NCBI GenBank assembly: GCA_964371245.1 | Contig: CAYJKP010000001.1 | Span: 123,042 to 187,041, forward strand | Reading direction: 5' to 3' | Length of the DNA: 64,000 nucleotides | Origin: an uncultured Gammaproteobacteria bacterium | Lineage (GTDB): Bacteria; Patescibacteriota; Patescibacteriia; JAHIZJ01 | Part shown: one piece after another, positions 1 through 64,000 of the stretch | Layout of the letters: each line of letters starts with the position of its first letter | How positions within the stretch are numbered: position 1 is the first letter of the stretch | Notes under the pieces: model-generated | Databases searched by the model: none | Seen by the model: the letters and a program-made list of their open reading frames with translations, nothing else | What the model was told of the DNA's origin: nothing | Program-made: the position numbers and the translations under genes

Positions 1-881
1 AGGGTGCCAATCTCGGCGAGCTGACAAAAGCCGGCATCCCGGTGCCGCCCGGATTCGTTGTCACGGCCACGGCGTTCAAGAAATATCTCGAGCTGTCAGA
101 CCTTGATGTCGAGCTCGACGCCATCCTTGACGAACTGAAGATAGAAGACGTCAGTTCGGTCGAACGCGAGTCGCGGAAGATGCGTTCGCTCATTCAACGA
201 GAGAAAATACCTGAAGCGATAAGCCAAGAAATCAAAAAAGCGTTTCGTCATTTACGAGCCAAGTACGTGGCCGTGCGCTCCTCGGCTACGGCCGAGGATT
301 CAAAAGTGGCTTCCTGGGCGGGTGAGCTCGAGACCTACCTCTTTATTACCGACAAAGAGCTTCTCGCCGCCGTCCGGAAATGCTGGTCATCGCTGTATAC
401 GCCGCGGGCTTTGTTCTACCGATTTGAAAAGAAACTACACAACAAAATGATCCGCGTCGCGGTTGTGGTGCAGAAGATGATCAATGCGAAGGTTTCCGGC
501 ATAGCGTTTACCACTCATCCGGTAACGCGCGACCCAAACCAGCTGATTATTGAAGCGGGCTGGGGTTTGGGTGAGGCGATCGTGTCAGGGCAGATAACAC
601 CTGACGCCTACGTCCTGGACAAGGCAGATAACACCTTCATTGACGTAAACGTAAACCGACAGGAAATGATGATCGTGCCGGCCGTGCCAAAGGGCACGAA
701 AAAAGTGAGCGTGCCGCGGGCCAAGCAAGAAAAACAAAAACTGACCAAGAGCCAAATTCTTACGCTGGTCGACATCCTCCGGCGGATCGAGAAATATTAT
801 GGCAGCCCACAGGATATCGAGTGGGCGTTTAACGGGCAAAATTTCTATATTGTACAAACACGGCCAATAACCACGCTTTAA
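1..881 (+). CDS. PEP-utilizing enzyme, PPDK_N (pyruvate/PEP-binding ATP-grasp) domain protein; 5' end lies outside the window; the ORF stops right after the PPDK_N domain
   Basis: Translation carries PPDK_N hallmarks (VAVRSSATAEDS, SSLYTPRALFYR, DIEWAFNGQNFYIVQTRPIT). The frame is open from the window start. No PEP-utilizer or TIM-barrel domain follows. Confidence 0.7.
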   Translation, partial: GANLGELTKAGIPVPPGFVVTATAFKKYLELSDLDVELDAILDELKIEDVSSVERESRKMRSLIQREKIPEAISQEIKKAFRHLRAKYVAVRSSATAEDSKVASWAGELETYLFITDKELLAAVRKCWSSLYTPRALFYRFEKKLHNKMIRVAVVVQKMINAKVSGIAFTTHPVTRDPNQLIIEAGWGLGEAIVSGQITPDAYVLDKADNTFIDVNVNRQEMMIVPAVPKGTKKVSVPRAKQEKQKLTKSQILTLVDILRRIEKYYGSPQDIEWAFNGQNFYIVQTRPITTL

Positions 882-883
882 TT

Positions 884-2701
884 ATGGAGCTAGCCGGCAC
901 ATCACCACAGTCCAAGACAGACGGCGCAGACAATCTCGCCGACCAGATCCTTGACGCACTCCAAAGTCAATCGCCAAAGCATGCGCTGACGCTGCTCTTC
1001 CAGCTCCAGGCGAAAGAACAAACGACGGCGCTGCCAGCCGATCTCCAGATACAGAAACAGCGCTTGCAAATCATTGCCATCCCGTTGCTCTCGGCCAACG
1101 AACTGGTTTCGATTTTTCAAAAAAATCTCCGTCCGGTGCTTGAATTCAACGTCGGCGATCGTTTGAAACGCCGCTTTGTGTCGTTACCGTTACGCGACCA
1201 GGACGAGCTGAAACAGAATATTCAGTCAGCCCTTGAATTAAACACACTCCCGTTTGTATCGGGCGTTGCATCTTCGCCGGCTGCCTGGATCGAACAATAC
1301 AACCTGCGACACGGCCAATACTCCGATTTTCTGAAAAATAACGTGGCCTATATTTCCCTGACGAAAGAAGAGCAGCTAAAGGTTGAGCGTCTCATGCGGT
1401 TGTACCAGCAGATTTCCGCGCTCTCCACGTCGCCGGCCGGGATAGAGGACGAGATGCTGGTGAAAGACGAGCAGGGGAAATTTCAGGTATTACGCGAAGG
1501 GCGCTTCATTGAACTGAACGCCGAGCCGGTTGAAACCCCACCGATACCAAGTTCGAACGTCCAACCAGTGCCGTCGAAACCAGCCATTTCATCGTCGCCA
1601 GTTGTGACGGTCCCGATTGCGCCGACGCTGCCACCACGACCGCCGGTCTTGCCCAGAACAGATCCGCAGAAGCCAACAACGCCGCCGATCACGCCGGTTC
1701 CACGGCCGATTATGCCGCAACCTCGCCCCAGCCCCGCGAGCCAAAACCCAACCGCTGATTTCTATTTTCACCGCGAAGACGAGGAAGAGGTAAACCGCTT
1801 CCGTACGCGGCTAGCTGATGCCACCACCCCATCTGGCGCAAATATCGAACAAATCGCCGATCGGTTGATCCGGGACTTCCGCTTAACCTTTGCTAATGAC
1901 GCGTTACGCTCGCGCTTTGTCAGCATAATCGTTTCCCGTTTGAAAGACGTGCGTGATTTGATTGAAACAAAGAGTATGCTCATGCGGCCGATCGAGGTCG
2001 GCGGTATCGGTCTGCCGGAAACACTCGTGATGCAGATACTCTCTCAGGTTGAGGAGGAAATACTCACCTTGCATAGCCGACCAGCCGAACCGATAAGCCA
2101 GGAAAAACCGCCCGAGCCGCTTCCCGTCAAACCGCGCGAGGAGCCAATTGCGCCGCCGGCTATTCAAACGCCGCCACCAGCCGCGCCAACAGTACCAGTG
2201 CGGCCACCGGTTCCGCCAAGATTGGATATACCGAAGCCAATGGCGGCAGTTCGGCCTACGCCAATTCCGCCGCGCCAAACGCTTACGAGCCAGCCAGCAA
2301 ACTCGGGTACGACCATCGTAAAGCGGCCTGTTGAGACAACGCGACCGGTTATGTCAGACATAAAACCGCCGGCCAAGACCGTCGGACCAGTTGAAGAAAT
2401 TTTTCGTCTGACCCCCGATGATTACCGCCGTCTCGGGAAGACGCTAGCCGAAGCAAACGATAAAATCGCTGAAAAACTCGATCTTTTGGAAGAGGATTCA
2501 TATCTCAAGCGGGCCGAGGGCGTAAAAGCTTGGAAGAAGAACGCCGTTCACCGACTCTATCTTGAAATCGGCCGGGAAAGCATGGAGCGGAATATGGCCA
2601 TATCGGACGTTATTCGTCAGCGTCAGGAAGCCAACCGTCCAACCGTAACCGAGGAGGAATTTCACGCCATCGCTGATTTAAATAAGCGGATAAGTTTCTA
2701 G
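884..2701 (+). CDS. hypothetical proline-rich protein
   Basis: Long ORF with strong coding asymmetry; only short, likely spurious antisense ORFs overlap it. Two long P/T/V-rich low-complexity tracts; no recognizable catalytic motif. Confidence 0.5.
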   Translation: MELAGTSPQSKTDGADNLADQILDALQSQSPKHALTLLFQLQAKEQTTALPADLQIQKQRLQIIAIPLLSANELVSIFQKNLRPVLEFNVGDRLKRRFVSLPLRDQDELKQNIQSALELNTLPFVSGVASSPAAWIEQYNLRHGQYSDFLKNNVAYISLTKEEQLKVERLMRLYQQISALSTSPAGIEDEMLVKDEQGKFQVLREGRFIELNAEPVETPPIPSSNVQPVPSKPAISSSPVVTVPIAPTLPPRPPVLPRTDPQKPTTPPITPVPRPIMPQPRPSPASQNPTADFYFHREDEEEVNRFRTRLADATTPSGANIEQIADRLIRDFRLTFANDALRSRFVSIIVSRLKDVRDLIETKSMLMRPIEVGGIGLPETLVMQILSQVEEEILTLHSRPAEPISQEKPPEPLPVKPREEPIAPPAIQTPPPAAPTVPVRPPVPPRLDIPKPMAAVRPTPIPPRQTLTSQPANSGTTIVKRPVETTRPVMSDIKPPAKTVGPVEEIFRLTPDDYRRLGKTLAEANDKIAEKLDLLEEDSYLKRAEGVKAWKKNAVHRLYLEIGRESMERNMAISDVIRQRQEANRPTVTEEEFHAIADLNKRISF

Positions 2702-2707
2702 GGAAGT

Positions 2708-3163
2708 ATGCCACTTCAATTCACCGTGCCACAATTTATCGATGTTGAAGACAAGATCTTTGGTCCGATCTCGGTCCGTCAATTCGTTATTATCCTAATC
2801 GGGATCGGTGTGGTCGTGATGCTGTATTTCGTGTTAACATTTACATTGTTTATCTTTGCCGCTCCGATCGCCTGCGGCGTGATCGCCATCTTTGCCTTTT
2901 TTAAGATAAATGGCCAGCATTTTCACCTTTTTCTCCTCAACGTTGCGACCACCTTCCGTCGTCCGCGCATCAAGCTTTGGCACAAACATTTAGCCGATGA
3001 CGAGATTCAAGAGGAAAAAGCGAAAGAAAAGGTCGGTTCCGAAGGCGGCGGACCGCCGAAGATTACACCGACAAAAAGTCGTCTTCGCGAACTTTCCTTG
3101 ATCGTCGACACGGGCGGAGCCTATGGCGAGGAATCCTGGCAGGTGACGCGCGATACCCGATAG
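2708..3163 (+). CDS. PrgI/VirB3-like small T4SS membrane protein
   Basis: N-terminal motif (IDVEDKIFGPISVRQFVIILIG) followed by two TM helices is typical of Gram-positive PrgI-family (VirB3-like) proteins. It sits immediately upstream of VirB4. Confidence 0.55.
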   Translation: MPLQFTVPQFIDVEDKIFGPISVRQFVIILIGIGVVVMLYFVLTFTLFIFAAPIACGVIAIFAFFKINGQHFHLFLLNVATTFRRPRIKLWHKHLADDEIQEEKAKEKVGSEGGGPPKITPTKSRLRELSLIVDTGGAYGEESWQVTRDTR

Positions 3164-3176
3164 CTAACAAACATAC

Positions 3177-3860
3177 ATGCCTACCCCACAGAACAAACAG
3201 CGTAAAAACACCCCTTCGACTCAGCGGTTCGTACCGATCGCTGAAATTAAAGACGACGCCGTGATCTTAAAAGACGGGACAATTCGAGGCGTCATCCTGG
3301 TTTCATCGATCAATTTTGCTCTGAAGTCGGAAGACGAACAAAACGCCATCATCCAGGCCTATACCCAATTTCTCAACTCATTTGAATTTCCGGTGCAGGT
3401 GGTGATTCAATCGCGGAAACTTGATATTGATGAATATCTCCAGCGGCTCGAGAAGGTCGAAAAGGAGCAGATGAACGAATTATTAAAAATGCAGACTCGC
3501 GAATACCGCCAGTTTGTAAATGAATTGATTGAATTGGCCGATATCATGAGCAAGCGTTTCTATGTCATTGTTCCGTATGCGCCGGTGACGAAAAAATCTT
3601 CAAAAAAGTTTTTTGACCGGGTTCAAGAATTATTTGCGCCCAGCCGGATTATTCAATTGAAAAAAAGCCAATTTGAAAAATACCATACCGAACTGGCCAA
3701 GCGGGTTGATTTCTTGATCAGCGGCTTGAACGCCATGGGCTTGAAGGCCGTTGGTCTCGACACGCAGAGCCTGATTGAACTGTATTACAATACGTATAAT
3801 CCAGAAACCTACGACCATCAAGAATTGGTCCAGGTTGATCGTATTCAAGTGGAGCGTTAA
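3177..3860 (+). CDS. VirB4 N-terminal domain-like protein; appears to be the detached N-terminal domain of the downstream VirB4 ATPase
   Basis: Motif 'FVPIAEIKDDAVILKDGTIRGVILVSSINFALKSEDEQNAIIQAYTQFLNSF...VQVVIQSRKLDIDEYL' resembles the N-terminal region of Gram-positive VirB4/TcpF/TraE-type ATPases. Stop TAA at 3858-3860, then one nt, then ATG of the next ORF, with GGAG 7 nt upstream. Confidence 0.5.
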   Translation: MPTPQNKQRKNTPSTQRFVPIAEIKDDAVILKDGTIRGVILVSSINFALKSEDEQNAIIQAYTQFLNSFEFPVQVVIQSRKLDIDEYLQRLEKVEKEQMNELLKMQTREYRQFVNELIELADIMSKRFYVIVPYAPVTKKSSKKFFDRVQELFAPSRIIQLKKSQFEKYHTELAKRVDFLISGLNAMGLKAVGLDTQSLIELYYNTYNPETYDHQELVQVDRIQVER

Positions 3861-3861
3861 T

Positions 3862-5787
3862 ATGGCAAACCTCGATCTCTCGAAAAAACAAGCCGTCGTA
3901 CCAGAGGCAACCCAGGCCAAGGTCATTTTAACGCCGCAACAAAAACGCGAGGCGGAGGCGTTAGCCATGGAGCGTGAGAAACGCGCGATCGAAGTAGAGC
4001 GGATCTACCGCGAAGGCGTGGTGACCATCCGAGATCTGATTGCTCCATCATCTTTCCGGGTGATGCCGTCGTACGTCGAGTTGGGCAGCAAATTTGTCCG
4101 GACGCTGTTTGTGGTGACCTACCCGCGCTACCTCACGGTCGGCTGGTTCGCGCCGATTGTCAATCTTAATTTCACGCTCGATATTGCGATGTATTTCTAT
4201 CCGATCAGCTCCGATATCATCCTGAAGCAATTACGGAACAAAGTCGGCGCGCTCGAAGCGCAAATTATGGCCGACGCCGAAAAGGGAGCGGCGCGCGATC
4301 CGATGCGGGAGACCGCCCTGCGCGACATTGAAAAATTGCGCGATGATCTGACGCAAGGGACAGAGAAGTTCTTTCAATTTTCCCTCTACATGACGCTGTA
4401 TGCGGATTCACTCAAGGAATTAAATGAATTGACGGATCGAGTCGAAGGCATGCTCGGTTCGCGCCTCGTCTATTCGAAGCGGGTGTTTTACCAGGCGGAA
4501 CAGGGCTATAATTCCACCCTGCCCATGGCGATCGATGAGATCAATGTGACCTTTAACATGAACACCTCGCCGGCCGCCTCGTCCTTCCCGTTTATTTCGT
4601 CCGAGCTGACGAGCGACAACGGAATTCTCTACGGCATCAACCGCCACAATAACAGCTTGATCTTATTTGACCGCTTCAGTCTTCAGAACGCCAATTCGTG
4701 CGTTTTTGCGACCTCAGGCGCTGGCAAAAGTTACGCGGTCAAGCTCGAAGTGCTCCGCAGCCTGATGCTTGGAACGGACGTTATCATTATTGACCCAGAA
4801 AAGGAATATAAGTATCTCTGCGACGCCGTCGGCGGAGCCTACGTCAACATCTATCTCAACTCGGACTCAAAGATAAATCCGTTTGATTTACCGAGACCGG
4901 TCGGGGAAGCCGATCGACCGGCCGATATCATCCGTTCGGCCGTGATCACCTTAAAAGGGCTGCTTCGCTTGATGCTCGGCGAATTTACGCACGAGGAAGA
5001 TTCGCTCGTCGACCGGGCACTGATCGAAACCTACGCCAAGAAAGACATCACAGCCGATTCCGACCTAACGAAAATCGAGGCGCCGCTTATGTCCGATTTC
5101 GAAGAGGTGCTCGGTGGCATGGAGGGCGGTGACGGGTTGGTCAAGCGGCTGAAGAAATTCACCGAGGGAACGTTTGCCGGCTTGTTCAACAGCCCGACGA
5201 ACATCGACGTGAAAAACCAGCTAGTTGTGTTCAGCGTGCGGGACCTTGAGGATGAGCTGCGTCCGATCGCCATTTACACCATCGTCAATTATATCTGGAA
5301 CGTTGTCCGGTCGGAAATGAAGAAACGGATTATGGTCATCGATGAGGCGTGGTGGCTAATGCAGAACGAAGATTCAGCCAAATTCATCTACGCACTGGTC
5401 AAGCGCTGCCGCAAATATTATCTCGGGGTGACGACGATCACGCAGGATGTCAACGACTTCTTGCGATCACCGTATGGCCAGGCCATTGTCACGAACTCGT
5501 CATTGCAGCTTTTACTCAAACAGTCGCCGGCTGGTGTCGATATTTTGGCGAAAACATTCTTGCTGACGGAAGGCGAAAAATATTTGCTGCTGGAAAGTGG
5601 GGTTGGCGAGGGGATATTCTTTGCCGGTTCCCGCCATGCCGCCATAAAAGTTGTTGCCTCGTACACGGAAGATCAAATCATTACCTCGGATCCAAAGCAG
5701 CTGCTCGAGATAGAAGCCGCGAAGAAGGAGTTTGCCGAATCGATGGCCCAAGAGGAAGACGTAAAGTCAGCCGCACCAAAACCATAA
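3862..5787 (+). CDS. virB4: VirB4/TraE-family T4SS ATPase (AAA-like, DUF87-type), C-terminal two-thirds
   Basis: 'RDLIAPSSFRVMPSYVELGSKFVRTLFVVTYPRYLTVGWFAPIVNL' is the conserved Gram-positive VirB4 segment. Walker A FATSGAGKSYAV, Walker B VIDEAWWLM, and 'TQDVNDF' are present. The ORF-track start at 3775 is an upstream extension; ATG 3862 with an RBS is preferred. Confidence 0.8.
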   Translation: MANLDLSKKQAVVPEATQAKVILTPQQKREAEALAMEREKRAIEVERIYREGVVTIRDLIAPSSFRVMPSYVELGSKFVRTLFVVTYPRYLTVGWFAPIVNLNFTLDIAMYFYPISSDIILKQLRNKVGALEAQIMADAEKGAARDPMRETALRDIEKLRDDLTQGTEKFFQFSLYMTLYADSLKELNELTDRVEGMLGSRLVYSKRVFYQAEQGYNSTLPMAIDEINVTFNMNTSPAASSFPFISSELTSDNGILYGINRHNNSLILFDRFSLQNANSCVFATSGAGKSYAVKLEVLRSLMLGTDVIIIDPEKEYKYLCDAVGGAYVNIYLNSDSKINPFDLPRPVGEADRPADIIRSAVITLKGLLRLMLGEFTHEEDSLVDRALIETYAKKDITADSDLTKIEAPLMSDFEEVLGGMEGGDGLVKRLKKFTEGTFAGLFNSPTNIDVKNQLVVFSVRDLEDELRPIAIYTIVNYIWNVVRSEMKKRIMVIDEAWWLMQNEDSAKFIYALVKRCRKYYLGVTTITQDVNDFLRSPYGQAIVTNSSLQLLLKQSPAGVDILAKTFLLTEGEKYLLLESGVGEGIFFAGSRHAAIKVVASYTEDQIITSDPKQLLEIEAAKKEFAESMAQEEDVKSAAPKP

Positions 5788-5816
5788 ATAACTACGTTGG
5801 TTAAAAATATTATCGT

Positions 5817-6455
5817 ATGAAAGGGTTCCGTATTCTCATCATCGTGCTTGGAGGGCTGGCCGTTCTCGCCGCCGCGGCGTTGGTGATTTTGCGATTGACG
5901 CAAAAACCGACCAATTCTAATACCAATACGAATACGCCGGTAAATAATGCAGTGGTGAATACGACGAACGAAAATACCAACACGTCGAATACAAATACAA
6001 ATACGAATACGGCGAACACCAACGCAAATACAAATACGGTTCCGAGTAATACGAATACAAACACCGGGAGTACACCCGAAGCGAATCTCAAAGGGGTCGC
6101 GCGAAGTTTTGCCGAGCGCTTCGGCACCTATTCAAACCATTCGGACTTTGAAAACATCGAGCACTTGATACCGTATATGAGCGAACGGATGAAAAAATGG
6201 GCGCAAAAGTATCTCGATGAGCAACGGGAAAAAACCGTCGATCAAAGCGTCTATTATGGCATGATTACTCGGACCATGTCGGTCAAGCAGACCAGCTACG
6301 ATTCTGACAATGGCACGGCTGAATTTCTGGTCACGGCGCAACGAAACGAATCGACCGGTACAAGCTCAAACTCAAGGATATTTTACCAAGACCTCCAGAT
6401 AAAATTTATTAAAGAGCAGTCGGTTTGGAAAGTAAACGAAGCCTGGTGGCAGTAA
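5817..6455 (+). CDS. membrane-anchored protein with Asn-Thr tandem-repeat linker and ~130-aa C-terminal domain (speculatively VirB8/NTF2-like)
   Basis: N-terminal TM (ILIIVLGGLAVLAAAALVIL), (NT)n repeats encoded by aatacgaatac-type DNA repeats, then a globular domain. Located inside the T4SS-like module. Confidence 0.5.
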   Translation: MKGFRILIIVLGGLAVLAAAALVILRLTQKPTNSNTNTNTPVNNAVVNTTNENTNTSNTNTNTNTANTNANTNTVPSNTNTNTGSTPEANLKGVARSFAERFGTYSNHSDFENIEHLIPYMSERMKKWAQKYLDEQREKTVDQSVYYGMITRTMSVKQTSYDSDNGTAEFLVTAQRNESTGTSSNSRIFYQDLQIKFIKEQSVWKVNEAWWQ

Positions 6456-6464
6456 CGGGTTGAT

Positions 6465-7181
6465 ATGGCTACGAATGGTAACAATTTTGATAACGCGCTA
6501 GGGAAATCAAAGGAGAAACAACGCGAATTGGACGATCGAACCGGTCGTTCAAAATCGAGTCAAGAAGCGCTCGATCGTCAGCTGGGACAAGATCCGAAAT
6601 CTTGGCACGATCAGCAAATTCGGCAGGGTAAAGACACGCACACAAAAGACCGATTAGCCGGTTCGATGGGCAGTTCAATCGGCGACGTCAATCAGCCGCG
6701 CGGCATTCGCGGACGGGTGACTGACAAGATGGATCGATCGATACAGGATTTTGACGCTCGTCAGGGTGTTGCTGGCGCAGCCGGAGAACGGTCGGCCGCG
6801 AAACAGCTTGGCGGTGCAAAAGCCGCTGCCATGAAAAAAGCAGCCGAAGGAGGAAGTGCTGAAGAAGTCGGCGAAGCGGCCGGCGCCGCCGCCCTGCAAG
6901 CGAAAAAAATACAGCAATTCCGGATACTCCTGATGGTTTTAAAAGGAGTCAAAATCGGCGCCGCAGCAACGGTGGTGGGGATAATCATCACGATCCTTAT
7001 CTGGGTGGCTCAGGTAATCCTCTCAAAGGTCTTTGGCAAAAAAGAGTTTGAACTCGATTTGTGGGAAAAAATAATTGCCTATCCAATTTGTTTTATTATT
7101 TTGGTCTTCGTGGTAACGCAAATTGCGGTTCTTGTCCAAGCCCTTGGCTTAGTAAGCAGTGTCGTTGATTGGATCTTCTAA
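6465..7181 (+). CDS. hypothetical membrane protein (Gly/Ala/Lys-rich N-terminal region, two C-terminal TM helices)
   Basis: ORF with two hydrophobic C-terminal helices (IGAAATVVGIIITILIWVAQVIL; IIAYPICFIILVFVVTQIAVLV). Confidence 0.45.
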   Translation: MATNGNNFDNALGKSKEKQRELDDRTGRSKSSQEALDRQLGQDPKSWHDQQIRQGKDTHTKDRLAGSMGSSIGDVNQPRGIRGRVTDKMDRSIQDFDARQGVAGAAGERSAAKQLGGAKAAAMKKAAEGGSAEEVGEAAGAAALQAKKIQQFRILLMVLKGVKIGAAATVVGIIITILIWVAQVILSKVFGKKEFELDLWEKIIAYPICFIILVFVVTQIAVLVQALGLVSSVVDWIF

Positions 7182-7208
7182 TCCCACACGGGCGTCCGCG
7201 ATGATTAC

Positions 7209-8342
7209 GTGTCAGCGAAAAAGATGTGGTATAATATAGCTATGAATAACACGGCAATAAAAAGACATAATCAGGTTCAACGGTGGTTTGGCATCCTGAT
7301 GTTGATATCGTTATTGACCGTCGCGGTGGCTATGTTTATGGCGCCGCGAGTAGCATATGGTCTAGTTCCAGATGCGGACGCTTGTGGCAAGGGCAAGGTA
7401 AAACTGAATGTTAAGCTCGGCACGACTGAGTGTATTTCTGACATTACCCAGTATACGAAGATTTTTTACAATCTCTTTATCGGGGTCATCGGCATCTTCG
7501 CTGCGGTTATGATTATGTATGCCGGTTTTCAATGGATTTCCGCCTCCGGGAATTCCCAAAAAATTGAACGGGCCAAAGACAGTTTTACGTCGGCCATTAT
7601 TGGTGTTGTGATTGCGCTCATTTCGTACGTTTTGTTGAATTTGATCAATCCTATGATCGTCAACCTGCAGCCAATCGCCCTGGAGACGATTACCGGGCAG
7701 GCGACCGTCGCGAACATGGAGCTCTGTAAAAACATGCTCGGCGATAATTGGTCGCAGCAGGTGATCAGCCCAAACGCCAGTTGCGGCGAGCCGAACAATT
7801 TAAAGGACGCGCAGGGTAAGCCGACGGGCGGTATATGTTATGGCCACGAATGCGGATCTGGCACCCAGTGCTTCAATAAAGCTGGCGTCTGGAAGTGCGA
7901 CTCACCGTATAAAAAATGTACAGATGCAAAAAAGGACCAATGCGCGGCGGTTGACACGATGCTTGAGGATCGAACGTATGGCTGTATCCAAAACACCACT
8001 GGCACGGGTGATGAAGATAAGTGTATCTATGGTCCGATCATCCCCTTAATCATCGGGCAGGGGACTGTCGGTGTCGCGCCAAACATTTATGAGCGAATTC
8101 GCTGCGAAGATTCACCTGAGAGGGACTGCTGGAAAGTAAGTGGTTCGGGAGCGACGCCAACGAAATGCGTTGATGCTGGTTTATATGGAGATTATTTTTG
8201 CACGAACTCTGAGCGGGCGGTTCAATGGGGGCAATCAGTCTGTGTTCATAAGGTTGGCAGCGACCCGCCGGAATATTACCTTTGGACTGGCGCCGCGCAA
8301 GGGGACGATATCGCCCCGGGTTTGTGTTCATCCACCCAATGA
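7209..8342 (+). CDS. VirB2/TrbC-like T4SS pilin-like protein fused to a ~230-aa cysteine-rich C-terminal domain
   Basis: Signal/TM segment, then two hydrophobic helices separated by a short polar loop (IFYNLFIGVIGIFAAVMIMYAGFQWISASGNSQKIERAKDSFTSAIIGVVIALISYVLLNLINP), typical of VirB2/TrbC pilins. Then ~26 Cys in the C-terminal extension. Confidence 0.5.
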   Translation: MSAKKMWYNIAMNNTAIKRHNQVQRWFGILMLISLLTVAVAMFMAPRVAYGLVPDADACGKGKVKLNVKLGTTECISDITQYTKIFYNLFIGVIGIFAAVMIMYAGFQWISASGNSQKIERAKDSFTSAIIGVVIALISYVLLNLINPMIVNLQPIALETITGQATVANMELCKNMLGDNWSQQVISPNASCGEPNNLKDAQGKPTGGICYGHECGSGTQCFNKAGVWKCDSPYKKCTDAKKDQCAAVDTMLEDRTYGCIQNTTGTGDEDKCIYGPIIPLIIGQGTVGVAPNIYERIRCEDSPERDCWKVSGSGATPTKCVDAGLYGDYFCTNSERAVQWGQSVCVHKVGSDPPEYYLWTGAAQGDDIAPGLCSSTQ

Positions 8343-9589
8343 TACACTCACCACAAACAAAAAAAATCCTGATTATCGCCGGCCTGGCGGTCGTTGTATT
8401 GGTCGTCGGCTTCGCCATCTATTTTTTCTTTTTCCGATCAATTTTTGAACCGACGGGCAATGGAAACACAAATGGCAATACCAACAACACCAACGACCTT
8501 AATCGTTTACCCAACATTAACGGTAATCGGAACGTAAACGTCAACACGAACGGAAACACGAACAGCGTGTCGACCCTGCCGGACATCTCTGATGTGGCGG
8601 ACGGTGGTCCGACGAAGGTTACCCCGATCATCAACAGCCGAACAAAAGACGGCGCGCCGACAAGCGATGGAACTGGCTATGTGTACTATGATCCGGCCAC
8701 GTACAAGTTTTACAAAGTACTGGCAAACGGCGAACGCGTCGAAATATCCTCAAAAGAGTTCTATGACGTTCAGAGCATTGCTTGGTCGCCTGATCGGCAG
8801 CGGGCCATCCTCAAGTATCCAGACGGCAGTAATTTGTATTACAACTTCAGCGACGGCCTCTCCGTGACGCTGCCAAAAGAAATACAGGAGCCGGAGTTTA
8901 CGGCAACTGGCAATAAAATCGCCTATAAATTTATTGGCGAACAAGAAGGACAACAATGGCTGGCAGTCTCAAACCCAGACGGCAGCGAACAGCAATTGCT
9001 TCAAGCGCTTGGCGACCGCGCCTCCCGCGTCGACGTCAACTGGTCGCCCGACGGCCAGGTGGCGGGTATTTATCGGGAGGGTACCGGCCTTGATGAAGAG
9101 GAAATATACTTTATCGGCCAGCATGGGGAAAATTTCAAATCCTTCACGGCCAAAGGCTCTGGGTTTACCAGCGCCTGGTCACCGCAAGGCGATAAACTCC
9201 TTTATAGCGTCTATAGCGCCGAGACTGATTATAAACCGACGTTAAGCATTGTTGACGCGCGCGGTGACGCGGTAGGGCTCAATAATACCGCTTTAGATCT
9301 AAACACCTGGCCGGATAAATGCACCTTCGGCGGTACCGCCCTGTATTGTGCCGTTCCGACCGATCTGGCGACCGGCGCCGGCTTATCGCGAGATAGCGCC
9401 GTCATGGCCAACGACAATTTCTACAGCATTGACCTTGCGACCGGACAGAAAACACTCCTCGCGATTCCGTACAACGGACCCGATGATATCGGGTATAGCG
9501 CAGATGGGTTGTATTTGTCGCCCGGCGAAGACGCCTTATATTTTCATAATGCGAAAAACGACAAGCTTGAAAAAATAACGCTCAAATAA
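8339..9589 (+). CDS. membrane-anchored TolB-like (PD40/WD40-like) beta-propeller repeat protein with Asn-Gly/Asn-Thr repeat linker
   Basis: Start overlaps the previous stop (ATGA). TM helix (ILIIAGLAVVVLVVGFAIYFFFF), N-rich repeats, and repeated 'WSPDGQ/WSPDRQ/WSPQGD' motifs. Confidence 0.6.
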   Translation: MIHSPQTKKILIIAGLAVVVLVVGFAIYFFFFRSIFEPTGNGNTNGNTNNTNDLNRLPNINGNRNVNVNTNGNTNSVSTLPDISDVADGGPTKVTPIINSRTKDGAPTSDGTGYVYYDPATYKFYKVLANGERVEISSKEFYDVQSIAWSPDRQRAILKYPDGSNLYYNFSDGLSVTLPKEIQEPEFTATGNKIAYKFIGEQEGQQWLAVSNPDGSEQQLLQALGDRASRVDVNWSPDGQVAGIYREGTGLDEEEIYFIGQHGENFKSFTAKGSGFTSAWSPQGDKLLYSVYSAETDYKPTLSIVDARGDAVGLNNTALDLNTWPDKCTFGGTALYCAVPTDLATGAGLSRDSAVMANDNFYSIDLATGQKTLLAIPYNGPDDIGYSADGLYLSPGEDALYFHNAKNDKLEKITLK

Positions 9590-9590
9590 T

Positions 9591-10334
9591 ATGGCTGAGA
9601 AAAAGGTAACGACCGCCCCAAAAACGAAAACCATCGTTATTGTTGTTATTGGACTGCTGGCTTTTCTCGGTTTTCTTTTTGCCTTGATCATGACCCGGTC
9701 AACAATGAACTCAATCTCGCGGCGACTGAACACGAAGGTGGTCTACGAAGGCGTCTCAGATCCGGTTGACCAGTCACAAGATGTTTTGGTAACCGCCGCG
9801 AATAAAGAAGTGAGCGGGACGCCGGAAATCCGTGACACCGATCCGGTCTTAGGAACCGCGGCTCCAAAAATCACCATCATCGAATTTGCCAGTTTCGGAT
9901 CCGGCTATTCAGCAGCGGCTCAGCCAATCGTTCAACAAATCATGGACAATTATGGCAGCGAGGTGAAGCTTGTTTTCAAGGATTATTTTAGCCAGTCTGA
10001 TGCAATGGCGAGCTTGGGAGCGAAGGCGGCTCGCTGCGCTCAAGCCCAAAACAAGTTCTGGGAGATGGAGAAACAGATTTTTCAGACCACGGATGGATTT
10101 GGGAAGTCAGACCTCGTTGATATCGCAAAAAAAATCGGGTTAACCGAAGACGCCTTCACCGCTTGCCTCGACAAAACAGAAACCGATTCCGCCGTCAGCC
10201 AGAATATCAGCGATGGCATTGAGCTTCACCTGTCCGCCGTTCCGACGTTTTTTGTCGACGACAAGGTGCTAACCGGCATCGTGACGTATGACGAATTTGA
10301 GGCACTGGTCATACAAGAACTCGAAGGAAAATAA
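9591..10334 (+). CDS. DsbA-like thioredoxin-fold protein with degenerate active site (CxxC replaced by SFGSGYS)
   Basis: N-terminal TM, then DsbA-like layout (…ITIIEFASFGSGYSAAAQP…KFWEMEKQIF…VPTFFVDDKVL). No Cys at the position where the paralog at 14987-15730 has CPAC. Confidence 0.55.
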   Translation: MAEKKVTTAPKTKTIVIVVIGLLAFLGFLFALIMTRSTMNSISRRLNTKVVYEGVSDPVDQSQDVLVTAANKEVSGTPEIRDTDPVLGTAAPKITIIEFASFGSGYSAAAQPIVQQIMDNYGSEVKLVFKDYFSQSDAMASLGAKAARCAQAQNKFWEMEKQIFQTTDGFGKSDLVDIAKKIGLTEDAFTACLDKTETDSAVSQNISDGIELHLSAVPTFFVDDKVLTGIVTYDEFEALVIQELEGK

Positions 10335-10346
10335 GAGGATATAAAA

Positions 10347-10380
10347 AAACAGGTTGGAACGCTACATCGCCTGTTTTTTT
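10347..10380. terminator. putative bidirectional terminator (weak stem between an A-run and a T-run)
   Basis: aaaaaaacagg...cctgttttttt immediately after the dsbA-like stop. Confidence 0.3.
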
Positions 10381-10472
10381 GGTAATAAAATAGCAGGCGA
10401 CTATCTCTTCGGACGCGAGTCCTAAAGAGACAGCCAACCTGCCGTGACTGAAAAGATCAGATCAGACGCGTA

Positions 10473-11048
10473 CTACGCAGACGGGACAATGTGTGCCCGA
10501 GACCGACGGCGTCCGTTGATAGCCTCCAGACCGAACAGCTCGAGAACCTCGGCCGGACCACTGAGACGCTGCAACGACTCGCCGAACTGCTCAACCCATT
10601 CGGGTAGAGTCGTCGTGGTGCCCTTGATGGCGCCACAGTGACCCGTTACCGTCCGGTGGAGGCAGACCGTGAGCGGCACCTCGCCTTCTCCGTGGAGTGT
10701 GGCCTTGATCTGGCAGCTGAAGTCGTGGTGTCCGGCATAGAGGAAGCCAGGACGATCGGGCTTGAACCGACGCAGCTCCTGACAGACCTCGCCAACCGGG
10801 GTTACGCCAGCCGCCGTGAGCAGTTCCATGGGTCCACCGAGGTGGCGGATCCGAGGATCCGCTGCGAACACGGCCAGCGGCTTGGAGACTTCAGGGACCA
10901 GGCCGTGGATTCGCCCAGGCCCGACTAGGTTGATGCAGGCGTTGAACTGTCTCGCCCCACCGTTGCCCTGGAACTCGACATCGAATGGACTGAAAATGCA
11001 TGGTCCAAACGAGTGCTTACCCGTCTTCGGGTTGTAGATCATGCACAT
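10473..11048 (-). CDS. hypothetical protein in GC-rich segment (no family recognized)
   Basis: 191-aa ORF in a ~60% GC block (10440-11545). Alternative ORFs on the + strand cover the same DNA, as expected for GC-rich sequence, so coding status is uncertain. Confidence 0.3.
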   Translation of the reverse strand: MCMIYNPKTGKHSFGPCIFSPFDVEFQGNGGARQFNACINLVGPGRIHGLVPEVSKPLAVFAADPRIRHLGGPMELLTAAGVTPVGEVCQELRRFKPDRPGFLYAGHHDFSCQIKATLHGEGEVPLTVCLHRTVTGHCGAIKGTTTTLPEWVEQFGESLQRLSGPAEVLELFGLEAINGRRRSRAHIVPSA

Positions 11049-11545
11049 ACTCGCCTCCCTTTCAGGCAGTATGCAGTGAAGCGTCGTGAGGATCCGTCCT
11101 CACCGATCTCATGCAAGGTGCAAGCTGATGTTGAAGGACCCCCGTTTTCATACCGTGATGATCACCAGAAGAACGGCGATCGAAGAACCCGCAACCTCAG
11201 CCGAATTTCAAGCGCATGTCAACCCCCTTTGCCGTTGTTGTACCCCCTTGTACCCAGTCCTCGGGATGCTGATCTACCGGATTGCTCCGGAGAAAATCGC
11301 GGGGGGAGCCCGTAACGTTTCAGTGGTCCTTCCATCAACTGGGTAGGGCTTGGTCTGGGGAAAGGGCCCAGGCCGTCCTCCTACTGATGTTGTGGGCAGA
11401 CCTATACAGATTCGAATCGCGGGGCTCCCACCCACTAACCTTGCTTTCAAGAGTGTGGTGTGTCGTAGCACGCGAACTTAAGATAGCAATGTGCTATCAA
11501 CGAGTATATTTAGATATTGCATTTCTGTCAAGGCAGGGGAGCGCC

Positions 11546-13627
11546 TTATTCCCAGTGAATTGATTCCTTAAACTCGCGCATTTTTTGCCTGATGTTAGGG
11601 TATCGTGTCAATTCAAAATCACGGTCAAGGATATTTTTCGCTATAGCTTGCGCTTTATTGATAATCGGAAAGTCTGTTAGTTTCGCGATTTTAAATTCTG
11701 GGAAACCAGATTGCCGTAAGCCGTAGAGTTCGCCGGCCCCGCGCATTTCCAGGTCCTTTTCCGCTAAGGCAAAGCCATTTTGCGAACCAGCAATCGCATA
11801 TAGGCGCTGCTGGGCGTTTTCATTTTCGGTTTCGGTCAAGAGGAAGCAGGAGGCTTGATGACTACCTCGGCCGACGCGGCCGCGAAACTGGTGGAGCTGA
11901 GCCAAGCCAAAGCGTTCAGCGCCTTCGATCAGCATGACCGTCGCGTTTGGCACGTCGATGCCGACTTCAATAACCGACGTTGAAACAAGTATTTGAATAG
12001 TGTTCGCCAGGAAATCGCGCATGACCTTCTCACGGCTCGGCGCCGGTAGTCGGCCGTGGAGCAGGCCGATTTTAAATTTTGGAAAAATCTTTTTTTGCAG
12101 CCGTTCATGCTCTTCGCGGGCGGATTTTACGCCGAGCTTGTCTGACGGATCAATCAGCGGGCAGATGACAAATGCCTGTCGGCCATGAGCGATTTCCTCG
12201 GCAATGAACTGATAGGTTTCCATTCGTTCGTGCGGAGGCACGATCTTTGTGAGAATCTTTTGACGGCCTTTTGGCAGTTCATCAATGACCGAAATATCCA
12301 GGTCACCATAAAAACCGAGTGCGAGCGTCCGCGGGATCGGCGTGGCAGTCAGGCTCAGAAAATGAGGGGAGGTCAACGCGCCGGTTTGTGATTTTCCGGC
12401 TAGGGCTTTCCGCTGGTCCACGCCGAAACGATGCTGTTCGTCAACCATGGCTAGGCCGAGCCGGTGAAAAGAAATTTTTTCCTGGAGCACGGCGTGGGTA
12501 CCGATCATCAGGTCGAGACGACCACTTGAAATTTTTCGGGCGAGCGTCGTCTGAGTCAACGATTTATTTGTCTGATTTGTCATTTTCAAGCTTCGGGTCA
12601 GCAGTCCGACGGTTATTTTTTCTTTTTGAAAAAGTTTGGAGAAGGTATCAAAATGCTGCCCGGCGAGAATTTCGGTCGGGGCCATGAGAACTGATTGCCA
12701 GCCCTGTTTGGCAGCATTGAGCACGGCCAGGCTGGCGACGACGGTTTTACCCGAGCCAACGTCGCCGTCCAAGAGGCGGTTCATCGGATGATTTTTTCCC
12801 ATGTCCCGTAATATTTGCCAGGCAGCGCGTCGCTGCGCGTTCGTCAGACGAAAGGGCAGACGGTCGACATATTTTTTCGTCAGCTCCTGGTTGAAGGGAA
12901 TGGCCGGAGCGGGGATGTGCTCGAGGAGGCGGCGGTTTTGGAGGGTATAGACTTGGATCGGAAAAAGCTCGTCGAATTTAAGGCGTTCGAGCGCTTTTTT
13001 TAGGAGAGAATGGTTACGCGGAAAATGAATTTCCTGGAGTGCATATTGTTCCTCCATCAGCTCGGCCTGTTTCCTGAGGGCAAAAGGGAGATAGTCAATC
13101 GTTCGACGGGCGAGTGGTCTCACTAGCTGGGCGAGAAAGCGAATCTGACGCTGGGTCAGCCGATTGGTCGTCGGATAGATGGGCACGAGCCGGCCAGTAT
13201 GGATCGCCGGTCCGGCTAATTTTTCATACGAGGGGCTGGTAAAATGCAGACCGTATTTGTCCATTTCCAGCTTGCCGGCCACAACAATATGGTCGCCCGG
13301 CGAGAAGGTTTTCAGTAAATACGGTTGATTAAACCAAATGATTTTAACTGAGCCGGTTTGGTCGCCGACAATCGCTTCGGTGATATAGAGGCGCCGGCGG
13401 AAACTCCGGCGATTCTGGATGTCCTGGATCTTCCCTTTAATCGTCACCTGCGCGCCGGGGACGAGTTTGTCGATGGTGGTAATCTTTGAAAAATCCTCAT
13501 AGCGCGACGGGAAATGATACAGAACATCTTTGGCTGTCCGGATACCAAGCGTTTTCAGGCGTTGGGCAACTGTTTTCCCAACCGAGTATAATTCCTCAGC
13601 CGGCGTATCAAATTGAATGAGTTTCAT
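11546..13627 (-). CDS. recG: ATP-dependent DNA helicase RecG
   Basis: Wedge/OB N-terminal region and SF2 helicase motifs (DVGSGKT, DEQHRFG, QLHQFRGRVGRG), 693 aa. Confidence 0.9.
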   Translation of the reverse strand: MKLIQFDTPAEELYSVGKTVAQRLKTLGIRTAKDVLYHFPSRYEDFSKITTIDKLVPGAQVTIKGKIQDIQNRRSFRRRLYITEAIVGDQTGSVKIIWFNQPYLLKTFSPGDHIVVAGKLEMDKYGLHFTSPSYEKLAGPAIHTGRLVPIYPTTNRLTQRQIRFLAQLVRPLARRTIDYLPFALRKQAELMEEQYALQEIHFPRNHSLLKKALERLKFDELFPIQVYTLQNRRLLEHIPAPAIPFNQELTKKYVDRLPFRLTNAQRRAAWQILRDMGKNHPMNRLLDGDVGSGKTVVASLAVLNAAKQGWQSVLMAPTEILAGQHFDTFSKLFQKEKITVGLLTRSLKMTNQTNKSLTQTTLARKISSGRLDLMIGTHAVLQEKISFHRLGLAMVDEQHRFGVDQRKALAGKSQTGALTSPHFLSLTATPIPRTLALGFYGDLDISVIDELPKGRQKILTKIVPPHERMETYQFIAEEIAHGRQAFVICPLIDPSDKLGVKSAREEHERLQKKIFPKFKIGLLHGRLPAPSREKVMRDFLANTIQILVSTSVIEVGIDVPNATVMLIEGAERFGLAQLHQFRGRVGRGSHQASCFLLTETENENAQQRLYAIAGSQNGFALAEKDLEMRGAGELYGLRQSGFPEFKIAKLTDFPIINKAQAIAKNILDRDFELTRYPNIRQKMREFKESIHWE

Positions 13628-13689
13628 ACCCCAATGGTATCAGATTATTTCCAAAAGCGGAATGCATATCTAGACTGATTCGCGTTCTA

Positions 13690-14274
13690 TTGATATACTA
13701 CGGCCTGATGTTAACCCAATTATTTCAACATATCGACCTTGTTGTCACTCAGGCCCTGCAGTCGTTCCAGCCGTCCTGGCTGACAAATATTGCGCGGCAC
13801 GTCAGCGATATCTGCGCGCCGCGATTTATCGTGCCGGCGCTCGTCATCAGCTTGATCGTTTGGTGGTATTCTCGTCAAAAACACCGTGAAGCAATCCAAT
13901 TCGCGGCGGTTCTCTCCGGTAATATTTTCTCATTTATTCTTAAACCGTTGATTGAGCGGCCGCGCCCAGTTGATGGTATTGTACGCGTCATAGTTCACGA
14001 GCCAACGTACAGTTTTCCGAGTGGCCACGCCTTGGCCATCGCTCTCGGAGCCGGGTTTCTATGGTTTTGGTCAAATCACTTCTCGCGGCCAATTCGTATT
14101 ATTATCCGGCTGATTGCGGTTGCCGCTTTTTTAGCCGTCGGCTGGTCGCGTATCTATCTCGGAGCGCACTGGCTGAGCGACGTTATTGCCGGATATGCGA
14201 TTGGACTTCTCTGGGTCGGGGCAGTCTGGCTCTACTGGCCGAGAGTATTGGCTAGGACTCTAAAAAAGATATAA
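13690..14274 (+). CDS. PAP2-family phosphatase (undecaprenyl-diphosphatase-like)
   Basis: PAP2 motifs KPLIERPRP, PSGH, SRIYLGAHWLSDV; multiple TM helices. Confidence 0.8.
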   Translation: MIYYGLMLTQLFQHIDLVVTQALQSFQPSWLTNIARHVSDICAPRFIVPALVISLIVWWYSRQKHREAIQFAAVLSGNIFSFILKPLIERPRPVDGIVRVIVHEPTYSFPSGHALAIALGAGFLWFWSNHFSRPIRIIIRLIAVAAFLAVGWSRIYLGAHWLSDVIAGYAIGLLWVGAVWLYWPRVLARTLKKI

Positions 14275-14295
14275 GGCGATTGTCATAATCACAAA

Positions 14296-14322
14296 AACCG
14301 CGACTGGGCGGTTTTTTGTTTT
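14296..14322. terminator. rho-independent terminator (AACCGC-gactgg-GCGGTT + T-run); palindromic, could serve both strands
   Basis: 6-bp GC stem followed by TTTTTGTTTT; lies between PAP2 (+) and tRNA-Arg (-). Confidence 0.55.
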
Positions 14323-14326
14323 ATCA

Positions 14327-14403
14327 TGGTGCGCCCGGCAGGGGTCGAACCTGCGACCTTGAGATCCGCAATCTCACGCTCTATCCAGCTGAGCTACGGG
14401 CGC
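14327..14403 (-). tRNA. tRNA-Arg, anticodon read as GCG, CCA encoded
   Basis: Reverse complement GCGCCCGTAGCTCAGCTGGATAGAGCGTGAGATTGCGGATCTCAAGGTCGCAGGTTCGACCCCTGCCGGGCGCACCA folds as a cloverleaf (7-bp acceptor, Arg-type D-arm, anticodon stem TGAGA/TCTCA, loop TTGCGGA). Confidence 0.85.
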
Positions 14404-14436
14404 GCGTGTATCCATTGTTGGAGTCGGACGCGATTC

Positions 14437-14925
14437 TTAGAGTTTGTATTCGCGACTGATGGTTTCCGAGATATTTTCGTCCTCTTTCGAAATATCTTCC
14501 TTCAAATAATCGAGCAAGATTTCCCGCACCTTCGTCGGTTGGGCACGTTCGAGTGGAATGACGAGCTCAGGCTTCCAAAAGGTTTTGAAATGGAAATAGA
14601 CGTATTTGCTGTGCGGTGGTTTGTATATTACCCAGAATTTTTCGATATCGTCAAATGGGTAGAATTTGTTATTGACCAGAAGTCCGTCTTCCAGGATAGT
14701 GAACTGAAGCATTTGCGGTTTGCGACGGCCTGAAACGTAGATAACCGTCCAGGCGATCAGGATAATCATCAGGAAGAGAAAGTTGGCCGTGAAGAGCGAC
14801 CAGATCATCGCTGCCCCGCCAATTAGGAAAAAGAAGACATGCCAGGCTTTTCCGCGCTGGCGCGCTTGGTGTTCGGGGAACTTCCAGGTGGCTAATTTTT
14901 GGCCACGATCATTCGTTTCGGGCAT
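14437..14925 (-). CDS. hypothetical membrane protein (two TM helices plus a small PH-like soluble domain)
   Basis: ORF with TM segments (VFFFLIGGAAMIWSLF; FLFLMIILIAWTVIYV); no catalytic motifs. Confidence 0.45.
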   Translation of the reverse strand: MPETNDRGQKLATWKFPEHQARQRGKAWHVFFFLIGGAAMIWSLFTANFLFLMIILIAWTVIYVSGRRKPQMLQFTILEDGLLVNNKFYPFDDIEKFWVIYKPPHSKYVYFHFKTFWKPELVIPLERAQPTKVREILLDYLKEDISKEDENISETISREYKL

Positions 14926-14986
14926 AGAATTATAGCTAGCAAGTTAACGAATCCATAGTAGCATGTTTTTGGCCGCCCTAACAGGC

Positions 14987-15730
14987 TTAGGTCGGATTTT
15001 TATCGACCGCTTGCTGCAGTGCTTGTTTCAGCTGTCCATAGGTCGAAAATGGTTCCAGAAACTTCCCGTTGAGATAATAGGTGGGCGTGCCATTAATTGG
15101 GATGCGCTCGCCGGCCAGGACGGCGTCAGAAATGATTTTCTTAATGGCGTCAGACGCATAATCGCTCAGGAATTGTGTTTTATCGAGATTGAGCGACTCG
15201 GTGTACTGGGCAAACGTATTTGCCGGATCATCAAGCTCTGACCACTCGGCTTGTTTTTCAAACAAGACATCGTGCATCTCCCAAAACTTCCCCTGTTTGC
15301 CGGCGGCTTCGGCTGCCCAGGCGGCCGGCTTCGCGTTTGGGTGCATGGTCAGGGGGAAGTGACGAAAGACGAAAGCGACACGATCACCAAACTCAGTTTC
15401 GGCCTGTTTCACGAACAGGTACCGGGCGGAGCACGCCGGACATTGAAAATCGCTGTATTCGATTAAGACAACTTTTGAATCGTTTTTACCTCTGACCCAG
15501 TCGCCGCCGGCAACGGCGTCAAGCGGTAATTTTGGCATTTTGGCCGCGCTTTTGCTGCCCAGCCAGAAGATGCCGAATATGACAAGCGCTCCAGCGACGC
15601 CGATAACACTCCAAAGCAATATTTTATTACGGCGCTGTTTGCCGACTTGTTGTTCGCTGCGTTCGGCTTTTTCCTGCCGGCGCAATTCGCGCCGTTCCCT
15701 TTTGGTCAGGTTTTTGTTTAGTTCATCCAT
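14987..15730 (-). CDS. dsbA: DsbA-family thiol:disulfide oxidoreductase (intact CPAC active site), membrane-anchored
   Basis: N-terminal TM, then 'LIEYSDFQCPACSARY', 'GKFWEMHD', 'INGTPTYYLNGKF' (cis-Pro loop region). Confidence 0.75.
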   Translation of the reverse strand: MDELNKNLTKRERRELRRQEKAERSEQQVGKQRRNKILLWSVIGVAGALVIFGIFWLGSKSAAKMPKLPLDAVAGGDWVRGKNDSKVVLIEYSDFQCPACSARYLFVKQAETEFGDRVAFVFRHFPLTMHPNAKPAAWAAEAAGKQGKFWEMHDVLFEKQAEWSELDDPANTFAQYTESLNLDKTQFLSDYASDAIKKIISDAVLAGERIPINGTPTYYLNGKFLEPFSTYGQLKQALQQAVDKNPT

Positions 15731-15797
15731 ATCGCAACACCTTGTTGATTAAATTAATTATCCTGGCGGAGGAGAGAGGATTCGCCCAGCACCAGGG

Positions 15798-15884
15798 CGG
15801 AGGGGGTGAGATTCGAACTCACGGTACCTTTGCAGGTACAACGGTTTTCAAGACCGTCCCTTTAAACCGCTCAGGCACCCCTCC
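15798..15884 (-). tRNA. tRNA-Ser (anticodon TGA), long variable arm, CCA not encoded
   Basis: Reverse complement GGAGGGGTGCCTGAGCGGTTTAAAGGGACGGTCTTGAAAACCGTTGTACCTGCAAAGGTACCGTGAGTTCGAATCTCACCCCCTCCG; anticodon loop CTTGAAA. Confidence 0.8.
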
Positions 15885-15890
15885 GCTCTC

Positions 15891-15937
15891 GGTGCTGGGT
15901 TCAAGACTGCCCCGTTCAACCACTCCGGCACTCCTCC
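15891..15937 (-). pseudogene. tRNA-Ser-like 5' half remnant (acceptor + D-arm only)
   Basis: Reverse complement GGAGGAGTGCCGGAGTGGTTGAACGGGGCAGTCTTGAACCCAGCACC: Ser-type acceptor/D-arm but no foldable anticodon or T arm. It abuts tRNA-Ser(TGA). Confidence 0.3.
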
Positions 15938-15957
15938 AGAAGAGGGTGGTAAATCAT

Positions 15958-15978
15958 TGGCGGAGAGTGCAGGATTCG
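15958..15978 (-). repeat. 21-nt exact duplicate of the 3' end of tRNA-Ser(GCT) (copy at 16115-16135)
   Basis: tggcggagagtgcaggattcg occurs at 15958 and again at 16115, the latter as part of the intact tRNA. The copies diverge immediately after. Confidence 0.6.
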
Positions 15979-16114
15979 TGTCCGGGGCAGCGACGTATGC
16001 TCTCGCTGGTCGCATCCGTCGGCGCTCCCTTCGTCTCACTCCGTTCGCTCTGATCGCTTCTGTCCTTCTCATCCTGCCATTATTTTTTATCCGCTGCCGC
16101 TTCGCTCCAGCTTT

Positions 16115-16204
16115 TGGCGGAGAGTGCAGGATTCGAACCTGCGAGGGACCTTACGGTCCCATGGTTTAGCAAACCATTGCCTTAAGCCACTCGGCCAACT
16201 CTCC
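16115..16204 (-). tRNA. tRNA-Ser (anticodon GCT), CCA encoded
   Basis: Reverse complement GGAGAGTTGGCCGAGTGGCTTAAGGCAATGGTTTGCTAAACCATGGGACCGTAAGGTCCCTCGCAGGTTCGAATCCTGCACTCTCCGCCA. Confidence 0.85.
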
Positions 16205-16313
16205 GTGTTAGTTGTTGTCAAACTTCTTCGTTATTTAGGATTGTGAAAAAGCTACTTTACCTCGGTCTCCCTTCGGGAGATCCCCCGTAGGGGGACCAAC
16301 TCTCCGTATCATA

Positions 16314-17054
16314 TTACTGTTTTGATCGGGCAAACACGACACCCCAGACTTTTCCGGCGCCAGCCTTACGAAGCGTCTGGGCGCAGGCCTCAAGCGTGGC
16401 GAGCGTTGTGGCCACATCATCAATAAGTATAACGGTTTGACCAGATATGACAACCCCTCGTTTGACCCGGATGGCGGCCGTCAGATTGGCTAAACGTTCA
16501 GCGCGCGCCAACTGAGCTTGCGGGCTCGTATAATAGGCGCGGCTGAGTATATCAGTTCGTACGGGCCAGTCAAGCGCCTGTCCAAAAGCCCTGGCGATCG
16601 TCTCGGCTTGATTAAAGCCACGTTCGTTTTTTCGTTGCCAATGAAGGGGGATCGGGATTACAACCGGTTTTTGATTGGCTGTGTCAATGGCCAGCCGCTG
16701 CGTTGTTATGGCCGAGGCGATCTCTTGTCCGAGGGACACGCCAAGTTCTTCAATGAACCGGTATTTCAGGGCGTGAACGCAGGTTTGGATAAGAGGTTGT
16801 TGATAATCAGCCCGGACGAATAAACCAGCAAGCGAAGTTTTATGCGAGCAATCAGGACAGGTCAAGTACGACGCTTGCGGCCGGCGACATACGGGGCACT
16901 CAGGCTGGGGGATAGGTCCGATGCGTTTTCGGCAGTCGTCGCACAGCCAACGGTCGTAACGGCCACACCCGCCGACGCAGCGGATCGGGAAAATGCAATC
17001 GAGAACGAGTTGCCAATAACGCCGAAGTGTTTTCGCGTACATAAAAAGGCGCAT
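16314..17054 (-). CDS. comFC: ComF family protein (competence protein ComFC; double zinc-ribbon + phosphoribosyltransferase-like domain)
   Basis: N-terminal CxxC...CxxC pairs (CPVCRRP, CPDCSH), C-terminal PRTase-like 'VILIDDVATTLATL'. Confidence 0.75.
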   Translation of the reverse strand: MRLFMYAKTLRRYWQLVLDCIFPIRCVGGCGRYDRWLCDDCRKRIGPIPQPECPVCRRPQASYLTCPDCSHKTSLAGLFVRADYQQPLIQTCVHALKYRFIEELGVSLGQEIASAITTQRLAIDTANQKPVVIPIPLHWQRKNERGFNQAETIARAFGQALDWPVRTDILSRAYYTSPQAQLARAERLANLTAAIRVKRGVVISGQTVILIDDVATTLATLEACAQTLRKAGAGKVWGVVFARSKQ

Positions 17055-17075
17055 TCTCCCAACCGCCTTTTTTTC

Positions 17076-19562
17076 CTACGATTTTCGGATGACGATTTTT
17101 TGTTTTTGGACGTCGAGTTTTAGAGCGGCACCTGATTCGAGCTGGCCGGAAATGATTTCCTCAGCCAATTTCGTTTCGATTTCGTCTTGGATGATTTTTC
17201 GTACGGCCCGGGCGCCCTCCTCTGGTTTGAAGGCTTTTTTTGCGATGTATTTGATGGCGGCCGGCGTCGCCTGAACACTGAGCTGATGATGGCCCAAGCG
17301 CTGTTCCAGGGCGGCCAGCTGAAGCTGGACGATTTGTTCAACGACGTGCTCGGTTAACGGCCGAAAGACGACAATGTTATCGAGCCGATTGATGAATTCG
17401 GGTCGAAACGATTTCTTTAAATTTTGCAGGATATCCTGTTTGATGCTTTCGTACGAATTTTCCTGTTCGTCGGATTGAGCGGCGGATCGAAAACCGACCT
17501 TTGCGGCTCGGTTAAGCTCAGCCACGCCGACGTTCGAGGTCATGATGATAACGGTGTTTTTGAAATTCACCTTCTTGCCGACCGCGTCGGTGAGCTGGCC
17601 GTCTTCCAGTACCTGGAGCAGGAGATTGAAGACGTCCGGATGGGCTTTTTCGATCTCGTCGAATAACACCACGACATACGGCTTGCGACGGACGATTTCG
17701 GTCAGCTTGCCCCCCTCTTTGTAGCCGACGTAGCCGGGCGGCGCTCCAATCAATTTTGAAGCTTGAAAACTCTCGCCAAACTCGGACATATCGATGCGGA
17801 GCAGCGCCTTCGGGTCCTCGAAGACGACATCGGCAATAACCTTGGCCAGCTCGGTTTTGCCGACCCCCGAAGGCCCGAGAAACATAAACGATCCAATCGG
17901 TCGGTTTGGCTCGGTCAAGCCGGCGCGCGCCCGGCGAAGGCAACGCGCGACCGTCTGGACGGCTTCGCTTTGGCCGATAATTCGTTCGGCCAGGTCGTGT
18001 TCCAGGCGGAGTAACTTATCCTTTTCTTCCTTGAGTAGTTCGGTGACCGGGATTTTTGTCATTCGGGCGACTATTTCGGCGATGTCTTTTTGGGTTATTT
18101 CACCCTGGAGCTCGGTTTGTTCCTGGCGCCGCTTTTCTTTCAATATGCTGATACGACGTCGCAACAACTCTTGCTGGGTTTTGAGGCGCATTGCCCCTTG
18201 AAACTGTTCCGTCGCCACCGCCTCGTGTTTTTTCTTTTCCGAGTCCTTGACCTGCTTGGTGAGATGGAGTATTTCTTTCGTCCGTTCGTCCTGTTTACGG
18301 CCGACCTTGTGTTTTGAGGCCGCTTCGTCAATCAGGTCGATCGCCTTATCGGGAAAAAACTTATCTTGAAGATATCGTTGGCTGAACCGAACTGCCGCTC
18401 GTAGTGCGGCATCGGTGATATTCACCTGGTGGAACAACTCATAATTTTTCTTGATGCCGCGGAGCACCTCAAGCGTTTCTTCAGGACTCGGTTCCTCCAC
18501 CAAGATTGGCTGGAAGCGGCGCTCCAGGGCGGGGTCAGACTCGATATGCTTGCGGTATTCGTCGAGCGTGGTCGCACCGATGCAACGAATCTCGCCTTTT
18601 GCCAAGGCCGGTTTCAAAATATTGGCGGCATCAAGCGTCCCAGTTGCTCCACCCGTGCCGATGATTGTGTGAAGCTCGTCGATAAAGAGAATGATATTCG
18701 GATCTTTTTTTATTTCATCGATGATCTGTTTGAAACGGGCTTCAAATTCACCCCGATAGATCGTCCCGGCGATGACGAGGCCGAGATCAAGATTCAATAT
18801 GCGTTTATCGAGCAGAATGTCCGGAACTTCGTGATTGAGTATTTTTTTTGCCAAACCCTCGACGATGGCGGTTTTTCCCACTCCCGGATCGCCGATTAAG
18901 ACCGGGTTGTTCTTTGTCCGGCGGGAGAGGATATGGATTAAGCGTTCGATTTCATCGATTCGGCCGATCACCGGGTCGATTTTTTTCTGGAGGTGTTCAG
19001 AGGTCAGATCGGTACAAAAGAAATCAAGAGCCGGGGTAGCCGGACTGCCATCGGGTTGGAGAGCGAGCTCGCCATTTTTATCGAAAATCTCGGTCAGGTC
19101 TGGAAATTTTGAGGTGCTTTTTAATACCTGCAAGAGCTGTTGATTCAAGTGCTGGAGATTGACCTGGCTACGCTGAAGCATAGCGTGAATATTCGATTCT
19201 TTGAGCTGGGCCAGGGCATAGAGGAGATGTTCTGTGCCAATATATTTATGGTTGTGCTGTCGAGCGGTTGTCGTCGCTTTGACGAGTGCCTCTTTGGCGA
19301 GCGGGGAGAAATCAATCGGTTTCGCCGGCGTTTGGCCAGCAGCGGGTTTGATCTTTTCCAGAATGACCGTTTTAGCAACGTCTTTTTTTAAGCCGACCTT
19401 GTGGAGAATCTCCGAGCCCAAGCTGCCACGCTGAGAAAGCAGACTGTACAGCAAATGCTCCGGCAGGATAGCCGGGTGGCCCCACTCCTGAGTCAATTCA
19501 GTGGCTTTTAGCAGGGTCCGCTTCAGGTGGGTGGTAAATTTATTGAGCGTGTCGAGATTCAT
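17076..19562 (-). CDS. clpC: Clp/Hsp100-family AAA+ chaperone ATPase (ClpC-like; two Clp_N repeats, two AAA+ modules, short middle domain)
   Basis: Walker A GDPGVGKT and GPSGVGKT; sensor/arginine-finger regions; 828 aa. Confidence 0.85.
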
Positions 19563-19564
19563 GG

Positions 19565-20458
19565 CTAGGCCATTGTCCTCAGGGCTTTTACGCGTTCTTC
19601 GATTGGCGGGTGAGTTGAGAAAAGATTTCGGAAGGATTTGCCTGATCCGCCAAACGGGTTCGTGATATAGAGGTGGGCAGTAGCGGTGTTGACGCGGTGC
19701 AGCGGTTGCTTGTATTGGCCGATCTTTTCCAGCGCTTTAGCCAAACCCTCGGGATAGCGAGTCAACAAGGCACCGGACGCATCAGCCAAGAATTCCCGCC
19801 GCCGGGAAACGGCGAATTGGATCAACCGAGCAAAGAGGGGGGACAGGATAATCAACGCCAGCCCAATAATCGCAAATATGTCGTTCCCCTCGCGCCGGCG
19901 ACTGCCGCGAAACAAGCTGCCTCGGAAGAAAATATCAGCCAGTAGGGTAATTACGCCAACGGAGACGATAACAATCATCATGAGCCGGATATCGTAGTTT
20001 TTCACGTGTGAGAGTTCATGCGCGATCACGCCCTCAAGCTCTTCATTTTCGAGGCTCTGGATGAGTCCGGTGGTGACGGCAATCGAGGCGTGTCTCGGGT
20101 CGCGGCCGGTGGCAAAGGCATTCGGAGCTGGGTCGTCAATCACGTAGACCTTTGGTATCGGCAGACCGGCGGTGATGCAGAGATTCTCAACCATTCGATA
20201 GACATAGGGATTTTCCTCTTTGGTGATTGCCCGCGCGCCCGCCGTTGCTAAAGCAATTTTATCGCCCGAATAGTAACTGACCAGGCTCAGCGATCCGGCG
20301 ATGATTACTGCGAAAGCAATCGCGACGCCCGGGGACTGCGACCATTGGCCGACGGCCCAGCCTAAGCCGAGAACAACCACCACAAACAATAGCATGAGTA
20401 TGACCGTGGCACGTTTATTTGATGAGATTTGATTATACATAGTCAATGGATGAAGCAA
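19565..20458 (-). CDS. htpX: zinc metalloprotease HtpX (M48 family)
   Basis: HELSH zinc motif (GVIAHELSHVKNYD), TM helices, typical length. Confidence 0.85.
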   Translation of the reverse strand: MLHPLTMYNQISSNKRATVILMLLFVVVVLGLGWAVGQWSQSPGVAIAFAVIIAGSLSLVSYYSGDKIALATAGARAITKEENPYVYRMVENLCITAGLPIPKVYVIDDPAPNAFATGRDPRHASIAVTTGLIQSLENEELEGVIAHELSHVKNYDIRLMMIVIVSVGVITLLADIFFRGSLFRGSRRREGNDIFAIIGLALIILSPLFARLIQFAVSRRREFLADASGALLTRYPEGLAKALEKIGQYKQPLHRVNTATAHLYITNPFGGSGKSFRNLFSTHPPIEERVKALRTMA

Positions 20459-20511
20459 ACGGCTGAAAATCAGCCGTCCGCTTGCGAATTATTTTATCTG
20501 AGAGAATTGTT

Positions 20512-21069
20512 TTAGAATTTCACTTGCGGGGCTTTCCGTTCGGCCTCACCTTCAAGTTCGAAAAATTCCCGTTTCTTGAAGCCCAGCATGCCAGCGATTA
20601 AGGTATTCGGGAAAGTCTGGAGCATGATGTTGAAGTCCCGGACATTGCCATTGTAGAAGCGGCGAGCGGCTTGAATTTTATTCTCTGTATCAGATAGCTC
20701 GTCCTGGAGTTTGGCGAAGTTTTCTGAAGCCTTTAACTGTGGGTAATTCTCAGCCACGGCAAAGAGTGATTTCAGGGTGCTCGAGAGAGCATTCTCGGCC
20801 TTGGCTTTATCAGCCGGCGATTTGGCGCCCATGGCCGTGGCACGGGCCGCGGTCACATTCTCAAACACTTCGCGCTCGTGCGTCGCATATCCTTTGACAG
20901 TCTCGATCAGGTTCGGGATCAAATCATATCGCCGTTTTAATTGGACGTCGATGTCTGACCAGGCCTCGTCCGTTTGGTTCCGGCGCCGGATTAAACCGTT
21001 GTAGACGGCGATGAACCAAAACACGATGATGACGATAATGCCGAGGATAATCCAGGTAATAGTTGACAT
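20512..21069 (-). CDS. lemA: LemA family protein
   Basis: N-terminal TM plus LemA-like sequence (WSDIDVQLKRRYDLIPNL...). Adjacent to htpX, as is common. Confidence 0.8.
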   Translation of the reverse strand: MSTITWIILGIIVIIVFWFIAVYNGLIRRRNQTDEAWSDIDVQLKRRYDLIPNLIETVKGYATHEREVFENVTAARATAMGAKSPADKAKAENALSSTLKSLFAVAENYPQLKASENFAKLQDELSDTENKIQAARRFYNGNVRDFNIMLQTFPNTLIAGMLGFKKREFFELEGEAERKAPQVKF

Positions 21070-21095
21070 ACGTTTTTTTCCTTTGTACTCTTACA

Positions 21096-21124
21096 TTGAC
21101 ACTAAAGTAGAAATATGTTAAAAT
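21096..21124 (+). promoter_or_regulatory. putative sigma70-type promoter for the large surface protein gene (-35 TTGACA, 17-nt spacer, extended -10 TGtTAAAAT)
   Basis: TTGACA at 21096-21101, TAAAAT at 21119-21124. Confidence 0.4.
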
Positions 21125-21228
21125 TTCAAGTAGGTTGGCTGAATTTCATTTTGATTATATAATTTAGCTAACCAGGTGTCAAAAGAAACACGCCAACTGG
21201 GTAATTACCCAATAAATAACATACTACA

Positions 21229-24200
21229 ATGAAAATGGTAGGGAAACTCATAAGGAATCTTTTGCGAAAAAAGATTTTTTATTTTGGCATTGTGGCAATA
21301 ATTCTCGGACTATCATTTTGCCATTACGCATTTATCCGCTCCGCCCAGGCCGCGCCACAGTGCACATCATCGTCAATGCCAGGTGATCCGTGGGGCGGCG
21401 ATGGCGTCCATTTTTTCTATAGCGCTACGCCAACCAGTCTGATTGTCGGCCGGCCAGACGCAGTAATCGAAATCGACAGTTGCAACATGCACGAGCCAGA
21501 CAGTCCGCCAAATCGAGGTTGGAACCGATACCTACTCAGAAGGGTCGGGACGACTGGGCCGGATCTCGAAGCTCAGTACGGGTATGGTGGTGGACAGAAC
21601 TTGACCATTAGTTTTGATCTTTCGAGCGTGGCGCCTGGGTATTACAATCTCATCCACTACTATTCGAATAAAACAAGTTATATTCCCGAGGTGTGGAATC
21701 CAGGAAGCGACGGTCAGGAGCTGCCTGATTATCCAGCTGGCCCCAATGAATACTATGACGCCCCACACGTTCCAGTGGGTGATTACCATCCAAAAGTTGT
21801 TTACAATCGACAAATCTTGGTTTATTCGCCGGCAATAGTCGGCTGGGGCTGGTTTGGCGCGGCCACGCCGGGTGATACCAGTTGTCGTGATTCGCGCGGC
21901 CAGCCGTATCCCTGCGGTTCGCCTGCCTGGATGAGCTTGAATTGTTTGAGCGACACCATCGGCGGGACCAGCCGCAACCGATGCTATGACGCAGTCGACA
22001 ACCCAACTGGGGTTGATTATGGTTTGAGTTTGTTTTATGACATGGATCATTTCAGTATCCGCGGCCAAGCCTGGCTCGGCATCCATAGCGATAATGATTC
22101 AAATCCAGCAAATAATACCGGAATTGGCTGGGCAAGTTTTGATCCGACCATTGATCAAGGTAATGCCTATTATGCGGTTCCGACGCTCGCTGGCACGACC
22201 GCGACACAAGCCAGTTACAATGAAGACACGGGCGCGGTCTATGGCTGGGCTCGGATACGAACGCTCCAAGAAGAGGGGGTGAATACCCGCTGTTCAACGA
22301 CCACGCGTGATTGGAGCGACGTACCGATTAGTTTGTTGGGCAGTCTCAATGGTCTCTCTAGCCACCTCGTTGAAGCATCAGACCGCACAGTCCATGCGAC
22401 CTGGGTCGGGCCAGGTCCGGATCAGTCCATCTATTATGATTATCTGACCGGCGGTTCATGGCTGGCAAACCCGATCAATCTATCGAATATTGTGGGTGGA
22501 GAAACGGGTAACTCAGCTCCTGATATCGCAGTCGAGTCTGACGGAACAGTCTACGTATCATATATACACCAAGGGACCGATATACGCGTGTTTTCGTGCA
22601 GTTCGAGTTGCGACGATACAGCGAATTGGTCCTATACCAATGCGGTTACGGGCGTGGTTGGTTTAACAGACCAGTCGCTTGCCACGACAAAGGATTTTAG
22701 CCGCACAATCTATGTCTATTACCAATTAAACAATGAAGTATACATTGTTACCAGCCAAGACGGTAGCGCCTGGACCGGTCCGGAAAACATATCAAATTCT
22801 GGGACAGCTTCCTGGCCTCGTCTGGCCGTTGATTTTCAGGATAATGTCCACGTCGTCTGGCAAGCCGGATCAAATATCTACTATCGGAAATACACAAACG
22901 GCTCTGGCTGGTCGCCGGATTTATCCTCACCAGGCACACAAGTAAACGTACTTGGCGCCAGCGCTCATCCAGCCATCGCGGTTGATCCTGAAGCCAATCC
23001 TCACATCGTGTATGAAACTGCCGCGAATATTGTGTATCGGAAACACACCCCAATCGGCGGATGGTATTCGGAAATACAAGTGAGCAGTGGCACGAGCGAT
23101 ACCAATCCGATCATCGCCTATGGAAATGATTACCGGGTGCATATTCTGTATCTCGACAACGACCACGCTCCCAACAAGAAAATCCTATACACCGAATCAA
23201 CCAACGGCAAAGACTGGTCTGTGCCAAATCCAGTCTATGATGAAAACACAGTCGATCAATTGTCCCCCGATGCAATCGTGACAAAGGATAATTATGTTCA
23301 GGCGCTTTTTAGCCGGCCGGGCGATGTGATCCATCAAACCGTGTCCACCGGCAGCTTTGGCGACTCCTGCACAGCGCCAAGTCCAACTGACGTGTCCGGA
23401 ACGGACTGGGGCTGGGTAAGCCTCCGTGGCGGACTGGGCATGTGTGGTGCCGCGCAATGCGCCACTCCCCAAGATTATGCCGACGTTCTCGAAACAATCG
23501 GTCCAGGTTTCCGGAGTTGTTTTGCCTGTGATGAAACGGCCAAGTCCTGCAAAATCTGCGAAGTCCTCGATAAGGATTATGGCGCTCCCAGCGCGACGAA
23601 CCCGCCGCGCTATGCCTGTAATGTCTGTACGGCTTGCGGAAAATGCGAAAATCAGCCGGCCATATCTTGCTATGATGATACGCCGTGTAATGGCGGGAGC
23701 TGCGTGATTAATAATAAATGCTCACGCACGGGGGTGGCGTGTGATCAAGAGAACCCGTGTGAGTGGACTGAAGGCGAAAAGAACGAATGTGTCCCGGCCT
23801 GTGCGTCTTGCGATTCTTGTAATATCTGGGGCGTATCGATCGATGGTGATCTTGCGACGGGCGCAAATTTTCACGGCTATGGCTGGTCAGCCGGCGGGAC
23901 AGTAGATATCACTGGTCAGCCCGGTTCGTATAATTCTGGAGACGTCGATTCAGCCTATAATTTAACATTGGCCGGAGCATGTACCAGCTCAAATGATTGC
24001 GTTGCTGGCGGCTGGGCGATAAATAATCCAGCTAATCCGAACTTTAATACAGCCGGGCAGTTGTGCGGTAAGGATGCAGACTTTGGTCTGGCGGGTGGAA
24101 CACTCGACGGTTGGGGTGCTTGTCAGGTTCGCGGGCCAGGGGCGTTGACCAAGTATTTCACCAAAGACATCCCGATCACCCAGGCTGGCAACTATTTCAT

Positions 24201-25476
24201 ATCACTTAACGCGATCTTCGATGCCTCGGTGAACGAAAATGTGGTTATCGAAATACTTGATAACGCGACTGATGGAAATATTATCAAAACCTTAACTTCG
24301 GCCGATCTGAATAACGTCGGAAAGGTCCGTAAAACGTGCACCTTCCCGAACGAGGTCTATCTCGAACCAGGCAATTTATTGCGCCTTAAGTCGTCAAATG
24401 ACGTTGATACCGAAATCGATTCTTTTCAGCTTACCAGCCTGCCGGTCAGCGACTTGAACTGCGAGCTGAACAATGAGTTGACCGAGGTATATGTCGATGA
24501 GGTCGGATTCGGCTTCATGGATTATAGCAACGTGTCTACACTCGACCCGTGGGTACAGACGCAATATGGCAATATTTATTCAGGCGGGGCAGTTGGTCCG
24601 GGCGGCGGAGCGCCAGCCGGAGCCATGAACTCGACCTATATCATTGGCACGGCCGCAGGTGCAGGAATTGATAGCAGCTGGATTGCTCCAATCATCCGGG
24701 AAGGCACGGAAACGACATTCGGGCTACCATCGGCCGAGCATAATTATCGAAACCCGCTCGGAAAAATACCGTATGCAGAGCTAAGCAAACCAGCCGGTAG
24801 TAATCCCTACAGCGACCGCGTGATCGAGTATAATAGTGAGACGGCACCGGCCTGCGACCCAGTCACTCATAATATCTCCTGGGGCCAGGTAAAGGACAAC
24901 ATCATACCGCCCAACGGAAAGGGTCCGTTACGAAAAGGGGTCTATCATTTTGGACGCATTGATGATCCCTGCAATCTCGTTATTAATCAAGAAATGGAAC
25001 TTGAAAACGGCAATAATGAGAATGGCGCAGGAACCTTCTTAATTGAGGGTGACCTGATTGTTGACGCCAACATCTCGGTTAAAGAAACCGGTAATCAGAT
25101 AGATGTCATTAGCGAACTCGCCTCAGCTGGGTTCATTGTAAAGGGGAATGTTAAAATAAAAGGTACGGTCACCGAGATGGTCGGCGCCTATGCCGTAATC
25201 GGCTGTGATAATGTCGGCGGAAACTGCCAGGGCGATCCGTCAAGCCATGTTGGTTTGTTTGATACGGCATATGACTCCGATGCGTCAACCGATCAATTCA
25301 AGCTGTATGGCGTGGTTATTGCATATCGCTATGATTTTGGACGGAAGTATTCTGGTCTGGAAGGCGCCGAGGTCTTCACGAATAACGGCGTTCTCCAAGC
25401 CAATCCTCCGCCGGGATTTGTGGATATTTCAACTGCCACGAAGATTTCGGCCGAAAGACCGTTTACCACCCCCTAA
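21229..25476 (+). CDS. very large secreted/surface protein with Asp-box (BNR-like) beta-propeller repeats and a Cys-rich central region
   Basis: Signal/TM at the N-terminus. Repeated 'hVxW...IYYRKxTxxxGWS' units with Asp-box-like motifs (SQDGSAWT, STNGKDWS). A ~300-aa stretch contains >35 Cys. 1415 aa. Confidence 0.7.
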   Translation: MKMVGKLIRNLLRKKIFYFGIVAIILGLSFCHYAFIRSAQAAPQCTSSSMPGDPWGGDGVHFFYSATPTSLIVGRPDAVIEIDSCNMHEPDSPPNRGWNRYLLRRVGTTGPDLEAQYGYGGGQNLTISFDLSSVAPGYYNLIHYYSNKTSYIPEVWNPGSDGQELPDYPAGPNEYYDAPHVPVGDYHPKVVYNRQILVYSPAIVGWGWFGAATPGDTSCRDSRGQPYPCGSPAWMSLNCLSDTIGGTSRNRCYDAVDNPTGVDYGLSLFYDMDHFSIRGQAWLGIHSDNDSNPANNTGIGWASFDPTIDQGNAYYAVPTLAGTTATQASYNEDTGAVYGWARIRTLQEEGVNTRCSTTTRDWSDVPISLLGSLNGLSSHLVEASDRTVHATWVGPGPDQSIYYDYLTGGSWLANPINLSNIVGGETGNSAPDIAVESDGTVYVSYIHQGTDIRVFSCSSSCDDTANWSYTNAVTGVVGLTDQSLATTKDFSRTIYVYYQLNNEVYIVTSQDGSAWTGPENISNSGTASWPRLAVDFQDNVHVVWQAGSNIYYRKYTNGSGWSPDLSSPGTQVNVLGASAHPAIAVDPEANPHIVYETAANIVYRKHTPIGGWYSEIQVSSGTSDTNPIIAYGNDYRVHILYLDNDHAPNKKILYTESTNGKDWSVPNPVYDENTVDQLSPDAIVTKDNYVQALFSRPGDVIHQTVSTGSFGDSCTAPSPTDVSGTDWGWVSLRGGLGMCGAAQCATPQDYADVLETIGPGFRSCFACDETAKSCKICEVLDKDYGAPSATNPPRYACNVCTACGKCENQPAISCYDDTPCNGGSCVINNKCSRTGVACDQENPCEWTEGEKNECVPACASCDSCNIWGVSIDGDLATGANFHGYGWSAGGTVDITGQPGSYNSGDVDSAYNLTLAGACTSSNDCVAGGWAINNPANPNFNTAGQLCGKDADFGLAGGTLDGWGACQVRGPGALTKYFTKDIPITQAGNYFISLNAIFDASVNENVVIEILDNATDGNIIKTLTSADLNNVGKVRKTCTFPNEVYLEPGNLLRLKSSNDVDTEIDSFQLTSLPVSDLNCELNNELTEVYVDEVGFGFMDYSNVSTLDPWVQTQYGNIYSGGAVGPGGGAPAGAMNSTYIIGTAAGAGIDSSWIAPIIREGTETTFGLPSAEHNYRNPLGKIPYAELSKPAGSNPYSDRVIEYNSETAPACDPVTHNISWGQVKDNIIPPNGKGPLRKGVYHFGRIDDPCNLVINQEMELENGNNENGAGTFLIEGDLIVDANISVKETGNQIDVISELASAGFIVKGNVKIKGTVTEMVGAYAVIGCDNVGGNCQGDPSSHVGLFDTAYDSDASTDQFKLYGVVIAYRYDFGRKYSGLEGAEVFTNNGVLQANPPPGFVDISTATKISAERPFTTP

Positions 25477-25494
25477 AATCTGATCATAATACTG

Positions 25495-25523
25495 AAAAGG
25501 GCTGATATTCAGCCCTTTTTGTT
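25495..25523 (+). terminator. rho-independent terminator (AAAAGGGCTGA-tat-TCAGCCCTTTT + T)
   Basis: Perfect 11-bp stem immediately after the stop of the large gene, followed by a T-run. Confidence 0.65.
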
Positions 25524-25529
25524 GAAATC

Positions 25530-25558
25530 TTGAATTTTTTGTAGTTTTATGCTATACT
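25530..25558 (+). promoter_or_regulatory. putative promoter of the pil operon (-35 TTGAAT, 17-nt spacer, TGcTATACT)
   Basis: Sequence match; located 37 nt upstream of the pilM start. Confidence 0.4.
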
Positions 25559-25595
25559 TAAATTGTAGAAAATAAACATCCACCATAATACCAAT

Positions 25596-26720
25596 ATGGG
25601 TCTATTTGCGAAAAGATTGAGTTATATCGGCATTGATATTGGCACTGCCGGTATTAAAATTGTCGAATTATTGAATGATCAGGGCAAACCGCGCCTGGCT
25701 ACGTATGGGTATCTCGATGAGCCGATTAATGTGGTTCGGAGCGATTCGCCGGAGGCGCACGCGAAGGCCGTTCAGGTGATTAAAGAGATATTTAAACAAG
25801 CCAAAGTCGGTACGAATCGCGTCATTTCCGCCTTGCCCAGCTTTTCCGTCTTCAGCGCGATTATCAGTCTGCCAAACATGTCCCGTAAGGAGCTTGTTTC
25901 AGCCGTCCGGTGGGAAGCAAAAAAATTCGTGCCCATGCCGATTGAGGAAATGATATTGGACTGGAAAGTACTCGATGAACAAACGAATGACGGGGCGCCG
26001 TCGAAAGCCGAGTCAGCGCCAACGGATAAGAAAGCAGGCGAGCCAGCGGCACCAGGGAAAAATTTAAACATTTTACTAACAGCCGCGCCGCGCAACCTCG
26101 TTCAACGGTATCTCAATATATTTAAAGAGCTCAACGTCAAACTGGTCGGCCTTGAGACGGAGGCGTTCGCGCTCGAACGGTCATTGATCGGGCACGATAA
26201 ATCGGCCGTCATGATTGTCGATATCGGTGGTCTGAACACGAATGTCTGCGTTATGCGTGACAGCATTCCGCTTTTGAATCGGAGCATCGACGTCGGCGGG
26301 GAAACGATCACCCGGACAATTGCGAACGGATTAAACGTCGATTTGGAACGCGCGGAACAGTTCAAACGCGATTTTGGCATGTCGACGGATGAGTCCGGCG
26401 GACAGCAGCAGATTCCGAAAACGATCGAATTCGTTATCAGTTCGATTGTCAACGAAATAAAATACTGTTTTAATCTCTACCACAACCAATCGCTCGGACC
26501 GACCGACGCGAACAAGGCGATAGAGAAGGTGATATTAATCGGCGGCTCCGCATTTTTACCGTCGTTACCAGAGTATCTTTCCAAGGTCTTGAATATGCGT
26601 GTCTATATCGGCGATCCTTGGGCGCGGGTCGCCTACCCAGAAGAGCTGAAGCCGGTTCTGACCGAACTCGGTCCGAAGCTGGCTGTTGCCATTGGCTTAG
26701 CGATGAGAGAAATATATTAA
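25596..26720 (+). CDS. pilM: type IV pilus assembly protein PilM (actin-like ATPase fold)
   Basis: N-terminal 'IGIDIGTAGIKIVEL', ASKHA-fold layout, ~370 aa; followed by pilN/pilO. Confidence 0.85.
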   Translation: MGLFAKRLSYIGIDIGTAGIKIVELLNDQGKPRLATYGYLDEPINVVRSDSPEAHAKAVQVIKEIFKQAKVGTNRVISALPSFSVFSAIISLPNMSRKELVSAVRWEAKKFVPMPIEEMILDWKVLDEQTNDGAPSKAESAPTDKKAGEPAAPGKNLNILLTAAPRNLVQRYLNIFKELNVKLVGLETEAFALERSLIGHDKSAVMIVDIGGLNTNVCVMRDSIPLLNRSIDVGGETITRTIANGLNVDLERAEQFKRDFGMSTDESGGQQQIPKTIEFVISSIVNEIKYCFNLYHNQSLGPTDANKAIEKVILIGGSAFLPSLPEYLSKVLNMRVYIGDPWARVAYPEELKPVLTELGPKLAVAIGLAMREIY

Positions 26721-26729
26721 AAAAAACCT

Positions 26730-27905
26730 ATGGTAGACATCAATTTACTCGACGACACCACGGGTGAGGGGGATGAGAATAAGAATAAAAAGGCGAAAAA
26801 ACCTCCCGAACGGATAGAATATACGAAACCGTCGATCGAGCCGAAAGAAAACGAACAAGACGCAAAAGTAAAAAGTGGTTTGCTGGGCGGAATATTCAAG
26901 AAAAAAACCGTCTCGACAGCGGGCGCAGAATTGCCACCACCGACACCTTTATCTCGACCAACGGCAAAGCCGATCGAGACTCGTTCAGTACCGAGAGAAA
27001 CACCGGCTGTCACGAGCGAGAGTCTGCCGTCGACGAAGCCGAAAACAGGGATTTTTGGAAACTGGTTTGGTCGCCGGCCAGCCCCAGCAAATCCGCCGAC
27101 TTCAGCAACAACACCGAGTCTTCCAGGTGGGAGTGCCGAGGCGCGGTTTCGAGCGTCCTATGCCCAGAAAGAAAAGGTGAAAAAGACAGATAGCCAGGTG
27201 CTGGAAGAAAAGGTAATCTCATCCAAACAACCACGCGCGTTGCCGGTCGAAGAGCCGCCGACAGAAGAGAAGTCGTCATTCCTTGACGTCAACCTTATGC
27301 CGGCCGATCTCATGGTCGAGCTTGAGCCGAGAAAGAAATTGTTACTGTATGCGATTGTCACTGGAATTTCCATCGCATTTGTGGCGGCGATCTATTTTGG
27401 CCTGCAATTCTATGAAAGCCGGATACAAAAAGATGTCGAACAAACCTCGGGACAGATAGCAGAAGTGGAGAAAAGTATTGCCGCTCTCAGAAAAGAGCAA
27501 TCGGCGGCGATCCTCTTAAAATCACGCACTGATCAGGTAAAGGAAGCCTTAGACAAACATGTTCACTGGACGAATTTTTTCAGCAAACTCGAGGCCAACA
27601 CGATCAGTGATGTCCAGTATGATAGTTTTGCCGGGTCGTTTGCGGGCGGAAGCAATCCCACGTTTTCATTAAATGCGGTTGGTCGTGATTATAGCTCTAT
27701 CGCACGCCAAATTAAAGCTTTTGAGGATCCAAAGGCAGCCGACTTCATTGCCAGCGTGCGCGTCGACCGCGGCGAACGGACGATTCCCCAAACCGCTGAT
27801 GAAAAGGAGTATGTCCGATTTGGCATCCAGTTTACTGTCTTAGAAAGTCTCTTTTATGACACCGAGAACAGTGTTAGCTCGACCGGTGTCGGAGGGGAGG
27901 AATAA
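26730..27905 (+). CDS. pilN: PilN-like pilus assembly protein with a long disordered N-terminal extension
   Basis: Starts MVDINLLDD (INLL PilM-binding motif), single TM (LLLYAIVTGISIAFVAAIYFGL), then a coiled-coil/PilN-like periplasmic part. ~190 aa of low-complexity sequence sit between the motif and the TM. Confidence 0.6.
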   Translation: MVDINLLDDTTGEGDENKNKKAKKPPERIEYTKPSIEPKENEQDAKVKSGLLGGIFKKKTVSTAGAELPPPTPLSRPTAKPIETRSVPRETPAVTSESLPSTKPKTGIFGNWFGRRPAPANPPTSATTPSLPGGSAEARFRASYAQKEKVKKTDSQVLEEKVISSKQPRALPVEEPPTEEKSSFLDVNLMPADLMVELEPRKKLLLYAIVTGISIAFVAAIYFGLQFYESRIQKDVEQTSGQIAEVEKSIAALRKEQSAAILLKSRTDQVKEALDKHVHWTNFFSKLEANTISDVQYDSFAGSFAGGSNPTFSLNAVGRDYSSIARQIKAFEDPKAADFIASVRVDRGERTIPQTADEKEYVRFGIQFTVLESLFYDTENSVSSTGVGGEE

Positions 27906-27909
27906 TACC

Positions 27910-28620
27910 ATGTCGACTGCATCACAATTAGGCAAAACAGTTCTCTATCTATTCTTCAAGAAACACAAGATTGTTTCAGGCATATTAGTAGTGCTTATTC
28001 TCACGATCGGATCATTGGCGTTTCTGGTACCAAAATATCAAGTGATCCGCAATCAAGGATTGCTTAGCTCCGGGAATAAGAAGAAACAACTGACCGAGCG
28101 GCAAAATTATCTTGATCGGCTCCAAAAAATGGTTAATCTCTATCGCGGTATCCAAAAAACCGACCTGGATAAGCTCCAGCAGATCCTCCCGGACAGTCAA
28201 GAGGTTCCGGAGCTTTTCGTAATGATTGATCAGATCGGCAAGGATCTCTCGAGTAAAGGCGTGAACGTAACGATCACGCGTATCTCGCTGACGCCCCAAA
28301 CACTCGCGTCGACCAATGTCAGCGCGCCGGCAGGTGATTATAATCAAAATCGCCAAGGCGGAGTTTCGAGCCTGCTGAGCCCGATAACGGGGACAAATCC
28401 CGCACTGGCGACGCCGTCAGCCGTAAAAACGTACCAAATCGGAAAAATCAACGCAGTAGTTGACATGTCGGTCCGTGACCTTACCTACACAGCGTACAAG
28501 AAAATACTCGAAAGCCTGGAAAATAATATGCGCCTGTTTAATATAACCAGCATTAATTACCTGCCGGGCGCTGAGTCAGTGTCATTTAATCTCGAAACCT
28601 ATTATCTCTCATCGTCATAA
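27910..28620 (+). CDS. pilO: PilO-like pilus assembly protein
   Basis: N-terminal TM (ILVVLILTIGSLAFLV), coiled coil, position after pilN. Start ATG 27910 with GGAGG RBS; the ORF-track start at 27856 overlaps pilN. Confidence 0.55.
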   Translation: MSTASQLGKTVLYLFFKKHKIVSGILVVLILTIGSLAFLVPKYQVIRNQGLLSSGNKKKQLTERQNYLDRLQKMVNLYRGIQKTDLDKLQQILPDSQEVPELFVMIDQIGKDLSSKGVNVTITRISLTPQTLASTNVSAPAGDYNQNRQGGVSSLLSPITGTNPALATPSAVKTYQIGKINAVVDMSVRDLTYTAYKKILESLENNMRLFNITSINYLPGAESVSFNLETYYLSSS

Positions 28621-28638
28621 TTGGAGGAGGTTTAAACT

Positions 28639-28956
28639 ATGGCCCTTGTACAAAAAAGATTAGCCCCAAAAAAGAGAAACCTTCTGGCCATCATTGTCGT
28701 GGCATTTATTGGCATATCAGCCGTGCTGGTGATACAGAATTATTGGAAGCCGGGTGTCACGACACCGACTGATGACGGTTCATCCGAAACCCTCAACGTC
28801 CGCGACGTGCCTATTTACACCGATCTCGGCGTCGATGTCTTACAGGACGTGCGTTGGCAGGAGCTGAAAATGCCAAAGATGACACTCCCGATCGAGCCCG
28901 GCGTGGTCGGTCGCGCGAACCCCTTTGTTGACGCGCCGCCAAAATCGACCCAGTAA
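28639..28956 (+). CDS. small membrane-anchored hypothetical protein (position analogous to pilP)
   Basis: TM (LLAIIVVAFIGISAVLVI) followed by ~70 aa; RBS GGAGG upstream. Confidence 0.4.
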   Translation: MALVQKRLAPKKRNLLAIIVVAFIGISAVLVIQNYWKPGVTTPTDDGSSETLNVRDVPIYTDLGVDVLQDVRWQELKMPKMTLPIEPGVVGRANPFVDAPPKSTQ

Positions 28957-28970
28957 TACATCGCAAACAC

Positions 28971-30737
28971 ATGGGCGACAACCCGATCGCGAATAATCCA
29001 TCCGCCAGACTCAATTTTTTAGACTACCTTGTCAAAGGCAGTCTTGCGACGGCTGAGCAGATTGAGGAATGGAAGCGCAACGCTCGTTCAAAAAACATGA
29101 GCGTTATTGAGATAATCGAAGACGCCCAGGTTATTAAAGACGACGCGCTGCTCCAAGCGAAAAGCGAAGCCTACTCGCTGCCATCGGTCGATCTTTTTGG
29201 TCGCGTGGTCACGCCCGATGTGTTGCGCGTTATCCCTCAGGAAATCGCCACGAATTATAAAATCATCTGTTTCGCGCAAAGCGGCAAAGAGGTGAGCATC
29301 GGCATGGTTGACCCTGGCAACTATAAAGCGATCGAAGCGGTTGAATACATCGCCCGGGAAAATCACTATCAGGTCAAATATTTCATCATTAGTGGAAATT
29401 CATATAAATTCCTCCTCCGTCAATACGAAAGCTTGAGCTCGGAAGTAGCCGAAGCGCTCGAGGGCGCGGGAAATGAGATAGGCGTCGAAGTGGGCGAAAA
29501 GGTAGAAATCGCTGAAAAAGGTTTTGAAGAAGTAGTTCGTTCAGCGCCGGTGGCGAAAATGGTGAATGTTATTTTGGAGCATGCCGTTGAAGGGAAGGCC
29601 TCAGATGTCCATATTGAACCGCTGGCCGAAGACACCCGGGTACGGTATCGGATCGATGGTATTTTACATACTTCGTTGATTTTACCGAAAACGGTTCATT
29701 CCTCGATTGTCGCGCGCATCAAAGTATTGGCCAACCTGAAAATCGACGAAACACGCGTACCGCAAGACGGACGGTTTCGAAGAAAGTTTGAAACGGGCGA
29801 TGTTGATTTCCGTGTTTCTACGTTGCCCGTCGTCGGGAACGAGAAGGTGGTGATGCGGATACTCGACACCTCGTCAAACGTTCTTGATTTGGAACGGCTT
29901 GGCTTCTGGGGCAAGAGCTTGGAAAAAATGATTGATAATATCGACCGGCCGCACGGCATGTTCTTGATTACTGGGCCGACCGGTTCCGGAAAATCGACCA
30001 CCCTCTATGCCTTGCTGCATATATTGAACGAGGATTCCGTCAATATTATCACCCTCGAAGATCCGGTCGAGTATTACCAAAAAGGGGTCAATCAATCTCA
30101 GGTGAATCCCGAAGTCGGCCTCACCTTCGCGCGCGGCTTACGGTCTATTCTGCGTCAGGATCCGGACATTATCATGGTTGGCGAGATACGCGACAGTGAA
30201 ACCGCTGAATTGGCTGTCCATGCCAGCTTGACGGGTCATATCGTGCTCTCGACGCTGCATACCAACGATGCCTTCGGCGCGGTGCCGCGCTTGGTCGACA
30301 TGAAAATAGAACCCTTTCTATTAACCTCATCGCTCAACCTGGTCATGGCCCAACGCTTGGTCCGACGCCTGTGCGATTATTGCAAAGAGGAGATGGTGCT
30401 GCCGAAGCGCTATGAAGATGAGGCCTTCCGGACATTATCGCTCTTGCCAAAAGACGCCATGCCGAAGAATTTCAAACTGGCCAAGCCGATGAAATTCTAT
30501 AAAGGGAAAGGTTGCGCTCGCTGCGAAAATACCGGCTACAAGGGCCGCGTCGCCTTAGCCGAGATACTCGAAGTCACCGAGGAATTGAAACGTATCATTT
30601 TGGCTGGGTCAGACCAGGATAAGATCAAAGAAGAGTTCAAGCGACAAGGGATGCACTCAATGCTCCAGGATGGTTTTATCAAGGCGATCCAGGGTCTGAC
30701 CACGATCGAAGAAATAATGAAAGTTACCAAAGAATAA
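28971..30737 (+). CDS. pilB: type IV pilus assembly ATPase PilB (GspE family)
   Basis: T2SSE_N-like N-terminus, Walker A GPTGSGKSTT, Asp/His boxes, tetra-Cys motif (CDYC...CARC). Confidence 0.9.
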   Translation: MGDNPIANNPSARLNFLDYLVKGSLATAEQIEEWKRNARSKNMSVIEIIEDAQVIKDDALLQAKSEAYSLPSVDLFGRVVTPDVLRVIPQEIATNYKIICFAQSGKEVSIGMVDPGNYKAIEAVEYIARENHYQVKYFIISGNSYKFLLRQYESLSSEVAEALEGAGNEIGVEVGEKVEIAEKGFEEVVRSAPVAKMVNVILEHAVEGKASDVHIEPLAEDTRVRYRIDGILHTSLILPKTVHSSIVARIKVLANLKIDETRVPQDGRFRRKFETGDVDFRVSTLPVVGNEKVVMRILDTSSNVLDLERLGFWGKSLEKMIDNIDRPHGMFLITGPTGSGKSTTLYALLHILNEDSVNIITLEDPVEYYQKGVNQSQVNPEVGLTFARGLRSILRQDPDIIMVGEIRDSETAELAVHASLTGHIVLSTLHTNDAFGAVPRLVDMKIEPFLLTSSLNLVMAQRLVRRLCDYCKEEMVLPKRYEDEAFRTLSLLPKDAMPKNFKLAKPMKFYKGKGCARCENTGYKGRVALAEILEVTEELKRIILAGSDQDKIKEEFKRQGMHSMLQDGFIKAIQGLTTIEEIMKVTKE

Positions 30738-30749
30738 TCGTTCATCCGT

Positions 30750-31175
30750 ATGGCACCGAGCGAGAAAACAACAAAAAAAGAGAGTCTGAGTCGAGGCAAA
30801 CGGAAAATCCTGCTCGTTGAGGACGACACCTTTATTTCCGGAATGTATATTGCCAAGCTTGCTCTCGAAAACTTCGATGTCCTGCTGGCAACTGACGGGG
30901 AGATGGGCTTAGAATTCGCTCGGAAACAAAAGCCCGATTTAATCCTGCTTGACCTGATGCTGCCGAAGCTTGACGGCTACGGCGTGCTCAAGGTGTTAAA
31001 GAAAAGTCCGGCCCTCGCCAAGATTCCGGTCATACTCCTGACGAACTTAAATCAGCAGGAATCGATCGACAAGGCCAGGAAATACCAGATTGAAGATTAT
31101 CTCATCAAAGCGCATTTCATGCCGTCCGAGGTCATCGAAAAGGTGAAAGTCGTGTTGCGTAAATACCGACGCTAA
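30750..31175 (+). CDS. CheY-like single-domain response regulator (REC only; PilH/PilG-like position)
   Basis: KILLVEDD...DLILLDLMLPKLDG...K conserved REC residues; 141 aa; sits between pilB and pilT. Confidence 0.8.
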   Translation: MAPSEKTTKKESLSRGKRKILLVEDDTFISGMYIAKLALENFDVLLATDGEMGLEFARKQKPDLILLDLMLPKLDGYGVLKVLKKSPALAKIPVILLTNLNQQESIDKARKYQIEDYLIKAHFMPSEVIEKVKVVLRKYRR

Positions 31176-31180
31176 AAACC

Positions 31181-32257
31181 ATGCCAGACACAACCACCCA
31201 ACTCGGTTTATCAAAACTGCTCAGCCAAGTGGCCGAATACAAGGCCTCGGCCTTGCATTTATCTGTCGGCAATCCGCCGATTCTCCGGGTCGATGAAAAA
31301 CTTCTGCCGATCGAAAGCGAAGGCATCATGACACCCGACCGGATAGAGAAGATCGCGTTTTCGTTCTTAAACGCTGATCAAAAAGCCGAGCTTGAGGCGC
31401 AGAAAGAAATTGTCTTCACATATTCCTTCGAGGAACGAGCGCGTTTTAAAGTGAGTATTTTCTATCAAAAAGGCTATCTGTCCGTCTCCTTGCGCTATAT
31501 CCCGACCGTGGTGCCGACGCTCCATGAGCTCGGCCTGCCCTCGATCGTCGAACGGTTTACTCATCTGAAAAAGGGCTTGGTGCTGGTGACCGGCCCCTTC
31601 GGCTCAGGCAAGACAACAACACTGGCCTCACTCGTTGATGCTATCAATCAGAGTCGGTCAGAATACATCATTTCCATTGAACGGCCAATCGAGTATCTTT
31701 TCACAAATAATAAAAGCATTGTCGAACAGCGCGAGGTCGGTCGAGACACGCAGAGTATCCAGAAGGCGCTCTTCAATATCCCGCAAGAGGACATGAATGT
31801 GGTGATGATTTCCGAGATGGAAACACCCGAAATTATGGAGCTTGTCTTCACGGTTGTTGAATCAGGCCGCCTGGTGTTCTCTTCGATGAATACCGACTCA
31901 GCCTATAAGACGATTGAGCGGATCATCAATAGCTTCCCAGATCAAAAACACGAGCAAATACGTCTCCAATTGGCTGACGCGCTCGAAGGGGTGATCAGCC
32001 AGCGTTTATTGCCGCGCGTCGGCGGTGGGAAAGTTGTGGCGGCGGAAATATTAGTCCCGGCGCCGGCCGTCAAGGCGATCATGAAGGAGGGCTCCATTTA
32101 TCAGCTCAATACAATACTCCAGACCTCTCGAGAAGAGGGGATGATCTCGCTTGATCGCGCACTGGCCGACCTCGTGAAAGCGGGGGACGTCCTGATGGAA
32201 GACGCGCTGGCCCATGCCGTCGATAAGAACGGTTTTAAAATGATGATTCGTATATAA
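31181..32257 (+). CDS. pilT: twitching-motility pilus retraction ATPase PilT
   Basis: Walker A GPFGSGKTTT, PilT-type Asp/His box, 358 aa. Confidence 0.9.
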   Translation: MPDTTTQLGLSKLLSQVAEYKASALHLSVGNPPILRVDEKLLPIESEGIMTPDRIEKIAFSFLNADQKAELEAQKEIVFTYSFEERARFKVSIFYQKGYLSVSLRYIPTVVPTLHELGLPSIVERFTHLKKGLVLVTGPFGSGKTTTLASLVDAINQSRSEYIISIERPIEYLFTNNKSIVEQREVGRDTQSIQKALFNIPQEDMNVVMISEMETPEIMELVFTVVESGRLVFSSMNTDSAYKTIERIINSFPDQKHEQIRLQLADALEGVISQRLLPRVGGGKVVAAEILVPAPAVKAIMKEGSIYQLNTILQTSREEGMISLDRALADLVKAGDVLMEDALAHAVDKNGFKMMIRI

Positions 32258-32260
32258 CCT

Positions 32261-33469
32261 ATGGCAATTTTTGATTATCGAGCTAAAGATCACCAAGGCA
32301 ACACTGTTTCCGGCGTGATCGAGGCGCCGACTGAGAACGTGGCGGCCGAACTTTTGACCGAGCGGCGGTATATTATTTTAAATCTCGCGCCGCGACGAAA
32401 AGCCGTCCTCTTTCAGAGCTCGCTCGGGTTTTTGAATCGCGTCCCCATGCGGGAAGTCGTGATCTTTTCGCGTCAGCTCGCGGTCATGATCAACACGGCC
32501 GTACCAATCGTCCAGGCGCTTCGGATCCTCGTGAAACAAACCAAGACGGTTGCTTTTAAAATTATTATCTCGGAGATTGCCGACGAGGTTGACGGTGGGG
32601 CAAAACTCTCAACCGCGCTGAGCCGGTACCCGCAAGTGTATTCAGAATTTTTCGTACACATGATTCGATCGGGTGAAACAACGGGCAAACTCGATGAAAC
32701 CCTGAATTATCTCGCTGACCAGCTGGAGAAGGACTATGATCTCAACAGCCGGATCAAGGGCGCGATGATCTACCCGGCCTTCATCCTGACGGCTATTGTC
32801 GGTGTCGGTATCGTGATGATGATTTATGTCATACCAAAACTGACCGCCGTGTTGGAAGAAAGCGGGACCAAACTTCCCTGGTCGACAAAGCTCATGATTA
32901 ATACGAGCAAATTTCTGAAACAGGACTGGTGGCTCGTGGTCTTGATACTGATTGGGCTCGGTTTTCTCTATCGTCTGATTACGCACACCAACGCTGGCCG
33001 GCGGCAAATGGATGCGATGAAGATACGGATGCCGATCTTTGGCAATTTGTTCCAAAAAATATATTTGACCCGGTTTACGCGGAGCATTGCCACGCTCATC
33101 ATGGGCGGCATCCCGCTGTCCCGGACCCTGGAAATAGTGGCTGACATCGTTGGAAATAGCGTCTATAAGGAGTTGACCCTCGATACAATCGCGGTGATCG
33201 AGGATGGCAGCTCGATCGCCACCTTGTTCGCGAAGAGCCGTGATGTCCCGCCGATGCTGACGCAAATGATGACGGTCGGCGAGCAAACCGGGAAGCTCGA
33301 CGTGATTTTGTCGAAATTGTCAGATTTTTATTCAAAAGAGGTGGATAATCTCATCCGCAATCTCGTCTCGTTGATGGAACCGGTGATCATGTTGGTTTTG
33401 GCGATCGGCGTCGCCGTACTGGTCATGGCCATATTGTTACCCATGTATAACCTATCGTCGGCGATATAA
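32261..33469 (+). CDS. pilC: type IV pilus inner-membrane platform protein PilC (GspF family)
   Basis: Two GspF repeats, TM helices, 402 aa. Confidence 0.9.
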   Translation: MAIFDYRAKDHQGNTVSGVIEAPTENVAAELLTERRYIILNLAPRRKAVLFQSSLGFLNRVPMREVVIFSRQLAVMINTAVPIVQALRILVKQTKTVAFKIIISEIADEVDGGAKLSTALSRYPQVYSEFFVHMIRSGETTGKLDETLNYLADQLEKDYDLNSRIKGAMIYPAFILTAIVGVGIVMMIYVIPKLTAVLEESGTKLPWSTKLMINTSKFLKQDWWLVVLILIGLGFLYRLITHTNAGRRQMDAMKIRMPIFGNLFQKIYLTRFTRSIATLIMGGIPLSRTLEIVADIVGNSVYKELTLDTIAVIEDGSSIATLFAKSRDVPPMLTQMMTVGEQTGKLDVILSKLSDFYSKEVDNLIRNLVSLMEPVIMLVLAIGVAVLVMAILLPMYNLSSAI

Positions 33470-33493
33470 TATTTGCATTGGCTAAATTTGACA

Positions 33494-33522
33494 TTGTTCT
33501 TTTCCAATAATTGTGCTATAAT
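33494..33522 (+). promoter_or_regulatory. putative promoter of pilin gene 1 (-35 TTGTTC, 17-nt spacer, extended -10 TGcTATAAT)
   Basis: TATAAT at 33517-33522 preceded by TGn; ~115-nt 5' UTR ending in an AAAGGGGG RBS. Confidence 0.45.
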
Positions 33523-33637
33523 ATAGCATAGTGAGCTGTGATGATAACGGATATAGGTCGATTTATAATAATTTACCATCATGCTTTTAGGCTGGTTCTA
33601 GAGTGGCCTAAAGGCCTCAACGAAAGGGGGTGAACAA

Positions 33638-34183
33638 ATGAAAAACAAAAAAGGTTTTACTTTGATTGAGTTACTCGTGGTCATCGCGATCATCGGGTTA
33701 CTCGCCTCACTCGCTCTCGTCGCCTTAGGCGGCGCGCAGAAGAAAGCACGTAATTCCAAGCGCATGGCTGACATCCGGACGCTCCAATCGGCGATCGAAC
33801 TTTGTATCAACGAAGGCGGTCGCGTACCGACCGACCCAGCAGACTGGGGAGGCCTAGCGGATGCTGTTTGTGCGGAAGCACCTGCAACTTCACCAACAGT
33901 CGGACAATTTCTAGCATCAACTGCGGTTCCAACGCCACCTCAATCGTGCACGGCTTGGGCGACGGGTGATTGTTATGCGTATTGTGCGCAACCAGCTAAT
34001 AGCATCTATCTATTGGCTGCCCGCATGGAAGGCTCTGACGACATATCGGGTGACAACGACACTAATACCCTCTATGCCGCAGGTGAATGCATGAATAGTA
34101 ACGACAATCCGAATGCCGGTGCCCTCTTGGCTGCCTTTTGCGATGATGGCGGCACGAACTCAATGTTCTGTCTCGGTAAATAG
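33638..34183 (+). CDS. pilA: type IV pilin (prepilin with class III signal; probable major pilin 1)
   Basis: MKNKKG|FTLIELLVVIAIIGLLASLAL prepilin leader and N-methylation/cleavage motif; C-terminal region has 8 Cys and ends in FCLGK. Confidence 0.85.
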   Translation: MKNKKGFTLIELLVVIAIIGLLASLALVALGGAQKKARNSKRMADIRTLQSAIELCINEGGRVPTDPADWGGLADAVCAEAPATSPTVGQFLASTAVPTPPQSCTAWATGDCYAYCAQPANSIYLLAARMEGSDDISGDNDTNTLYAAGECMNSNDNPNAGALLAAFCDDGGTNSMFCLGK

Positions 34184-34203
34184 GATCGGATAGCAAATAC
34201 TAT

Positions 34204-34230
34204 AAAAGGGGACTCGTTCCCCTTTTATAG
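34204..34230 (+). terminator. rho-independent terminator after pilin 1 (AAAAGGGGA-ctcgt-TCCCCTTTT + T)
   Basis: 9-bp stem followed by TTTTAT. Followed by GATATAAT (34256-34263), a likely -10 for pilin 2. Confidence 0.6.
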
Positions 34231-34286
34231 TGCCTATGTTCTCGTTCCTGAATCTATGATATAATCATATCATGAGTACCCACAGG

Positions 34287-34844
34287 ATGAAGACGCGGAT
34301 ATCACATGGATTTACCCTAATAGAGCTGCTTGTCGTCATTGCGATCATCGGCCTTTTGTCGACATTAGCCCTCATGGCATTCCAGGGCGCACAGAAGAAA
34401 GCGCGTGATGCCAAACGCTGGTCAGATGTTCGGGCGATGCAGTCGGCGATTGAGCTGTGCATCAATGAGGGCGGGGCCGCGCCAGCTGCAGCGGCCACCT
34501 GGTCAGGCATGATGAATGAATCCTGCGGCGGCACTACGCTACTCAAGAATTATTTCGCGAATGGCTCTCTCCCAGAACCGCCACGCGGAGAGACGTGCGC
34601 GGCAACAATGGCGGACGAGGAAGATTGTTATATGTACTGCAAAAAGACAAGCCGAGACAACTATATTCTCTACTCAAACTATGAGGGAACAGCACCGGCT
34701 GGCGGCGAAAATGGAGCCGTGAGTAATTACGATCCGGGAACCGAATGCATTTTAAGCAATAATGACCGTCCAAACGCGCTGCCAACCTGTTCGCCGATCG
34801 CTGGCGGCACGTTCTGCCTGGGTAAGCTGGATGGGAATATATAA
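34287..34844 (+). CDS. pilA: type IV pilin paralog (probable major pilin 2)
   Basis: MKTRISHG|FTLIELLVVIAIIGLLSTLAL. The first ~65 aa are nearly identical to pilin 1, the C-terminus diverges but keeps 8 Cys and the FCLGK end. An in-frame ATG at 34272 is an alternative, possibly leaderless, start. Confidence 0.8.
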   Translation: MKTRISHGFTLIELLVVIAIIGLLSTLALMAFQGAQKKARDAKRWSDVRAMQSAIELCINEGGAAPAAAATWSGMMNESCGGTTLLKNYFANGSLPEPPRGETCAATMADEEDCYMYCKKTSRDNYILYSNYEGTAPAGGENGAVSNYDPGTECILSNNDRPNALPTCSPIAGGTFCLGKLDGNI

Positions 34845-34901
34845 ATCCTAGAAGAATCACAAATATATTGACGGGAAATAAATATTTCGCGTCATTTTAT
34901 T

Positions 34902-35426
34902 GTGACACAAAGGAGAATCTATCAAACCGAATACCCGTATTTCGTGACGTTTCGGACGAGCGGCGATAACCCGTTTTTTGAAGAGACGAAACACGCGGCA
35001 TCGTTATCGCGTATTATATTCCAGGCCGGGAAATTAAAAGGATATGACATTTTGTCGTATCAAATCATGCCGGATCATGTGCATTTGTTGATTCATAAAA
35101 TGCCCCAAGCGCACCTCTCCGTGGGTGCGCGCGGTTGTTTAAATGTGAGCGCGGGCGCGGAGACCCGCGCTCGGGGGTATAACATTTCCCAATTCATGTA
35201 TTCGGTGAAATCATATTTTATCAGACAAATACGAGATAAAGATGAAATTATGGACTCGATTTGGCAAAAACGCTTTTACACCCGGATCGTCAATACCCAT
35301 AAATATCTCGAAACAGCGGTGCAATATATCAAACATAACCCGGTCAAAGTATCATTGCCCAAGAAATATTACCGTGCGCCGTATCAATATGTCGATTGGG
35401 AGGCAATCAAGAAGATAATCGGGTAA
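34902..35426 (+). CDS. tnpA: IS200/IS605-family Y1 (HUH) transposase TnpA / REP-associated tyrosine transposase-like
   Basis: HUH motif 'IMPDHVHLLIH' and catalytic-Tyr region 'AVQYIKHNPVK' in a 174-aa protein. No tnpB partner. Confidence 0.7.
   Translation: MTQRRIYQTEYPYFVTFRTSGDNPFFEETKHAASLSRIIFQAGKLKGYDILSYQIMPDHVHLLIHKMPQAHLSVGARGCLNVSAGAETRARGYNISQFMYSVKSYFIRQIRDKDEIMDSIWQKRFYTRIVNTHKYLETAVQYIKHNPVKVSLPKKYYRAPYQYVDWEAIKKIIG
35109..35172. repeat. two GC-rich perfect palindromes (GCGCACC-n8-GGTGCGC and GAGCGCGGG-n8-CCCGCGCTC) embedded in-frame in tnpA
   Basis: Seen directly. Local GC far above the rest of tnpA. Corresponds to an extra ~21-aa segment (VGARGCLNVSAGAETRARGYNI) relative to the usual IS200 TnpA spacing after HVHLL. 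Confidence 0.55.
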
Positions 35427-35530
35427 TTACCATTATTGACTTCCATGGCCACCAATGGTACACATAAGCCGCTGTCCGATAGCCGGATGGCGTGATCATT
35501 CACATTTTCCCAAGGGAGGGGCTGAACCCC

Positions 35531-37432
35531 ATGAAGACTCAACCGTCTTCCCAAATCGGTCGTCTCGCGGCCGTGGCCTGTTTTCTATTCGTCGTTGCCG
35601 GGCTGGGGCTGGTTTCCGCGCCGGTCTGGGCGCTGACCTGGACGCCGGACCTGCGCCTTTCTATTCCGCCCGATTCGGTCGGTGTTACGCCGGCGATTGC
35701 CAGCGGGCAGGACGGTCATGTGCACGTGGTGTGGGTCGGGGCACCCGGTGATGGCTGGCTCCTCAGCTACAAGCGCTGGGATGGAGCAGCGTGGTCGCTG
35801 ACCCAAGGTTTGGCTTTTAGCCAATATCGTCTGGAACGCCCCTCGATTGCCGTTGATGTGCGCGGATACGTTCACGTCGTCTTCGATGCTCAGATGACGG
35901 AAGAGCAGGATGGCGTCTACTACATGCGTTGGGACGGGATTTCCTGGAGCCAAGTCTATCGGATTAGCGATGACGAGACGGGAGGAATATGCCCGTCCAT
36001 CGCCACAGATACAAATGGGTATGTGCATGTCGCGTGGTATGGATCGGAGATTTACTACAAACGCTGGGACGGGGAGTCGTGGACACTAACCATGCAGCTC
36101 AATGATCAGCACTACTACGTATCAAACAGTCCGTGCCTGACCGCAGATGTGAACGGCAATCTGCACGCCGCGTGGATTACATGGCTGGGTACTAGTCAAC
36201 CCCGGCAGCTTTACTACAAACGCTGGAACGGATGGTCGTGGACGGCGGACTCACTTCTTGTGGACACGCCATGGGCTGAAGCTCCTGCCATCACCGCTGA
36301 TCCAGTTGGAAACGTACATCTGACATGGATTGACGGACGGATTCAATTTGACCCTCAGATCATGTACAAGCGGTGGGATGGGGCTACCTGGAGTGGGGAT
36401 GAGTCGCTGTACTATGGCATGTCGCGCATGTTTCAGCATCCGACAATCACTGCCAGCGATGACGGCAATGTTCACGTCGCCTGGACCCAATACCCTTTCG
36501 GAGGCGGGGATTCGCAACTTCTCTACAAGCTTTGGAATGGGGTGGCATCGGAGACTGAACGCACCCTCGTTTCCGGATCGTTTTCCCTGAACGGCGCGGC
36601 GATGGCTACGGATACCTATGGTAACGTCCACCTCGTATGGCAGGACGGCCGTCACTACAACACCTCCATCTACTACAAGATGCGGAAACACTGCTTGGAT
36701 GGAGATGAGTACGAAGAATGCCGATGGTACACGCCTGACCCGCTGTTCTACGAGCGCTACTCCGCTAATGCCGATACGCTATCCCAGCTGCCGGGCGTGC
36801 CGGTCTTCTACGACTCGACGCGGGTGACGATCAACCGGGGGCCGAATGACCGGTTCTATATCTCGGGCGAGCAGTACGCGCTGGCGGACTGGATCTGCGA
36901 CGACAAGCTCTACATCGACGGCGCTGACGCCGGACTGGGATTCGCGGGGGTGGCTGACTCTGCTCTCACGCTCTGCCAGCCGATCGAAGACGTGTTGATG
37001 TCAGTACCGCCGCGCGACGTGACCGACTTCATCCCGGAAGGCGATCACTGCGTGACCTTCAAGCTGGCCGACACCCAGCGCGCTATCCTCGGCAACACCA
37101 GGATCTACCTGGTTTGGCAGGATGTGTCCGGCGTGGCTGACGGTGACGCACGAGTCAGCCCGGTGCTTTCCGTGTCGCCGAATCCGGCCCAGCGATCGGC
37201 GCTATTCGAGCTGAGCGTTCCGGCCACCGGCCAGTATGCCCTGGACATCTACTCGGTTGACGGCCGGCTGGTGCGTTCGTATCCGGCGGTAAGACTGACG
37301 GCCGGCGAACAGCACCGCTGGACCTGGGACGGCCGTGATCAGCTCGGTGAAACGGCCGGACAGGGGATGTATTTCGGCGCGGCCCGTTCATCTGCCGGCC
37401 AGACCGTCAGGAAGTTGCTCATCGTCAGGTAG
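35531..37432 (+). CDS. secreted beta-propeller repeat protein with a T9SS-type C-terminal sorting domain (Por secretion CTD-like); GC-rich, probably horizontally acquired
   Basis: Signal peptide (MKTQPSSQIGRLAAVACFLFVVAGLGLVSAPVWA). Eight repeats of 'hVHVVW...YYKRWDGxSW'. The final ~85 aa (VSPNPAQRSALFELSVPATGQYALDIYSVDGRLVRSY...WDGRDQLGETAGQGMYFGAARSSAGQTVRKLLIVR) match the T9SS CTD / FlgD-Ig-like consensus. ~62% GC vs ~50% for neighbours. ATG 35531 with GGGAGGGG RBS; ORF-track start 35492 is likely an extension. Confidence 0.7.
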   Translation: MKTQPSSQIGRLAAVACFLFVVAGLGLVSAPVWALTWTPDLRLSIPPDSVGVTPAIASGQDGHVHVVWVGAPGDGWLLSYKRWDGAAWSLTQGLAFSQYRLERPSIAVDVRGYVHVVFDAQMTEEQDGVYYMRWDGISWSQVYRISDDETGGICPSIATDTNGYVHVAWYGSEIYYKRWDGESWTLTMQLNDQHYYVSNSPCLTADVNGNLHAAWITWLGTSQPRQLYYKRWNGWSWTADSLLVDTPWAEAPAITADPVGNVHLTWIDGRIQFDPQIMYKRWDGATWSGDESLYYGMSRMFQHPTITASDDGNVHVAWTQYPFGGGDSQLLYKLWNGVASETERTLVSGSFSLNGAAMATDTYGNVHLVWQDGRHYNTSIYYKMRKHCLDGDEYEECRWYTPDPLFYERYSANADTLSQLPGVPVFYDSTRVTINRGPNDRFYISGEQYALADWICDDKLYIDGADAGLGFAGVADSALTLCQPIEDVLMSVPPRDVTDFIPEGDHCVTFKLADTQRAILGNTRIYLVWQDVSGVADGDARVSPVLSVSPNPAQRSALFELSVPATGQYALDIYSVDGRLVRSYPAVRLTAGEQHRWTWDGRDQLGETAGQGMYFGAARSSAGQTVRKLLIVR

Positions 37433-37508
37433 GCCGGAGGCCGGGCAGACCACCAGAATTCGTACGCATGGAGAAATCCATGCTTTTTCATTTGCCAAAG
37501 CGCCGGTA

Positions 37509-37577
37509 GCCCGAAATCTGTGTTTCGGGCGCGGTTGTATATATTAATACAAACACGCCCCGGCATGCGCCGGGGCG
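37509..37577. repeat. pair of GC-rich perfect hairpins (GCCCGAAA-n6-TTTCGGGC; CGCCCCGGC-atgc-GCCGGGGCG) at the downstream edge of the GC-rich gene
   Basis: Seen directly; the second is followed by TGGATTTG. Could be a terminator and/or REP-like boundary. Confidence 0.5.
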
Positions 37578-37647
37578 TGGATTTGCGTCTCCACGGAGAT
37601 CGTAAATCCGGTGTGACAAATATTAATAAGTTTGGTATAATATACTC

Positions 37648-38067
37648 ATGGCATGGCCTCATCCAGGATCGCTGAAAGTACGTCTCGTGGTCTATTGCGT
37701 GATCATTGCGGGTATCCTTACCGTACTCTTTTTGCGTGTTGGGTATGAGCAAGCGCGCGCCCGAGATCTCCAGCGGATCGCGGATGCGTTGATCATCCGT
37801 GGCGCGTTTGAACGGATGTATCTGCACGATCGAGGCTATGCAGCGGCGGCTGATCACGGCTGCGACAAAATCGGCGTTTCCATCCGGCAATGCAATTTAC
37901 GCACCTATTACCGGGAAATAAACGAACTCGTTGACCCGGGAAAACGGGAGTATGTCGTTACCCAGGTTCCAAGCGCGACAAATTACGAGATTACCTTCCA
38001 GCTCGAGCTTGATCATCCCAACCTGGCAAAAGGGAAGCATACGGTTACGGCCGACGGGATACACTAA
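37648..38067 (+). CDS. hypothetical membrane-anchored protein
   Basis: TGgTATAAT -10 element at 37633-37641, N-terminal TM (VVYCVIIAGILTVLFL), 139 aa. Confidence 0.45.
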   Translation: MAWPHPGSLKVRLVVYCVIIAGILTVLFLRVGYEQARARDLQRIADALIIRGAFERMYLHDRGYAAAADHGCDKIGVSIRQCNLRTYYREINELVDPGKREYVVTQVPSATNYEITFQLELDHPNLAKGKHTVTADGIH

Positions 38068-38125
38068 AGCCGTATAAATTTTCTAGATCCAACAACCTTT
38101 CGTTTGCGAGCCTGAAAAATAAGCA

Positions 38126-38887
38126 ATGTCAATGATTGTTCTCACCACCCTCATCGTCTTCATCGTCGGGGTCAGCATCGGGAGTTTTTTAAATGCGGTC
38201 ATCTGGCGTCTCCATACGCAGGAAGGTTTTTTGCGCGGCCGGTCGTATTGTCCGAAATGCCGGGCGACGATTCGGGCCAAGGATCTCGTTCCGCTGGCCA
38301 GCTTTTTTCTCTTGCGCGGCAAATGCCGTGACTGCGGCAAAAAAATATCATGGCAATATCCGCTGGTGGAACTCGCGGCTGGTCTCGCCTTCGTCGCGCT
38401 GTTCCTGGTTTATGGTTTTACCGACGCATTTTTCGTGTACGCGGTTGAGACCGCTTTTCTTATTATTGTTTTTGTCTTTGATCTCAAGCATTATCTGATT
38501 CTTGATCGGGTCATGCTACCGGCCGCCGTCGTTGGCCTGCTGGGCAGTCTTTTGCTCGGCGTGGACCCAGTCAAAATCCTGATCGGCGGTATCGCGGGCG
38601 GCGCGTTTTTTCTGCTCCAATACCTCGCCTCACGCGGAAAATGGATCGGCGGCGGCGATATCCGTCTCGGCGCGGTCATGGGTTTAATGCTTGGGTGGGA
38701 CAAATTGCTAGTGGCGATGTTTATCAGTTATTTAGTCGGTTCGCTGGTCGGCCTTGGCTTAGTGGCGAGCCAGCGCAAGAATTGGCAGAGCCGTTTACCG
38801 TTTGGCGTATTTTTAAGCGCGGCCACGTTTCTGACCTTTATTTGGGGCGGTGATATTATCGCCTGGTATGTAAAATTCCTATCATAG
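38126..38887 (+). CDS. pilD: prepilin peptidase PilD (A24 family, with N-terminal zinc-finger/methyltransferase-loop region)
   Basis: GSFLNAVIWRL, CPKC...CRDC tetra-Cys, conserved Asp-containing TM core (GGGDIRLGAVMG). Confidence 0.85.
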   Translation: MSMIVLTTLIVFIVGVSIGSFLNAVIWRLHTQEGFLRGRSYCPKCRATIRAKDLVPLASFFLLRGKCRDCGKKISWQYPLVELAAGLAFVALFLVYGFTDAFFVYAVETAFLIIVFVFDLKHYLILDRVMLPAAVVGLLGSLLLGVDPVKILIGGIAGGAFFLLQYLASRGKWIGGGDIRLGAVMGLMLGWDKLLVAMFISYLVGSLVGLGLVASQRKNWQSRLPFGVFLSAATFLTFIWGGDIIAWYVKFLS

Positions 38888-38900
38888 TGTATAATCATCA

Positions 38901-39524
38901 ATGATGAAAGTGTTAGGAAAAAAAGGCTTCACGCTTATCGAAATGATTTCCGTCGTTGCGATTATTGGCATTTTAACGACGGTTGGCGTGGTTGCATTTC
39001 TGAGAAATCGCCAGTCAGCCGATCTTGATCGGAGCGCCTCAGAACTGGCCAGCAATATCAGAAAAATACAAGGCTACACCCGGGCAGGACGGAGCGAGGG
39101 TGCAAATGTGCCGCGCGCCTACGGTTTAATGATCGATCTGACCGGCGGATGGGCCGACACATATACGTTGTACGCTGATTTCGGCACCAGTGGTGATGAT
39201 TTTTATTTCGAGCCGGCACCGACCGGCCCGGATGTCCAGATTGATAATTTTACTCTGGCGTCAAATACGCGGATAACGAGTGTCGAAATAAGTAATTTGC
39301 GAGAATCCTTCGGCCGCATTGATTTTGGTTTTTTTGTGCCCTCATCTGATTTGAAGGCAATGGGGACAAGCGTCGGCGGCATACCGCCAGATGATTCGAG
39401 TATTTTTGATACTGGTCCGATCGAGGTAAAAATTACCGTTACACACGCGCAAGCCAACAAGTCAAAGGTCGTGCGGTTCAACGGCGGCTCGCTTGGCGGC
39501 GCGACAGTGGAGGATGGCTCATGA
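38901..39524 (+). CDS. minor pilin / pseudopilin (prepilin-type N-terminal cleavage-methylation domain)
   Basis: KG|FTLIEMISVVAIIGILTTVGV leader and motif. Confidence 0.75.
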   Translation: MMKVLGKKGFTLIEMISVVAIIGILTTVGVVAFLRNRQSADLDRSASELASNIRKIQGYTRAGRSEGANVPRAYGLMIDLTGGWADTYTLYADFGTSGDDFYFEPAPTGPDVQIDNFTLASNTRITSVEISNLRESFGRIDFGFFVPSSDLKAMGTSVGGIPPDDSSIFDTGPIEVKITVTHAQANKSKVVRFNGGSLGGATVEDGS

Positions 39525-40192
39525 AACGACCAATGATCAAAAAAAACCAAACAGGGGTTACGTTACTGGAGGTTGTGGTGGCCATCTTTGTCATTACGGT
39601 CGGCTTGATATCAGCACTGGCTCTGATCATCTCAAGCATCACCGGCGCCCGGACGAGCAAGTACCAGCTGGTGGCCGGCAACTTAGCGCGGCAGGCGATC
39701 GAAGTGGTGCGCACCCAGCGCGACGGCAATTGGCTTGAAATCGAATCAAACAGTCTCGACCCAAGTTTGTGGGACCAAAACCTCTCTGGAAACGGGATGA
39801 TCTACACGGGAATAATCAATTTTCAAGATGATCCAGCGCTCGCCGATTATATGAAGTGGACCATTCTCTATGATTCGACCTATAATTTTTCTGACAATCC
39901 GTCGCAATTAAAGGTTTATTATGTCGACCACGGTTCCTGGAAAATCTATAATCAATATATGCAAGCCAACCCGCCGGGGTTGTCCGAGAGCGTTTTTCGG
40001 CTCGCTGCGTCGACAAAGCCAATCTGTATAGAAAACGGTATTGAATCGACGGTAGGAAATGGCTTCAGTTGTGAAACGACGGTCCCGCCGAAAACAAAAA
40101 TCGGCATCCAGATAAAAGCCACGGTAAAATGGCTTGAGTCGGGGATCGAACGATCGTATGAGCAAGAAGAAAAAATATATAATTGGAAATAA
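39521..40192 (+). CDS. minor pilin / pseudopilin (PilV-like)
   Basis: QTG|VTLLEVVVAIFVITVGLISAL; overlaps the previous stop by 4 nt. Confidence 0.7.
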   Translation: MKRPMIKKNQTGVTLLEVVVAIFVITVGLISALALIISSITGARTSKYQLVAGNLARQAIEVVRTQRDGNWLEIESNSLDPSLWDQNLSGNGMIYTGIINFQDDPALADYMKWTILYDSTYNFSDNPSQLKVYYVDHGSWKIYNQYMQANPPGLSESVFRLAASTKPICIENGIESTVGNGFSCETTVPPKTKIGIQIKATVKWLESGIERSYEQEEKIYNWK

Positions 40193-40193
40193 G

Positions 40194-40835
40194 ATGCGCT
40201 GGCTTCGCGATAAAAAAGGATTAAGCTTGGTCGAAATGATCGTCGTGGTCGGGCTTTTTGGCATTTCTATGTCAGTCTCAATGACGATATTGGTAAATGC
40301 CTTGCAGAACCAGCGCTCGATTCGGGCGGAACAAAAGGTCATCAGTTCCGCGCGCGACGCGCTCGAGGTACTCGCCCGAGAAATACGGCTTGGCTATATC
40401 GATTATGACACACATTATACAGGCGGCGCGCTAAATTCCGTCCAGGACAATCTCTGGGTAACAACCGGGAGTGGAAATAATTATAATTTTCGGATAACCC
40501 AAGAAGCCGGTGGTGATCCGATTACCGGACAGCTCGTGGCTGATGATGGTATGGTGGCGTCGCCGCTGAGCAGCACGGATATTAGAATTGATGCGATCAA
40601 GTTTTATGTCCGGCCGATCTCTGATCCCTACTATATCTTTTCTTGCACCGACAATAGCCAATGCGATCCGAACATCATACCGGTGAAGGCTCCGGGGGTG
40701 TGTGTAAACAACATTTGCGAATTGGAAGACCAGCAGCCACGCGTGACGATTGTTTTAAACGCGACTAACCGCGGCCAGGGTTTTGCGAAAGTCGAGCTGC
40801 AAACAACCGTGGCCGTACGCACGTATAAACGGTAA
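40194..40835 (+). CDS. minor pilin / pseudopilin (PilW-like)
   Basis: KG|LSLVEMIVVVGLFGISMSV. ATG 40194 immediately after the previous stop; the ORF-track start 40134 is an overlapping extension. Confidence 0.7.
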   Translation: MRWLRDKKGLSLVEMIVVVGLFGISMSVSMTILVNALQNQRSIRAEQKVISSARDALEVLAREIRLGYIDYDTHYTGGALNSVQDNLWVTTGSGNNYNFRITQEAGGDPITGQLVADDGMVASPLSSTDIRIDAIKFYVRPISDPYYIFSCTDNSQCDPNIIPVKAPGVCVNNICELEDQQPRVTIVLNATNRGQGFAKVELQTTVAVRTYKR

Positions 40836-40840
40836 CTATT

Positions 40841-43722
<2,882 letters not shown>

Positions 43723-44232
43723 CGAAGTCGTTGATTGAAGGATGACGAGTGATGCCCGCCTCTTTTTTATTGTCAATTTTCTGGACAAAAGAAAAAGGAG
43801 CTTCGTTCCATCGACCCGAGACTGGCGTTGTACGACGCTGCCGGCGAAGGAAGAAGCTCCTGAAGGAGCGGTCCATCCAATCCGATCGGGGGGTCAGCCG
43901 ATCCAGATTCCACAACCGTCGTGGGAGCCACGGACTCGGATGGACGCTCAAGATGCCGGGGTGAGGGGGTGGCTTCTCGCAGGAGAACGGGTTAGGCGAG
44001 ACAGTACCGTTATGTTTTGGCCGTCCCCTAGACTCATCTAAACCCCATCACCCCCGCAGTATCTGAGCAAGAAAGTAAGTTACAACCACTGATTATACGT
44101 GCAATGATTGATCGTGTCAAGGCGCCGATTGTATAAAAAAATCGGCGCAGTTTTCATAAAAACAAATCGCTTGTTCCATGGGTAGCGCCCTATCTATTAG
44201 TTATTAATCTCTGCGCAAGATCTGAAATTCTG

Positions 44233-44565
44233 TTGTATCAGCGGCAAGAAAATGCTATGCTTTATACACGTATGACAAGTTTTAATACCCGTGACATTGA
44301 CCACCTGGCCGCGCTGGCTCGTCTGGATCTGTCCGAGGAAGAGAAAAAACGTTTTGAAGGTCAGCTAGCCTCGATTTTAGCGTACGTGGAAAAACTCAAT
44401 CAGGTTGATACGCGCAATGCCGCACCGACCGCGCATGCGACTGGTTTAGTCACTGTCACCCGGAACGATAGCGTGAAGGACGAAGGCCGACAAACGGAAA
44501 TATTGAGGGAGGTGCCGGCGACCGAAGGAAAAAACTATAAGGTCAAATCAGTCTTTGAAACGTAA
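44233..44565 (+). CDS. gatC: Asp-tRNA(Asn)/Glu-tRNA(Gln) amidotransferase subunit C
   Basis: IDHLAALARLDLSEEEKKRFEGQLASILAYVEKLNQVDT is the GatC signature. Alternative start ATG 44272. Confidence 0.75.
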   Translation: MYQRQENAMLYTRMTSFNTRDIDHLAALARLDLSEEEKKRFEGQLASILAYVEKLNQVDTRNAAPTAHATGLVTVTRNDSVKDEGRQTEILREVPATEGKNYKVKSVFET

Positions 44566-46030
44566 GTCCATGGATTCTCTGCATTTAACAATAGAAGAAG
44601 CGCGGCGCGGTTTAGCCGAGAAAAAATATTCAAGTCATGAGCTTGTCCAAGCAAGCCTTGATCGAATTTCAGCGTTGAATCCTTCGCTGAATGCCTTTTT
44701 AACAGTGACGGCTGAAACCGCCTTGGCGCAGGCAGACGAGATTGACGCGAAACGACAGCGGGGCGATCAACTGTCGCCGTTGGCCGGATTGCCCTTGGCT
44801 GTAAAGGACGTCCTGGCAACCCGTGGCGTCCGTACGACCGCCGGCTCGAAGATACTCGAACAGTACACGCCGCCCTATACCGCCACCGCAGTTCAGCGGC
44901 TGTTTGACGCCGGCGCAATTATGGTCGGGAAAACTAACTGCGACGAATTCGCTATGGGTTCATCCGGCGAATGGTCGGCCTATGGGCCGACGCGCAATCC
45001 CTGGAACACTGAACGTGTGCCAGGCGGGTCATCATCCGGTTCGGCGGCAGCGCTCGCGAGCGGCATGTGTCTCACGGCATTGGGAACGGATACTGGCAGC
45101 TCGGTCCGGCAACCCGCTGGTTTCTGCAATCTGGTTGGGCTGAAGCCGACCTATGGACGGGTTTCTCGCTACGGCCTGATTGCCATGGCCTCGTCGCTTG
45201 ATCAGGTCGGCATTTTTGCCCGAACGGTTGAGGATAGCGCACTCATCCTCGAAACCATCGCTGGCCACGACTCATTGGATTCAACCAGCGTAGCGAAAAC
45301 AATTTTTGACCTCAAGGAAAGCCTGAAAGAGGTACCGAAGGGATTGCGGCTGGGCATTCCGAAAGAGTATTTTATTGACGGTTTGGATCCGGCAGTTGAA
45401 ACAACGATCCGAAAGGCGATTGAGGACTTACGCGGACTCGGCTTTACGATTGTCGATGTGTCATTGCCCCATACTCCGGACGCGCTGGCGGTGTACTACT
45501 TGGTCATGCCAGCGGAAGCGTCGTCAAACCTGGCCCGGTATGACGGGATCCGCTATGGCCTATCGCTTGGCGACGAGGCGAAGGACCTCATCGATATTTA
45601 CCGGAAGACGCGAGCGGCTGGATTTGGGCCGGAGCCGAAGCGCCGGATTATTCTTGGGACTTACGTGTTATCATCGGGCTATTACGACAAATATTATCTC
45701 AAAGCCCAAAAAGTCAGGAGCGTTATTATCCAGGAGTATAAAGACATATTCAAAAAGGTTGATTGCCTGGTAACGCCGACCTCGCCGACCTTGCCGTTTA
45801 CAATCGGTGAGCGGAATGAAGACCCGCTCCAAATGTATCTGGCCGATATATTTACGGTTTCCGCAAACATTGTCGGTCTGCCGGCAATATCGATTCCGGC
45901 CGGTTTCAGCGACGGTTTACCGATCGGTTTGCAGCTGATCGGACCTCATTTCCGAGAACACCGGCTCTATCAGGTTGCCCGAGCCTATCAAGGCGTAACG
46001 TCGTGGCACCGGCAATATCCAGCGAGCTAA
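44555..46030 (+). CDS. gatA: Glu-tRNA(Gln) amidotransferase subunit A (amidase signature family)
   Basis: Amidase signature GGSSGGSAAALA with catalytic Ser-cisSer-Lys context. An alternative in-frame start ATG 44570 directly follows the gatC stop. Confidence 0.9.
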   Translation: MKRKSMDSLHLTIEEARRGLAEKKYSSHELVQASLDRISALNPSLNAFLTVTAETALAQADEIDAKRQRGDQLSPLAGLPLAVKDVLATRGVRTTAGSKILEQYTPPYTATAVQRLFDAGAIMVGKTNCDEFAMGSSGEWSAYGPTRNPWNTERVPGGSSSGSAAALASGMCLTALGTDTGSSVRQPAGFCNLVGLKPTYGRVSRYGLIAMASSLDQVGIFARTVEDSALILETIAGHDSLDSTSVAKTIFDLKESLKEVPKGLRLGIPKEYFIDGLDPAVETTIRKAIEDLRGLGFTIVDVSLPHTPDALAVYYLVMPAEASSNLARYDGIRYGLSLGDEAKDLIDIYRKTRAAGFGPEPKRRIILGTYVLSSGYYDKYYLKAQKVRSVIIQEYKDIFKKVDCLVTPTSPTLPFTIGERNEDPLQMYLADIFTVSANIVGLPAISIPAGFSDGLPIGLQLIGPHFREHRLYQVARAYQGVTSWHRQYPAS

Positions 46031-46095
46031 TCTATTGCCAAATCTTTTTACTCGTGGTATACTGAAAAACGAATCACAATTAATAGTATTCGACA

Positions 46096-46485
46096 ATGGC
46101 ACCGAATAAATCGAATAAAAAGAGAGTCCTCCTGATTGAAGATGAAAAAATGCTCTCTACGATGTATGCGACGAAATTTACGAAAGAGGGTTTTGATTTG
46201 ATTCAAGCTTTTGACGGGGAAGAGGGGCTGGAAAAGGCGACAACGGTAGAGCCCGACATTATCTTGCTTGATATTATCATGCCGAAACTGGACGGGTTTG
46301 TCGTCCTCAAAAAGCTCAAGCAGGACGCGACTCTGAAAAAATTGCCAGTCATACTTTTGACGAACCTTGGCCAAGATGAAGATATTAAAAAGGGCAAACA
46401 GCTTGGCGCCGATGATTATTTCATCAAGGCAAATCACACGCCTCAAGAAGTAGTTGATAAGGTGAGAACCTTTTTTGAGAAATAA
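46096..46485 (+). CDS. CheY-like single-domain response regulator (REC only), paralog of 30750-31175
   Basis: RVLLIEDE...DIILLDIIMPKLDG...K; 129 aa. Confidence 0.8.
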   Translation: MAPNKSNKKRVLLIEDEKMLSTMYATKFTKEGFDLIQAFDGEEGLEKATTVEPDIILLDIIMPKLDGFVVLKKLKQDATLKKLPVILLTNLGQDEDIKKGKQLGADDYFIKANHTPQEVVDKVRTFFEK

Positions 46486-46577
46486 ATCCGGTGCGCCAGT
46501 GGAAGCCCGGCCTAAATTGGTCGAGTTATTTTTATCGAAATAATTATTCATAAATTATTTAATACGGGCAGGGTATT

Positions 46578-47648
46578 ATGAAAGATTTCCAGTTTCCATT
46601 TGTCAAAACGAAGGTTGAGGGGTTAACGACGAAATTTAATCTCGAGGATCCGGTTGAACGTCGGAAATATTTTGAAGCCAAAGTCGGCCCCGAGATTGAG
46701 AAGATCCGCGACTACCTCCGTGATGGTACATTCGTGAGTTTTTTGCTTGGGAAAAAGAATTCCGGCAAAGGTACCTACTCGAAACTTTTTATGGAGGCGA
46801 TCGGCCATGAACATCTGGCGCATGTGTCCATCGGTGACGTTATCCGCAAGGCCGACCAGGACCTGCGCGACCCGGCCAAAAAAGATATGCTGGTTGCCGA
46901 GATGCGTCGTCGGTATCGGGGATTTATCACGATCGAGGAAGTTGTCGAAACAATCTTATCGCGTTCACAGCAGAAACTGCTCCCGACCGAAGCGATCCTC
47001 GCATTGCTCGAGATTGAAATCGACCATCTCGAGCATAAGGCTGTCTTCGTCGACGGTTTTCCGCGCAATATGGACCAGGTTTCGCTCTCCCTCTTTTTCC
47101 GCGCCTTGATGGGCTATCGCGACGACCCAGACTTCTTTGTCTTCATCGATTTGCCAGAAGCGGTCATTGATGAACGAATGAAGTACCGAGTGATTTGTCC
47201 GATCTGCAAGACGCCACGGAACATCCGACTCCTCCGCACCAAGAACGTCGGCTATGACGCGGCCACGAAAGAATTCTATCTGATGTGCGATACACCCAGC
47301 TGCAACCAAGCTCGGATGGTACCGAAAGAAGGGGACAGTCAGGGTATCGAGTCGATTCGGGAGCGGATTTCCATTGATGACGAAGTCATGCGGTCGCTCC
47401 TGGGTTTGCAGGGCGTACCAAAGGTTTACCTGAGAAATTCATTGCCTGTTGATCAAGCGCGTGAGTACGTTGACGATTATGAGATTACGCCGGCCTATGT
47501 CTATCAGTATGACGCTGCCTCGCAGCACGTGAATATAACCGAAGAGCCGTACATCGCGGCTGACGATGACGGGAAAAAATCATACAGCTTACTGCCGCCG
47601 CCGGTGGTTGTGGCGTTAATCAAGCAGGTTGCTCAGATCCTCTCCTAA
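46578..47648 (+). CDS. adenylate kinase-family NMP kinase homolog with long N- and C-terminal extensions
   Basis: P-loop GKKNSGKGT, 'VSIGDVIR', 'GFPRNMDQ' and a Cys-containing LID-like insert (ICPICKT...CDTPSC); 356 aa vs ~215 for canonical Adk. Confidence 0.55.
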   Translation: MKDFQFPFVKTKVEGLTTKFNLEDPVERRKYFEAKVGPEIEKIRDYLRDGTFVSFLLGKKNSGKGTYSKLFMEAIGHEHLAHVSIGDVIRKADQDLRDPAKKDMLVAEMRRRYRGFITIEEVVETILSRSQQKLLPTEAILALLEIEIDHLEHKAVFVDGFPRNMDQVSLSLFFRALMGYRDDPDFFVFIDLPEAVIDERMKYRVICPICKTPRNIRLLRTKNVGYDAATKEFYLMCDTPSCNQARMVPKEGDSQGIESIRERISIDDEVMRSLLGLQGVPKVYLRNSLPVDQAREYVDDYEITPAYVYQYDAASQHVNITEEPYIAADDDGKKSYSLLPPPVVVALIKQVAQILS

Positions 47649-47776
47649 CCAGAAGACCCCAATATTTGGAAGAAATAAAAAATCTGGCCGGCAACGGACA
47701 GGTTTTTTTACGCCGGTTTGTCCCCCGGCGATATCATGATATACTAGTAACAGGTTTTTGTACGCGATTGTCCAAT

Positions 47777-47853
47777 TGGTCGGGGTAGTGGGACTCGAAC
47801 CCACGACCTCATGCACCCCATGCATGCGCGCTAGCCAACTGCGCCATACCCCG
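47777..47853 (-). tRNA. tRNA-Pro (anticodon GGG), CCA encoded
   Basis: Reverse complement CGGGGTATGGCGCAGTTGGCTAGCGCGCATGCATGGGGTGCATGAGGTCGTGGGTTCGAGTCCCACTACCCCGACCA. Confidence 0.85.
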
Positions 47854-47873
47854 GACAGCTGGAGGCAAAACCG

Positions 47874-48050
47874 TTAGTGCGCTTTTTTTGTCTGGGTTTT
47901 CAGACAGCTGGAACAAACGGACAAGCGCTGACCGTCGATAACACGCGTCTGAAGATTGATGAACTTTCGCCGTTTGGTGGCAATGTTTGAATGACTGCGC
48001 GAAACCGAGACTGTGGAGCCGCGGCGGCAGAGATCACATGATCGAGACAT
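47874..48050 (-). CDS. rpmB: 50S ribosomal protein L28 (zinc-binding variant)
   Basis: MSRSCDLCRRG...RSHSNIATKRRKF.NLQ...VCSSCLK. The ORF-track start at 48077 is an N-terminal extension. Confidence 0.8.
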   Translation of the reverse strand: MSRSCDLCRRGSTVSVSRSHSNIATKRRKFINLQTRVIDGQRLSVCSSCLKTQTKKAH

Positions 48051-48116
48051 ACGGAATTTGTTTAGCAATATAATCAACCGTCAGAATATCACATCGGCCA
48101 TAAACAATCAAGTCTC

Positions 48117-48737
48117 ATGCTCATCCAATATTTATTTCAAAACCCAAGCTATTTTATCACCTGGCTATTCGCGATCATCGTCGGCATCAGCGTACACGAG
48201 TTCTTCCACGCGTGGGCGGCCTATCTGCAGGGCGATCGGACAGCACAGCACGCCGGTCGGCTCACCTTAAATCCGCTCGCCCACCTGGACCCGCTCGGCA
48301 GCGCCATGCTGTTGTTTCTCGGTTTTGGCTATGGTAAGCCCGTACCCTTCAATCCAAACAATCTCCGTAACCGGCAATACGGCCCGGCCCTGGTTGGAGC
48401 GGCGGGACCGTTTTCAAATCTTCTCATGATTTTCGTGTTTGGTTTAACACTTCGGTTTTTACTGCCGGTCCTCGGAGATGGTAATCTTCTGTCACTCTTT
48501 CTCTATAACCTCGTCCAGATAAATGTCATTTTGCTCGTGTTTAATCTTTTTCCCATCCCGCCGCTCGACGGCTCAAAAGTTCTTTTTGCGATCTTGCCGA
48601 AATCGCTGGAAAATGTGCGGATATTTCTCGAACACTATGGCCCGTGGGTTCTTTTGGCACTACTGGTATTTGGCCAGGGAATTTTCACGCCGATTTTTGA
48701 CTATTTTCGCAATCTTTCCCACCTTCTCATTATCTGA
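48117..48737 (+). CDS. M50-family (site-2 protease-like) membrane zinc metalloprotease
   Basis: HEFFHAW zinc motif in a TM helix, 'LNPLAHLDPLG', 'FNLFPIPPLDGSKV'; ~6 TM. Confidence 0.6.
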   Translation: MLIQYLFQNPSYFITWLFAIIVGISVHEFFHAWAAYLQGDRTAQHAGRLTLNPLAHLDPLGSAMLLFLGFGYGKPVPFNPNNLRNRQYGPALVGAAGPFSNLLMIFVFGLTLRFLLPVLGDGNLLSLFLYNLVQINVILLVFNLFPIPPLDGSKVLFAILPKSLENVRIFLEHYGPWVLLALLVFGQGIFTPIFDYFRNLSHLLII

Positions 48738-48839
48738 CGCCTCATTATTAGGCTCGGTAATAAATACCGTATCAGGGTCAATGAGAAGTACGAGTTCTTT
48801 CGGTGATAGGTGTAAGAAGGTGTTCAGGGTTGACGCGTG

Positions 48840-48868
48840 CCGAAACGCGTGGTATTCTGTGGGGGAAA
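48840..48868 (+). promoter_or_regulatory. putative promoter of the str operon (-35 TTGACG, 17-nt spacer, -10 TATTCT)
   Basis: Sequence match ~30 nt upstream of rpsL. Confidence 0.4.
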
Positions 48869-48896
48869 TTCTTGTTAACGAATTTAAAAGGTCTCG

Positions 48897-49316
48897 ATGC
48901 CAACAATTCATCAGCTTGTCCGAAAAGGACGGAAAACCATCAACAAAAAGTCAAAGACACCGGCTCTCCGGAGCGTTTTAAATGCCTTAAAGCGCCGACG
49001 CGCGGATTTACCGAAGGGCAGTCCGTTCAAGCGTGGGGTTTGTGTTAAAGTGACCACCATGACGCCGAAAAAGCCGAACTCGGCCTTGCGAAAGATTGCC
49101 CGCGTGAAGCTCTCAAACGGCATGGAGGTAACGGCCTATATCCCTGGGATTGGCCACAATCTTCAGGAACACTCAATTGTTCTGCTGCGCGGCGGACGCG
49201 TGAAAGACCTGCCGGGCGTTCGCTATCACGTCATCCGTGGCGTGTACGATACTCTTGGCGTTGAAGGTCGGAAACAGGGCCGAAGCCTGTACGGCGCGAA
49301 ACGTGAAAAATCCTAA
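48897..49316 (+). CDS. rpsL: 30S ribosomal protein S12
   Basis: [13 protein letters not shown]...[10 protein letters not shown]; highly conserved. Confidence 0.95.
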
Positions 49317-49329
49317 ATTCTAAAGTATT

Positions 49330-49794
49330 ATGCGATCAAAGCGAGCCCCAAAAAAGATACTCTTACCGGATCCGAAATTCAATAACTTGACGATTTCGAA
49401 GTTTGTGAATTACGTCATGGAGCGCGGTAAAAAAACCGTTGCTCAAGGAATCGTCTATGATACGTTTGAAATGATTTCCCGGCAGACCAAGAAAGATCCG
49501 CTGGACGTTTTCGATCTCGCGATCAGGAACGTAACGCCTCTCTTGGAAGTAAAATCGCGACGGATCGGTGGCGCCAACTACCAAATTCCGATGGAGGTGC
49601 GCGGCGACCGGAAAATGTATTTAGCCATGAACTGGATCATTGACGCCGCCAAAGCGAAGAAGGGAAAGCCGATGTCCGAACGCCTCGCTGAGGAAATTAC
49701 TGCGGCCGCCGAAAATCAAGGCGACGCGATTAAGAAAAAAGAAGATGTCCATCGGATGGCGGAAGCAAACCGAGCCTTTGCACATTTTGCCTAA
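49330..49794 (+). CDS. rpsG: 30S ribosomal protein S7
   Basis: Conserved S7 sequence (…RRIGGANYQIPMEVR…). Confidence 0.95.
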   Translation: MRSKRAPKKILLPDPKFNNLTISKFVNYVMERGKKTVAQGIVYDTFEMISRQTKKDPLDVFDLAIRNVTPLLEVKSRRIGGANYQIPMEVRGDRKMYLAMNWIIDAAKAKKGKPMSERLAEEITAAAENQGDAIKKKEDVHRMAEANRAFAHFA

Positions 49795-49806
49795 GGGTAT
49801 GAAATA

Positions 49807-50446
49807 TAAACGGCCGGTCTACCTTTTTTTGATTGTTGTCCTGGTCGCGCTTGTCACGTACGGGATTTTTTATACTCGGAAACACGTCGAGACAAAAACC
49901 TCATTCTCAGACTTCCAGCTACAAAATCCGCCGGAACGCGATGTCGCATTTTCGGCTCGTCTGGCGGAAGCCATCGATAAAGCCGCCGCAGACTGGCACA
50001 GTGATGCTGCCTTAGTGGCCGTAGACATCGTTTTTAATGGCACAAAAATATCTGACATGAATCCGCCGGTCGCCTTCTTTGTTTCAGAGGAAGACCAGTA
50101 TCAACACGACTACACCATAGAGTTTAAATCCGATTTTAGTGCCCTCGGGTTAGCCGAAGAAACCGAGAAATCACAAAGTTATAAGGAGACGCTCTATACC
50201 GAATTTTTTCCTGAGGACTTTAAACTTGGCTACGCTCAAATTCTTGAACTGGCCGACGGCCTGGGCGGTGAAAATTTTCGTTCGCAGCACCCGTTATCGC
50301 AGATATTACTCGAACTATCAAAAAACCCGCAGTACGGCGTTGAATGGTCGGTATTTTATACGGATATAAAAGACGGTAAAAAGGGCGCGACCTACAATCT
50401 CATTTTCGACGCTTCAACCGGGCGATTAAAAAAATCTAATTCGTAA
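49807..50446 (+). CDS. hypothetical membrane-anchored protein inserted between rpsG and fusA
   Basis: ATG 49807 after the rpsG stop; the ORF-track start at 49640 overlaps rpsG. TM (VYLFLIVVLVALVTYGIFY) plus ~180-aa domain. Confidence 0.45.
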
Positions 50447-50467
50447 TACGAATAAAGGAGAATTAAC

Positions 50468-52555
50468 GTGCCACGCGAGTACACGCTAGAAAAAACACGC
50501 AACATCGGAATCATCGCCCACATCGATGCCGGAAAGACAACGGTCAGCGAGCGAATATTATTTTATACGGGCAAAAAACATAAGATTGGCGAGGTCCACG
50601 AGGGTGAGGCTGAAATGGACTGGATGGAGCAGGAACGAGAGCGGGGTATTACAATCACCGCCGCTGCCACCACCTGTTTCTGGAAGGATCACCAGATCAA
50701 TATTATTGATACGCCGGGACATATCGATTTCACGGTCGAGGTGCAGCGAAGTCTGCGCGTTCTCGACGGCGGGGTGGTGGTTTTTGATGGCGTGGCTGGT
50801 GTCGAGCCGCAGTCCGAGACCGTCTGGCATCAAGCGGAAAAGTTCAACGTTCCCTTGATCGCGTTTGTGAACAAACTGGACCGAACGGGCGCGGATTTTT
50901 ACGCCGACATTGCCTCGATTCATGAACGCTTAACCCCGAACGCCCATCCGTTGCAACTACCGATCGGTTCCGAAGATAAATTCCAGGGTATTATCGACCT
51001 TTTTGCCATGCAAGCCCGGATCTATAAAGACGAGCTGGGAAAAGAATGGGAAGACACAGAGGTGCCGGCGGAATTACTTGATAAAGCTAAGGAATATCGG
51101 GCCAAACTCGTTGAGGCGATCGCCGAACATGACGACGAGCTTTTGCCAAAATTTCTTGACGGTAAGGAAATAGCCGTCGAGGACTTGAAACGTGTCTTGC
51201 GAAAAGCAACCATCGAGAATAAAATCGTCCCGATTTTATGCGGTTCGGCGCTAAAGAACAAAGGCGTCCAGTTTTTGCTCGATGCGGTCAATGATTATCT
51301 GCCGTCGCCACTCGACGTTCCGGCGGTGAAGGGGAGTAATCCGAAGACCAAGGCAGAGGAGGAACGACCGGCTGACGACAACGCGCCGTTCGCGGCGCTG
51401 GCGTTCAAGGTCGCCAGCGACCCATATGTCGGCAAACTCTGTTTCTTTCGTGTGTATTCTGGAAAGATGGGAGCTGGTTCGTATGTTTTGAACACCTCGA
51501 CCGGGGAAAAAGAGCGCATTGGCCGGATTGTTCGAATGCACGCTAACGATCGCGCGGAGGTCTCCGAAGTCTTTGCTGGCGATATTGCGGCCGCCGTCGG
51601 ATTAAAGCGTACCGCTACCGGCCAAACACTCTGCGATCCCGATCATCCAATCGTGCTTGAATCAATCAATTTCCCCGAACCCGTCATTTCTATGGCGATT
51701 GAGCCAAAGACGAAGGCTGATCAAGAAAAGATGGGCTTGGCGTTGGCTCGCTTAGTCGAAGAGGACCCGACCTTCCGAGTGCGGACGGATGATGAAACAA
51801 ATCAAACCATTATCGCCGGTATGGGCGAGCTTCATTTGGAAATCATCGTTGATCGGATGAAACGTGAATTTAATGTTCAAGCAAACACCGGCAGCCCCCA
51901 GGTCGCTTATAAAGAAACCATTCTCGGTCAGGCTGAAGCCGAAGGAAAATATATCAGACAATCAGGTGGACGCGGTCAATATGGCCATTGTTGGTTGCGC
52001 GTCCAGCCGTTGGAGCGAGGCAAAGGGTTTGAATTCGTTGATGAGGTAAAAGGTGGCGTCATTCCAAAAGAATATATCACGCCCATCCAAAAGGGCGTCG
52101 TTGAAGCGCTGGCTAACGGCGTGGTCGCCGGTTACCCGATGGTTGACGTTACGGCGACCGTGTATGACGGCAGCTACCACGAAGTCGATTCGTCTGAGGC
52201 AGCCTTTAAAATTGCCGGTTCGATTGCCGTCCAGGAAGCGTGTCGTCGGGCAAAGCCGATTCTCCTTGAACCGATTGTGAAAGTCGAGGTTATCGTGCCA
52301 GAACAGTTTATGGGCGAGGTGATTGGCGATCTCAATTCAAAGCGCGGACAAATACAGGAAATGCGCGATCGCGGTACCATGAAAATCATCGACGCGAAAG
52401 TACCGCTGGCCGAGATGTTTGGCTATGCCACGCAGCTCCGATCGATGACCCAGGGTCGCGGTACCTATAATATGGAATTTGAAGAGTACGGCCAGGTACC
52501 GCACGCGATTGCCGAGCAATTGCGTGAAGGATATATCGCCAAGAAAAATGAATAA
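50468..52555 (+). CDS. fusA: translation elongation factor G
   Basis: GTG start with AAGGAG RBS; G-domain motifs [18 protein letters not shown]; 695 aa. Confidence 0.95.
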
Positions 52556-52579
52556 GCAGTAATCACATAGGAGGTAACC

Positions 52580-53131
52580 ATGGCCAAACTACGCATTAAG
52601 CCAACCAGCGGTATTGTCATTCTTCTCCTGTTAGCCTTCGGGGGAGGGTATGGAATTTATGCCATGGCGAGCGCGACTGACCAAACGCAATTCGGCCTGC
52701 GGGTGATAAATCGGAATATTTCTGCCAATAAGAACGCCTCGGGCGAAGCAAATACCTATGTGAATTCCCAATATGGCATTGAACTGGCACGGCCGGCCGA
52801 CTGGAACGCGGTTGAAACGACGCCGGTTGGTCTAGCTGAGGCAATGTTGACGGTGACGCTCACGGATCCGCTATCAACGGAGCGAATGATTTTTTCAATT
52901 TTCCAACCGTCCATGAAAGAGACGCTGCGGAATTCACTCAGCATTGAAAGCGAGGGAACGGCCTTGCTCGGTACACTCGCGGCTGATAAATGGGTCGGTG
53001 AAGACCAAAAGGATGGCTCCCCAGTGACTATCATCACCGCCGAATCCAACGGGCGCCTCTATGAGGTTACAAGCTATGCGTCAGAAAGCACGCTTGACAG
53101 TTTTCTGTCAGCGTTTAAGATAGTACAATAG
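52580..53131 (+). CDS. hypothetical secreted/membrane-anchored protein inserted between fusA and tuf
   Basis: RBS AGGAGG; N-terminal TM/signal (IVILLLLAFGGGYGIYAMA); 183 aa. Confidence 0.5.
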   Translation: MAKLRIKPTSGIVILLLLAFGGGYGIYAMASATDQTQFGLRVINRNISANKNASGEANTYVNSQYGIELARPADWNAVETTPVGLAEAMLTVTLTDPLSTERMIFSIFQPSMKETLRNSLSIESEGTALLGTLAADKWVGEDQKDGSPVTIITAESNGRLYEVTSYASESTLDSFLSAFKIVQ

Positions 53132-53197
53132 GTAAAATAAACGTTAAGCAAATATTAGCCAAATAAAAGCGATACGAGAACAGGCGTACGCTAATAC

Positions 53198-53226
53198 TTG
53201 TCAAAAAACAAACGCTTTGCTATAAT
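53198..53226 (+). promoter_or_regulatory. putative tuf promoter (-35 TTGTCA, 17-nt spacer, extended -10 TGcTATAAT)
   Basis: Near-consensus elements ~80 nt upstream of tuf. Confidence 0.5.
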
Positions 53227-53307
53227 CAGTTGTGCTAATATATTTTCTAAGAATAATAAGCATTTCGCGGGTATATCAACGCCCGTGACAATTAGAGGAG
53301 TATCATT

Positions 53308-54492
53308 ATGGCAGAAAAATTTGAGCGCACTAAGCCGCACGTCAACGTCGGAACGATTGGACACGTTGATCATGGAAAAACAACGTTAACCGCGGCCATC
53401 CTAAGCGTTATGCGCGCAAAAGGGATGAAAGCTCAAGAAAAATCCGTCGACCAGATCGATAACGCGCCTGAGGAACGGGAACGCGGTATTACGATTGCGA
53501 CGGCGCACGTTGAATATGAATCGGAAAAACGGCACTATGCCCATATCGATTGTCCGGGCCATGCCGACTATATCAAGAACATGATTACCGGCGCCGCCCA
53601 GATGGACGGTGCAATTCTGGTCGTTTCCGCGGCTGACGGCCCGATGCCGCAGACTCGGGAACACATTCTGTTAGCGCGCCAGGTCGGCGTGCCGGCGATT
53701 GTTGTTTTCTTGAACAAGGTTGACCAGGTTGACGATAAAGAGCTGATTGACCTCGTCGAGGTAGAAATTCGCGATCTCTTGAAGAAGTACAAATACCCCG
53801 GAGATAAAATCCCGGTCATCAAGGGCTCAGCCTTGAAAGCGCTCGAAGGCGACGCCGACGCCCAGAAAGCCATTATGGAGTTGATTGAAGCGCTCGACAG
53901 CTATATCCCAGAGCCGGAACGCCCGGTTGACCAGCCCTTCCTGATGCCGATTGAGGATATTTTCTCGATTGAAGGCCGCGGTACGGTTGTGACCGGTCGG
54001 ATCTCCAGCGGCGTAATCAAAGTGAACGAAGACGTGGAAATCGTCGGTATTAAACCGACCCAAAAAACCGTCGTGACCGGCATTGAAATGTTCAACAAAT
54101 CGTTGGACGAAGGCCGGGCTGGCGACAACGCCGGACTCCTCCTGCGTGGTACGAAAAAAGAGGACGTTGAACGCGGGCAAGTCTTGGCCAAGCCGGGCAC
54201 AATCACCCCACACACCGAATTTGAGGCTGAGGTCTATATTCTGACCAAAGAAGAGGGTGGACGCCATACCCCGTTTTTCACCGGCTACAAACCCCAATTC
54301 TATATCCGCACGACCGATGTGACCGGTGATGTTGCCTTGCCGGAAAAAACCGAAATGGTTATGCCCGGCGATACGGTAAATATCACCGTGAAACTCATCG
54401 CCCCGGTGGCGCTTCAGGAAAAGGTGAACTTCGCGATCCGCGAGGGCGGGCACACGGTTGGCGCAGGCGTTGTAACAAAAATCGTTAAATAA
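53308..54492 (+). CDS. tuf: translation elongation factor Tu
   Basis: [22 protein letters not shown]; 394 aa. Confidence 0.95.
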
Positions 54493-54526
54493 GCACGTCA
54501 GAGCGATAACCCGGAACATTAACAAG

Positions 54527-54877
54527 TTGATCGAAGGTATGCCACAAGAGACGAAGAACGGTGCAGTTGAAGAGAAACAACGGATTCGGATAAAGATCCG
54601 GGCTTATGATCACAAAATTATTGATCAGTCGACCCGGACGATTATTGATACCGCCGAGCGGAGCGGTGCCCAAGTAAACGGCCCGATCCCGCTGCCGACG
54701 GAAAAAAGCAAGTATACCGTTATTCGCTCCCCCTTCGTTCACAAAAACTCCCGCGAGCAGTTTGAGATGCGCGTGCACAAGCGGTTGATCGATATCATCA
54801 ATCCAACCGCGAAAACCGTGGATTCACTGATGAGTCTCAATTTGCCAGCGGGCGTCGACATCGAAATTAAAATGTAA
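54527..54877 (+). CDS. rpsJ: 30S ribosomal protein S10
   Basis: [41 protein letters not shown]. Start ambiguous: TTG 54527 per the ORF track, or ATG 54539. Confidence 0.9.
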
Positions 54878-55061
54878 CTTCGACAAGAGAATACTTATCG
54901 AGCGCAGGCTCGATCGGTAAATAGGTTCTGAGGATGATAATACACGTTCTCGCGCCAACGGGTGTTTGAACAGCCAATCCTCAGATAACGATTTGCCAGC
55001 GTAAAAGACCGGAGCATTCTGGATTTTTCCTGGCGTACCCGGTTTTTTTGTTACCACAACG

Positions 55062-55673
55062 ATGAAATTCATTCTCGGAAAAAAAATAGGCATGTCCCAG
55101 CGGTTTCTGGAAAACGGCAACGTTGTTCCAGTGACCGTGGTTCAGGCTGGCCCGTGTGTCGTCGCGACTGTCCGAACGAAGGACACGGACGGATATCAAG
55201 CGGTCCAGCTCGGTTTGGGTGAAAAAAAGCGGCTCTCCAAACCGCTGAAGGGTAGCCTCAAGGATTTGCCGTTACTGCGCTATCTCCGTGAATTCCGAGT
55301 TGAAGCTGATGCGACCTATAAAAAGGGCGACAAAATCACCGTTGAGACGTTTGCGGTCGGCGATACGATAAAAGTCACCGGTACGGCCAAAGGAAAGGGA
55401 TTTCAGGGCGTGGTCAAGCGGCATCATTTCGGCGGCGGTCCAGCGTCCCATGGCCATAAGGATAATCTTCGCGCCCCTGGCTCGATCGGAGCAACCAATG
55501 CCGGCCACGTGTTTAAAGGCACACGGATGGCCGGGCGGATGGGCGGACAAACGACGACCCTGCGCAATTTGACAGTTGTTGAAGTGGATGCGGCCAAAAA
55601 CCTTTTGTTTATTAAAGGCGCGGTACCGGGCGCACGTCACGCGCTTTTGAAAATTCAGACTATTGAGAAATAG
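55062..55673 (+). CDS. rplC: 50S ribosomal protein L3
   Basis: Conserved L3 sequence. Confidence 0.95.
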   Translation: MKFILGKKIGMSQRFLENGNVVPVTVVQAGPCVVATVRTKDTDGYQAVQLGLGEKKRLSKPLKGSLKDLPLLRYLREFRVEADATYKKGDKITVETFAVGDTIKVTGTAKGKGFQGVVKRHHFGGGPASHGHKDNLRAPGSIGATNAGHVFKGTRMAGRMGGQTTTLRNLTVVEVDAAKNLLFIKGAVPGARHALLKIQTIEK

Positions 55674-55675
55674 CC

Positions 55676-56308
55676 ATGCTGGAAATCGAGATAAAAGATC
55701 ACGCCGGGAAGAAGGTTGGTCAGACAAAACTGGATCCGAAAATTTTTGATGTTCCGGCGAACCCCGAAGTGATCTACCAAGTAACGGTAGCCTATCAAGC
55801 GAACAGCCGTCACCCGATTGCCCATACAAAAGATCGTTCCGAGGTACGCGGCGGCGGACGCAAGCCCTGGAAGCAAAAGGGAACCGGCCGTGCCCGGCAA
55901 GGTTCGATCCGATCACCGCAGTGGCGTGGTGGCGGTGTAATCTTTGGTCCGCGCAATACCCGGAACTTTTCAAAGCTGGTAAACAAGAAGGTCAAACGCT
56001 TGGCGTTGTTCATGTCATTGAGCGAACGGTTGCGCCATAAAAAAATGACCGTCCTGCAAACCGTAGAGATGGCCAAACCAAAAACAAAAACGATCGCCAC
56101 AATTTTGAAAAACCTGAAAATTACCGGCGCACTCTTCGTAATTCCAAAGAATGATACCGCCATCCAGCATTCGATCAGAAACCTGCCAAAATGCAGCGTC
56201 TTGCCGGCAAACAGCCTGAATGCCTATGAAGTCTTGAAATATCGACAGCTGATTATTCTTGAACCGGCCTTGCCCGTGATATCGAAACACTTTCTTCACA
56301 CAGACTAA
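55676..56308 (+). CDS. rplD: 50S ribosomal protein L4
   Basis: Conserved L4 sequence; operon position. Confidence 0.9.
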   Translation: MLEIEIKDHAGKKVGQTKLDPKIFDVPANPEVIYQVTVAYQANSRHPIAHTKDRSEVRGGGRKPWKQKGTGRARQGSIRSPQWRGGGVIFGPRNTRNFSKLVNKKVKRLALFMSLSERLRHKKMTVLQTVEMAKPKTKTIATILKNLKITGALFVIPKNDTAIQHSIRNLPKCSVLPANSLNAYEVLKYRQLIILEPALPVISKHFLHTD

Positions 56309-56311
56309 TTT

Positions 56312-56788
56312 ATGGGAATATTAGATCGATTTAAAAAGAAACCCGCTACTCAGCCAGTGCCGCACCAACCGGAGCGGAAGATTGAAGCTGTTCAGAAAAA
56401 GACTACTGAGGTTAAAAAGGCGGAACCGAAGAAAGTGGAACCGAAGAAAGCAGAAGCGAAAAAAACGCCCGTTCGTCCAACGCACGCGGCCAAGAAGAAA
56501 TATCCTGAATCGGAGCGATCGATCATAAAACCGATCATTACCGAAAAAGCGACGAATCTGAGTGCTGACCGAAAATATATATTTGAAGTAGCGACCGGCG
56601 CGAATCGGATTGAAATTGCCAAGGCTGTTCAAAGCCTCTACGGTGTCCAGCCGGTGAAGGTGAATATTATCAGACAAGGTGGCAAGCAGATACGCTATGG
56701 GCGTGCCGAAGGACGGACCAAGGACAGAAAAAAGGCAATCGTGACGTTACGGGAAGGGGAGAGCATTAAAATCCAGGACGGAGTCTAA
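56312..56788 (+). CDS. rplW: 50S ribosomal protein L23 with ~60-aa Lys/Pro/Glu-rich N-terminal extension
   Basis: L23 core [13 protein letters not shown]...RIEIAKAV preceded by [17 protein letters not shown] repeats. Confidence 0.9.
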
Positions 56789-56790
56789 TC

Positions 56791-57618
56791 ATGGCTATAA
56801 AACGCTACAAACCCCATACCCCGGGACGCCGCCACGCCAGCGTCATTCACGAACCTGGGATGCATCGCCAGCGTCCAACGCGAAGCTTGCTTGAAGTATT
56901 GAAGAAACATAGCGGTCGGAATCAACAAGGCATTATCACCGTGCGCCACCGCGGCGGCGGTCATAAGCGTTTCTATCGAGTGGTCGATTTTCGGCGGCAG
57001 CGATTTGATACGCCCGCCACGGTCCGTTCCATCGAATATGATCCAAATCGCACGGCGCACATCGCCTTGATTGAATATCCTGATAAAACGAAAAGCTATA
57101 TCATTGCCCCGCACGGCTTGAAAACGAATGACCAGGTAGTCTCGTCAAAACAGAAGGTGGAAATTCAGGTAGGTAATCGCATGCCACTCGAGCACATTCC
57201 CGTCGGCTTGATGGTTCACGATATCGAATTGATACCCGGCAGCGGCTCGACCGTTGTTCGTTCGGCCGGCTCCGGCGCGAATTTGATGAATCTGGAAGGT
57301 AATTTCGCCCAGCTGAAACTCCCTTCGGGCGAACTGCGGCTTTTTCCGAAAACCTGCCTTGCGACGATTGGCATGGTCAGCAACGCTGATCTGAAAAATA
57401 TTCGGCTCGGGAAAGCCGGACGCATGCGCTGGCTCGGTATTCGGCCGACGGTTCGCGGCAAAGTCATGAATCCGGTCGACCATCCGCATGGTGGCGGCGA
57501 GGGGAAATCACCGATTGGCTTGAAACATCCGAAAACTCCGTGGGGTAAACCAGCCTTAGGCGTGAAAACGAGACGCCATAAACCCTCGGATCGGCTTATT
57601 CTTAAACGAAGGCGCTAA
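56791..57618 (+). CDS. rplB: 50S ribosomal protein L2
   Basis: Conserved L2 sequence. Confidence 0.95.
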
Positions 57619-57621
57619 GCT

Positions 57622-57963
57622 ATGTCACGAAGTCTAAAAAAGGGACCATATACCGACCCGAAACTGCTCAAGAAAATGTCGAAAGTACGCGCGGGCGACA
57701 AAACGATTATAAAAACCTGGTCGCGCGATTCAGTGATTACCCCGGAAATGGTGGGATTCACGTTCGGCGTGCACAACGGTCGCGAGCATCTGCCGGTTTT
57801 CGTTGTTGAAAATATGGTCGGTCACCGACTCGGCGAATTCTCGCCGACGCGCAAGTTTGTTCGACACGGCGGACGGATGCAACGGGAACAAGAGACAGCC
57901 GCCGCTGAAGCCGAACGCCAGCAGGTTAATGCGCCCCCGCCAGCTGAAAAACCAACCAAGTAA
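57622..57963 (+). CDS. rpsS: 30S ribosomal protein S19 (with short C-terminal extension)
   Basis: [19 protein letters not shown]... Confidence 0.9.
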
Positions 57964-57968
57964 CACGT

Positions 57969-58511
57969 ATGGAAGTAACCGCACAACTTAAACATCTTCA
58001 AACCTCAGCCAGAAAGGTCCGGCTGGCCACCCAATTTATAAAGGGGCTTGATGTTTCAGTGGCTCGCCAGCAGCTGATGTTTTCACCGCGAGCGAGCGCG
58101 CGGCCGGTGCTGAAGCTCTTAAATTCAGCGATCGCGAACGCTGAAAAAAATTTCGAACTGGATAAAGAAAATTTGTATATAAAAAGCGTTTTAATTAACG
58201 AAGGCACCACGCTGAAACGGTATATGTCGCGCGCGTTTGGCCGAGCCGCCGTGATCCGGAAGCGGGCCAGCCACATAATTTTAGTACTTGCGGAGAAGAA
58301 ACCATCCCCGGCCAAGAAGAAATCGACCAAGCCGGCCGCCGAAAAAAAACCGGCAGCCGAACCGGTGATAAGCTACAAAGATCTGGCTCGAACGCAAACC
58401 GATCGAAAGGACAATAAGCCGAAATTTGAGGAAATTAAGAAGGAACGGAAACCCTTTATCAATATCAAAGAAATAAAAGATAAATTTATCCGTCGCAGCG
58501 GCGAAGGTTAA
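57969..58511 (+). CDS. rplV: 50S ribosomal protein L22 with Lys/Pro-rich C-terminal extension
   Basis: L22 core followed by a KKKSTKPAAEKKPAAEP... tail. Confidence 0.9.
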   Translation: MEVTAQLKHLQTSARKVRLATQFIKGLDVSVARQQLMFSPRASARPVLKLLNSAIANAEKNFELDKENLYIKSVLINEGTTLKRYMSRAFGRAAVIRKRASHIILVLAEKKPSPAKKKSTKPAAEKKPAAEPVISYKDLARTQTDRKDNKPKFEEIKKERKPFINIKEIKDKFIRRSGEG

Positions 58512-58521
58512 ACAATATTTT

Positions 58522-59193
58522 ATGGGACAAAAGGTAGATCCACGCAGTTTTAGACTCAAACAATCGCAGACCTGGCGGTCAAAATGGTTTGCCCGGAAGG
58601 GTTTTGGCGATTATCTGGCGCATGATTATGCGATCCGCTCATTTTTGACAAAGAAAATGAAGGAAGCCGGTCTTTCGCGGGTTGAAATTGAACGTTCGGC
58701 GAATGCGATTACCGTCACCATCTTTACCTCGCGGCCAGGTGTTGTCATCGGTCGTGGCGGCGCCGGTGTTGAGGAGCTAAAAAAGACATTGAAGCAGAAA
58801 TACCTCCAGCCGCGGCAGGAGCTTCGCTTGAATATCCAGGAAGTTGCCAAACCGTATTTGGATGCTGAAATAGTTGTCCGGATGATGGCGGAGCAAATCG
58901 AAAAACGGATGCCTTTCCGGCGCGTTCTGAAACAAATGGTGATGCAGATTGAACGGGCTGGGGCCATAGGCGTCAAGCTCATCGTGGCCGGACGCTTGAA
59001 TGGCGCTGAAATCGCCCGGACTGAAAAACAGAGTTCCGGCAAAGTGCCCCTCCATACTATCCGGGCGGATATAGACTATGCACAGGGCGTAGCCATGACG
59101 GCCTACGGCACGATTGGCATCAAGGCCTGGATTTATAAAGGCGAGGTCTTTCAAACGAAAAAGGGACCGGTACCTGAAACAACAAACGCATGA
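58522..59193 (+). CDS. rpsC: 30S ribosomal protein S3
   Basis: MGQKVDPRSFRL..., KH domain. Confidence 0.95.
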   Translation: MGQKVDPRSFRLKQSQTWRSKWFARKGFGDYLAHDYAIRSFLTKKMKEAGLSRVEIERSANAITVTIFTSRPGVVIGRGGAGVEELKKTLKQKYLQPRQELRLNIQEVAKPYLDAEIVVRMMAEQIEKRMPFRRVLKQMVMQIERAGAIGVKLIVAGRLNGAEIARTEKQSSGKVPLHTIRADIDYAQGVAMTAYGTIGIKAWIYKGEVFQTKKGPVPETTNA

Positions 59194-59600
59194 CATTACT
59201 CAATCCTCGAAAAGTTAAACATCGGAAATGGCAGCGCGGCCGGCAGCGCGGTATAGCGGTGCGAAAAACCCGGGTCGCCTTCGGGAGCTATGGCTTAAAA
59301 GCGCTCACCGGCAGCCTCGTAACCGCACGACAGCTGGAAGCAGCGCGGCGCGCGATTATTCGCTTTGTCCAGCGCGGCGGAAAGACTTGGATTCGGATTT
59401 TCCCTGATAAACCGATGACGCTGAAGGGATCCGAAGTCCGGATGGGTGGCGGGAAGGGCGCAGTCGATCACTACGTGGCTGTCGTCAAACCCGGGACAGT
59501 CATGATTGAGATCGATGGCGTAACTGAAGCGGTGGCGCGGGAAGCGTTCCGTTTGGCCGGCCATAAGCTGCCGGTTCGGACATCCTTTATCGAAAAATAA
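59190..59600 (+). CDS. rplP: 50S ribosomal protein L16
   Basis: Conserved L16 sequence. Confidence 0.95.
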   Translation: MTLLNPRKVKHRKWQRGRQRGIAVRKTRVAFGSYGLKALTGSLVTARQLEAARRAIIRFVQRGGKTWIRIFPDKPMTLKGSEVRMGGGKGAVDHYVAVVKPGTVMIEIDGVTEAVAREAFRLAGHKLPVRTSFIEK

Positions 59601-59601
59601 T

Positions 59602-59814
59602 ATGAAAATAACTGAACTAAAAACCAAGTCAACCGCCGAGCTTCACAGTTTTTTACGTGAGTGCCGAGCGAAGGAGCGCGATCTCCACTTCAAAATTGCG
59701 GTGAAGCAGGCCAAGAACGTGCGTGAAATCCGCGATTTGAAAAAAACCATTGCGAAAATAATGACCCTATTGAATACGCTTGAACATAAGCAGACTCACT
59801 CAACCAAGACGTAA
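59602..59814 (+). CDS. rpmC: 50S ribosomal protein L29
   Basis: Position and sequence (ELKTKSTAELHSFLRECRAKERDLHFKIAVKQ). Confidence 0.85.
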   Translation: MKITELKTKSTAELHSFLRECRAKERDLHFKIAVKQAKNVREIRDLKKTIAKIMTLLNTLEHKQTHSTKT

Positions 59815-59815
59815 T

Positions 59816-60061
59816 ATGGACAAGATGAAGGCAAAAAAACGAATCCTCTCCGGTACCGTCGTCCGTGACAAGATGGACAAAACGATTGTCGTTCGGGTTG
59901 ATCGAACTAAGGTGCATCCGCTCTATCACCGTCGCTATCACGTGAGCAAAACCTATCACGTCCACGATCCGGAAAAGTCGTTTCACGTTGGCGATCGCGT
60001 TGAGATTCAAGAAACACGGCCATTATCACGCACCATCCGCTGGCAGGTAATCAAAAAATAA
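59816..60061 (+). CDS. rpsQ: 30S ribosomal protein S17
   Basis: KRILSGTVVRDKMDKTIVVRVDRTKVHPLYHRRY. ATG 59816 is preferred over the overlapping ORF-track start 59780. Confidence 0.9.
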   Translation: MDKMKAKKRILSGTVVRDKMDKTIVVRVDRTKVHPLYHRRYHVSKTYHVHDPEKSFHVGDRVEIQETRPLSRTIRWQVIKK

Positions 60062-60070
60062 ACAACCACC

Positions 60071-60442
60071 ATGATTCAAGTTGGCACATATCTAATAGTT
60101 GCAGACAACACCGGAGCCAAGCGTCTCAAGTGTATTCGGGTATTGGGTGGTAATCGGAAACGCTATGCGCGCGTCGGCGAGATTATTACTGCAGTTATTA
60201 AAGAGGCGATGCCGCACACACAGGTAAAGAAAAGCGAAATTGTCCACGTGGTGATCGTTCGGCAACGCAAAGAACTGCGCCGCCCAGACGGCAGCTACAT
60301 CAGATTTGACGATAACGCCGGCGTTATTGTTGATAAAAATTCGAAAGAACCAAAAGGTTCGCGCATCTTTGGTCCGGTGGCTCGGGAGTTGCGGGCGAAA
60401 GGTTTTATGAAAATTATTTCACTTGCCCCGGAGGTACTCTAA
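60071..60442 (+). CDS. rplN: 50S ribosomal protein L14
   Basis: [17 protein letters not shown]... Confidence 0.95.
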
Positions 60443-60762
60443 TGGGAATAATGAAGATTAAAAAAAACGATATTGTCCTGATCCTGCAAGGGAAGGATCG
60501 CGGCAAAAAAGGCAAGGTGCTGCAAACCCTTCCGGAGGATAGAAAAGTGGTGGTTGAAAACAGCAATGTCATGGTGCGCCATCTCCGACCTCGGAAAATG
60601 CGCGAGAAAGGGCAGAAGATTCATTTCAACGCCCCGCTTGATATCTCAAGCGTGAGTCTGATCTGCCCGAAGTGCAGCAAGCAGACCCGCGTGGGCTATA
60701 AAATACTGGAGAATAAAAAGAAAGTTCGCCTTTGCCGAAAGTGTAAAGAAGTTATTGATTAA
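60442..60762 (+). CDS. rplX: 50S ribosomal protein L24 with C-terminal CxxC...CxxC zinc-ribbon-like extension
   Basis: KOW core (IKKNDIVLILQGKDRGKKGKV) followed by CPKCSKQTRVGYKILENKKKVRLCRKCKEV. Confidence 0.9.
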   Translation: MGIMKIKKNDIVLILQGKDRGKKGKVLQTLPEDRKVVVENSNVMVRHLRPRKMREKGQKIHFNAPLDISSVSLICPKCSKQTRVGYKILENKKKVRLCRKCKEVID

Positions 60763-60767
60763 AAAAC

Positions 60768-61310
60768 ATGAATCGACTTGAGAAAAAATATCGGAAAGAA
60801 ATAGTGCCAGAGATGAAGAAAGCCCTTAGCCTCTCCAATGATTTAGAGGTGCCGAGAATTTTAAAGGTGGTCGTCAACGTCGGTATCGGCAAACTGGCGC
60901 GCGAGGAAAAGAACCAGGAGAGCGTCAAAACCACCCTTCGTCGGATCACCGGCCAAGAACCGCTTCTCACCAAGGCGAAGAAATCCATTTCCAACTTCAA
61001 GGTCCGACGCGGCATGGTTGTTGGCGCCTGCATAACGCTGCGTCGCACGCGGATGTATGATTTTATCGACAAGCTTATCCACGCGACCTTGCCTCGGGTC
61101 CGCGATTTTCGCGGGCTGGATACGACGAATCTTGATGGTCATGGGAATTTAAATATCGGTTTTAAAGAACACACGGTCTTTCCGGAAGTGAAGTCGGATG
61201 AAATAGAAACAATCCATGGTCTCGAAGTCGCCATCGTCACGAACGCAAAAACGAACGAGGTGGCGCAAGTATTATTTGAACGACTCGGTTTTCCCTTTAA
61301 AAAAACATAA
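60768..61310 (+). CDS. rplE: 50S ribosomal protein L5
   Basis: Conserved L5 sequence. Confidence 0.95.
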
Positions 61311-61312
61311 CT

Positions 61313-61498
61313 ATGGCAACAGCCGCATGGAAAGCAAAAGCAAATAGGAAACAAAAATATTCGACTCGGGTGATCCGTCGATGCTGGCGCTGTGGCCGAG
61401 TTCATGGCTACATGCGGAAGTTTCGTCTTTGCCGGATTTGTTTCCGGGAAATGGCGAACAAAGGGGAAATCCCCGGAATAACAAAATCAAGCTGGTAA
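61313..61498 (+). CDS. rpsN: 30S ribosomal protein S14 type Z (zinc-binding)
   Basis: 61 aa, [20 protein letters not shown]. Confidence 0.9.
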
Positions 61499-61527
61499 GA
61501 TAACTACTTAAACGGTACACGATTGTT

Positions 61528-61917
61528 ATGACTCATGATCCCATCGCAGACATGCTCACGCAGATTCGCAACGCTTCGAAGGTGACGAAAGCGGAGGTTT
61601 TGATTCCTTTTTCCAAAGTGAAAGAGGCGATTGCGGGCATTCTTGTTCAAGAGGGATATGTCGAACGGGCTGAAAGAGTCGATGGTCCGCCGGCCAAGCT
61701 TCGTTTGGCGCTGAAATACTCCGGCCGGAAACCGGTGATAACCAACCTGAAGCGGATTAGCAAGCCAGGACGTCGCATCTATGTCTCGAAAGATCGTCTT
61801 CCGTGGGTTTTGAACAATTATGGCATTGCCATCATCTCGACGTCCTATGGTATCATGTCGAATCGCCAAGCTCGCAAAAAGCGAATCGGCGGAGAAATTA
61901 TTTGTGAGGTATATTAA
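61528..61917 (+). CDS. rpsH: 30S ribosomal protein S8
   Basis: MTHDPIADMLTQIRNA... Confidence 0.95.
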   Translation: MTHDPIADMLTQIRNASKVTKAEVLIPFSKVKEAIAGILVQEGYVERAERVDGPPAKLRLALKYSGRKPVITNLKRISKPGRRIYVSKDRLPWVLNNYGIAIISTSYGIMSNRQARKKRIGGEIICEVY

Positions 61918-61922
61918 GACAT

Positions 61923-62480
61923 ATGTCAAAGATTGGTAAAATTCCAGTTCCATTGCCAGCCGGCGTCCTGCTGACGGTCGGTCAAGACAATGTGGTTACG
62001 GTCAAAGGCCCGAAAGGGGAGTTGCGTCAGCCTTTAGATAACCATGTTCAGGTTCGCCAGGAGGACCAAGTGATTCAGGTGAGCGTTAAAAACCCCGACG
62101 ATCGGAACCAGCGGGCGTTATGGGGGTTAAGCCGTTCCCTCATCAATAATATGGTGATTGGCGTGTCAAAAGGCTTTGAAAAGAAGCTAGAGATAAATGG
62201 CGTTGGCTATCGAGCGGCGCTCCAGGGACGAACGATTCAGCTGAATCTAGGATTTTCGCACCCGGTAAACTACATCGTACCGGATGGCATTGAAGCGAAA
62301 ATTGAAAAAAACATCATCGTCTTAACCGGAATCGATAAACACTTGATCGGCGAGGTGGCGGCGCAAATCCGTCGGCTCAAGCCGCCGGAACCGTATAAGG
62401 GTAAAGGCATTAAATATCTTGAAGAAGTTATTCGACGCAAGGCCGGAAAAGCGGTCAAGGCGGCCGAAGGAAAGAAATAA
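61923..62480 (+). CDS. rplF: 50S ribosomal protein L6
   Basis: Conserved L6 sequence. Confidence 0.95.
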   Translation: MSKIGKIPVPLPAGVLLTVGQDNVVTVKGPKGELRQPLDNHVQVRQEDQVIQVSVKNPDDRNQRALWGLSRSLINNMVIGVSKGFEKKLEINGVGYRAALQGRTIQLNLGFSHPVNYIVPDGIEAKIEKNIIVLTGIDKHLIGEVAAQIRRLKPPEPYKGKGIKYLEEVIRRKAGKAVKAAEGKK

Positions 62481-62492
62481 CAGCGCTTTATT

Positions 62493-62849
62493 ATGGCAAA
62501 TCTTCAAAAAAAGAAACAAGCGGGTCGTATCCAACGCCGTCGCCGAGCCCGGTCAAAGATTGTTGGCACCGCCAGTCGTCCGCGCCTGGTTGTATTTCGG
62601 AGCCTGAAGCATATTTCCGTTCAGGCAATAGACGATAACCGCGGACAGACGCTCGCGGCGGTCACCGACCGGGAAGCCGGAAAGAAACTGGCCGGCGTTG
62701 AAGCAGCCAAAGCGGTTGGTGAGTTGGTGGCTAAAAAGCTGCAAACCAAAAAGATAACCGCGGTAGTTTTTGATCGGAATGGCTATAAATATCACGGTCA
62801 GGTGAAAGCCTTGGCCGAAGCGGCGCGGGCAGGAGGCTTACAATTTTAA
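62493..62849 (+). CDS. rplR: 50S ribosomal protein L18
   Basis: Conserved L18 sequence. Confidence 0.9.
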
Positions 62850-62851
62850 GG

Positions 62852-63391
62852 TTGAACATGGAACCAGATAAACGACCAAGACGAAGAAATCAGCGACGTG
62901 AGGAAAAAAAGGATTCTGAATTCGATCAGCGCGTTATTGAAGTGAAACGCGTCACTCGAGTGATGGCCGGTGGCAAGCGGATGCGTTTTCGGGCCTGTGT
63001 TGTTGTCGGTGACGGCAAGGGGCGAGTTGGCGTTGGCCTGGCAAAAGGCGCGGATGTATCAATTGCGGTAAACAAGGCTGCCTTAAAAGGCCAAAAAGCG
63101 CTGATCCGGGTAAACATAGTGAAGGACACTATTCCGCACCGCGTTTTGTGCAAGTATAAAGCCGCCCAGGTGCTCTTAAAGCCCGGCCCGGCCGGTACCG
63201 GCGTCGTGGCTGGCGGACCAACGCGCTCAGTTGTTGAACTCGCCGGTATTAAGAATATTATTATCAAAATGCTTGGCTCGCGGAATAAACTAAATAACGT
63301 GAAGGCGACGATTGAAGCATTAAGCCAGCTCAAAGACATTAAAAATGATATCCATGGAACTCAGCCTGAATCAGCTCCAGACAAAAAATAG
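62852..63391 (+). CDS. rpsE: 30S ribosomal protein S5 (with N- and C-terminal extensions)
   Basis: S5 dsRBD and C-terminal domain (VIEVKRVTRVMAGGKRMRFRA...). Confidence 0.95.
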   Translation: MNMEPDKRPRRRNQRREEKKDSEFDQRVIEVKRVTRVMAGGKRMRFRACVVVGDGKGRVGVGLAKGADVSIAVNKAALKGQKALIRVNIVKDTIPHRVLCKYKAAQVLLKPGPAGTGVVAGGPTRSVVELAGIKNIIIKMLGSRNKLNNVKATIEALSQLKDIKNDIHGTQPESAPDKK

Positions 63392-63806
63392 AAAACACCG
63401 CCGGCGCGTTGGTCGGGGAAGCGGCTCAGGTCGCGGAACCTACAGCGGACGGGGTATGAAGGGCCAGAAATCTCGTTCGGGCGCGAATATCCGGCCGGGC
63501 TTTGAAGGCGGTCGGATGCCGCTCATCCGTCAAGTTCCCAAAAGCCGAGGCTTCAAGAGCCGTTATGAGAAAGCGACGGTGGTTAATATTGGCGATTTGG
63601 AAAAAACCTATGCCAATAACGAGTTGGTCACACCGGCGAAATTAGTGGAGAAAGGTTTTCTCAAAACAGCCAACCAGTACGTGAAGATATTAGGGAATGG
63701 GGAATTACAGAAGTCATTGACTGTTGAAGCGAACGCATTCTCAAAATCGGCAAAAGATGCTATAACAAAAGCAGGCGGCGCCATACGCATCCGTCGATCT
63801 CTATGA
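63354..63806 (+). CDS. rplO: 50S ribosomal protein L15
   Basis: KRVGRGSGSGRGTYSGRGMKGQ. It follows S5 directly (no L30 gene) and overlaps the S5 3' end by ~38 nt in another frame; start chosen at MELSLNQLQ. Confidence 0.85.
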   Translation: MELSLNQLQTKNRKHRRRVGRGSGSGRGTYSGRGMKGQKSRSGANIRPGFEGGRMPLIRQVPKSRGFKSRYEKATVVNIGDLEKTYANNELVTPAKLVEKGFLKTANQYVKILGNGELQKSLTVEANAFSKSAKDAITKAGGAIRIRRSL

Positions 63807-64000
63807 ACATTTGGCAGAAAATCATACAAATTTGGCAAATCCGCGATCTTCGGAAGAAGATTTTGTTTGTTTTTGCGATTCTGATTGTTTTCCGGCTCGC
63901 GGCCCATATTCCCGTTCCCGGGGTTGACGTCTCGAACCTAAAGAATTTTTTCAATTCCAACCAGGTCCTTGGTTTGTTGAATGTCTTTTCCGGCGGTGCG
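63803..64000 (+). CDS. secY: preprotein translocase SecY, N-terminal fragment (continues beyond window)
   Basis: MNIWQKIIQIWQIRDLRKKILFVFAILIVFRLAAHIPVPGVD...; ATG overlaps the rplO stop (ATGA). Confidence 0.85.
   Translation, partial: MNIWQKIIQIWQIRDLRKKILFVFAILIVFRLAAHIPVPGVDVSNLKNFFNSNQVLGLLNVFSGGA

Follow-up and report, generated by a model that had tools for sequence, protein, structure and literature searches.

A VirB4 ATPase apparently made as two polypeptides in a Gram-positive-type type IV secretion module

Results

In a 64,000-nucleotide stretch of DNA (here called the window), we found that the VirB4 ATPase of a type IV secretion system (T4SS) is encoded by two adjacent genes. The first specifies a 227-aa TrsD-like protein, a separate polypeptide that corresponds to the initial ~200 residues of an undivided VirB4, or the first half of its N-terminal domain. 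The second specifies the 641-aa ATPase body, in which the other half of that domain is followed by the P-loop C-terminal domain. Comparisons of sequence support the view that VirB4 is truly made as two polypeptides and has not decayed. The small protein is already known, as TrsD and, in Pfam, as "TraC-like" (PF26593), and the two-gene layout is common to the lineage and already published, so it is not an error and not new. The region is very probably a chromosomal T4SS operon typical of the ultra-small Patescibacteria/CPR, and the lineage of the locus is probably the ABY1 class. The evidence also supports a Gram-positive (monoderm, MPF_FATA)-type T4SS, as the original prediction proposed, related to the machinery that monoderm bacteria use for conjugation. 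The PrgI, VirB4, and T4SS_pilin matches were above their cut-offs.

All ORFs of the module lie on the + strand, at or close to the coordinates first read, in the order 605-aa protein, PrgI (VirB3), TrsD-like protein, VirB4, VirB8-like protein, small multi-TM protein, VirB2-like pilin, anchored propeller, and DsbA-like protein. The genes originally listed for positions 2708 to 9589 are present, but the module is wider, starting at 884 and running to 10334. Its intergenic gaps range from -4 to 60 nt, a search for internal terminators within it yielded none that was convincing, and its GC content is 0.508, compared with 0.510 for the remaining window. The window also contains recG (11546 to 13627) and a ComF-like gene (16314 to 17054).

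The gene that opens this conserved module (884 to 2701) encodes a Pro-rich protein of 605 aa that lacks TM segments; ~120 aa of its C-terminal region are conserved. It lies directly 5' of PrgI in 75 of 80 related species loci (tblastn), and in most of the loci without it the contig stops short of its place. The protein matched nothing in Pfam, NCBIfam, or the PDB sequences, and a profile built from 34 sequences gave no match either. Six nucleotides further on is the gene for a PrgI family protein (2708 to 3163; PF12666, E = 7e-10, 39.7 bits against a gathering cut-off of 27), the VirB3 equivalent, which has a hydrophobic stretch at residues 17 to 69 and the assigned role of VirB4's membrane anchor. 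It is kept 5' of the TrsD-like gene in every related locus whose contig reaches there.

The 227-aa ORF (3177 to 3860) had been put forward as the N-terminal domain of VirB4, and NCBIfam, BLASTP, hhalign, and AF2/Foldseek analyses agreed as to the protein, except that the ORF supplies half of that domain and not the whole. Its NCBIfam matches were confined to VirB4 N termini and TrsD/TraD: VirB4_plasma (positions 95 to 265 of 894, E = 1e-14), VirB4_CagE (2 to 184 of 792), CD1110 (3 to 140 of 752), and the curated TrsD/TraD model (10 to 163 of 201), where it scored 27 bits, far under the 200-bit cut-off. It also aligned with a fused 818-aa VirB4 by hhalign (E = 1.6e-5). An AF2 model of medium confidence (pLDDT 73.5) had TrwK/VirB4 chains as 12 of its 14 top Foldseek PDB matches, with probabilities up to 1.0, although the E-values were modest (from 3e-3) and the query-normalized TM score was 0.39. 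Homologues fall into more than 7,800 clusters, the best 120 of which are all 206 to 250 aa long. An alignment of TrsD-like proteins has 48 invariant columns.

The ATPase body (3862 to 5787), first given as 642 aa, is an ORF of 641 aa. It exceeded the 325-bit cut-off of the NCBIfam CD1110-type VirB4 model (E = 8e-107, 358 bits, model positions 170 to 729 of 752), had Pfam matches to PF19044, AAA_10, and DUF87, and matched the VirB4 C-terminal domain of PDB 4ag5 (E = 4e-49) and TrwK (E = 5e-8). It carries a DLIAPSSF motif (residues 58 to 65, nt 4033 to 4056), a Walker A motif, ATSGAGKS (residues 283 to 290, nt 4708 to 4731), and a Walker B motif, IMVIDEAW (residues 490 to 497, nt 5329 to 5352), and is 54 to 87% identical across related loci.

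Placed on full-length VirB4, as the original prediction recommended, the two ORFs tile it colinearly and without overlap. They cover positions 3 to 140 and 170 to 729 of the 752-position CD1110 model, 95 to 265 and 277 to 893 of an 894-position VirB4 model, and 2 to 184 and 212 to 729 of a 792-position VirB4 model; in BLASTP comparisons with the 818-aa VirB4 of the Lactobacillus plasmid pBD-II (L. paracasei), they cover residues 34 to 121 (E = 1e-9) and 228 to 772 (E = 2e-60). In rare Patescibacteria both pieces are fused in one chain, and two such proteins, P0296 (797 aa) and P0289 (898 aa), are tiled at residues 6 to 214 and 213 to 791 and at residues 9 to 218 and 282 to 890, respectively. 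Both are 50 to 51% identical to the window VirB4, and P0289 occurs on 5 contigs, the three shown being from three different sequencing runs.

These coordinates bear on a rival reading, in which duplication of the VirB4 N terminus produced the TrsD-like protein as an independent accessory factor (e.g., an assembly chaperone or a regulator) and the 641-aa protein is a complete, naturally short VirB4. Many family members do extend beyond the VirB4-like part (48 of 150 representatives are 271 to 450 aa long, with extra C-terminal extensions), and the TrsD homologues of Gracilibacteria lie mostly away from virB4 (PMC12102498). However, the 641-aa protein is without the segment matched by TrsD, the natural fusions of the same clade join both pieces in the expected order, and the VirB3-TrsD-VirB4 order is kept in every locus that has all three genes. 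Complementary, nonoverlapping coordinates on three models and three fused proteins are the signature of fission, not duplication, and we consider the accessory-factor reading unlikely.

At 5817 to 6455, directly 3' of VirB4 as in nearly every related locus, is a gene for a bitopic 212-aa protein with a TM helix (residues 3 to 28), a disordered Asn/Thr-rich linker (29 to 83), and a predicted NTF2/VirB8-like domain (87 to 211). Its AF2 model (pLDDT 82 to 97 in blocks spanning residues 91 to 212) best matched CagV/VirB8 (6iqt, E = 2e-5) in Foldseek searches of the PDB; PrgL (7aed), TrwG/VirB8 (8rtd_Y), TcpC (3ub1), TraM (3wz3), TraH (5aiw), and Brucella VirB8 (2bhm) were among the further matches, with non-T4SS NTF2-like folds, for instance ARC6, RsgI9, and Tim44, interleaved among them. 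The 238-aa product of the following gene (6465 to 7181) has, by hydropathy scan, a hydrophilic N-terminal part of ~150 aa followed by a hydrophobic C-terminal part with 2 to 4 TM segments, and no family match was found in Pfam or NCBIfam scans. Of the 18 related loci inspected, 12 have a multi-TM protein of 190 to 390 aa in this place; the 238-aa protein is too small to be called a VirB6.

The VirB2-like T4SS pilin gene (7242 to 8342) was called as 366 aa, or 377 aa if read from a GTG at 7209. The protein matched PF18895 above the gathering score (E = 3e-10), and its best NCBIfam match, the Mbov_0395 pilin-like family of Mycoplasma ICEs (E = 2e-8), was slightly under the cut-off (34 versus 40 bits). 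It comprises a signal-peptide-like N terminus, a two-helix pilin hairpin, and a C-terminal domain of ~225 aa, probably an ectodomain and seen only in fusion with PF18895, that holds 16 of its 18 cysteines. Next is a 416-aa protein (8339 to 9589) with an N-terminal membrane anchor (TM residues 4 to 38). It had been described as a TolB-like propeller, and weak TolB-propeller and PD40 signals are indeed present, but the former (E = 6e-6, 25 bits, where the cut-off is 343) is that of a generic beta-propeller, and a start at 8339, which makes the gene overlap the stop of the pilin gene, is more likely than one at 8282. A single-TM protein of ~415 aa comes after the Cys-rich pilin in 12 of 18 related loci. 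One nucleotide past the propeller gene, and syntenic in many related loci, is the gene for a membrane-anchored DsbA/thioredoxin-like protein of 247 aa (9591 to 10334; PF13462, E = 1e-21; PF01323, E = 3e-14), which is probably the disulfide catalyst for the Cys-rich domain of the pilin.

As first noted, no relaxase, VirD4, or VirB6 family was recognized in the scanned ORFs (the module genes from 884 to 10334 plus, past 16 kb, 20 of the largest ORFs). The absence of these three from the scanned ORFs agrees with published surveys. The same ORFs contained no recognized integrase. VirB6 and VirD4 could lie beyond the 64-kb window.

The module might also be part of a DNA-transferring ICE whose relaxase and coupling protein lie outside the window. 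Outside the CPR, its closest relatives are conjugative systems, among them pSK41, CTn2-type elements, and Mycoplasma ICEs, and ABY1 loci lie near comF and recG. Against this stand the absence of a relaxase, VirD4, and integrase from the scanned ORFs, a base composition identical to that of the flanks, the synteny of the locus and its housekeeping flanks over dozens of species, and the finding of only 109 relaxases, rarely near virB4, in 3,035 surveyed genomes (PMC12102498). We regard an ICE as very unlikely.

The junction of the two VirB4 genes reads ...GTGGAGCGT TAA T ATG..., exactly as predicted (GGAG-CGT-TAA-T-ATG, 3851 to 3864, + strand): the TrsD-like stop codon (3858 to 3860) is separated by one base from the ATG at 3862, and a Shine-Dalgarno-like GGAG lies 7 nt before that ATG. 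The split does not fall at the boundary of the N- and C-terminal domains; it is inside the N-terminal domain, roughly at residue 185 to 230 of about 800. The identical 227- plus 641-aa pair was present on 23 contigs of this organism, which come from at least three samples and include ENA and Logan assemblies, and 77 of 77 evaluable GTDB species-level loci had a stop codon and then a separate ATPase ORF, with all three frame relations represented. Moreover, 148 of the best 150 representatives at 50% identity were not fused. An indel in sequencing or assembly, or a fresh frameshift, that broke an ordinary single-chain virB4 is thus ruled out, as far as assembled contigs allow, and we hold it to be extremely improbable: a single base parts stop from start and a few Patescibacteria have single-chain forms, but the split recurs across samples and species with spacers of up to 240 nt, both products are highly conserved, and the 641-aa ORF has its own ATG after GGAG.

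Translational coupling is plausible in this genome but is not a defining property of the arrangement. Over the species loci, the TrsD-VirB4 gap varied from about -20 to +240 nt; it was at most 16 nt in 52 of 76 orthologous loci (TAATG overlaps or 1 to 16 nt) and 27 to 240 nt in the other 24. Since one third of orthologous loci have these longer spacers, coupling cannot be essential.

Discussion

We propose that gene fission long ago divided virB4 at a point within its N-terminal domain and left two genes, with the TrsD-like protein supplying the first ~200 residues and the 641-aa protein supplying the rest of that domain and the P-loop ATPase domain. The two polypeptides would then associate to restore a whole VirB4 protomer, in which the TrsD portion may be membrane proximal and touch PrgI/VirB3, as in R388, where the VirB4 N-terminal domain (residues 15 to 400) is wrapped by VirB3 (PMC9259494). 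The close spacing of stop and start and the upstream GGAG would favor coupled synthesis of the two in equimolar amounts in this genome. The ATPase hexamer might then drive assembly of a VirB2-type pilus or channel, which, with no relaxase or coupling protein close by, would serve host interaction and not conjugation. Such a role is extrapolated from other T4SSs and from genetics in Saccharimonadia, outside this lineage, and the DNA uptake or host attachment of the original prediction is likewise tentative.

Among known systems, the R388 machinery (PDB 7o41 and 8rtb) shares the P-loop C-terminal domain of TrwK/VirB4, the TrsD-like model best matches TrwK chains, and the 212-aa model matches TrwG/VirB8, at a sequence identity of only about 9 to 15% in the structural alignments. 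Unlike the window, R388 has the outer-membrane core complex of a diderm system and a single-chain 823-aa VirB4. Single-chain MPF_FATA VirB4 proteins (the CD1110 family, pBD-II [818 aa], and the Mycoplasma ICE Mbov_0397 family [894 aa]) have the same domains in the same order, and in pBD-II PrgI is directly 5' of VirB4, as in the window; these proteins, however, are one polypeptide and belong to conjugative elements with VirD4 and relaxase.

The trs operon of pGO1/pSK41 has VirB3-like trsC, trsD (227 aa), and a short VirB4, trsE (672 aa), in the same order. The split point is also the same, with TrsE residue 36 (DSIYPFSW) corresponding to window VirB4 residue 58 (DLIAPSSF). pSK41 TrsD matches the TrsD-like protein (E = 1e-7) and TrsE matches the window VirB4 (E = 2e-46) at low identities of 25 to 29%, whereas the window pilin had no similarity to TrsB by pairwise BLAST. 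pSK41 differs in being a conjugative plasmid with a relaxase, the VirD4-like TrsK, and a CHAP hydrolase. A Brevibacillus plasmid has the same layout (PrgI, a 332-aa protein, and a 635-aa DUF87 ATPase).

From the T4SS of the Patescibacteria clade there is no essential difference, and neither a pilin array nor a VirB6 homologue is seen at this locus. Chromosomal PrgI/VirB3, a TrsD homologue, VirB4, and a PF18895 VirB2-like pilin are shared (PMC12102498; S. epibionticum SEML1_0006-0019, PMC10633639), as are a VirB8-like component, reported mainly for ABY1, and the lack of a nearby relaxase or coupling protein. The recG and comF genes in the window neighborhood are likewise common in ABY1 loci (PMC12102498). 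T4SS genes with no recognizable relaxase or coupling protein are essential to epibiotic growth (Wang et al. 2023, PMC10633639), and the trsD homologue is essential in S. epibionticum (PMC12102498). The main text of PMC12102498 does not mention the 605-aa gene that is conserved upstream of PrgI, the Cys-rich domain at the C terminus of the pilin, or the propeller-DsbA pair after it. The remote homology of TrsD to the VirB4 N terminus was reported by Quinonero-Coronel et al. (2025, PMC12102498), who counted 2,272 TrsD homologues in Patescibacteria, of which 1,664 adjoin virB4. The split VirB4 of this genome is no peculiarity: the Patescibacteria VirB4 clade and pGO1/pSK41-type plasmids normally have it too.

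A conserved nine-gene T4SS-like module

Nine close-set genes on the plus strand (window positions 884-10334, intergenic spacing of -4 to 60 nt) make up the module. They encode, in order, a 605-aa Pro-rich protein (884-2701), the VirB3 equivalent PrgI (2708-3163; PF12666, E = 7e-10), a 227-aa TrsD-like protein (3177-3860), a 641-aa VirB4 ATPase (3862-5787), a 212-aa protein with a single transmembrane (TM) segment that is predicted to be VirB8-like (5817-6455), a 238-aa protein with TM segments at its C terminus (6465-7181), a VirB2-like pilin (7242-8342; PF18895, E = 3e-10), a TM-anchored protein whose propeller signal is weak (8339-9589) and a TM-anchored DsbA-like protein (9591-10334). Family searches thus confirmed the original prediction of a T4SS-like module containing PrgI, the 227-aa ORF, VirB4, two membrane proteins and a pilin. 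The accompanying description of the propeller as “TolB-like” did not hold up, as the protein scored 25.4 bits against the 343-bit cut-off of TIGR02800, no Tol-Pal genes were found and the signal is only a generic PD40-like one.

The gene for PrgI, a VirB3-type membrane partner encoded beside VirB4, ends 13 nt 5′ of the TrsD-like gene, and PrgI lies upstream of the TrsD-like gene in related loci wherever the contig reaches that far. The order 605-aa protein, PrgI, TrsD-like protein, VirB4, 212-aa protein is kept in essentially all of 80 related loci, each from a different GTDB species. The GC content of the module (0.508) matches that of its flanks (0.510), and a scan for promoters and terminators inside the operon returned nothing above chance. 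Loci of the Patescibacteria group ABY1 commonly carry comF and recG (PMC12102498), and the presence in the window of recG (11546-13627) and a ComF-like gene (16314-17054) makes this look like a standard ABY1-type locus.

The split of VirB4 into two genes is genuine

The junction between the two VirB4-related genes reads GGAGCGT-TAA-T-ATG, exactly as first described, so that a stop codon, a single nucleotide and a start codon follow one another. Such a junction could arise from an assembly error, from a recent frameshift or from programmed recoding that would yield a fused VirB4 by frameshifting or readthrough. The identical pair of 227- and 641-aa proteins is found on 23 contigs, among them the 918-kb ENA contig and contigs of two other samples. 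We also compared the junction across the 80 related loci, whose TrsD-like proteins show 51-80% identity, and found that the TrsD-like ORF is closed by a stop codon and VirB4 occupies its own ORF in all 77 evaluable loci (one locus, L010, was left out of the count owing to a spurious early stop caused by frame anchoring). All three frame relations between the two genes occur among these 77 loci. Together, these observations exclude an assembly error, a frameshift of recent date and programmed recoding; frameshifting or readthrough was rejected on account of the three frame relations and the long spacers of some orthologues. The proposal that VirB4 is here made as two polypeptides, rather than being a decaying gene, is therefore well supported.

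The spacing of the two genes varies. They lie -20 to +16 nt apart in 52 of 76 loci, seven of which have TAATG overlaps, and 27-240 nt apart in the other 24 (these distances are approximate, as the start was taken to be the first ATG; locus L070 has no ATG start within range). Tight coupling is thus frequent but not obligatory. For annotation, a “truncated” 640-aa VirB4 following an ~225-aa hypothetical protein is the normal state in CPR genomes and does not merit a pseudogene flag.

The 227-aa protein corresponds to the missing part of the VirB4 N terminus

In the 641-aa ORF, residues 283-290 form the Walker A motif and residues 490-497 the Walker B motif of a P-loop NTPase domain, which is homologous to the solved VirB4 C-terminal domain (PDB 4ag5, residues 249-608, E = 4e-49). 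The ORF also matches PF19044, AAA_10 and DUF87, and on its own it passes the cut-off of the NCBIfam single-chain VirB4 family CD1110 (358 versus 325 bits; E = 8e-107). A complete VirB4-specific N-terminal domain is provided by the two ORFs jointly and by neither singly. The NCBIfam matches of the 227-aa protein are to the TrsD/TraD model and to the N-terminal portions only of three VirB4 models, which the two ORFs tile in succession: the TrsD-like protein covers positions 3-140 and the 641-aa ORF positions 170-729 of the 752-position CD1110 model, with corresponding ranges of 95-265 and 277-893 in an 894-position model and of 2-184 and 212-729 in a 792-position model.

Searches of plasmids by tblastn gave two types of target, namely, stand-alone genes flanked by those for PrgI and for a short DUF87 ATPase (as on Brevibacillus plasmid CP139434) and the N termini of single-chain “VirB4-like, CD1110 family” proteins. 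The alignment to a full-length VirB4 suggested in the original prediction gave colinear tiling, both with the two natural fusions described below and with the 818-aa VirB4 of the Lactobacillus paracasei plasmid pBD-II, in which the TrsD-like protein aligns at residues 34-121 (E = 1e-9) and the 641-aa ORF at residues 228-772 (E = 2e-60). When the 227-aa protein was searched against PDB sequences, only chance-level matches came back; what tied it to VirB4 was NCBIfam, its BLAST alignment to fused proteins and a fold search. In the last of these, an AlphaFold2 model of the protein (pLDDT of 73.5) was compared with the PDB by Foldseek, and 12 of the 14 top matches were TrwK/VirB4 chains of the R388 T4SS, with modest E values (from 3e-3) and probabilities of up to 1.0.

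Taking these four lines of evidence from sequence comparison and structure prediction together, we identify the 227-aa ORF as the missing VirB4 N terminus. That part of the original prediction stands, with the amendment that the ORF supplies only part of the domain: the N-terminal domain spans residues 15-400 in TrwK (PMC9259494), and the cut falls within it rather than at the boundary between the N- and C-terminal domains. As judged from their sequences, a single ancestral protein has given rise to TrsD and the short VirB4 as its complementary halves.

The family to which the 227-aa protein belongs was less straightforward to name. In precomputed tables, the exact protein and all 120 of its best homologues are annotated as PF26593 (“TraC-like”). 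Our local hmmscan against Pfam-A did not return PF26593 even at E <= 0.1 and gave nothing above noise, which suggests a difference between our Pfam copy or its thresholds and the precomputed annotation. The score against the TrsD/TraD model NF041427 was 27.3 bits, below its cut-off of 200 bits. On sequence grounds PF26593 is the family that suits the protein best, with plasmid TrsD as a probable distant relative.

Rare natural fusions join the two pieces

An exhaustive search of 1.84 billion representatives returned 2,664 relatives of the 227-aa protein. Among the 150 best, 148 are short (median of 236 aa) and 2 are full-length fusions of TrsD to VirB4, P0289 (898 aa; 5001-7697 of locus L087) and P0296 (797 aa; 544-2937 of locus L090). 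Each is tiled end to end by the two ORFs of the window, and each gene has PrgI immediately 5′ of it. The C-terminal parts of both share 50-51% identity with the window VirB4, which places them well inside the Patescibacteria similarity range. P0289 is found on five contigs; of these, the three shown each stem from a separate sequencing run. The P0296 gene adjoins yidC, rnpA, dnaA and dnaN, i.e., the replication origin. These rare in-clade fusions serve as a Rosetta stone connecting the TrsD and VirB4 pieces.

Accessory proteins of the module

The gene for the 212-aa protein comes next after VirB4 in nearly all of the 80 related loci. The protein has no sequence-level family match in Pfam or NCBIfam. 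Its AlphaFold2 model shows a TM helix at residues 3-28, an Asn/Thr-rich disordered linker and a predicted NTF2/VirB8-like domain at residues 87-211 with high pLDDT. The top Foldseek match in the PDB was CagV, a VirB8 homologue; PrgL, TrwG, TcpC, TraM and TraH matched too, interspersed with NTF2-like folds from outside T4SSs (E values of 2e-5 to 4e-3). The protein is thus predicted to be a bitopic VirB8-like T4SS component with its NTF2-like domain outside the cytoplasm.

The pilin has a C-terminal domain of ~225 aa that holds 16 of its 18 cysteines. A sub-module of VirB8-like, multi-TM, Cys-rich pilin, ~415-aa anchored and DsbA-like proteins is repeated in 12 of 18 related loci, where the pilins have 10-27 cysteines and their genes are followed by those for the ~415-aa and then the DsbA-like protein. 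A search with the Cys-rich domain found three clusters only, all PF18895 fusions, so that its sequence permits no statement on its wider distribution; the domain evolves fast.

Of the 80 related loci, 75 have the gene for the 605-aa protein immediately 5′ of PrgI. This protein is apparently cytoplasmic and well conserved only in its C-terminal ~120 aa. It matched no Pfam or PDB sequence family, either as a single sequence or as a 34-sequence profile, and no NCBIfam family as a single sequence; the best match of the profile, GpsB (E = 0.19), was treated as noise. It may be an uncharacterized T4SS component.

Genomic context and a possible mechanism

The locus is chromosomal, lying between housekeeping genes on the 918-kb contig. 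As the original prediction had it, the ORFs scanned in the 64-kb window (the module genes plus 20 of the largest ORFs beyond 16 kb) included no relaxase, VirD4 (or TcpA-type coupling protein) or VirB6, so that the relaxase and coupling protein that mark a conjugative T4SS are missing from this set. The window does carry housekeeping genes and a type IV pilus cluster (25596-38887) encoding a PilM-like protein (25596-26720), a PilB ATPase (28971-30737), a response-regulator receiver (30750-31175), a PilT-like ATPase (31181-32257), PilC (32261-33469) and a prepilin peptidase (38126-38887), with several ORFs without assignment in between. Just 5′ of this cluster, a 1,415-aa ORF (21229-25476) matched no Pfam family at E <= 0.001.

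The two VirB4 pieces complement each other, each of them is conserved, and they also occur naturally fused. In a mechanism consistent with this, the TrsD-like and 641-aa polypeptides would together rebuild one VirB4 protomer, their coupled translation being favored in this genome by the GGAG motif and one-base spacer. Since VirB3 wraps the VirB4 N-terminal domain in R388 (PMC9259494), the TrsD part would likely be the PrgI-proximal, membrane-proximal subdomain, which gives experimenters a clear hypothesis, that TrsD is the VirB3-proximal subdomain of VirB4. The ATPase would then join with the VirB8-like protein, the pilin and accessory proteins of the envelope to assemble a pilus or channel, which would serve host interaction rather than conjugation. 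In the sole genetically tractable patescibacterium, Southlakia epibionticum, T4SS genes were shown to be essential for epibiotic growth, with no recognizable relaxase or coupling protein (Wang et al. 2023, PMC10633639), and the TrsD homologue is reported to be among the essential genes (PMC12102498).

A bolder joint reading, which we put forward as a long shot, is that the fission is functional rather than neutral: the free TrsD-like subunit would remain bound to PrgI/VirB3 at the membrane as a docking adaptor, and the ATPase body would engage it reversibly, so that the T4SSs of Patescibacteria and of the pGO1 type would possess a switch, for assembly or for activity, without counterpart in single-chain VirB4 machines. 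On the same improbable reading, the pilus of this ABY1-type lineage would attach to the host cell through a disulfide-rich adhesin domain on its VirB2-like subunit, and maturation of that domain would fall to the DsbA-like protein and the anchored propeller.

Relation to known systems

The window VirB4 is 54-87% identical to its homologues in 78 Patescibacteria-type MAG loci and only 25-27% identical to Firmicutes plasmid VirB4s. These pairwise values are strongly suggestive of membership in the monophyletic Patescibacteria VirB4 clade, which is nested in MPF_FATA in the description of Patescibacteria T4SSs by Quinonero-Coronel et al. 2025 (PMC12102498). That survey reports PrgI, VirB2-like PF18895 pilins, scarce VirB8 (mostly in ABY1) and scarce relaxases (PMC12102498), and the main text does not mention the Cys-rich pilin sub-module. 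The present locus has a TrsD homologue, PrgI and a PF18895 pilin, all near virB4, and as in Patescibacteria-clade T4SSs it is chromosomal with no relaxase or coupling protein among the scanned window ORFs.

An ~200- to 230-aa protein encoded between a VirB3-like gene and a short VirB4 is also the layout of trsC-trsD-trsE on staphylococcal plasmid pSK41 (RefSeq NC_005024), in which TrsD, like the window protein, has 227 aa and TrsE has 672 aa. The two 227-aa proteins align with an E value of 1e-7, and TrsE begins where, by homology, the 641-aa ORF does, so that the cut site is the same. We do not claim homology for the neighboring genes, as the window pilin has no similarity to pSK41 TrsB (“CagC family”) and the window PrgI matches TrsC with an E value of only 0.026. 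On the Firmicutes megaplasmid CP139434 of Brevibacillus halotolerans, positions 14490-17758 encode PrgI, a TrsD-like protein of 332 aa and a DUF87 ATPase of 635 aa, so that the two-gene VirB4 is not confined to CPR and plasmids of the pGO1 type. Close to this locus are genes for an A24 prepilin-type peptidase and for a TlpA disulfide reductase, and the record is typed “non-mobilizable.”

A two-gene VirB4 is already known from the literature and characterizes the T4SSs of Patescibacteria and of the pGO1 type throughout the lineage. The “remote homology” of TrsD is cited here from PMC12102498 because the word TrsD is absent from the main text of Guglielmini et al. 2014, and it is made concrete by the complementary halves, the shared cut site and the in-clade fusions. 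The locus thus represents no new kind of system, and what we add to the known ones is modest, namely, an explicit reading of the two genes as a fission of VirB4 and the rare fused forms.

What the first reader, a model, noticed from the sequence alone, without database searches (positions are those of the whole stretch)
7209..8342. VirB2/TrbC-like pilin fused to a large cysteine-rich extracellular domain
The first ~150 aa have the VirB2/TrbC pilin layout: a signal/TM segment followed by two hydrophobic helices around a short polar loop. The same polypeptide then carries a ~230-aa C-terminal region with about 26 cysteines (CGKGK, CYGHECGSGTQC, CDSPYKKCTD, and others). T4SS pilins are normally ~70-120 aa with no extra domain. 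A conjugative-type pilin with a disulfide-rich tip or adhesin domain would be unusual.
Basis: partly seen in the sequence, partly recalled or inferred. Interest (0 to 1): 0.65.

Follow-up and report, generated by a model that had tools for sequence, protein, structure and literature searches.

The report
T4SS pilin with hypervariable cysteine-rich head
An uncultured ultra-small (Patescibacteria) bacterium encodes, inside its type IV secretion operon, a conjugative-type pilin with a fast-evolving, disulfide-rich domain of unrecognised fold fused to its outward-facing end; this is most likely a built-in device for contacting other cells, and no such fusion turned up in the T4SS papers read here.

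Summary
The ORF is real (7209/7242..8342, 377/366 aa). It has 18 cysteines, not about 26; 16 lie in the C-terminal ~215 aa.

Residues 84-146 match Pfam T4SS_pilin (PF18895) at 40.6 bits, above the 26.6-bit cutoff. The layout is signal peptide, two helices and a short basic loop.

The fusion is not an artefact. A profile of the C-domain finds only 37 cluster representatives among 1.84 billion proteins. Apart from three short, probably truncated entries, each carries the pilin module in front. Seventeen cysteines are invariant among the eight closest sequences.

Seven other loci repeat the gene order as far as each contig reaches: PrgI/VirB3, TrsD, VirB4, two membrane proteins, this pilin, a propeller protein, a DsbA-like protein. 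It is the only pilin-like ORF in all eight.

AlphaFold gives a confident C-domain model (pLDDT 87.6) with no Foldseek match in PDB or BFVD.

Against the closest genome, the operon is 88-98% identical in DNA. The distal C-domain (nt ~7830-8340) drops to 48-74%, with saturated synonymous sites, while the pilin core has no amino-acid change.

Best reading: a genuine VirB2-like pilin displaying a swappable, disulfide-stabilised recognition domain. Polymerisation is not shown.

Verdict: new variant of a known kind; interest 0.58.

The parts
7242..8342 (+). Pilin-fusion gene, 366 aa from ATG 7242. The longest ORF starts at GTG 7209 and gives 377 aa. Residue numbers in this list use the 377-aa numbering.
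   Evidence: ORF listed. P0001 is 100% identical and starts at M12. The stop codon TGA is at 8340-8342.
7242..7361 (+). Predicted long signal peptide: a basic n-region, the hydrophobic stretch WFGILMLISLLTVAVAMFMA, and a predicted cleavage site A-Y-G|L after residue 51.
   Evidence: Hydropathy profile. Short homologs carry AxA-type sites at the same position. This is a prediction by rule; no signal-peptide predictor was available.
7383..7433 (+). Extracytoplasmic N-terminal beta-hairpin bracketed by C59 and C75, a probable disulfide.
   Evidence: Both cysteines are invariant in the 8 sequences of A1. The AlphaFold model has strands at 64-70 and 73-76 (low confidence).
7458..7658 (+). VirB2-like pilin core: TM helix 1 (residues ~84-108), a basic loop with the SGN/AKD motifs (109-125), and TM helix 2 ending in the NP motif (126-150).
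   Evidence: PF18895 at 40.6 bits for residues 84-146, and 45.2 bits when the domain is scanned alone. There is no amino-acid change against L003, at dS about 0.3-0.9. The motifs G, AK and G are shared with short pilins.
7659..7718 (+). Flexible linker between TM2 and the globular domain.
   Evidence: pLDDT is below 50 for residues 146-169 of the full-length model.
7719..8339 (+). Cysteine-rich C-terminal domain with 16 cysteines. It is mainly beta structure with three short helices, and its fold is not recognised.
   Evidence: The AlphaFold model has pLDDT 87.6 and pTM 0.77. There is no Foldseek hit with E<0.6 in PDB or BFVD. No Pfam or PDB sequence hit was found. The profile finds only 37 cluster representatives in 1.84e9 proteins.
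7830..8340 (+). Divergence island covering the distal C-domain. DNA identity to the closest genome (L003) is 48-74% here, against 88-98% in the flanks.
   Evidence: Sliding DNA identity. In sliding codon windows dN is 0.23-0.45 and pS is 0.66-0.94, against operon-gene values of dN 0.002-0.059 and pS 0.25-0.45.
884..2701 (+). Conserved 605-aa proline-rich protein at the head of the operon. It has no TM segment and no family match.
   Evidence: No Pfam or NCBIfam hit. It sits at the same position in L001-L005 at 42-89% identity.
2708..3163 (+). PrgI family protein (VirB3-like).
   Evidence: PF12666 at 39.7 bits.
3177..3860 (+). TrsD/TraC-like protein, corresponding to the N-terminal domain of VirB4 encoded as a separate gene.
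   Evidence: NCBIfam matches to the VirB4 N-region and to TrsD. The L001/L002 orthologs carry PF26593 TraC-like.
3862..5787 (+). VirB4-type ATPase.
   Evidence: NCBIfam conju_CD1110 at 358 bits, above its 325-bit cutoff. PF19044 P-loop_TraG.
5817..6455 (+). 212-aa protein with an N-terminal TM anchor and an Asn/Thr-rich linker. Function unknown.
   Evidence: Syntenic in L001-L005 and L007.
6465..7181 (+). 238-aa protein with a hydrophobic C-terminal segment. Function unknown.
   Evidence: Syntenic in L001-L005.
8339..9589 (+). TM-anchored TolB/PD40-like beta-propeller protein. Its ATG overlaps the pilin stop codon (ATGA), which suggests translational coupling.
   Evidence: Sequence at the junction. 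Weak TolB and PD40 hits. It directly follows the pilin in all 7 other loci.
9591..10334 (+). DsbA-like thioredoxin-fold protein that closes the operon. Its CxxC motif is replaced by SGYS.
   Evidence: PF13462 at 78 bits. The motif is seen in alignment A6 and in the motif scan.
14987..15730 (-). Second DsbA-like protein with an intact CPAC active site. It is the likely oxidase for the exported cysteines.
   Evidence: PF13462 at 81.5 bits. The motif FQCPAC is seen.

Best explanation
The gene encodes a genuine VirB2-like pilin of the Patescibacteria type IV secretion system. A roughly 24-kDa globular domain, probably held by eight disulfides, is permanently fused to the pilin's C-terminus.

Proposed mechanism:
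1. The protein is inserted through Sec and its long signal peptide is removed.
2. The two pilin helices then sit in the membrane, with the basic loop in the cytoplasm.
3. Both the N-terminal hairpin and the C-terminal domain face outward. There the catalytic DsbA (14987-15730) oxidises them.
4. The pilin core is handled like other VirB2 proteins: it is recruited through PrgI/VirB3 and extracted by VirB4.
5. The cysteine-rich domain therefore ends up on the outside of whatever the T4SS builds, either a short stub or a filament, or at least at the cell surface next to the machine.
6. There it serves as a variable recognition or adhesion module for the partner (host) cell.

Shown: the domain architecture, its conservation, the operon context, and the divergence island. 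Inferred: topology, disulfide formation, polymerisation and adhesion.
For: Pilin identity:
- PF18895 scores above its cutoff. All 22 of 22 family pilin domains match it, and 10 of 22 also hit TrbC/VirB2 weakly.
- The core shares motifs with short pilins of 84-149 aa, which score up to 107 bits.

Functional constraint on the core:
- There are no amino-acid changes over about 140 codons against L003, despite dS of about 0.3-0.9.
- Mean family identity is 47% for the core and 17-24% for the C-domain. This is tighter than a plain membrane anchor would need.

Context:
- The gene lies in a tightly packed operon with PrgI, TrsD and VirB4. Its stop codon overlaps the next gene's start.
- Gene order is identical in L001-L005, and the pilin-propeller(-DsbA) part recurs in L006 and L007.
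- It is the only pilin-like ORF in all eight loci.

Fusion is real:
- 37 representatives were found, and 34 of 39 aligned sequences reach PF18895.

Extracytoplasmic, disulfide-bonded domain:
- Cysteine counts are almost always even.
- The loop is basic, which fits the positive-inside rule.
- Two DsbA-like genes lie nearby.

Exposed recognition role:
- The distal C-domain is the fastest-evolving stretch of the whole operon and shows saturated synonymous divergence.

Background from papers:
- VirB2-like pilins are known in Patescibacteria T4SS loci (PMC12102498).
- The Southlakia epibionticum T4SS gene cluster and its pilin array are each reported as essential during co-culture with the host (PMC12857230).
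- In solved conjugative pili the inter-helix loop faces the lumen (PMC12037004). By geometric inference the opposite, C-terminal end would then lie at the outer surface.
Against: - No experiment or structure shows that PF18895 pilins polymerise.
- A 24-kDa domain on every subunit would be crowded. Using the H-pilus lattice (5 subunits per 12.14 Å, ~90 Å diameter; PMC12037004), my estimate is that the domains would fill a shell about 40-45 Å thick. That is feasible but dense, and I know of no precedent.
- No VirB6-like or VirB8-like protein was recognised in the operon.
- The DsbA-like gene inside the operon has lost its CxxC motif in this clade, so it cannot itself be the oxidase.
- No VKOR or DsbB was found in the 64-kb window.
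- The rest of the genome could not be scanned for further, short pilins.
- No binding function can be read from the fold, because nothing similar was found.
Confidence: 0.6

Rival explanations
1. Non-polymerising surface receptor. The pilin hairpin serves only as a membrane anchor and as a docking element for the T4SS inner-membrane complex. The cysteine-rich domain works as a cell-surface adhesin or sensor beside the channel, and no pilus is made.
For: The large C-domain would crowd a VirB2-type lattice (my estimate from the geometry in PMC12037004). T4SSs of monoderms generally lack pili (PMC12857230, PMC12102498). No VirB5, VirB6 or VirB8 was recognised in the operon. The next gene is another membrane-anchored surface protein, translationally coupled to the pilin.
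Against: The pilin core is far more conserved than an anchor requires: no amino-acid change over about 140 codons against L003, and 47% mean identity across the family. It also keeps the loop and helix-end motifs of the short pilins.
Confidence: 0.25
2. Minor or tip pilin. Short major pilins encoded elsewhere in the genome build the filament. This fusion protein is incorporated rarely or at the tip, and so replaces the missing VirB5 adhesin.
For: In about 40% of Patescibacteria assemblies that have both VirB4 and pilins, the pilin genes are not near virB4 (1135 of 1948 are near; PMC12102498). A tip position would remove the crowding problem. Only 64 kb of a roughly 1.18-Mb contig was available.
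Against: It is the only pilin-like ORF within 64 kb here and within the up to ±10 kb held around the gene in seven other loci. None of the 120 listed short pilins comes from a contig of 1,175,835 bp; this is weak evidence, because that list is limited by word-sharing and by length.
Confidence: 0.12
3. Artefact. A frameshift or assembly error fused a pilin gene to a separate cysteine-rich gene, or the pilin resemblance is a chance match of hydrophobic helices.
For: Short hydrophobic Pfam models can give spurious hits. The same region also gives weak hits to unrelated membrane families.
Against: The same architecture is found in independent assemblies from NCBI, JGI, ENA and Logan. Apart from three short entries of 195-291 aa that look truncated, the C-domain is never found on its own. 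PF18895 scores above its curated cutoff. The gene sits in the same place in the VirB3/VirB4 operon wherever the contig reaches that far: L001-L005 in full, and the VirB4 end in L007.
Confidence: 0.02

Closest known systems
VirB2-like pilins of Patescibacteria T4SS (Pfam PF18895 T4SS_pilin), for example the essential six-gene pilin array of Southlakia epibionticum ML1
   Same: The pilin-core family and motifs are the same. The genomic setting is also the same: next to PrgI/VirB3, TrsD and VirB4 in a chromosomal T4SS related to those of monoderms (PMC12102498, PMC12857230).
   Different: The related pilins retrieved here are 84-149 aa and end just after TM2 (the hit list appears capped in length). 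Published arrays hold 2-11 pilin genes (PMC12102498). Here there is a single gene per locus, and it carries an extra ~215-aa domain with 16 cysteines.
Canonical conjugative pilins: VirB2, TrbC, TraA, TrhA
   Same: They share a long signal peptide, two hydrophobic helices joined by a short basic loop, and a gene placed with virB3/virB4. There are weak PF04956 hits (window protein E=0.021; best in the family 9.7e-5).
   Different: The window protein does not reach the PF04956 cutoff (15.5 vs 27.9 bits). No match was found to any solved pilin by sequence. Mature canonical pilins are about 70 residues, and some have their C-terminus trimmed or cyclised (PMC12037004). This protein instead has its C-terminus extended by a folded domain.
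F-plasmid TraN (a 22-cysteine protein of the F T4SS; from my own knowledge, the outer-membrane adhesin that stabilises mating pairs) together with the thioredoxin-fold proteins TraF and TrbB
   Same: A T4SS locus that combines a cysteine-rich surface protein with thioredoxin-fold proteins. One of those proteins, TraF, lacks CXXC yet acts in pilus extension (PMC11315126). Here the operon's DsbA-like protein has SGYS in place of CxxC, and a second copy keeps CPAC.
   Different: No sequence similarity to TraN, TraU or TraH was detected. Here the cysteine-rich module is fused to the pilin itself rather than being an outer-membrane protein. The organism is a monoderm.
VirB5-type tip adhesins of Gram-negative T4SS
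   Same: The proposed role is the same: a host- or recipient-recognition element presented at the distal end of the T4SS (PMC12624023).
   Different: VirB5 is a separate helical protein. No VirB5 homolog is present in the operon, and the C-domain model is mainly beta structure and disulfide-rich.
Mbov_0395 / MMCAP2_0565 pilin-like protein of Mycoplasma ICEs (NCBIfam NF045849)
   Same: It matches residues 77-148 at E=1.7e-8, which shows a VirB2-like protein in a wall-less monoderm conjugation system.
   Different: The score of 34 bits is below the 40-bit cutoff. That family model is only 80 residues long and has no C-terminal domain.

Membership tests
T4SS_pilin (Pfam PF18895) | A match to the family HMM at or above the curated gathering score. 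| tested here: met
   40.6 bits against a cutoff of 26.6, for residues 84-146 and profile positions 10-71 of 71. The isolated domain scores 45.2 bits. 34 of 39 sequences carrying the C-domain match at E<=0.001.
T4SS_pilin (Pfam PF18895) | Small size: a signal peptide plus a two-helix hairpin and little else. | tested here: not met
   The protein is 366-377 aa. Related pilins retrieved with the core profile are 84-149 aa and stop 5-25 residues after TM2. That hit list appears to be capped in length by the tool.
VirB2/TrbC conjugative pilins (Pfam PF04956) | A match to the TrbC/VirB2 HMM above its cutoff. | tested here: not met
   15.5 bits and E=0.021 against a cutoff of 27.9. Ten of 22 family cores hit at E<=1, the best at 9.7e-5. 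Many short homologs carry both PF18895 and PF04956. This indicates a distant relationship, not membership.
VirB2/TrbC conjugative pilins | A cleavable signal peptide followed by two TM helices with a short, positively charged cytoplasmic or lumenal loop. | tested here: met
   Hydropathy profile and sequence. The AlphaFold model has helices at 79-111 and 116-151. The A-Y-G|L site obeys the -3/-1 rule. All of this is prediction only.
VirB2/TrbC conjugative pilins | The gene is encoded with virB3 and virB4 in a T4SS locus. | tested here: met
   PrgI, TrsD and VirB4 lie immediately upstream. Synteny holds across L001-L005, and the VirB4 end is also seen upstream in L007.
VirB2/TrbC conjugative pilins | Polymerises with a phospholipid into a helical, hollow filament. 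| not testable with these tools
   This needs filament isolation and cryo-EM, or at least multimer modelling, which was not available.
Exported disulfide-bonded (Dsb substrate) domain | Extracytoplasmic location and paired (even-numbered), conserved cysteines, with an oxidase present. | tested here: met
   The predicted topology puts all 18 cysteines outside. C-domain counts are even in 37 of 39 sequences. 17 cysteines are invariant in A1. A DsbA with an intact CPAC motif lies at 14987-15730. The disulfides themselves were not observed.
F-like TraN/TraU/TraH cysteine-rich T4SS proteins | Sequence or profile similarity to those families. | tested here: not met
   No such Pfam or NCBIfam hit at E<=1. 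No hit to a solved structure.
Type IV (T2SS-like) pilins | An N-terminal prepilin methylation motif (PF07963). | tested here: not met
   The motif is absent from this protein. It is present in two other genes of the window, at 33638-34844.

The most novel reading that the evidence does not exclude
This protein is the sole and therefore major subunit of the T4SS filament in this Patescibacteria clade. If so, every pilin would carry a 24-kDa, eight-disulfide domain of a new fold. The result would be a sheathed pilus about 17-18 nm wide, roughly twice the width of known conjugative pili. Its whole surface would be a recombinationally exchangeable host-recognition coat, combining in one polypeptide the roles of VirB2, VirB5 and a TraN-like adhesin.
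Probability: 0.3. Interest if true: 0.8.

Novelty: new variant of a known kind. Interest (0 to 1): 0.58.

Why it matters
Patescibacteria are thought to depend on contact with host bacteria. In the one species tested, the T4SS and its VirB2-like pilins are essential (PMC12857230). What the machine does, and whether it builds a pilus at all, remains open.

A clade in which the only local pilin carries its own exposed, disulfide-stabilised, rapidly diversifying domain gives a concrete handle on that question. The domain is large enough to be seen by cryo-ET and to raise antibodies against. Its variability predicts that it determines partner specificity.

It also widens the known architecture of T4SS pilins. 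The pilins compared here (PMC12037004, PMC12102498) are minimal two- to three-helix proteins. The finding further adds a confidently modelled domain with no detectable relative among solved or viral structures.

Tried and rejected
- Sequence profiles against the PDB. The pilin core and the C-domain profiles gave no meaningful hit.
- Word-indexed search with the 115-aa pilin fragment. It found nothing.
- Word-indexed search with the core profile. It returned only proteins shorter than 150 aa and not even the parent proteins. It therefore cannot give an unbiased length distribution for the family.
- Supplementary table of PMC12102498. It lists VirB2 hits but no protein lengths.
- Frameshift or artefact fusion. 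Rejected on conservation of the full-length ORF.
- Silent donor cassettes for the variable domain, in the manner of pilS. None was found in the window or in 7 loci.
- VKOR or DsbB partner. None in the window.
- The new CPR Pam pili (bioRxiv 10.64898/2026.03.03.709456). These are Ig-like, donor-strand-exchange pilins and a different system.
- Operon DsbA-like protein as the oxidase. Rejected for this clade, because its CxxC motif is replaced by SGYS.

Full report
**What is there.** An identical database protein (P0001) starts at M12, which is ATG 7242, and is 366 aa long. It is seen on 19 contigs, the longest 1,175,835 bp. The quoted motifs are present. The cysteine count is 18, not about 26. 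C59 and C75 lie before the first pilin helix, and 16 cysteines lie between residues 173 and 373. Cysteine makes up 7.4% of the C-terminal 217 residues, against 0.86% in 49 other ORFs of the window (binomial P about 1e-10).

**The N-terminal module is a T4SS pilin.**
- Residues 84-146 match Pfam PF18895 (T4SS_pilin) at 40.6 bits, against a gathering score of 26.6.
- Scanned alone, the core scores 45.2 bits. It also gives a weak sub-threshold hit to TrbC/VirB2 (PF04956, E=0.021). Ten of 22 family cores hit TrbC at E<=1, the best at 9.7e-5.
- NCBIfam gives a near-threshold hit to the Mycoplasma ICE pilin-like protein family (34 vs 40 bits).
- The layout is basic n-region, a 20-residue hydrophobic stretch, an A-Y-G|L site, a short Cys-bracketed hairpin, TM1, the loop SASGNSQKIERAKDS, then TM2 ending in NP. 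This is the VirB2 layout.
- With the positive-inside rule, this layout places the N-terminal hairpin and everything after TM2 outside the cell.
- A profile of the core retrieves many 84-149-aa PF18895 pilins, scoring up to 107 bits, and many of them also carry PF04956.
- In an alignment those short pilins end 5-25 residues after the NP motif, whereas this protein continues for about 225 residues.
- One caveat applies. That search returned nothing longer than 149 aa, not even the parent proteins, so it is biased by length.

**The fusion is conserved and rare.**
- A whole-protein search found seven homologs of 356-386 aa, at 30-100% identity, all carrying PF18895. Seventeen cysteines are invariant in that alignment of eight sequences.
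- A profile of the C-domain alone was scored against 1.84 billion cluster representatives. It found only 37 proteins at E<=1e-3.
- In all of them except three short, probably truncated entries, the domain occupies the C-terminal part of a 338-483-aa protein.
- 34 of 39 aligned sequences reach PF18895 at E<=0.001, and all 36 with an N-terminal region show the pilin motifs.
- C-domain cysteine counts are 14-24 and almost always even.
- GenBank's pipeline already names several members 'pilin [Patescibacteria group bacterium]'.
- I found no paper describing the extra domain.

**Context.**
- The gene sits in a tightly packed operon:
  - a conserved 605-aa proline-rich protein;
  - PrgI (VirB3-like);
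  - a TrsD/TraC-like protein, which is the VirB4 N-domain encoded as a separate gene;
  - the VirB4 ATPase (CD1110 family, 358 bits);
  - two small membrane proteins;
  - the pilin;
  - a TM-anchored TolB-like propeller;
  - a DsbA-like protein.
- The pilin stop codon overlaps the propeller gene's start codon (ATGA).
- The order is identical in L001-L005, where the pilins are 29-79% identical to this one by BLASTP. The pilin-propeller pair recurs in L006, and the pilin-propeller-DsbA triad in L007, where the pilins are about 26-28% identical.
- This is the monoderm-type T4SS described for Patescibacteria: VirB4, TrsD and PrgI plus VirB2-like pilins, usually without a relaxase (PMC12102498).
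- In Southlakia epibionticum, both the T4SS gene cluster and its pilin array were reported as essential during co-culture with the host (PMC12857230).
- Published pilin arrays hold 2-11 genes. By contrast, the fusion pilin is the only pilin-like ORF in the 64-kb window and in the up to ±10 kb held around the gene at seven other loci.

**The C-terminal domain.**
- With a 26-sequence alignment, AlphaFold gives a confident model: pLDDT 87.6, pTM 0.77, mainly beta structure with three short helices.
- A linker of about 20 residues with low confidence precedes it.
- Foldseek finds nothing significant in the PDB or in BFVD; the best E is about 0.7-1 with TM 0.1-0.2.
- Profile searches of PDB sequences and of Pfam find nothing either.

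**Evolutionary signal (new here).**
- Across the family, the pilin core averages 47% pairwise identity. The C-domain averages 24%, or 17% without the cysteines.
- Against the closest genome (L003), the other eight operon genes are 89-99.6% identical in protein. Their dS is 0.31-0.68 and their dN is 0.002-0.059. The pilin is the most divergent gene at 79%.
- The divergence is localised. Residues 61-200 (366-aa numbering) have dN of 0-0.02. In sliding windows from about residue 200 to 346, dN is 0.23-0.45 and synonymous differences are saturated (pS 0.66-0.94).
- DNA identity falls from 88-98% to 48-74% exactly over nt ~7830-8340. It returns to 96% right after the pilin stop.
- A smaller dip covers the signal peptide and N-loop (nt 7288-7377).
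- Such an island indicates either allele replacement by recombination or long-standing diversifying selection on the distal part of the domain.
- No silent donor copies exist nearby.

**Disulfide machinery.**
- The operon's DsbA-like protein has SGYS (SGYT in L002) where the CxxC motif should be in the window, L001, L002 and L003. L004 likewise shows no CxxC at that position. The distant locus L007 keeps CPAC.
- A second DsbA-like gene, at 14987-15730 on the minus strand, keeps CPAC in the window, L001 and L002, the three genomes in which it was aligned.
- This recalls the F plasmid. There TraF has a thioredoxin fold without CXXC and acts in pilus extension. TrbB is the active isomerase. TraN, TraU and TraH are cysteine-rich, with 22, 11 and 6 cysteines (PMC11315126).
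- No VKOR was found in the window. L001 has one next to its distal DsbA.

**Mechanism.**
- The best-supported reading has three parts:
  - The protein is a real VirB2-like pilin, because its core is under very strong constraint.
  - Its outward-facing C-terminus carries a disulfide-stabilised, variable recognition domain.
  - That domain is presented at the T4SS, where it can contact the partner cell.
- In solved conjugative pili the inter-helix loop faces the lumen. The lattice has five subunits per 12.14 Å and an outer diameter of about 90 Å (PMC12037004).
- By inference the C-terminus would then lie on the outer surface.
- My estimate takes 23.5 kDa as about 28,000 Å3 per subunit, with 0.41 subunits per Å. 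The domains would then fill a shell about 40-45 Å thick.
- A fully decorated filament is therefore possible, but it would be about 17-18 nm wide, and I know of no precedent.
- Whether the protein polymerises, acts only as a membrane-anchored receptor, or is a minor or tip subunit cannot be decided with these data.

**Verdict.** The protein belongs to a known kind, the Patescibacteria VirB2-like T4SS pilins. It represents a conserved architectural variant that I found described in no paper. Its extra domain has an unrecognised fold and shows a clear hypervariability signature.

Noticed in passing
window 9591-10334 (+); L001 12421-13158; L002 12335-13069; L007 4000-4629: The DsbA-like gene that closes the T4SS operon has its CxxC active site replaced by SGYS (SGYT in L002). 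L003 shows the same SGYS, and L004 shows no CxxC at that position. The distant locus L007 keeps CPAC. In this clade the protein is a redox-dead thioredoxin fold, reminiscent of F-plasmid TraF.
   Followed up: partly
window 14987-15730 (-): A second DsbA-like gene has an intact FQCPAC motif, conserved in the window, L001 and L002. L001 also has a VKOR gene next to it, but no VKOR homolog is present anywhere in the 64-kb window.
   Followed up: partly
window 3177-3860 and 3862-5787 (+): VirB4 is encoded as two adjacent genes: a TrsD/TraC-like N-domain and the ATPase. They are separated by one base. This matches what has been reported for Patescibacteria and some Gram-positive plasmids.
   Followed up: partly
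window 8339-8342: The pilin stop codon TGA overlaps the ATG of the downstream TM-anchored beta-propeller gene (ATGA). That gene follows the pilin in every locus examined, so it may be a functional partner.
   Followed up: partly
window 21229-25476 (+): An orphan ORF of 1415 aa with 41 cysteines (2.9%) and no Pfam match. It lies just upstream of a type IV pilus locus and may be another disulfide-rich surface protein.
   Followed up: no
window 25596-34844 (+): A type IV pilus locus with PilM (25596-26720), a PilB-type ATPase (28971-30737) and two prepilin-motif pilins of 181 and 190 aa, each with 8 cysteines (33638-34183 and 34272-34844). The T4P and T4SS loci thus lie within about 20 kb of each other.
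   Followed up: no
window 884-2701 (+): A 605-aa proline-rich protein with no TM segment and no family hit. It is conserved at the head of the T4SS operon in L001-L005 (42-89% identity).
   Followed up: no
window 7288-7377 (+): A second, smaller dip in DNA identity to L003 (68%, against about 90% in the flanks). It covers the signal-peptide core, the cleavage region and the start of the mature N-terminus of the pilin.
   Followed up: no
L005 (CAZQLY010000011.1): This contig carries the same Patescibacteria-type operon, but its record is titled 'uncultured Gammaproteobacteria bacterium'. The MAG is probably mis-binned or mislabelled.
   Followed up: no
P0012, P0014, P0015, P0016 and other distant family members: The more distant members are longer (about 440-480 aa) and have 20-24 cysteines in the C-terminal part. 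These include an extra small Cys-rich tail after the shared domain, such as CEDYKSIETCSDNICDLFDKCEW.
   Followed up: no

Follow-up and report, generated by a model that had tools for sequence, protein, structure and literature searches.

Reduced genomes usually have one gene per tRNA, and partial tRNA copies are normally read as the footprints of large integrase-carrying elements. The usual identity block of tRNA-targeting integrases runs from the T-loop to the CCA plus 1 to 2 nt (10.1101/2020.12.28.424599; PMC9897764). A freestanding GIY-YIG homing endonuclease, SegB, is found in a tRNA gene cluster of phage T4 (PMC2330249), and disrupted tRNA genes, whether intron-containing, split, or permuted, are found in archaea and red algae (PMC4390854). 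In our literature search, we found no description of nested tRNA-in-tRNA cassettes or of GIY-YIG genes adjoining a tRNA in Patescibacteria.

The locus described here lies in a 64,000-nt stretch of DNA from an ultrasmall Patescibacteria bacterium (the window), and every one of its features is on the minus strand. The locus contains exactly two intact tRNA-Ser genes by both ARAGORN and Rfam, as an earlier note on this DNA had read: tRNA-Ser(GCU), with its CCA encoded, at 16115 to 16204 (59.6 bits against the Rfam tRNA model) and tRNA-Ser(UGA) at 15798 to 15884 (58.8 bits; 15795 to 15885 by ARAGORN). The note had also considered a third functional tRNA, and neither ARAGORN nor Rfam, at gathering and permissive thresholds, found one in the locus. 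A permissive Rfam scan of positions 15700 to 16400 returned only the two tRNAs, with no other RNA family and no self-splicing ribozyme core, and we observed no convincing promoter or terminator signal in the intergenic region. Seven further contigs of the same species, each assembled independently, match the 660-nt region at 100% identity, and an eighth (L001), which ends inside the region, is identical over the 462 nt that it covers. Because the region is identical across separately assembled contigs, the arrangement is not an assembly artifact. There was no within-species polymorphism among the 7 full-length contigs and the overlapping part of L001. Our comparison set comprises about six lineages; scans of genome and metagenome contigs added only L155, which is a strain of the L004 species, and L160, which is the same as L006. 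We rejected a phage origin of the locus, since viral contigs, scanned twice with junction or spacer motifs, yielded only chance matches in GC-rich coding sequence.

Each of the two tRNA-Ser genes is nested, with an old 5' stub, an intact gene, and an old 3' stub. The earlier note took the fragments for scars of integration or excision at tRNA-Ser with an attL/attR signature. They are scars of tRNA-targeted DNA insertion and replacement, by a mechanism that we infer, and in this the note was right; they do not form a simple attL/attR pair.

In the UGA arrangement, the resident gene is preceded by a native 19-nt linker (15938 to 15956), whose ortholog in L009 lies upstream of the uninterrupted tRNA there. 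Following the linker is the 5' stub of the resident gene (15900 to 15937; tRNA nt 1 to 37), 38 nt that run from the acceptor stem (GGAGGAG) into the anticodon loop, where they terminate at CTTGAA. This stub aligns to the 5' half of the L009 tRNA and is 82% identical to the intact UGA tRNA. It had been noticed as a half tRNA spanning 15891 to 15937. The half tRNA is real and extends through the anticodon loop, but it begins at 15900, and positions 15891 to 15899 are instead the left inverted repeat of an inserted cassette. The cassette is 115 nt long (15785 to 15899) and consists of a left arm (CCCAGCACCgagagc; 15885 to 15899) that includes this repeat, the complete intact tRNA-Ser(UGA), and a right arm (cccTGGTGCTGGG; 15785 to 15797) that includes the matching repeat. 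The terminal inverted repeats, CCCAGCACC and GGTGCTGGG, are complementary at 9 of 9 positions, and the arms are paired in the minimum free energy fold. The arm motif is present only at the cassette within the 64-kb window, and the other tRNAs of the window (tRNA-Arg and tRNA-Pro) have neither stubs nor a leader-trailer helix. Beyond the right arm is a 21-nt 3' stub of the resident gene (CGAATCCTCTCTCCTCCGCCA; 15764 to 15784), overlooked until now, that extends from the T-loop CGAAT to the CCA. It is a member of repeat family D2 and is orthologous to the 3' end of the L009 tRNA. Its acceptor strand, CTCCTCC, pairs at 7 of 7 positions with the GGAGGAG of the 5' stub. Because this 3' stub pairs perfectly with the half tRNA, both tRNA-Ser genes are nested. 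The remainder of the resident UGA gene is nt 1 to 37 plus nt 56 to 76, and positions 38 to 55 are absent.

Two pairs of empty and filled sites show that the half tRNA is the 5' end of the resident UGA gene and not an att remnant, as had been suggested. In the first pair, L155 and L004 are 96 to 99% identical over 6.7 kb. Structurally, they differ only at tRNA-Ser(UGA), which is plain in L155 and has its 31 central nt replaced by 114 nt in L004; the L004 stubs are identical to the ends of the L155 tRNA. In the second pair, L009 has a plain tRNA at the site orthologous to that of the window, with 88% identity in DNA and 96% identity in ClpC. There is no target-site duplication around the cassette; instead, the filled sites lack the 31 target nt. 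The cassette comes with neither a recombinase nor a transposase. The cassette architecture is common to the window, L004, L006, and L162. The junctions, after CTTGAA and before CGAAT, are identical in the window, L004, and L162, and L006 has the same cassette with decayed stubs. Comparison of the alleles shows a recent overwriting of the resident tRNA-Ser(UGA) gene by a tRNA-only cassette of 115 nt.

These comparisons bear on the possibility that no foreign DNA was involved, with slippage causing a tandem duplication of tRNA-Ser and later deletions leaving partial copies. All of the fragments are indeed derived from tRNA-Ser and adjoin their parent genes. However, the inner UGA sequence departs from the outer one at many positions, among them a compensated acceptor pair, and it matches the native tRNA of another lineage. 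Furthermore, the L155/L004 difference is a one-step replacement by a different tRNA allele with new flanks. Judged on sequence, then, local duplication and decay is already contradicted by the L155/L004 comparison and by the inner and outer UGA differences, and we regard it as highly improbable.

We observed that the tRNA sequences do not follow the host proteins. The inner UGA tRNA of the window is only about 2 nt from the native tRNA of L155, despite only 70% identity in ClpC. The UGA 3' stub of the window is identical to that of L162 at 21 of 21 positions, despite 52% identity in ComF, and differs at 3 positions from its counterpart in the sister L009. That these identities are out of step with ClpC and ComF gives signs of what may be horizontal movement. 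Among the four cassette tRNAs, 98.6% of cells stay paired, with 9 compensated pairs. In the flanking helix, 7 of 9 pairs are invariant over the four cassettes and one A-U pair is swapped for C-G, and the arms co-vary in L162.

We propose that a promoter-less 115-nt unit, in which two complementary 9-bp arms enclose a complete tRNA, replaced positions 38 to 55 of the resident UGA gene. The cassette would then be transcribed from the promoter of the old resident gene. Its arms would form a leader-trailer helix extending the acceptor stem, and this helix might enable folding and processing of the inner tRNA even though the stubs compete with it. The nested UGA allele would move between lineages, most likely through DNA uptake and recombination through the conserved tRNA arms. 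Two observations weigh against this route: RecA-type recombination would have to work with very short arms, of 38 and 21 nt, and the stubs in L004 match the recipient's own type, a result that transfer from a foreign donor through the arms predicts only with further assumptions.

At tRNA-Ser(GCU), an exact copy of the 3' end had been reported, and we confirmed it as a 22-nt copy at 15957 to 15978 that extends from the T-loop CGAAT to the CCA plus one A. The repeat, TTGGCGGAGAGTGCAGGATTCG, occurs exactly twice (15957 to 15978 and 16114 to 16135), and 0 of 100 shuffles matched this, even when up to 3 mismatches were tolerated. A purine-rich insert of 136 nt (15979 to 16114) separates the tRNA from the copy; it has no Rfam match and contains no ORF. 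We rejected the idea that the insert is a decayed tRNA copy: its local alignment to the tRNA body was no better than that of shuffles (p = 0.27 to 1.0). This unrelated segment, like the protein-coding gene on the 5' side, would lie inside what local duplication takes to be duplicated tRNA, which argues further against that origin.

Among the loci scanned, homologues of the insert were found only in L004/L155 and L006. The insert is 83% identical to that of L006 (58% identity in ClpC) and 68% identical to that of L004 (70% identity in ClpC). The insert and the 21-mer are kept as a unit in three lineages, with an insert length of 130 to 138 nt. The unit is missing from the closest relative and from L162, L008, and L164; the sites in L162, L008, L164, and L002 are without the 136-nt insert, and none is a clean empty site. 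The distribution of the insert is patchy and at odds with host relatedness. The 21-nt copy is perfect in the three lineages, and the L006 copy shares a C-to-T change with L006's own tRNA. A perfect copy that follows its tRNA in this way weighs against an insertion scar.

Several of these features are those of a classical integrase scar. Here, an element with a tyrosine or serine integrase would have inserted at the 3' end of tRNA-Ser(GCU), with the block from T-loop to CCA serving as attL/attR and the UGA fragments being similar relics. The element could have decayed to 136 nt, or it could be a cis-mobilizable mini-element moved by an integrase in trans. The exact 22-nt repeat starts in the T-loop and ends 1 nt past the CCA, as the usual integrase identity block does, and the patchy distribution of the insert, discordant with host relatedness, also fits. 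The earlier note had proposed looking for an island in relatives, and the closest relative (96% identical in ClpC; L002/L009) does have one: 18 kb, with a large serine recombinase, in exactly the same space between the two tRNA-Ser genes. However, the repeats that flank this island, CCGACCCACGTG..., lie 19 nt beyond the tRNA and are not the 21-mer. The expected integrase is also missing; Pfam scans of neighboring ORFs found none within about 10 kb on either side of the locus, only housekeeping genes. In addition, the insert has nearly the same length in three distant lineages, which independent decay would not yield. The UGA arrangement has no direct repeat; its central segment is replaced, and its stubs differ in sequence from the inner tRNA. 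Finally, the 5' duplication at tRNA-Ser(GCU) encloses a GIY-YIG gene. We therefore consider a classical integrase scar unlikely.

On the 5' side of tRNA-Ser(GCU), an acceptor-like fragment read earlier as aactctccg proved to be a 12-nt exact repeat. The repeat, CCAACTCTCCGT, is present at 16195 to 16206 and at 16296 to 16307, and two matches were found in 0 of 100 shuffles. The outer occurrence is the 5' stub of tRNA-Ser(GCU) (ACGGAGAGTTGG; 16296 to 16307), an exact copy of 2 upstream nt and tRNA nt 1 to 10 that is also found in L002, L004/L155, and L163. A 30-nt double-hairpin module (TCCCCCTACGGGGGA and TCTCCCGAAGGGAGA; 16266 to 16295) is inserted into the D-stem of this stub. On our reading of the sequence, the stub continues after the module as CCGAG (16261 to 16265; tRNA nt 11 to 15), and L002 and L163 have the same layout. 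Both of the hairpins described in the earlier note are present (16266 to 16280 and 16281 to 16295), but, relative to the direction in which the tRNA genes run, they lie upstream and not downstream. Homologous modules are found in L004, L163, and L008 with compensatory stem changes, so that the stems keep perfect pairing through several substitutions; the L163 module is inverted. The tandem hairpin module is unique within the window and, in the CPR loci that were scanned along with the window, is found nowhere but in 5' stubs of tRNA-Ser. A dispersed REP-like family was rejected on these grounds.

Between the 5' stub and the tRNA is the remnant of a GIY-YIG nuclease gene (16207 to 16260), recognized through by-eye alignment to the intact ORF of L002. 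Only its 5' leader and final codons survive; a deletion has removed about 215 nt of the ORF. No GIY-YIG gene was detected at the window locus by tblastn, which gave one spurious 14-residue match at 53024 to 53065 (E=0.51). The corresponding gap contains an intact ORF of 81 aa in L002, L004, L155, and L163. The ORF is missing from L161 (67 to 71% identical in ComF to the window and L002), L162, and L006, and its presence or absence is thus polymorphic at one site. The protein is a bare catalytic domain without a DNA-binding domain. Its matches to the I-TevI catalytic domain (E=1.6e-3) and UPF0213 are weak, and its score against TIGR01453 is under the cutoff. The GIY-YIG proteins are only 40% identical, while the 12-nt stub and the hairpins are conserved with compensatory changes. 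This pattern looks like selection or concerted evolution acting on the stub and hairpins, which would not be expected of inert scars.

Such conservation would suit a functional RNA, in which the stubs, hairpins, and 136-nt segment are maintained as parts of a tRNA-Ser precursor or of a tRNA-like noncoding RNA. For example, the 136-nt segment and the 3' copy might mimic an acceptor/T-arm helix ending in CCA, and the hairpins might act as terminators or insulators. The perfect 21-mer that co-varies with the tRNA in L006 and the perfectly paired hairpin stems are consistent with this. In the RNAalifold model, the spacer GGCAGGAT pairs with ATCCTGC of the copy, where one position is compensated (G-C, A-U), and GCGGxAG pairs with CTCCGC. 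However, across only three sequences, this model contains four broken pairs and just one or two compensations. The regions also fold better than shuffles (z = -3.9 and z = -4.1), but good folding is expected anyway from tRNA-derived pieces. No Rfam family matches, and the whole 3' unit can be missing, as it is in the closest relative, L162, L008, and L164. Moreover, the UGA stubs are decayed or truncated in L006 and L162, and plain alleles exist in near-identical strains. We find a functional RNA of this kind quite improbable.

We instead think it probable that the locus is a record of insertion and replacement events aimed at both tRNA-Ser genes, in which the inner genes would be the working ones and the fragments would be the ends of older residents. 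At tRNA-Ser(GCU), the upstream side would be the footprint of a homing-type nuclease cassette, in which a small GIY-YIG gene, now a remnant in the window genome, separates the tRNA from a duplicate of its 5' end (12+5 nt). The nuclease may have been the driver. The downstream side would be a miniature or decayed integrative unit, with the 136-nt insert between the tRNA and the 22-nt 3' duplicate. A bolder and rather doubtful idea is that promoter-less, helix-bounded tRNA-Ser units spread in Patescibacteria as selfish or addictive elements that overwrite the resident gene from within, without a recombinase of their own. Such a unit would become the only copy and hence indispensable, possibly with help from the GIY-YIG nuclease or DNA uptake.

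Replacement of a tRNA gene by a tRNA-only cassette is an unusual route. At this locus, the arriving DNA amounts to hardly more than a tRNA gene, which takes the place of the resident's core at fixed positions in two loops. Several ultrasmall bacteria that are deeply diverged from one another show such core replacement, which in at least one instance happened very recently. Should the process prove general, it would give reduced genomes a new means of turning over tRNA genes and transferring them horizontally. It would also call for caution in annotating such stubs as attachment sites or pseudogenes, and it would offer a natural system for studying the insertion of short cassettes without an obvious recombinase.

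Compared with known systems, the locus shares features with several of them. As in integrative elements at tRNA genes (tycheposons, ICEs, prophages, and integrase-less cis-mobilizable elements with attL/attR), a 3'-end repeat starts at the T-loop, the tRNA is intact on one side, the distribution is patchy, and a recombinase island is present at the same hot spot in a sister genome. Unlike these elements, the locus has no integrase, its 136-nt insert is of conserved length, and there are 5' stubs too; in the UGA case, the gene core is replaced by another complete tRNA with no duplication. The GIY-YIG gene beside or within tRNA genes, with its presence/absence polymorphism, resembles SegB-type homing endonucleases, and its decay in the window genome is as expected late in a homing cycle. 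However, the 81-aa putative nuclease has the catalytic domain only and is chromosomal, not phage encoded, and it is flanked by a duplicated tRNA 5' end with a double hairpin. The cassette is as small as a MITE (115 nt) and has 9-bp terminal inverted repeats, and the 30-nt double hairpin occurs in both orientations, like REP/BIME doublets. Unlike MITEs, the cassette has no target-site duplication, removes 31 target nt, is present in a single copy per locus, and carries an essential-type tRNA as cargo. Unlike REP palindromes, the hairpin module is not dispersed and is seen only inside tRNA-Ser stubs. As for disrupted tRNA genes, the UGA insert begins at the canonical 37/38 site in the anticodon loop, and its two ends are complementary in the manner of split tRNA halves, which pair leader to trailer. 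However, the insert is itself a complete tRNA, and the outer pieces cannot rejoin into a tRNA because positions 38 to 55 are missing. Since close relatives have plain alleles, the UGA arrangement is a gene replacement and not a processing pathway.

In the window each tRNA-Ser gene is enclosed by the remaining ends of an older copy. Two intact genes were called by both ARAGORN and Rfam, tRNA-Ser(GCU) at 16115-16204 and tRNA-Ser(UGA) at 15798-15884, and no others even in a permissive Rfam scan of the locus. A ComF-family gene (16314-17054) and a DsbA-like gene (14987-15730) flank the pair; the outer neighbours are ClpC, HtpX and LemA on one side and DUF5673, tRNA-Arg, PAP2 and RecG on the other. 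The window, part of a Patescibacteria (CPR) chromosome, has its best protein matches in Patescibacteria MAGs. From ComF to DsbA every feature is on the minus strand, in the 5'-to-3' order ComF, a GCU 5' stub (a leftover end of an older copy) split by a double hairpin, a small-gene remnant, tRNA-Ser(GCU), a 136-nt insert, a GCU 3' stub, a 19-nt linker, a UGA 5' stub, CCCAGCACCgagagc, tRNA-Ser(UGA), cccTGGTGCTGGG, a UGA 3' stub and DsbA. Seven other full-length contigs of the same species, from separate assemblies, match the 660-nt region at 100% identity, and an eighth, shorter contig is 100% identical across the 462 nt that it covers. Thus, the arrangement is not an assembly artefact. On a low-coverage contig of the same species (L001, 1493-3979), ClpC was called as two ORFs of 205 aa and 601 aa versus one of 828 aa, which is probably a sequencing frameshift. 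At 3775-10334 the window carries a type IV secretion-like cluster (TraG/VirB4-type P-loop ATPase, T4SS pilin domain protein) and then another DsbA-like paralogue; the cluster has a homologue in the sister genome (L009, 15526-20744).

The fragments listed in the earlier note were all present: a 22-nt exact repeat of the tRNA-Ser(GCU) 3' end (15957-15978 and 16114-16135), a 12-nt exact repeat of its 5' end containing aactctccg (16195-16206 and 16296-16307), two 15-nt hairpins (16266-16295) and a half tRNA, the UGA 5' stub (15900-15937). Neither exact repeat was ever found in shuffled sequence. The half tRNA comprises the acceptor stem, the D-arm and the 5' side of the anticodon arm and stops in the anticodon loop at CTTGAA. 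Absent from the earlier note was the UGA 3' stub just beyond the UGA tRNA (CGAATCCTCTCTCCTCCGCCA, 15764-15784), which runs from the T-loop to CCA and whose acceptor strand pairs 7/7 with GGAGGAG of the half tRNA. CCA is encoded in this stub of the overwritten gene and in tRNA-Ser(GCU); the intact tRNA-Ser(UGA) has none, its discriminator being followed by CCC (15795-15797).

We found empty sites for the UGA unit in two relatives. At the orthologous position of the sister genome (L009; ClpC 96% and flanking DNA 88% identical to the window) tRNA-Ser(UGA) is uninterrupted, with the same linker before it and the same GCCAG.ATAAT after it. A cleaner pair of empty and filled sites is provided by L155 and L004, strains of one other species, which are 96.3% identical across 5.4 kb upstream and 99.1% across 1.3 kb downstream. 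Their sole structural difference is that a plain tRNA-Ser(UGA) in L155 has 31 central nt (AACCGTTGTACCTGCAAAGGTACCGTGAGTT, tRNA positions 38-55) replaced by 114 nt in L004, whose stubs match the ends of the L155 tRNA exactly. The incoming piece consists of CCCAGCACCgag(gt), a complete tRNA-Ser(UGA) of different sequence and ccCTGGTGCTGGG. Its arms and both junctions (behind CTTGAA and ahead of CGAAT) are shared by the window, whose outer gene and inner tRNA each differ from those of L004. Judged by these empty sites, the UGA unit is a replacement of the resident tRNA-Ser(UGA).

The cassette also occurs in L162, with arms CCCCGCACC/GGTGCGGGG that hold a compensated pair (A-T to C-G), and in L006, where the stubs have decayed. 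Across the four cassettes 7/9 arm pairs are invariant, the arms are predicted to lengthen the acceptor stem, and both junctions sit in cloverleaf loops. Nine compensated pairs in their stems, with 98.6% of cells paired, mark the inner tRNAs as working tRNAs. A related layout was observed in the more distant L008 (8146-8440) and L164 (4861-5130): a 5' half to CTTG, another leader-trailer helix around an intact tRNA and an orphan 3' half. Thus, nesting of tRNA-Ser(UGA) is recurrent in the clade. In this second style, about 40-50 nt separate the helix-flanked tRNA from the orphan half, whose variable arm is identical to that of the intact tRNA, and the dead copy of L008 has extra hairpins in its D-loop and T-loop. 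A plain tRNA-Ser(GCU) in L162 (2493-2602) has an 11-bp flanking inverted repeat (CAGTCCAGAGC/GCTCTGGACTG) lengthening its acceptor stem, like the leader-trailer helices around other tRNA-Ser genes in L155, L008 and L164; the window tRNA-Arg and tRNA-Pro have no such helix.

About two bases separate the window inner tRNA from the native one of L155, whose ClpC is only 70% identical. Similarly, the window 3' stub matches that of L162 at 21/21 positions with ComF 52% identical, and differs from the sister genome's tRNA at three. These similarities are signs of horizontal movement. The bacteria carry DNA-uptake genes, and the nested allele would move along with its tRNA arms and be installed by recombination through them. 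However, the arms are short, and the recipient-type stubs of L004 do not follow simply from this route.

The GCU 5' unit differs among relatives. In L002, L004, L155 and L163 the interval from the hairpin-bearing 5' stub to tRNA-Ser(GCU) holds an intact 81-aa GIY-YIG ORF; in the window only its leader and last codons are retained, and therefore the ORF was deleted. The protein consists of a catalytic domain alone and weakly resembles the I-TevI nuclease domain and UPF0213. The whole unit is absent from L161, L162 and L006. The stems of the 30-nt double hairpin stay perfect despite several substitutions; L008 has it as well, in the D-loop of a UGA-type stub, and there was no further occurrence in the CPR loci examined. 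In L163 the double hairpin is inverted relative to the window. The module is flipped as a block (L163 972-1001 versus window 16266-16295): hairpin 1 is the reverse complement of window hairpin 2, hairpin 2 resembles that of window hairpin 1, and the insertion point in the stub is the same, between TTGG and CCGAG.

The window, L004/L155 and L006 have the GCU 3' unit (the 136-nt insert and a 21-23-nt copy); the sister genome, L162, L008 and L164 lack it. The window insert is 83% identical to that of L006 and only 68% to that of L004, whereas for ClpC the order is reversed (58% and 70%). This patchy distribution, at odds with host relatedness, suggests movement. In each of the three lineages the copy is exact, and in L006 it has the same T-stem C-to-T change as its own tRNA; both count against an inert scar. 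The copy may reflect recurrent re-creation, concerted evolution or function. In a three-sequence consensus fold the insert pairs with the copy, with one compensated position and four broken pairs. The insert (15979-16114) is strongly purine-rich on the tRNA strand, and it begins with bases (GCTGGAGCGAAGC) similar to the right junction of the UGA cassette (GCTGGGCGAATC), which may be coincidence.

The sister genome has an 18.2-kb island in the same spacer between the two tRNA-Ser genes (L005 11177 to L009 9764, on one 364-kb contig, ena:ERZ27247363:k141_1409060). It carries phage-like genes together with genes for a large serine recombinase, an N6/N4 methyltransferase, a SWI2/SNF2 helicase, DUF2779, a ParB-methyltransferase and a terminase-like HTH protein. 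Therefore, this spot is an insertion hot spot. The fragments stand as insertion scars at that hot spot, as the earlier note had proposed, but for the half tRNA integration is the wrong kind of event, since L009 and L155 show replacement. For the 21-mer of the earlier note, a simple attL/attR pair is a candidate but disfavoured reading: the window has no recombinase within ~10 kb of the locus, and the island is bounded not by this 21-mer but by CCGACCCACGTG[G/C]CTCAAA repeats beginning 19 nt beyond the tRNA, with a degenerate 3'-end-like fragment on its far side.

A literature search turned up no account of a tRNA-only cassette nested in its resident gene. The closest known systems include integrative elements that leave partial tRNA copies, but the locus has no integrase. 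Freestanding GIY-YIG homing endonucleases occur in tRNA clusters (T4 SegB), but the protein here has no DNA-binding domain and the window genome has no intact nuclease gene. Disrupted or split tRNA genes differ in that the outer pieces here cannot rebuild a tRNA, and small inverted-repeat elements in that there is no target duplication. When defining features were checked for each of these four systems, at least one failed in every case. The evidence base is limited to about six lineages. Of the elements at the locus, the 115-nt cassette overwriting tRNA-Ser(UGA) stands out most.

Follow-up and report, generated by a model that had tools for sequence, protein, structure and literature searches.

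The gene described here probably encodes a RAYT of a Patescibacteria-specific clade that has internalised an inverted pair of REPs, in frame, in the loop between strand β3 and helix αC, the two hairpins being candidates for the cognate substrate of the enzyme. It lies in a 64-kb stretch of DNA, the whole of which was analysed and to which we refer as the window. The coordinates of the gene and its features are given in Table 1.

A RAYT-like protein with an extended β3-αC loop

The open reading frame starts with GTG, ends with TAA and encodes 174 amino acids, including the HUH and Tyr motifs already recognised in the initial annotation. In an alignment of 42 homologs (alignment A1), H59, H61, Y142 and N146 are invariant, as are R124 and F125, and D58 is kept in at least 90% of the clade. 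The Tyr motif of the clade has the consensus YIxxNP, with YIKNNP or YIQNNP in some members and YIKHNP in the window protein. The Pfam model Y1_Tnp (PF01797) matches with E=2e-11 and 44.5 bits (cut-off 23) in two stretches separated by the insert, which places the insert where it had first been seen.

The NCBIfam model REP_Tyr_transpos, whose match is also split in two by the insert, scored 78.1 bits against a cut-off of 80, whereas transpos_IS200 scored 33.4 bits and fell below its cut-off of 55. The top solved relative by profile is E. coli TnpA_REP, 4ER8 (E=7e-13; ISDra2, E=2e-4), which also ranks first by fold in Foldseek; aligning profile positions 3-64 with residues 4-64 of 4ER8 takes just one gap, of one residue. 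The residue at Tyr+4 is N, not Q (YIKHNP), and a WQ motif is present (IWQKRF); both align to 4ER8. Judged by the 4ER8 match, the NCBIfam scores and the asparagine at Tyr+4, the predicted protein is RAYT-like and not IS200-like, in agreement with its first identification. An IS200/IS605 insertion sequence was rejected: transpos_IS200 is under its cut-off, there is no Q at Tyr+4, and the gene is single-copy and lacks tnpB. As was noticed from the start, no tnpB-like gene is found among the genes around it.

The neighbouring genes encode pilins, an SBBP/FlgD_ig protein, a hypothetical protein and a prepilin peptidase. Initially, the gene was placed at a junction of native pilin genes with a foreign gene, but a related genome, 83-90% identical in nucleotides, has its genes in the same order, which does not support a recent native/foreign junction here. 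The neighbourhood also recurs at the syntenic locus L001 and in four independent contigs. The gene is not an assembly artefact, because 10 contigs from independent assemblies encode the same protein, and the four that were checked do not differ in the DNA of the gene. The 64-kb window holds one copy of the RAYT gene, and the additional copies that might have been anticipated did not turn up in it. RAYTs are reportedly single-copy and vertically inherited, behaving like housekeeping genes (Bertels 2017). With one copy in the window and its neighbourhood shared with L001 and the four contigs, this gene conforms to that pattern.

In the structural model, strand 59-66 has pLDDT >90, helix αC spans residues 95-114 and the core lies above 90, whereas the insert loop, with pLDDT of about 50, is modelled as disordered. 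The insert region is about 22-24 codons longer than its counterpart in the insert-less sister genes, whose loop has 6-8 amino acids. The model thus has the doublet translated into a disordered surface loop that is rich in Ala, Ser, Gly and Arg and predicted to lie away from the active site.

Table 1. Features of the RAYT-type gene and of its insert (positions in the window)
Feature	Position	Strand	Basis
RAYT-type HUH/Y1 gene	34902..35426	+	ORF list; Pfam, NCBIfam and 4ER8 matches
HUH motif codons PDHVHLL (H59, H61), strand β3	35070..35090	+	invariant in 42 homologs; modelled strand
Insert region, codons 64-93, IHKMPQAHLSVGARGCLNVSAGAETRARGY, coding for the β3-αC loop	35091..35180	+	GC content, MFE, pLDDT, loops of sister genes
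CCCCAA foot of hairpin 1, reverse complement of the TTGGGG tail (common orientation)	35103..35108	+	oriented alignment A2
Hairpin 1, orientation A: GCGCACC-tctccgtg-GGTGCGC (arms GCGCACC 35109-35115, GGTGCGC 35124-35130)	35109..35130	+	perfect inverted repeat; covariance model
Spacer between hairpins, unconstrained	35131..35146	+	scrambled between window and L001; 41-69% identity
Hairpin 2, orientation B: GAGCGCGGG-cgcggaga-CCCGCGCTC (arms GAGCGCGGG 35147-35155, CCCGCGCTC 35164-35172)	35147..35172	+	perfect inverted repeat; covariance model
GGGGG tail of hairpin 2	35173..35177	+	GGG(G) 3' flank kept in alignment A2
αC-β4 segment, residues 94-119, NISQFMYSVKSYFIRQIRDKDEIMDS, "long" type	35181..35258	+	modelled helix 95-114; type co-varies with hairpin type
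WQKRF motif (W121, Q122, R124, F125)	35262..35276	+	R124/F125 invariant; aligns to W94/Q95 of 4ER8
Catalytic Tyr motif YIKHNP (Y142, N146)	35325..35342	+	invariant; aligns to YIYINP of 4ER8

The hairpin pair in the window gene and its relatives

An inverted-repeat check recovered both perfect palindromes of the initial annotation at their places, in frame and between the HUH and Tyr catalytic motifs. The segment is, as had been stated, far more GC-rich than the remaining gene (0.62 vs 0.40), and its folding energy of -45.1 kcal/mol compares with -31.6 for shuffles (z = -3.3). The GGGGG tail can pair with CCCC at 35103-35106 and so close the doublet, and this outer stem is present in the MFE fold. 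The two hairpins represent a single element in opposite orientations, a REPIN-like arrangement; the covariance model scores hairpin 1 at 39.6 bits on the minus strand and hairpin 2 at 45.4 bits on the plus strand. The consensus of the element reads AGCGC, three or four variable paired bases, the loop cRcRgaga, GCGCTC and GGG. The hairpins are short, with GC stems of 7-10 bp, and their feet in the oriented alignment A2 are CCCC(A/G)A and T(C/T)GGGG; a 5' GT[AG]G foot is absent at both ends of that alignment. Hairpin 1 together with the following GTTGTTT is weakly terminator-like in the window. An internal terminator was rejected, the T-rich tail of hairpin 1 being weak and not conserved in the ortholog, and so was membership of a known RNA family, as the sole Rfam match was a meaningless miRNA (E=0.86).

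Within the 64-kb window, no further copy of either exact palindrome was found with up to three mismatches, and the covariance model, with filters off, detected no copy outside the gene (next best 15 bits); the flanks of the gene contain no model matches and no GC hairpins. Since no further copy exists in the window, the multi-copy REP family envisaged earlier is not demonstrated for this genome.

The hairpins are held intact at the DNA level, more tightly than the surrounding codons. The syntenic ortholog in L001 does not lack the insert; it is 13.5% diverged in the gene and carries identical hairpins at the identical position: the stem-loops show 0 differences in 56 positions and the gene elsewhere 71 in 469, and the spacer is scrambled between the two genes despite the identical hairpins. 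In four gene pairs, the hairpins are 93-100% identical, the core 69-87% and the spacer 41-69%, and no part of the gene is less conserved than the non-hairpin remainder of the loop. Where distal stem pairs change, their two sides change in concert, with 65 double changes and 3 G-U cells, a compensation figure that carries an ascertainment caveat, because the hairpins were chosen as hairpins and the paired fraction is therefore partly built in. Conservation tighter than that of the protein code argues against the hairpins being inert passengers; their high identity between orthologs could, on the other hand, reflect gene conversion or re-insertion and not selection.

About 55 Patescibacteria proteins of the sub-clade have an insert of at least 30 amino acids at the same loop, and the insert contains hairpins at every relative locus for which DNA was examined. 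The length and sequence of the insert are highly variable across the clade. At the loci compared, inserts have a GC content of 0.48-0.68 vs 0.29-0.43. Most inserts contain at least two strong hairpins; their MFE z-scores relative to shuffles of the same composition range from -3 to -5.5 and are below -3 in 16 of 19 cases. Over 19 loci, the inserts (2.7 kb) contain 22 perfect GC-rich hairpins with a stem of 8 bp or longer and the flanks (382 kb) contain 39, an approximately 80-fold enrichment. Together with the shuffles, this inside/outside count shows that neither chance nor composition accounts for the hairpins.

The insert is translated, because it is in frame, free of stop codons in all copies but one, a damaged one, and each orientation occupies one fixed frame (orientation A in 15 of 15 cases, orientation B in another frame in 13 of 13). 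All four damaged gene copies break at the insert. Both hairpin orders, A-B and B-A, exist among relatives; these flips and the variation of the hairpins among distant relatives imply turnover. Palindromes nested inside REP loops were seen in some copies.

An exhaustive profile search identified a sister group of insert-less proteins of about 150 amino acids with a loop of 6-8 residues. In L021 and L093-L096, the loop is short and REPs flank the gene instead, and L097, with one hairpin, is an intermediate. The flanking REPs of L094 share the foot of hairpin 1 (as CCCCCAA), and those of L093 and L095 have GTAG feet. From this sequence comparison, the sister layout with an empty loop and flanking hairpins is probably ancestral.

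In related genomes, the hairpins are also found outside the gene. The in-gene hairpin of L002 matches an intergenic copy of the same contig exactly over 31 nt, L091 has an intergenic copy beside rplT, and L085 has an extragenic alternating array of four hairpins in which the 22-nt core of window hairpin 1 recurs exactly. A difference in presence/absence that separates the window from L001 was counted among the dispersed copies as well. The hairpin family is at best very low-copy, unlike classical REPs, because the pattern occurs in only eight stretches of the whole JGI metagenome collection, of which five are true hairpins and three are chance non-hairpin matches (L085 and L092 among these matches are one overlapping locus). 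Of the first proposal, a REP/MITE-like element inserted in a RAYT gene, one part holds: the DNA is REP/REPIN-like, with the same hairpins between genes in relatives. The scenario that it implied, a private or recent insertion, does not fit a loop that is occupied throughout the clade.

Alternative explanations

The segment could be a lineage-specific low-complexity loop, rich in Ala, Arg and Gly and hence in GC-rich codons, with incidental palindromes and no nucleic-acid role. In its favour, the loop occurs in all clade members, is modelled as disordered and varies greatly in length and sequence. However, its folding energy lies far below that of same-composition shuffles, its stem-loops are conserved in a loop that is otherwise less conserved than any other part of the gene, its distal stem pairs co-change, and the same hairpins occur in non-coding DNA. 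The loop is indeed lineage-wide, but homologs that have it without palindromes, which would speak for this explanation, did not appear: the DNA is palindromic in every homolog examined. We therefore regard this explanation as extremely improbable. Nearly as hard to sustain, and very unlikely in our view, is a recent, essentially neutral MITE/REP insertion into this gene copy, analogous to the Rickettsia palindromic elements (RPEs). The same loop is occupied in about 55 homologs, the diverged syntenic ortholog has the same hairpins at the same position, and the 64-kb window contains no donor copy, even though in-frame REP insertions into genes are documented (PMC6006769), the flips between A-B and B-A and the differences among distant relatives signal turnover, and the nested palindromes imply that insertion activity continues.

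A third possibility is that the hairpins work as RNA, in the form of mRNA structures by which translation is slowed, the transcript is made more stable or the protein is bound and so regulates its own gene. The hairpins are part of a transcribed ORF and are predicted to be very stable as RNA, hairpin 1 with GTTGTTT is weakly terminator-like, and extragenic REPs are known to stabilise mRNA (PMC3733652). We consider an RNA role unlikely all the same: the element occurs in either orientation, in genes as well as in intergenic DNA, which an RNA motif would not readily tolerate; compensation is nearly all Watson-Crick (3 G-U cells vs 65 double changes, with the ascertainment caveat given above); the T-rich tail is not kept in the ortholog; and Rfam offers no match. 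Finally, the doublet might be an intervening element that the enzyme excises or inverts, giving a self-acting on/off switch of its own gene. HUH Y1 enzymes do excise DNA between two hairpins by the IS200/IS605 mechanism (PMC6006769), both hairpin orders are found, and the damaged copies, four of four, break at the insert. A switch is nevertheless scarcely credible for a translated insert with a fixed frame per orientation and a single stop-containing copy; the form of the gene does not vary across 10 independent assemblies, and inversion cannot interconvert the two orders, as the reverse complement of the whole doublet keeps A-B.

Under the preferred reading, that of a RAYT with an internalised REP pair, the hairpins would be the cognate single-strand DNA substrate of the enzyme. 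They would first have been inserted by RAYT activity at a permissive site and would since have persisted because selection keeps them or because they are copied time and again from the REP pool of the genome. With the doublet retained inside the gene, the enzyme, its putative REP-contact segment αC-β4 and at least one REPIN would be inherited, and occasionally exchanged, as one unit.

Hairpin type, known systems and implications

The type of hairpin co-varies with the type of the αC-β4 segment. GGAA-loop hairpins accompany the short αC-β4 type in 18 of 18 proteins and the long type in 0 of 35; in the DNA-verified subset, the counts are 4 of 4 and 0 of 15. The NJ tree did not show the GGAA-loop genes as a single clade, and the mosaic analysis of L002 was undertaken for this reason; in the comparison of αC-β4 with hairpin type, L002 is a mosaic gene. 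In E. coli TnpA_REP, base contacts to the REP are made by R78, K82 and R97 (PMC3479197). By analogy, the αC-β4 segment would fall approximately where R78 and K82 lie, the mapping being approximate because that stretch of 4ER8 was unaligned. The link between hairpin type and αC-β4 could reflect only shared descent and physical adjacency. As a tentative and rather doubtful extension, the in-gene doublet and the adjacent αC-β4 segment may form a heritable "lock-and-key" specificity cassette, in which a putative recognition segment sits beside a master copy of its target, co-evolves with it and is exchanged between paralogs by recombination (cf. the L002 mosaic); in gene-dense CPR genomes, the doublet might then be the sole persistent REPIN and possibly an autoregulatory binding site.

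Among known systems, the TnpA of IS200/IS605 elements (subclass 1.1; ISHp608, ISDra2) has the same HUH/Y1 fold and recognises DNA hairpins in single-stranded DNA, a likeness in which recognition by the window protein is putative. IS200/IS605 elements have Q at Tyr+4 (Y[IV]ENQ), subterminal end hairpins, often tnpB and multiple identical copies, whereas the window gene has N at Tyr+4, no tnpB, a single copy and conserved synteny. E. coli TnpA_REP (RAYT subclass 2.2, 4ER8) shares the HUH motif, the single Tyr, N at Tyr+4 and the WQ motif, and the clustering of REPs in alternating orientation at L085 resembles the REP/BIME arrangement of E. coli. The REPs of E. coli, with their GTAG foot and mismatch bulge, are found flanking the gene and in hundreds of copies per genome, whereas the window hairpins are in the gene, perfectly paired and rare. 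RPEs are likewise short palindromic repeats in frame in protein genes, and they are reportedly tolerated there in surface regions of the proteins. They land in many unrelated genes and are unassociated with the gene of their own putative mobilising enzyme; the window hairpins, in contrast, are in the gene of their putative own enzyme.

The closest parallel is already published: in TnpA-Y1 subclass 2.4 (Quentin et al. 2018, PMC6006769), which is RAYT group 4 of Bertels et al. 2017, REPs lie in frame in RAYT genes between strand β3 (HuH) and helix αC. There, too, the length and sequence of the inserted domain vary and the loop that it forms is peripheral, at a distance from the active site, and the proteins, of about 170-210 amino acids, have the WQ motif and a YIxxNP-type Tyr motif. 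The Tyr motif given for subclass 2.4 is YIxNNP, next to YIKHNP in the window protein and YIKNNP or YIQNNP in some members of its clade. Subclass 2.4, however, has the HuH motif NH[IFV]H, where the window protein has DHVH; the window protein lacks the 8-aa insertion at the end of αB relative to 4ER8; REPs of subclass 2.4 are long or "double foot", with 5' GT[AG]G, whereas the window hairpins are short and without such a foot; and the window gene has no flanking REPs. Its host belongs to the Patescibacteria, which the survey does not name, and among the best-ranked literature matches no report joins RAYT/REPIN with Patescibacteria/CPR. The kind of arrangement is thus known since 2018, in the same loop of other bacteria. 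Measured against the accessible text, what is new here is that the clade belongs to the CPR, that its hairpin is of a non-GTAG kind, that nearly every gene contains an inverted pair, that hairpins are conserved above codons, and that hairpin type is linked to αC-β4, including one mosaic.

RAYTs are a widespread group of HUH enzymes, encoded in single copy and passed on vertically; what they do in the cell and how they relate to REPs and REPINs is unsettled, and the presence of REPs inside some of their genes has so far been noted with the reason unexplained. The clade described here is a minimal and clean case, with a 174-aa enzyme, exactly two loop hairpins and no other copy nearby. It also comes with natural controls: sisters with an empty loop and flanking REPs, a one-hairpin intermediate, two pairings of enzyme and hairpin type, and one mosaic. 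Together, these features make the specificity of recognition and the purpose of internalisation directly testable. The finding also extends RAYT/REP systems to the Patescibacteria, whose small, dense genomes have little intergenic room for repeats.

The gene and its loop-coding insert

The 174-aa open reading frame, which begins with GTG, codes for the HUH motif PDHVHLL (H59, H61) and the tyrosine motif YIKHNP (Y142, N146) that the initial annotation had recognized, and none of these four residues varies among 42 aligned homologs. The Pfam model Y1_Tnp matches the protein (E=2e-11) in two separate stretches, which bears out the expected insertion relative to the profile. The NCBIfam model REP_Tyr_transpos, whose match is also split by the insert, scores 78.1 bits (cut-off 80), and the IS200 model scores 33.4 bits against a cut-off of 55. 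A family profile retrieves E. coli TnpA_REP (4ER8) with E=7e-13, far ahead of ISDra2 and IS200 TnpAs, and 4ER8 is the best fold match of the AlphaFold model (mean pLDDT 86.5). The protein also has an N at Tyr+4 and a WQ motif, the class-2 (RAYT) signatures in Quentin et al. 2018 (Table 1, PMC6006769). Judged by sequence and predicted fold, the protein is RAYT-like rather than IS200-like. The gene is single-copy within the 64-kb window, and no tnpB was found among the neighboring genes (two pilins, a 646-aa SBBP/FlgD_ig protein, a hypothetical protein, and a prepilin peptidase), as had been stated.

The GC-rich segment described between the two motifs was confirmed, with a GC content of 0.62 over 90 nt versus 0.40 in the remainder of the gene, and both perfect palindromes are present within it. 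It folds far better than its shuffles (z = -3.3). An assembly artefact as the source of the palindromes was ruled out, because the identical protein is recorded in 10 contigs, each assembled independently, and the four whose gene DNA was compared show no difference.

A protein search returned 77 homologs, most of them 171-211 aa long, and those with a named source are mostly labeled Patescibacteria. In all aligned homologs, a segment that varies in both length and sequence lies between HVHLL and NISxLMxxIKSY. DNA was obtained for about 21 of them; in every intact gene with DNA, the insert has a GC content of 0.48-0.68 versus 0.29-0.43 for the rest. Two or more strong hairpins, with stems of 7-14 bp (mostly 8-10) and with 4-8 nt in the loop, occur in most inserts, and 16 of 19 have a minimum free energy z below -3. 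A count of perfect GC-rich hairpins with stems of 8 bp or more gives 22 in 2.7 kb of insert DNA versus 39 in 382 kb of flanking DNA. By these comparisons, the insert is a clade-wide feature.

In the structural model, the insert (residues about 67-94) forms a loop with a pLDDT of about 50 between the strand 59-66 and the helix 95-114. Hairpins of the main class occur in two inverted orientations, A and B, and whatever their order, each orientation has a fixed frame of its own (15/15 for A, 13/13 for B). In the element consensus, all three frames are open whichever the orientation, and those in use would yield small Ala/Ser/Gly/Arg-rich peptides. The insert is, as far as its reading frames tell, translated.

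Several further observations concern the gene and its relatives. Without the insert, RAYT genes lie about 10 GC points under the host locus in every genome examined (0.40 vs 0.51 in the window; 0.29 vs 0.38 in the homolog L003). Directly 5' of the GTG start is an AT-rich inverted repeat, a possible promoter or operator; no promoter on the plus strand came up in a simple scan. One Peregrinibacteria homolog has a tandem repeat between the two hairpins of its insert. Four damaged family copies are all broken at the insert or loop, which would reflect either a site prone to breakage or hairpins that were poorly sequenced or assembled. Cumulative GC skew climbs almost monotonically over the window (1-64000), and the plus strand is probably leading-strand sequence, i.e., lagging-strand template, in which case the hairpins of the sense strand would be single-stranded DNA during replication. 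Y1 HUH enzymes act on DNA in this single-stranded state.

Features of the window and of related loci
Feature	Locus	Positions	Strand	Detail
AT-rich inverted repeat	window	34862-34901		19-nt arms, 84% complementary, 2 nt apart
RAYT gene	window	34902-35426	+	174 aa
Insert	window	35091-35180		
Hairpin 1	window	35109-35130	+	GCGCACC/GGTGCGC
Hairpin 2	window	35147-35172	+	GAGCGCGGG/CCCGCGCTC
646-aa ORF	window	35492-37432	+	SBBP beta-propeller repeats, C-terminal FlgD_ig-like domain
Intergenic region 3' of 646-aa ORF	window	37433-37647		palindrome TCTCCACGGAGA in centre, contains REP loop motif
Other hairpin, intergenic centre	window	37509-37530		GCCCGAAAtctgtgTTTCGGGC
Other hairpin, intergenic centre	window	37554-37579		11-bp stem CACGCCCCGGC
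Orthologous intergenic region	L001	12532-12878		GGAA-type REP doublet in centre
Tandem repeat in insert	L020	10250-10360		15-nt unit, SVGIG about eight times
Damaged copy	L016	10001-10279		deleted from insert onward
Damaged copy	L018	2797-3270		in-frame stop within insert
Damaged copy	L019	8982-9519		frameshift just past insert
Damaged copy	L021	4909-5341		frameshift in short loop
Nested palindrome	L016	9827-9901		
Nested palindrome	L006	10233-10285		CCTGCCCGCCGCAyGGCTTCGGCAGGCGGG (almost identical in L002)
Nested palindrome	L002	3607-3660		
Similar in look to nested palindromes	L008	11073-11141		
Insert-less or intermediate sister gene	L096	2434-3298		adjoins phage-integrase-family and GIY-YIG genes
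Insert-less or intermediate sister gene	L097	131-967		adjoins phage-integrase-family gene

One element in two orientations, conserved as DNA

Aligned in one orientation, the hairpins follow the consensus (G)AGCGC, 3-4 variable bases, the loop cRcRgaga (variants agcg and ggaa), complementary bases, GCGCTC, and GGG(G). The stem base and the loop are the conserved parts; at the three distal stem pairs, both sides have changed in 12-16 of 33 sequences with only 1 of 99 cells unpaired, a paired fraction that is partly built in, as the sequences were chosen as hairpins. Nearly every gene has one copy per orientation, in the order A-B in five genes, including that of the window, and B-A in eight. The feet of the window doublet point outward (CCCC...GGGG) and are able to close it. 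A REPIN consists of two REPs in inverted orientation, as described in the abstract of PMC3337134, and the in-gene doublet has, in its sequence, this architecture. In three independent cases, a second GC-rich palindrome is nested at the same spot of the REP-hairpin loop (...cRcAGA^GA... or CGA^A), which suggests a second small element targeting REP loops.

The syntenic ortholog L001 shares with the window the order pilin, pilin, RAYT, 646-aa, 139-aa, peptidase at 83-90% nucleotide identity. Within the gene, the stem-loops differ at 0 of 56 nt and the other positions at 71 of 469 (Fisher P = 3e-4), and the spacer between the hairpins is scrambled. In four independent gene pairs with a core identity of 69-87%, hairpin identity is 93-100%, and no part of the gene is less conserved than the non-hairpin insert (41-69%). 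In three more divergent pairs (core identity 59-71%) the hairpins are not the same, a pattern of tight conservation punctuated by replacement. The hairpins appear to be constrained at the DNA level; selection would fit, and so would gene conversion that draws on a REP pool.

Recognition segment and copies outside the gene

The alphaC-beta4 segment directly after the insert exists in a short 21-aa form (IKGNFSR..H.GN) and a long 26-aa form (IKSYF...). ERTLE...VRS peptides, encoded by GGAA-loop hairpins, occur in 18 of 18 short-form and 0 of 35 long-form proteins; among DNA-verified loci, GGAA-loop hairpins are found in 4/4 with the short form and 0/15 with the long form. L002, a paralog about 90 kb off on the contig of L001, is by its identities a mosaic gene: it shares 97% identity with L001 at the N-terminus and 81% with the window at the C-terminus, and its alphaC-beta4 segment is 76% identical to the homolog L012 and 33% to L001 and the window. 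E. coli TnpA_REP makes base-specific hairpin contacts through R78, K82, and R97 (PMC3479197). R78 and K82 fall in 4ER8 residues 65-89, between two aligned blocks, so that their approximate positional counterpart is window residues 65-116. The association between hairpin type and segment form may reflect function, or descent plus adjacency alone.

The initial annotation had called for a genome search for further copies of the palindromes and of the gene. A covariance model built from the hairpin, run on the window and other genomes, detected only the two in-gene copies (45.4 and 39.6 bits) in the 64-kb window and no extragenic one, the next best independent match scoring 15 bits. Elsewhere it found doublets in L001 (intergenic) and L008 (3' of the gene) and several extragenic copies in L016. 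Of the L001 doublet, one hairpin matches the in-gene hairpin of L002 exactly over 31 nt, and the doublet sits in a stretch missing from the orthologous intergenic region of the window; the edges of this region, 3' of the 646-aa ORF, are conserved and the centre is swapped, the window having other hairpins there. A JGI metagenome scan for the hairpin pattern gave eight stretches: one ortholog, three chance non-hairpins, and four true extragenic hairpins, all from one sample, with one copy in a 57-nt gap beside rplT. Also among these four is an array of four alternating hairpins (L085 and L092, overlapping records of a single locus), and the 22-nt core of window hairpin 1 recurs unchanged in its first member. 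From these sequence matches, the hairpin family is dispersed yet low-copy.

History of the doublet and relation to known RAYTs

An exhaustive profile search (68 representative clusters at E<=1e-30) revealed a sister group whose proteins, about 150 aa long, share the signature and have a loop of just 6-8 aa. The sister genes L093-L096 contain no internal hairpin; REP hairpins flank them on both sides in both orientations, with canonical GTAG feet in L093 and L095 and the CCCCAA type of the window in L094. In L021 (Wirthbacteria) the loop is likewise empty and the same kind of REP flanks the gene, and L097 is intermediate, with one in-gene hairpin and the same stem just upstream. In the simplest reading of this series, the ancestor of a Patescibacteria sub-clade would have had a REP doublet shift from the gene flanks to the DNA coding for the loop, where it would then have been kept. 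Phage-integrase-family genes next to two sister genes are hints that some family members travel on mobile islands.

Relatives lacking the insert, which the initial annotation proposed to look for, are found in the sister group, and the ortholog L001 has the insert. Its observation holds, and its interpretation as a REP-like element inside a transposase gene is right in kind and wrong in implied history, since the segment occupies the same loop clade-wide and is not private to this gene. The gene lies within a type IV pilus cluster, adjoining the 646-aa ORF; its place between pilin genes and a putatively foreign gene is shared with L001 and is an inherited arrangement rather than a fresh junction. 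That ORF, which has the same place in L001, has a GC content of about 0.57, versus about 0.50 for the window.

This kind of arrangement was already known. In Quentin et al. 2018 (PMC6006769), subclass 2.4, with REPs inside the tnpA_REP gene, has an insertion of variable length and sequence between beta3 and alphaC, modelled as a peripheral extension. By the signature given there, subclass 2.4 has the HUH motif NH[IFV]H, an 8-aa alphaB insertion, and REPs with a GT[AG]G foot, whereas the window clade has DHVH, lacks the alphaB insertion, and has in-gene hairpins without this foot; compared by signature, the clade does not fit subclass 2.4. The survey does not name Patescibacteria as hosts, and no literature linking RAYTs with Patescibacteria was among the best-ranked matches listed. 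What is added here is the clade-wide inverted pair, the apparent nucleotide-level constraint, the flanking-to-internal REP series, and the linkage between hairpin type and recognition segment; together, these make testable why RAYTs carry their own REPs.
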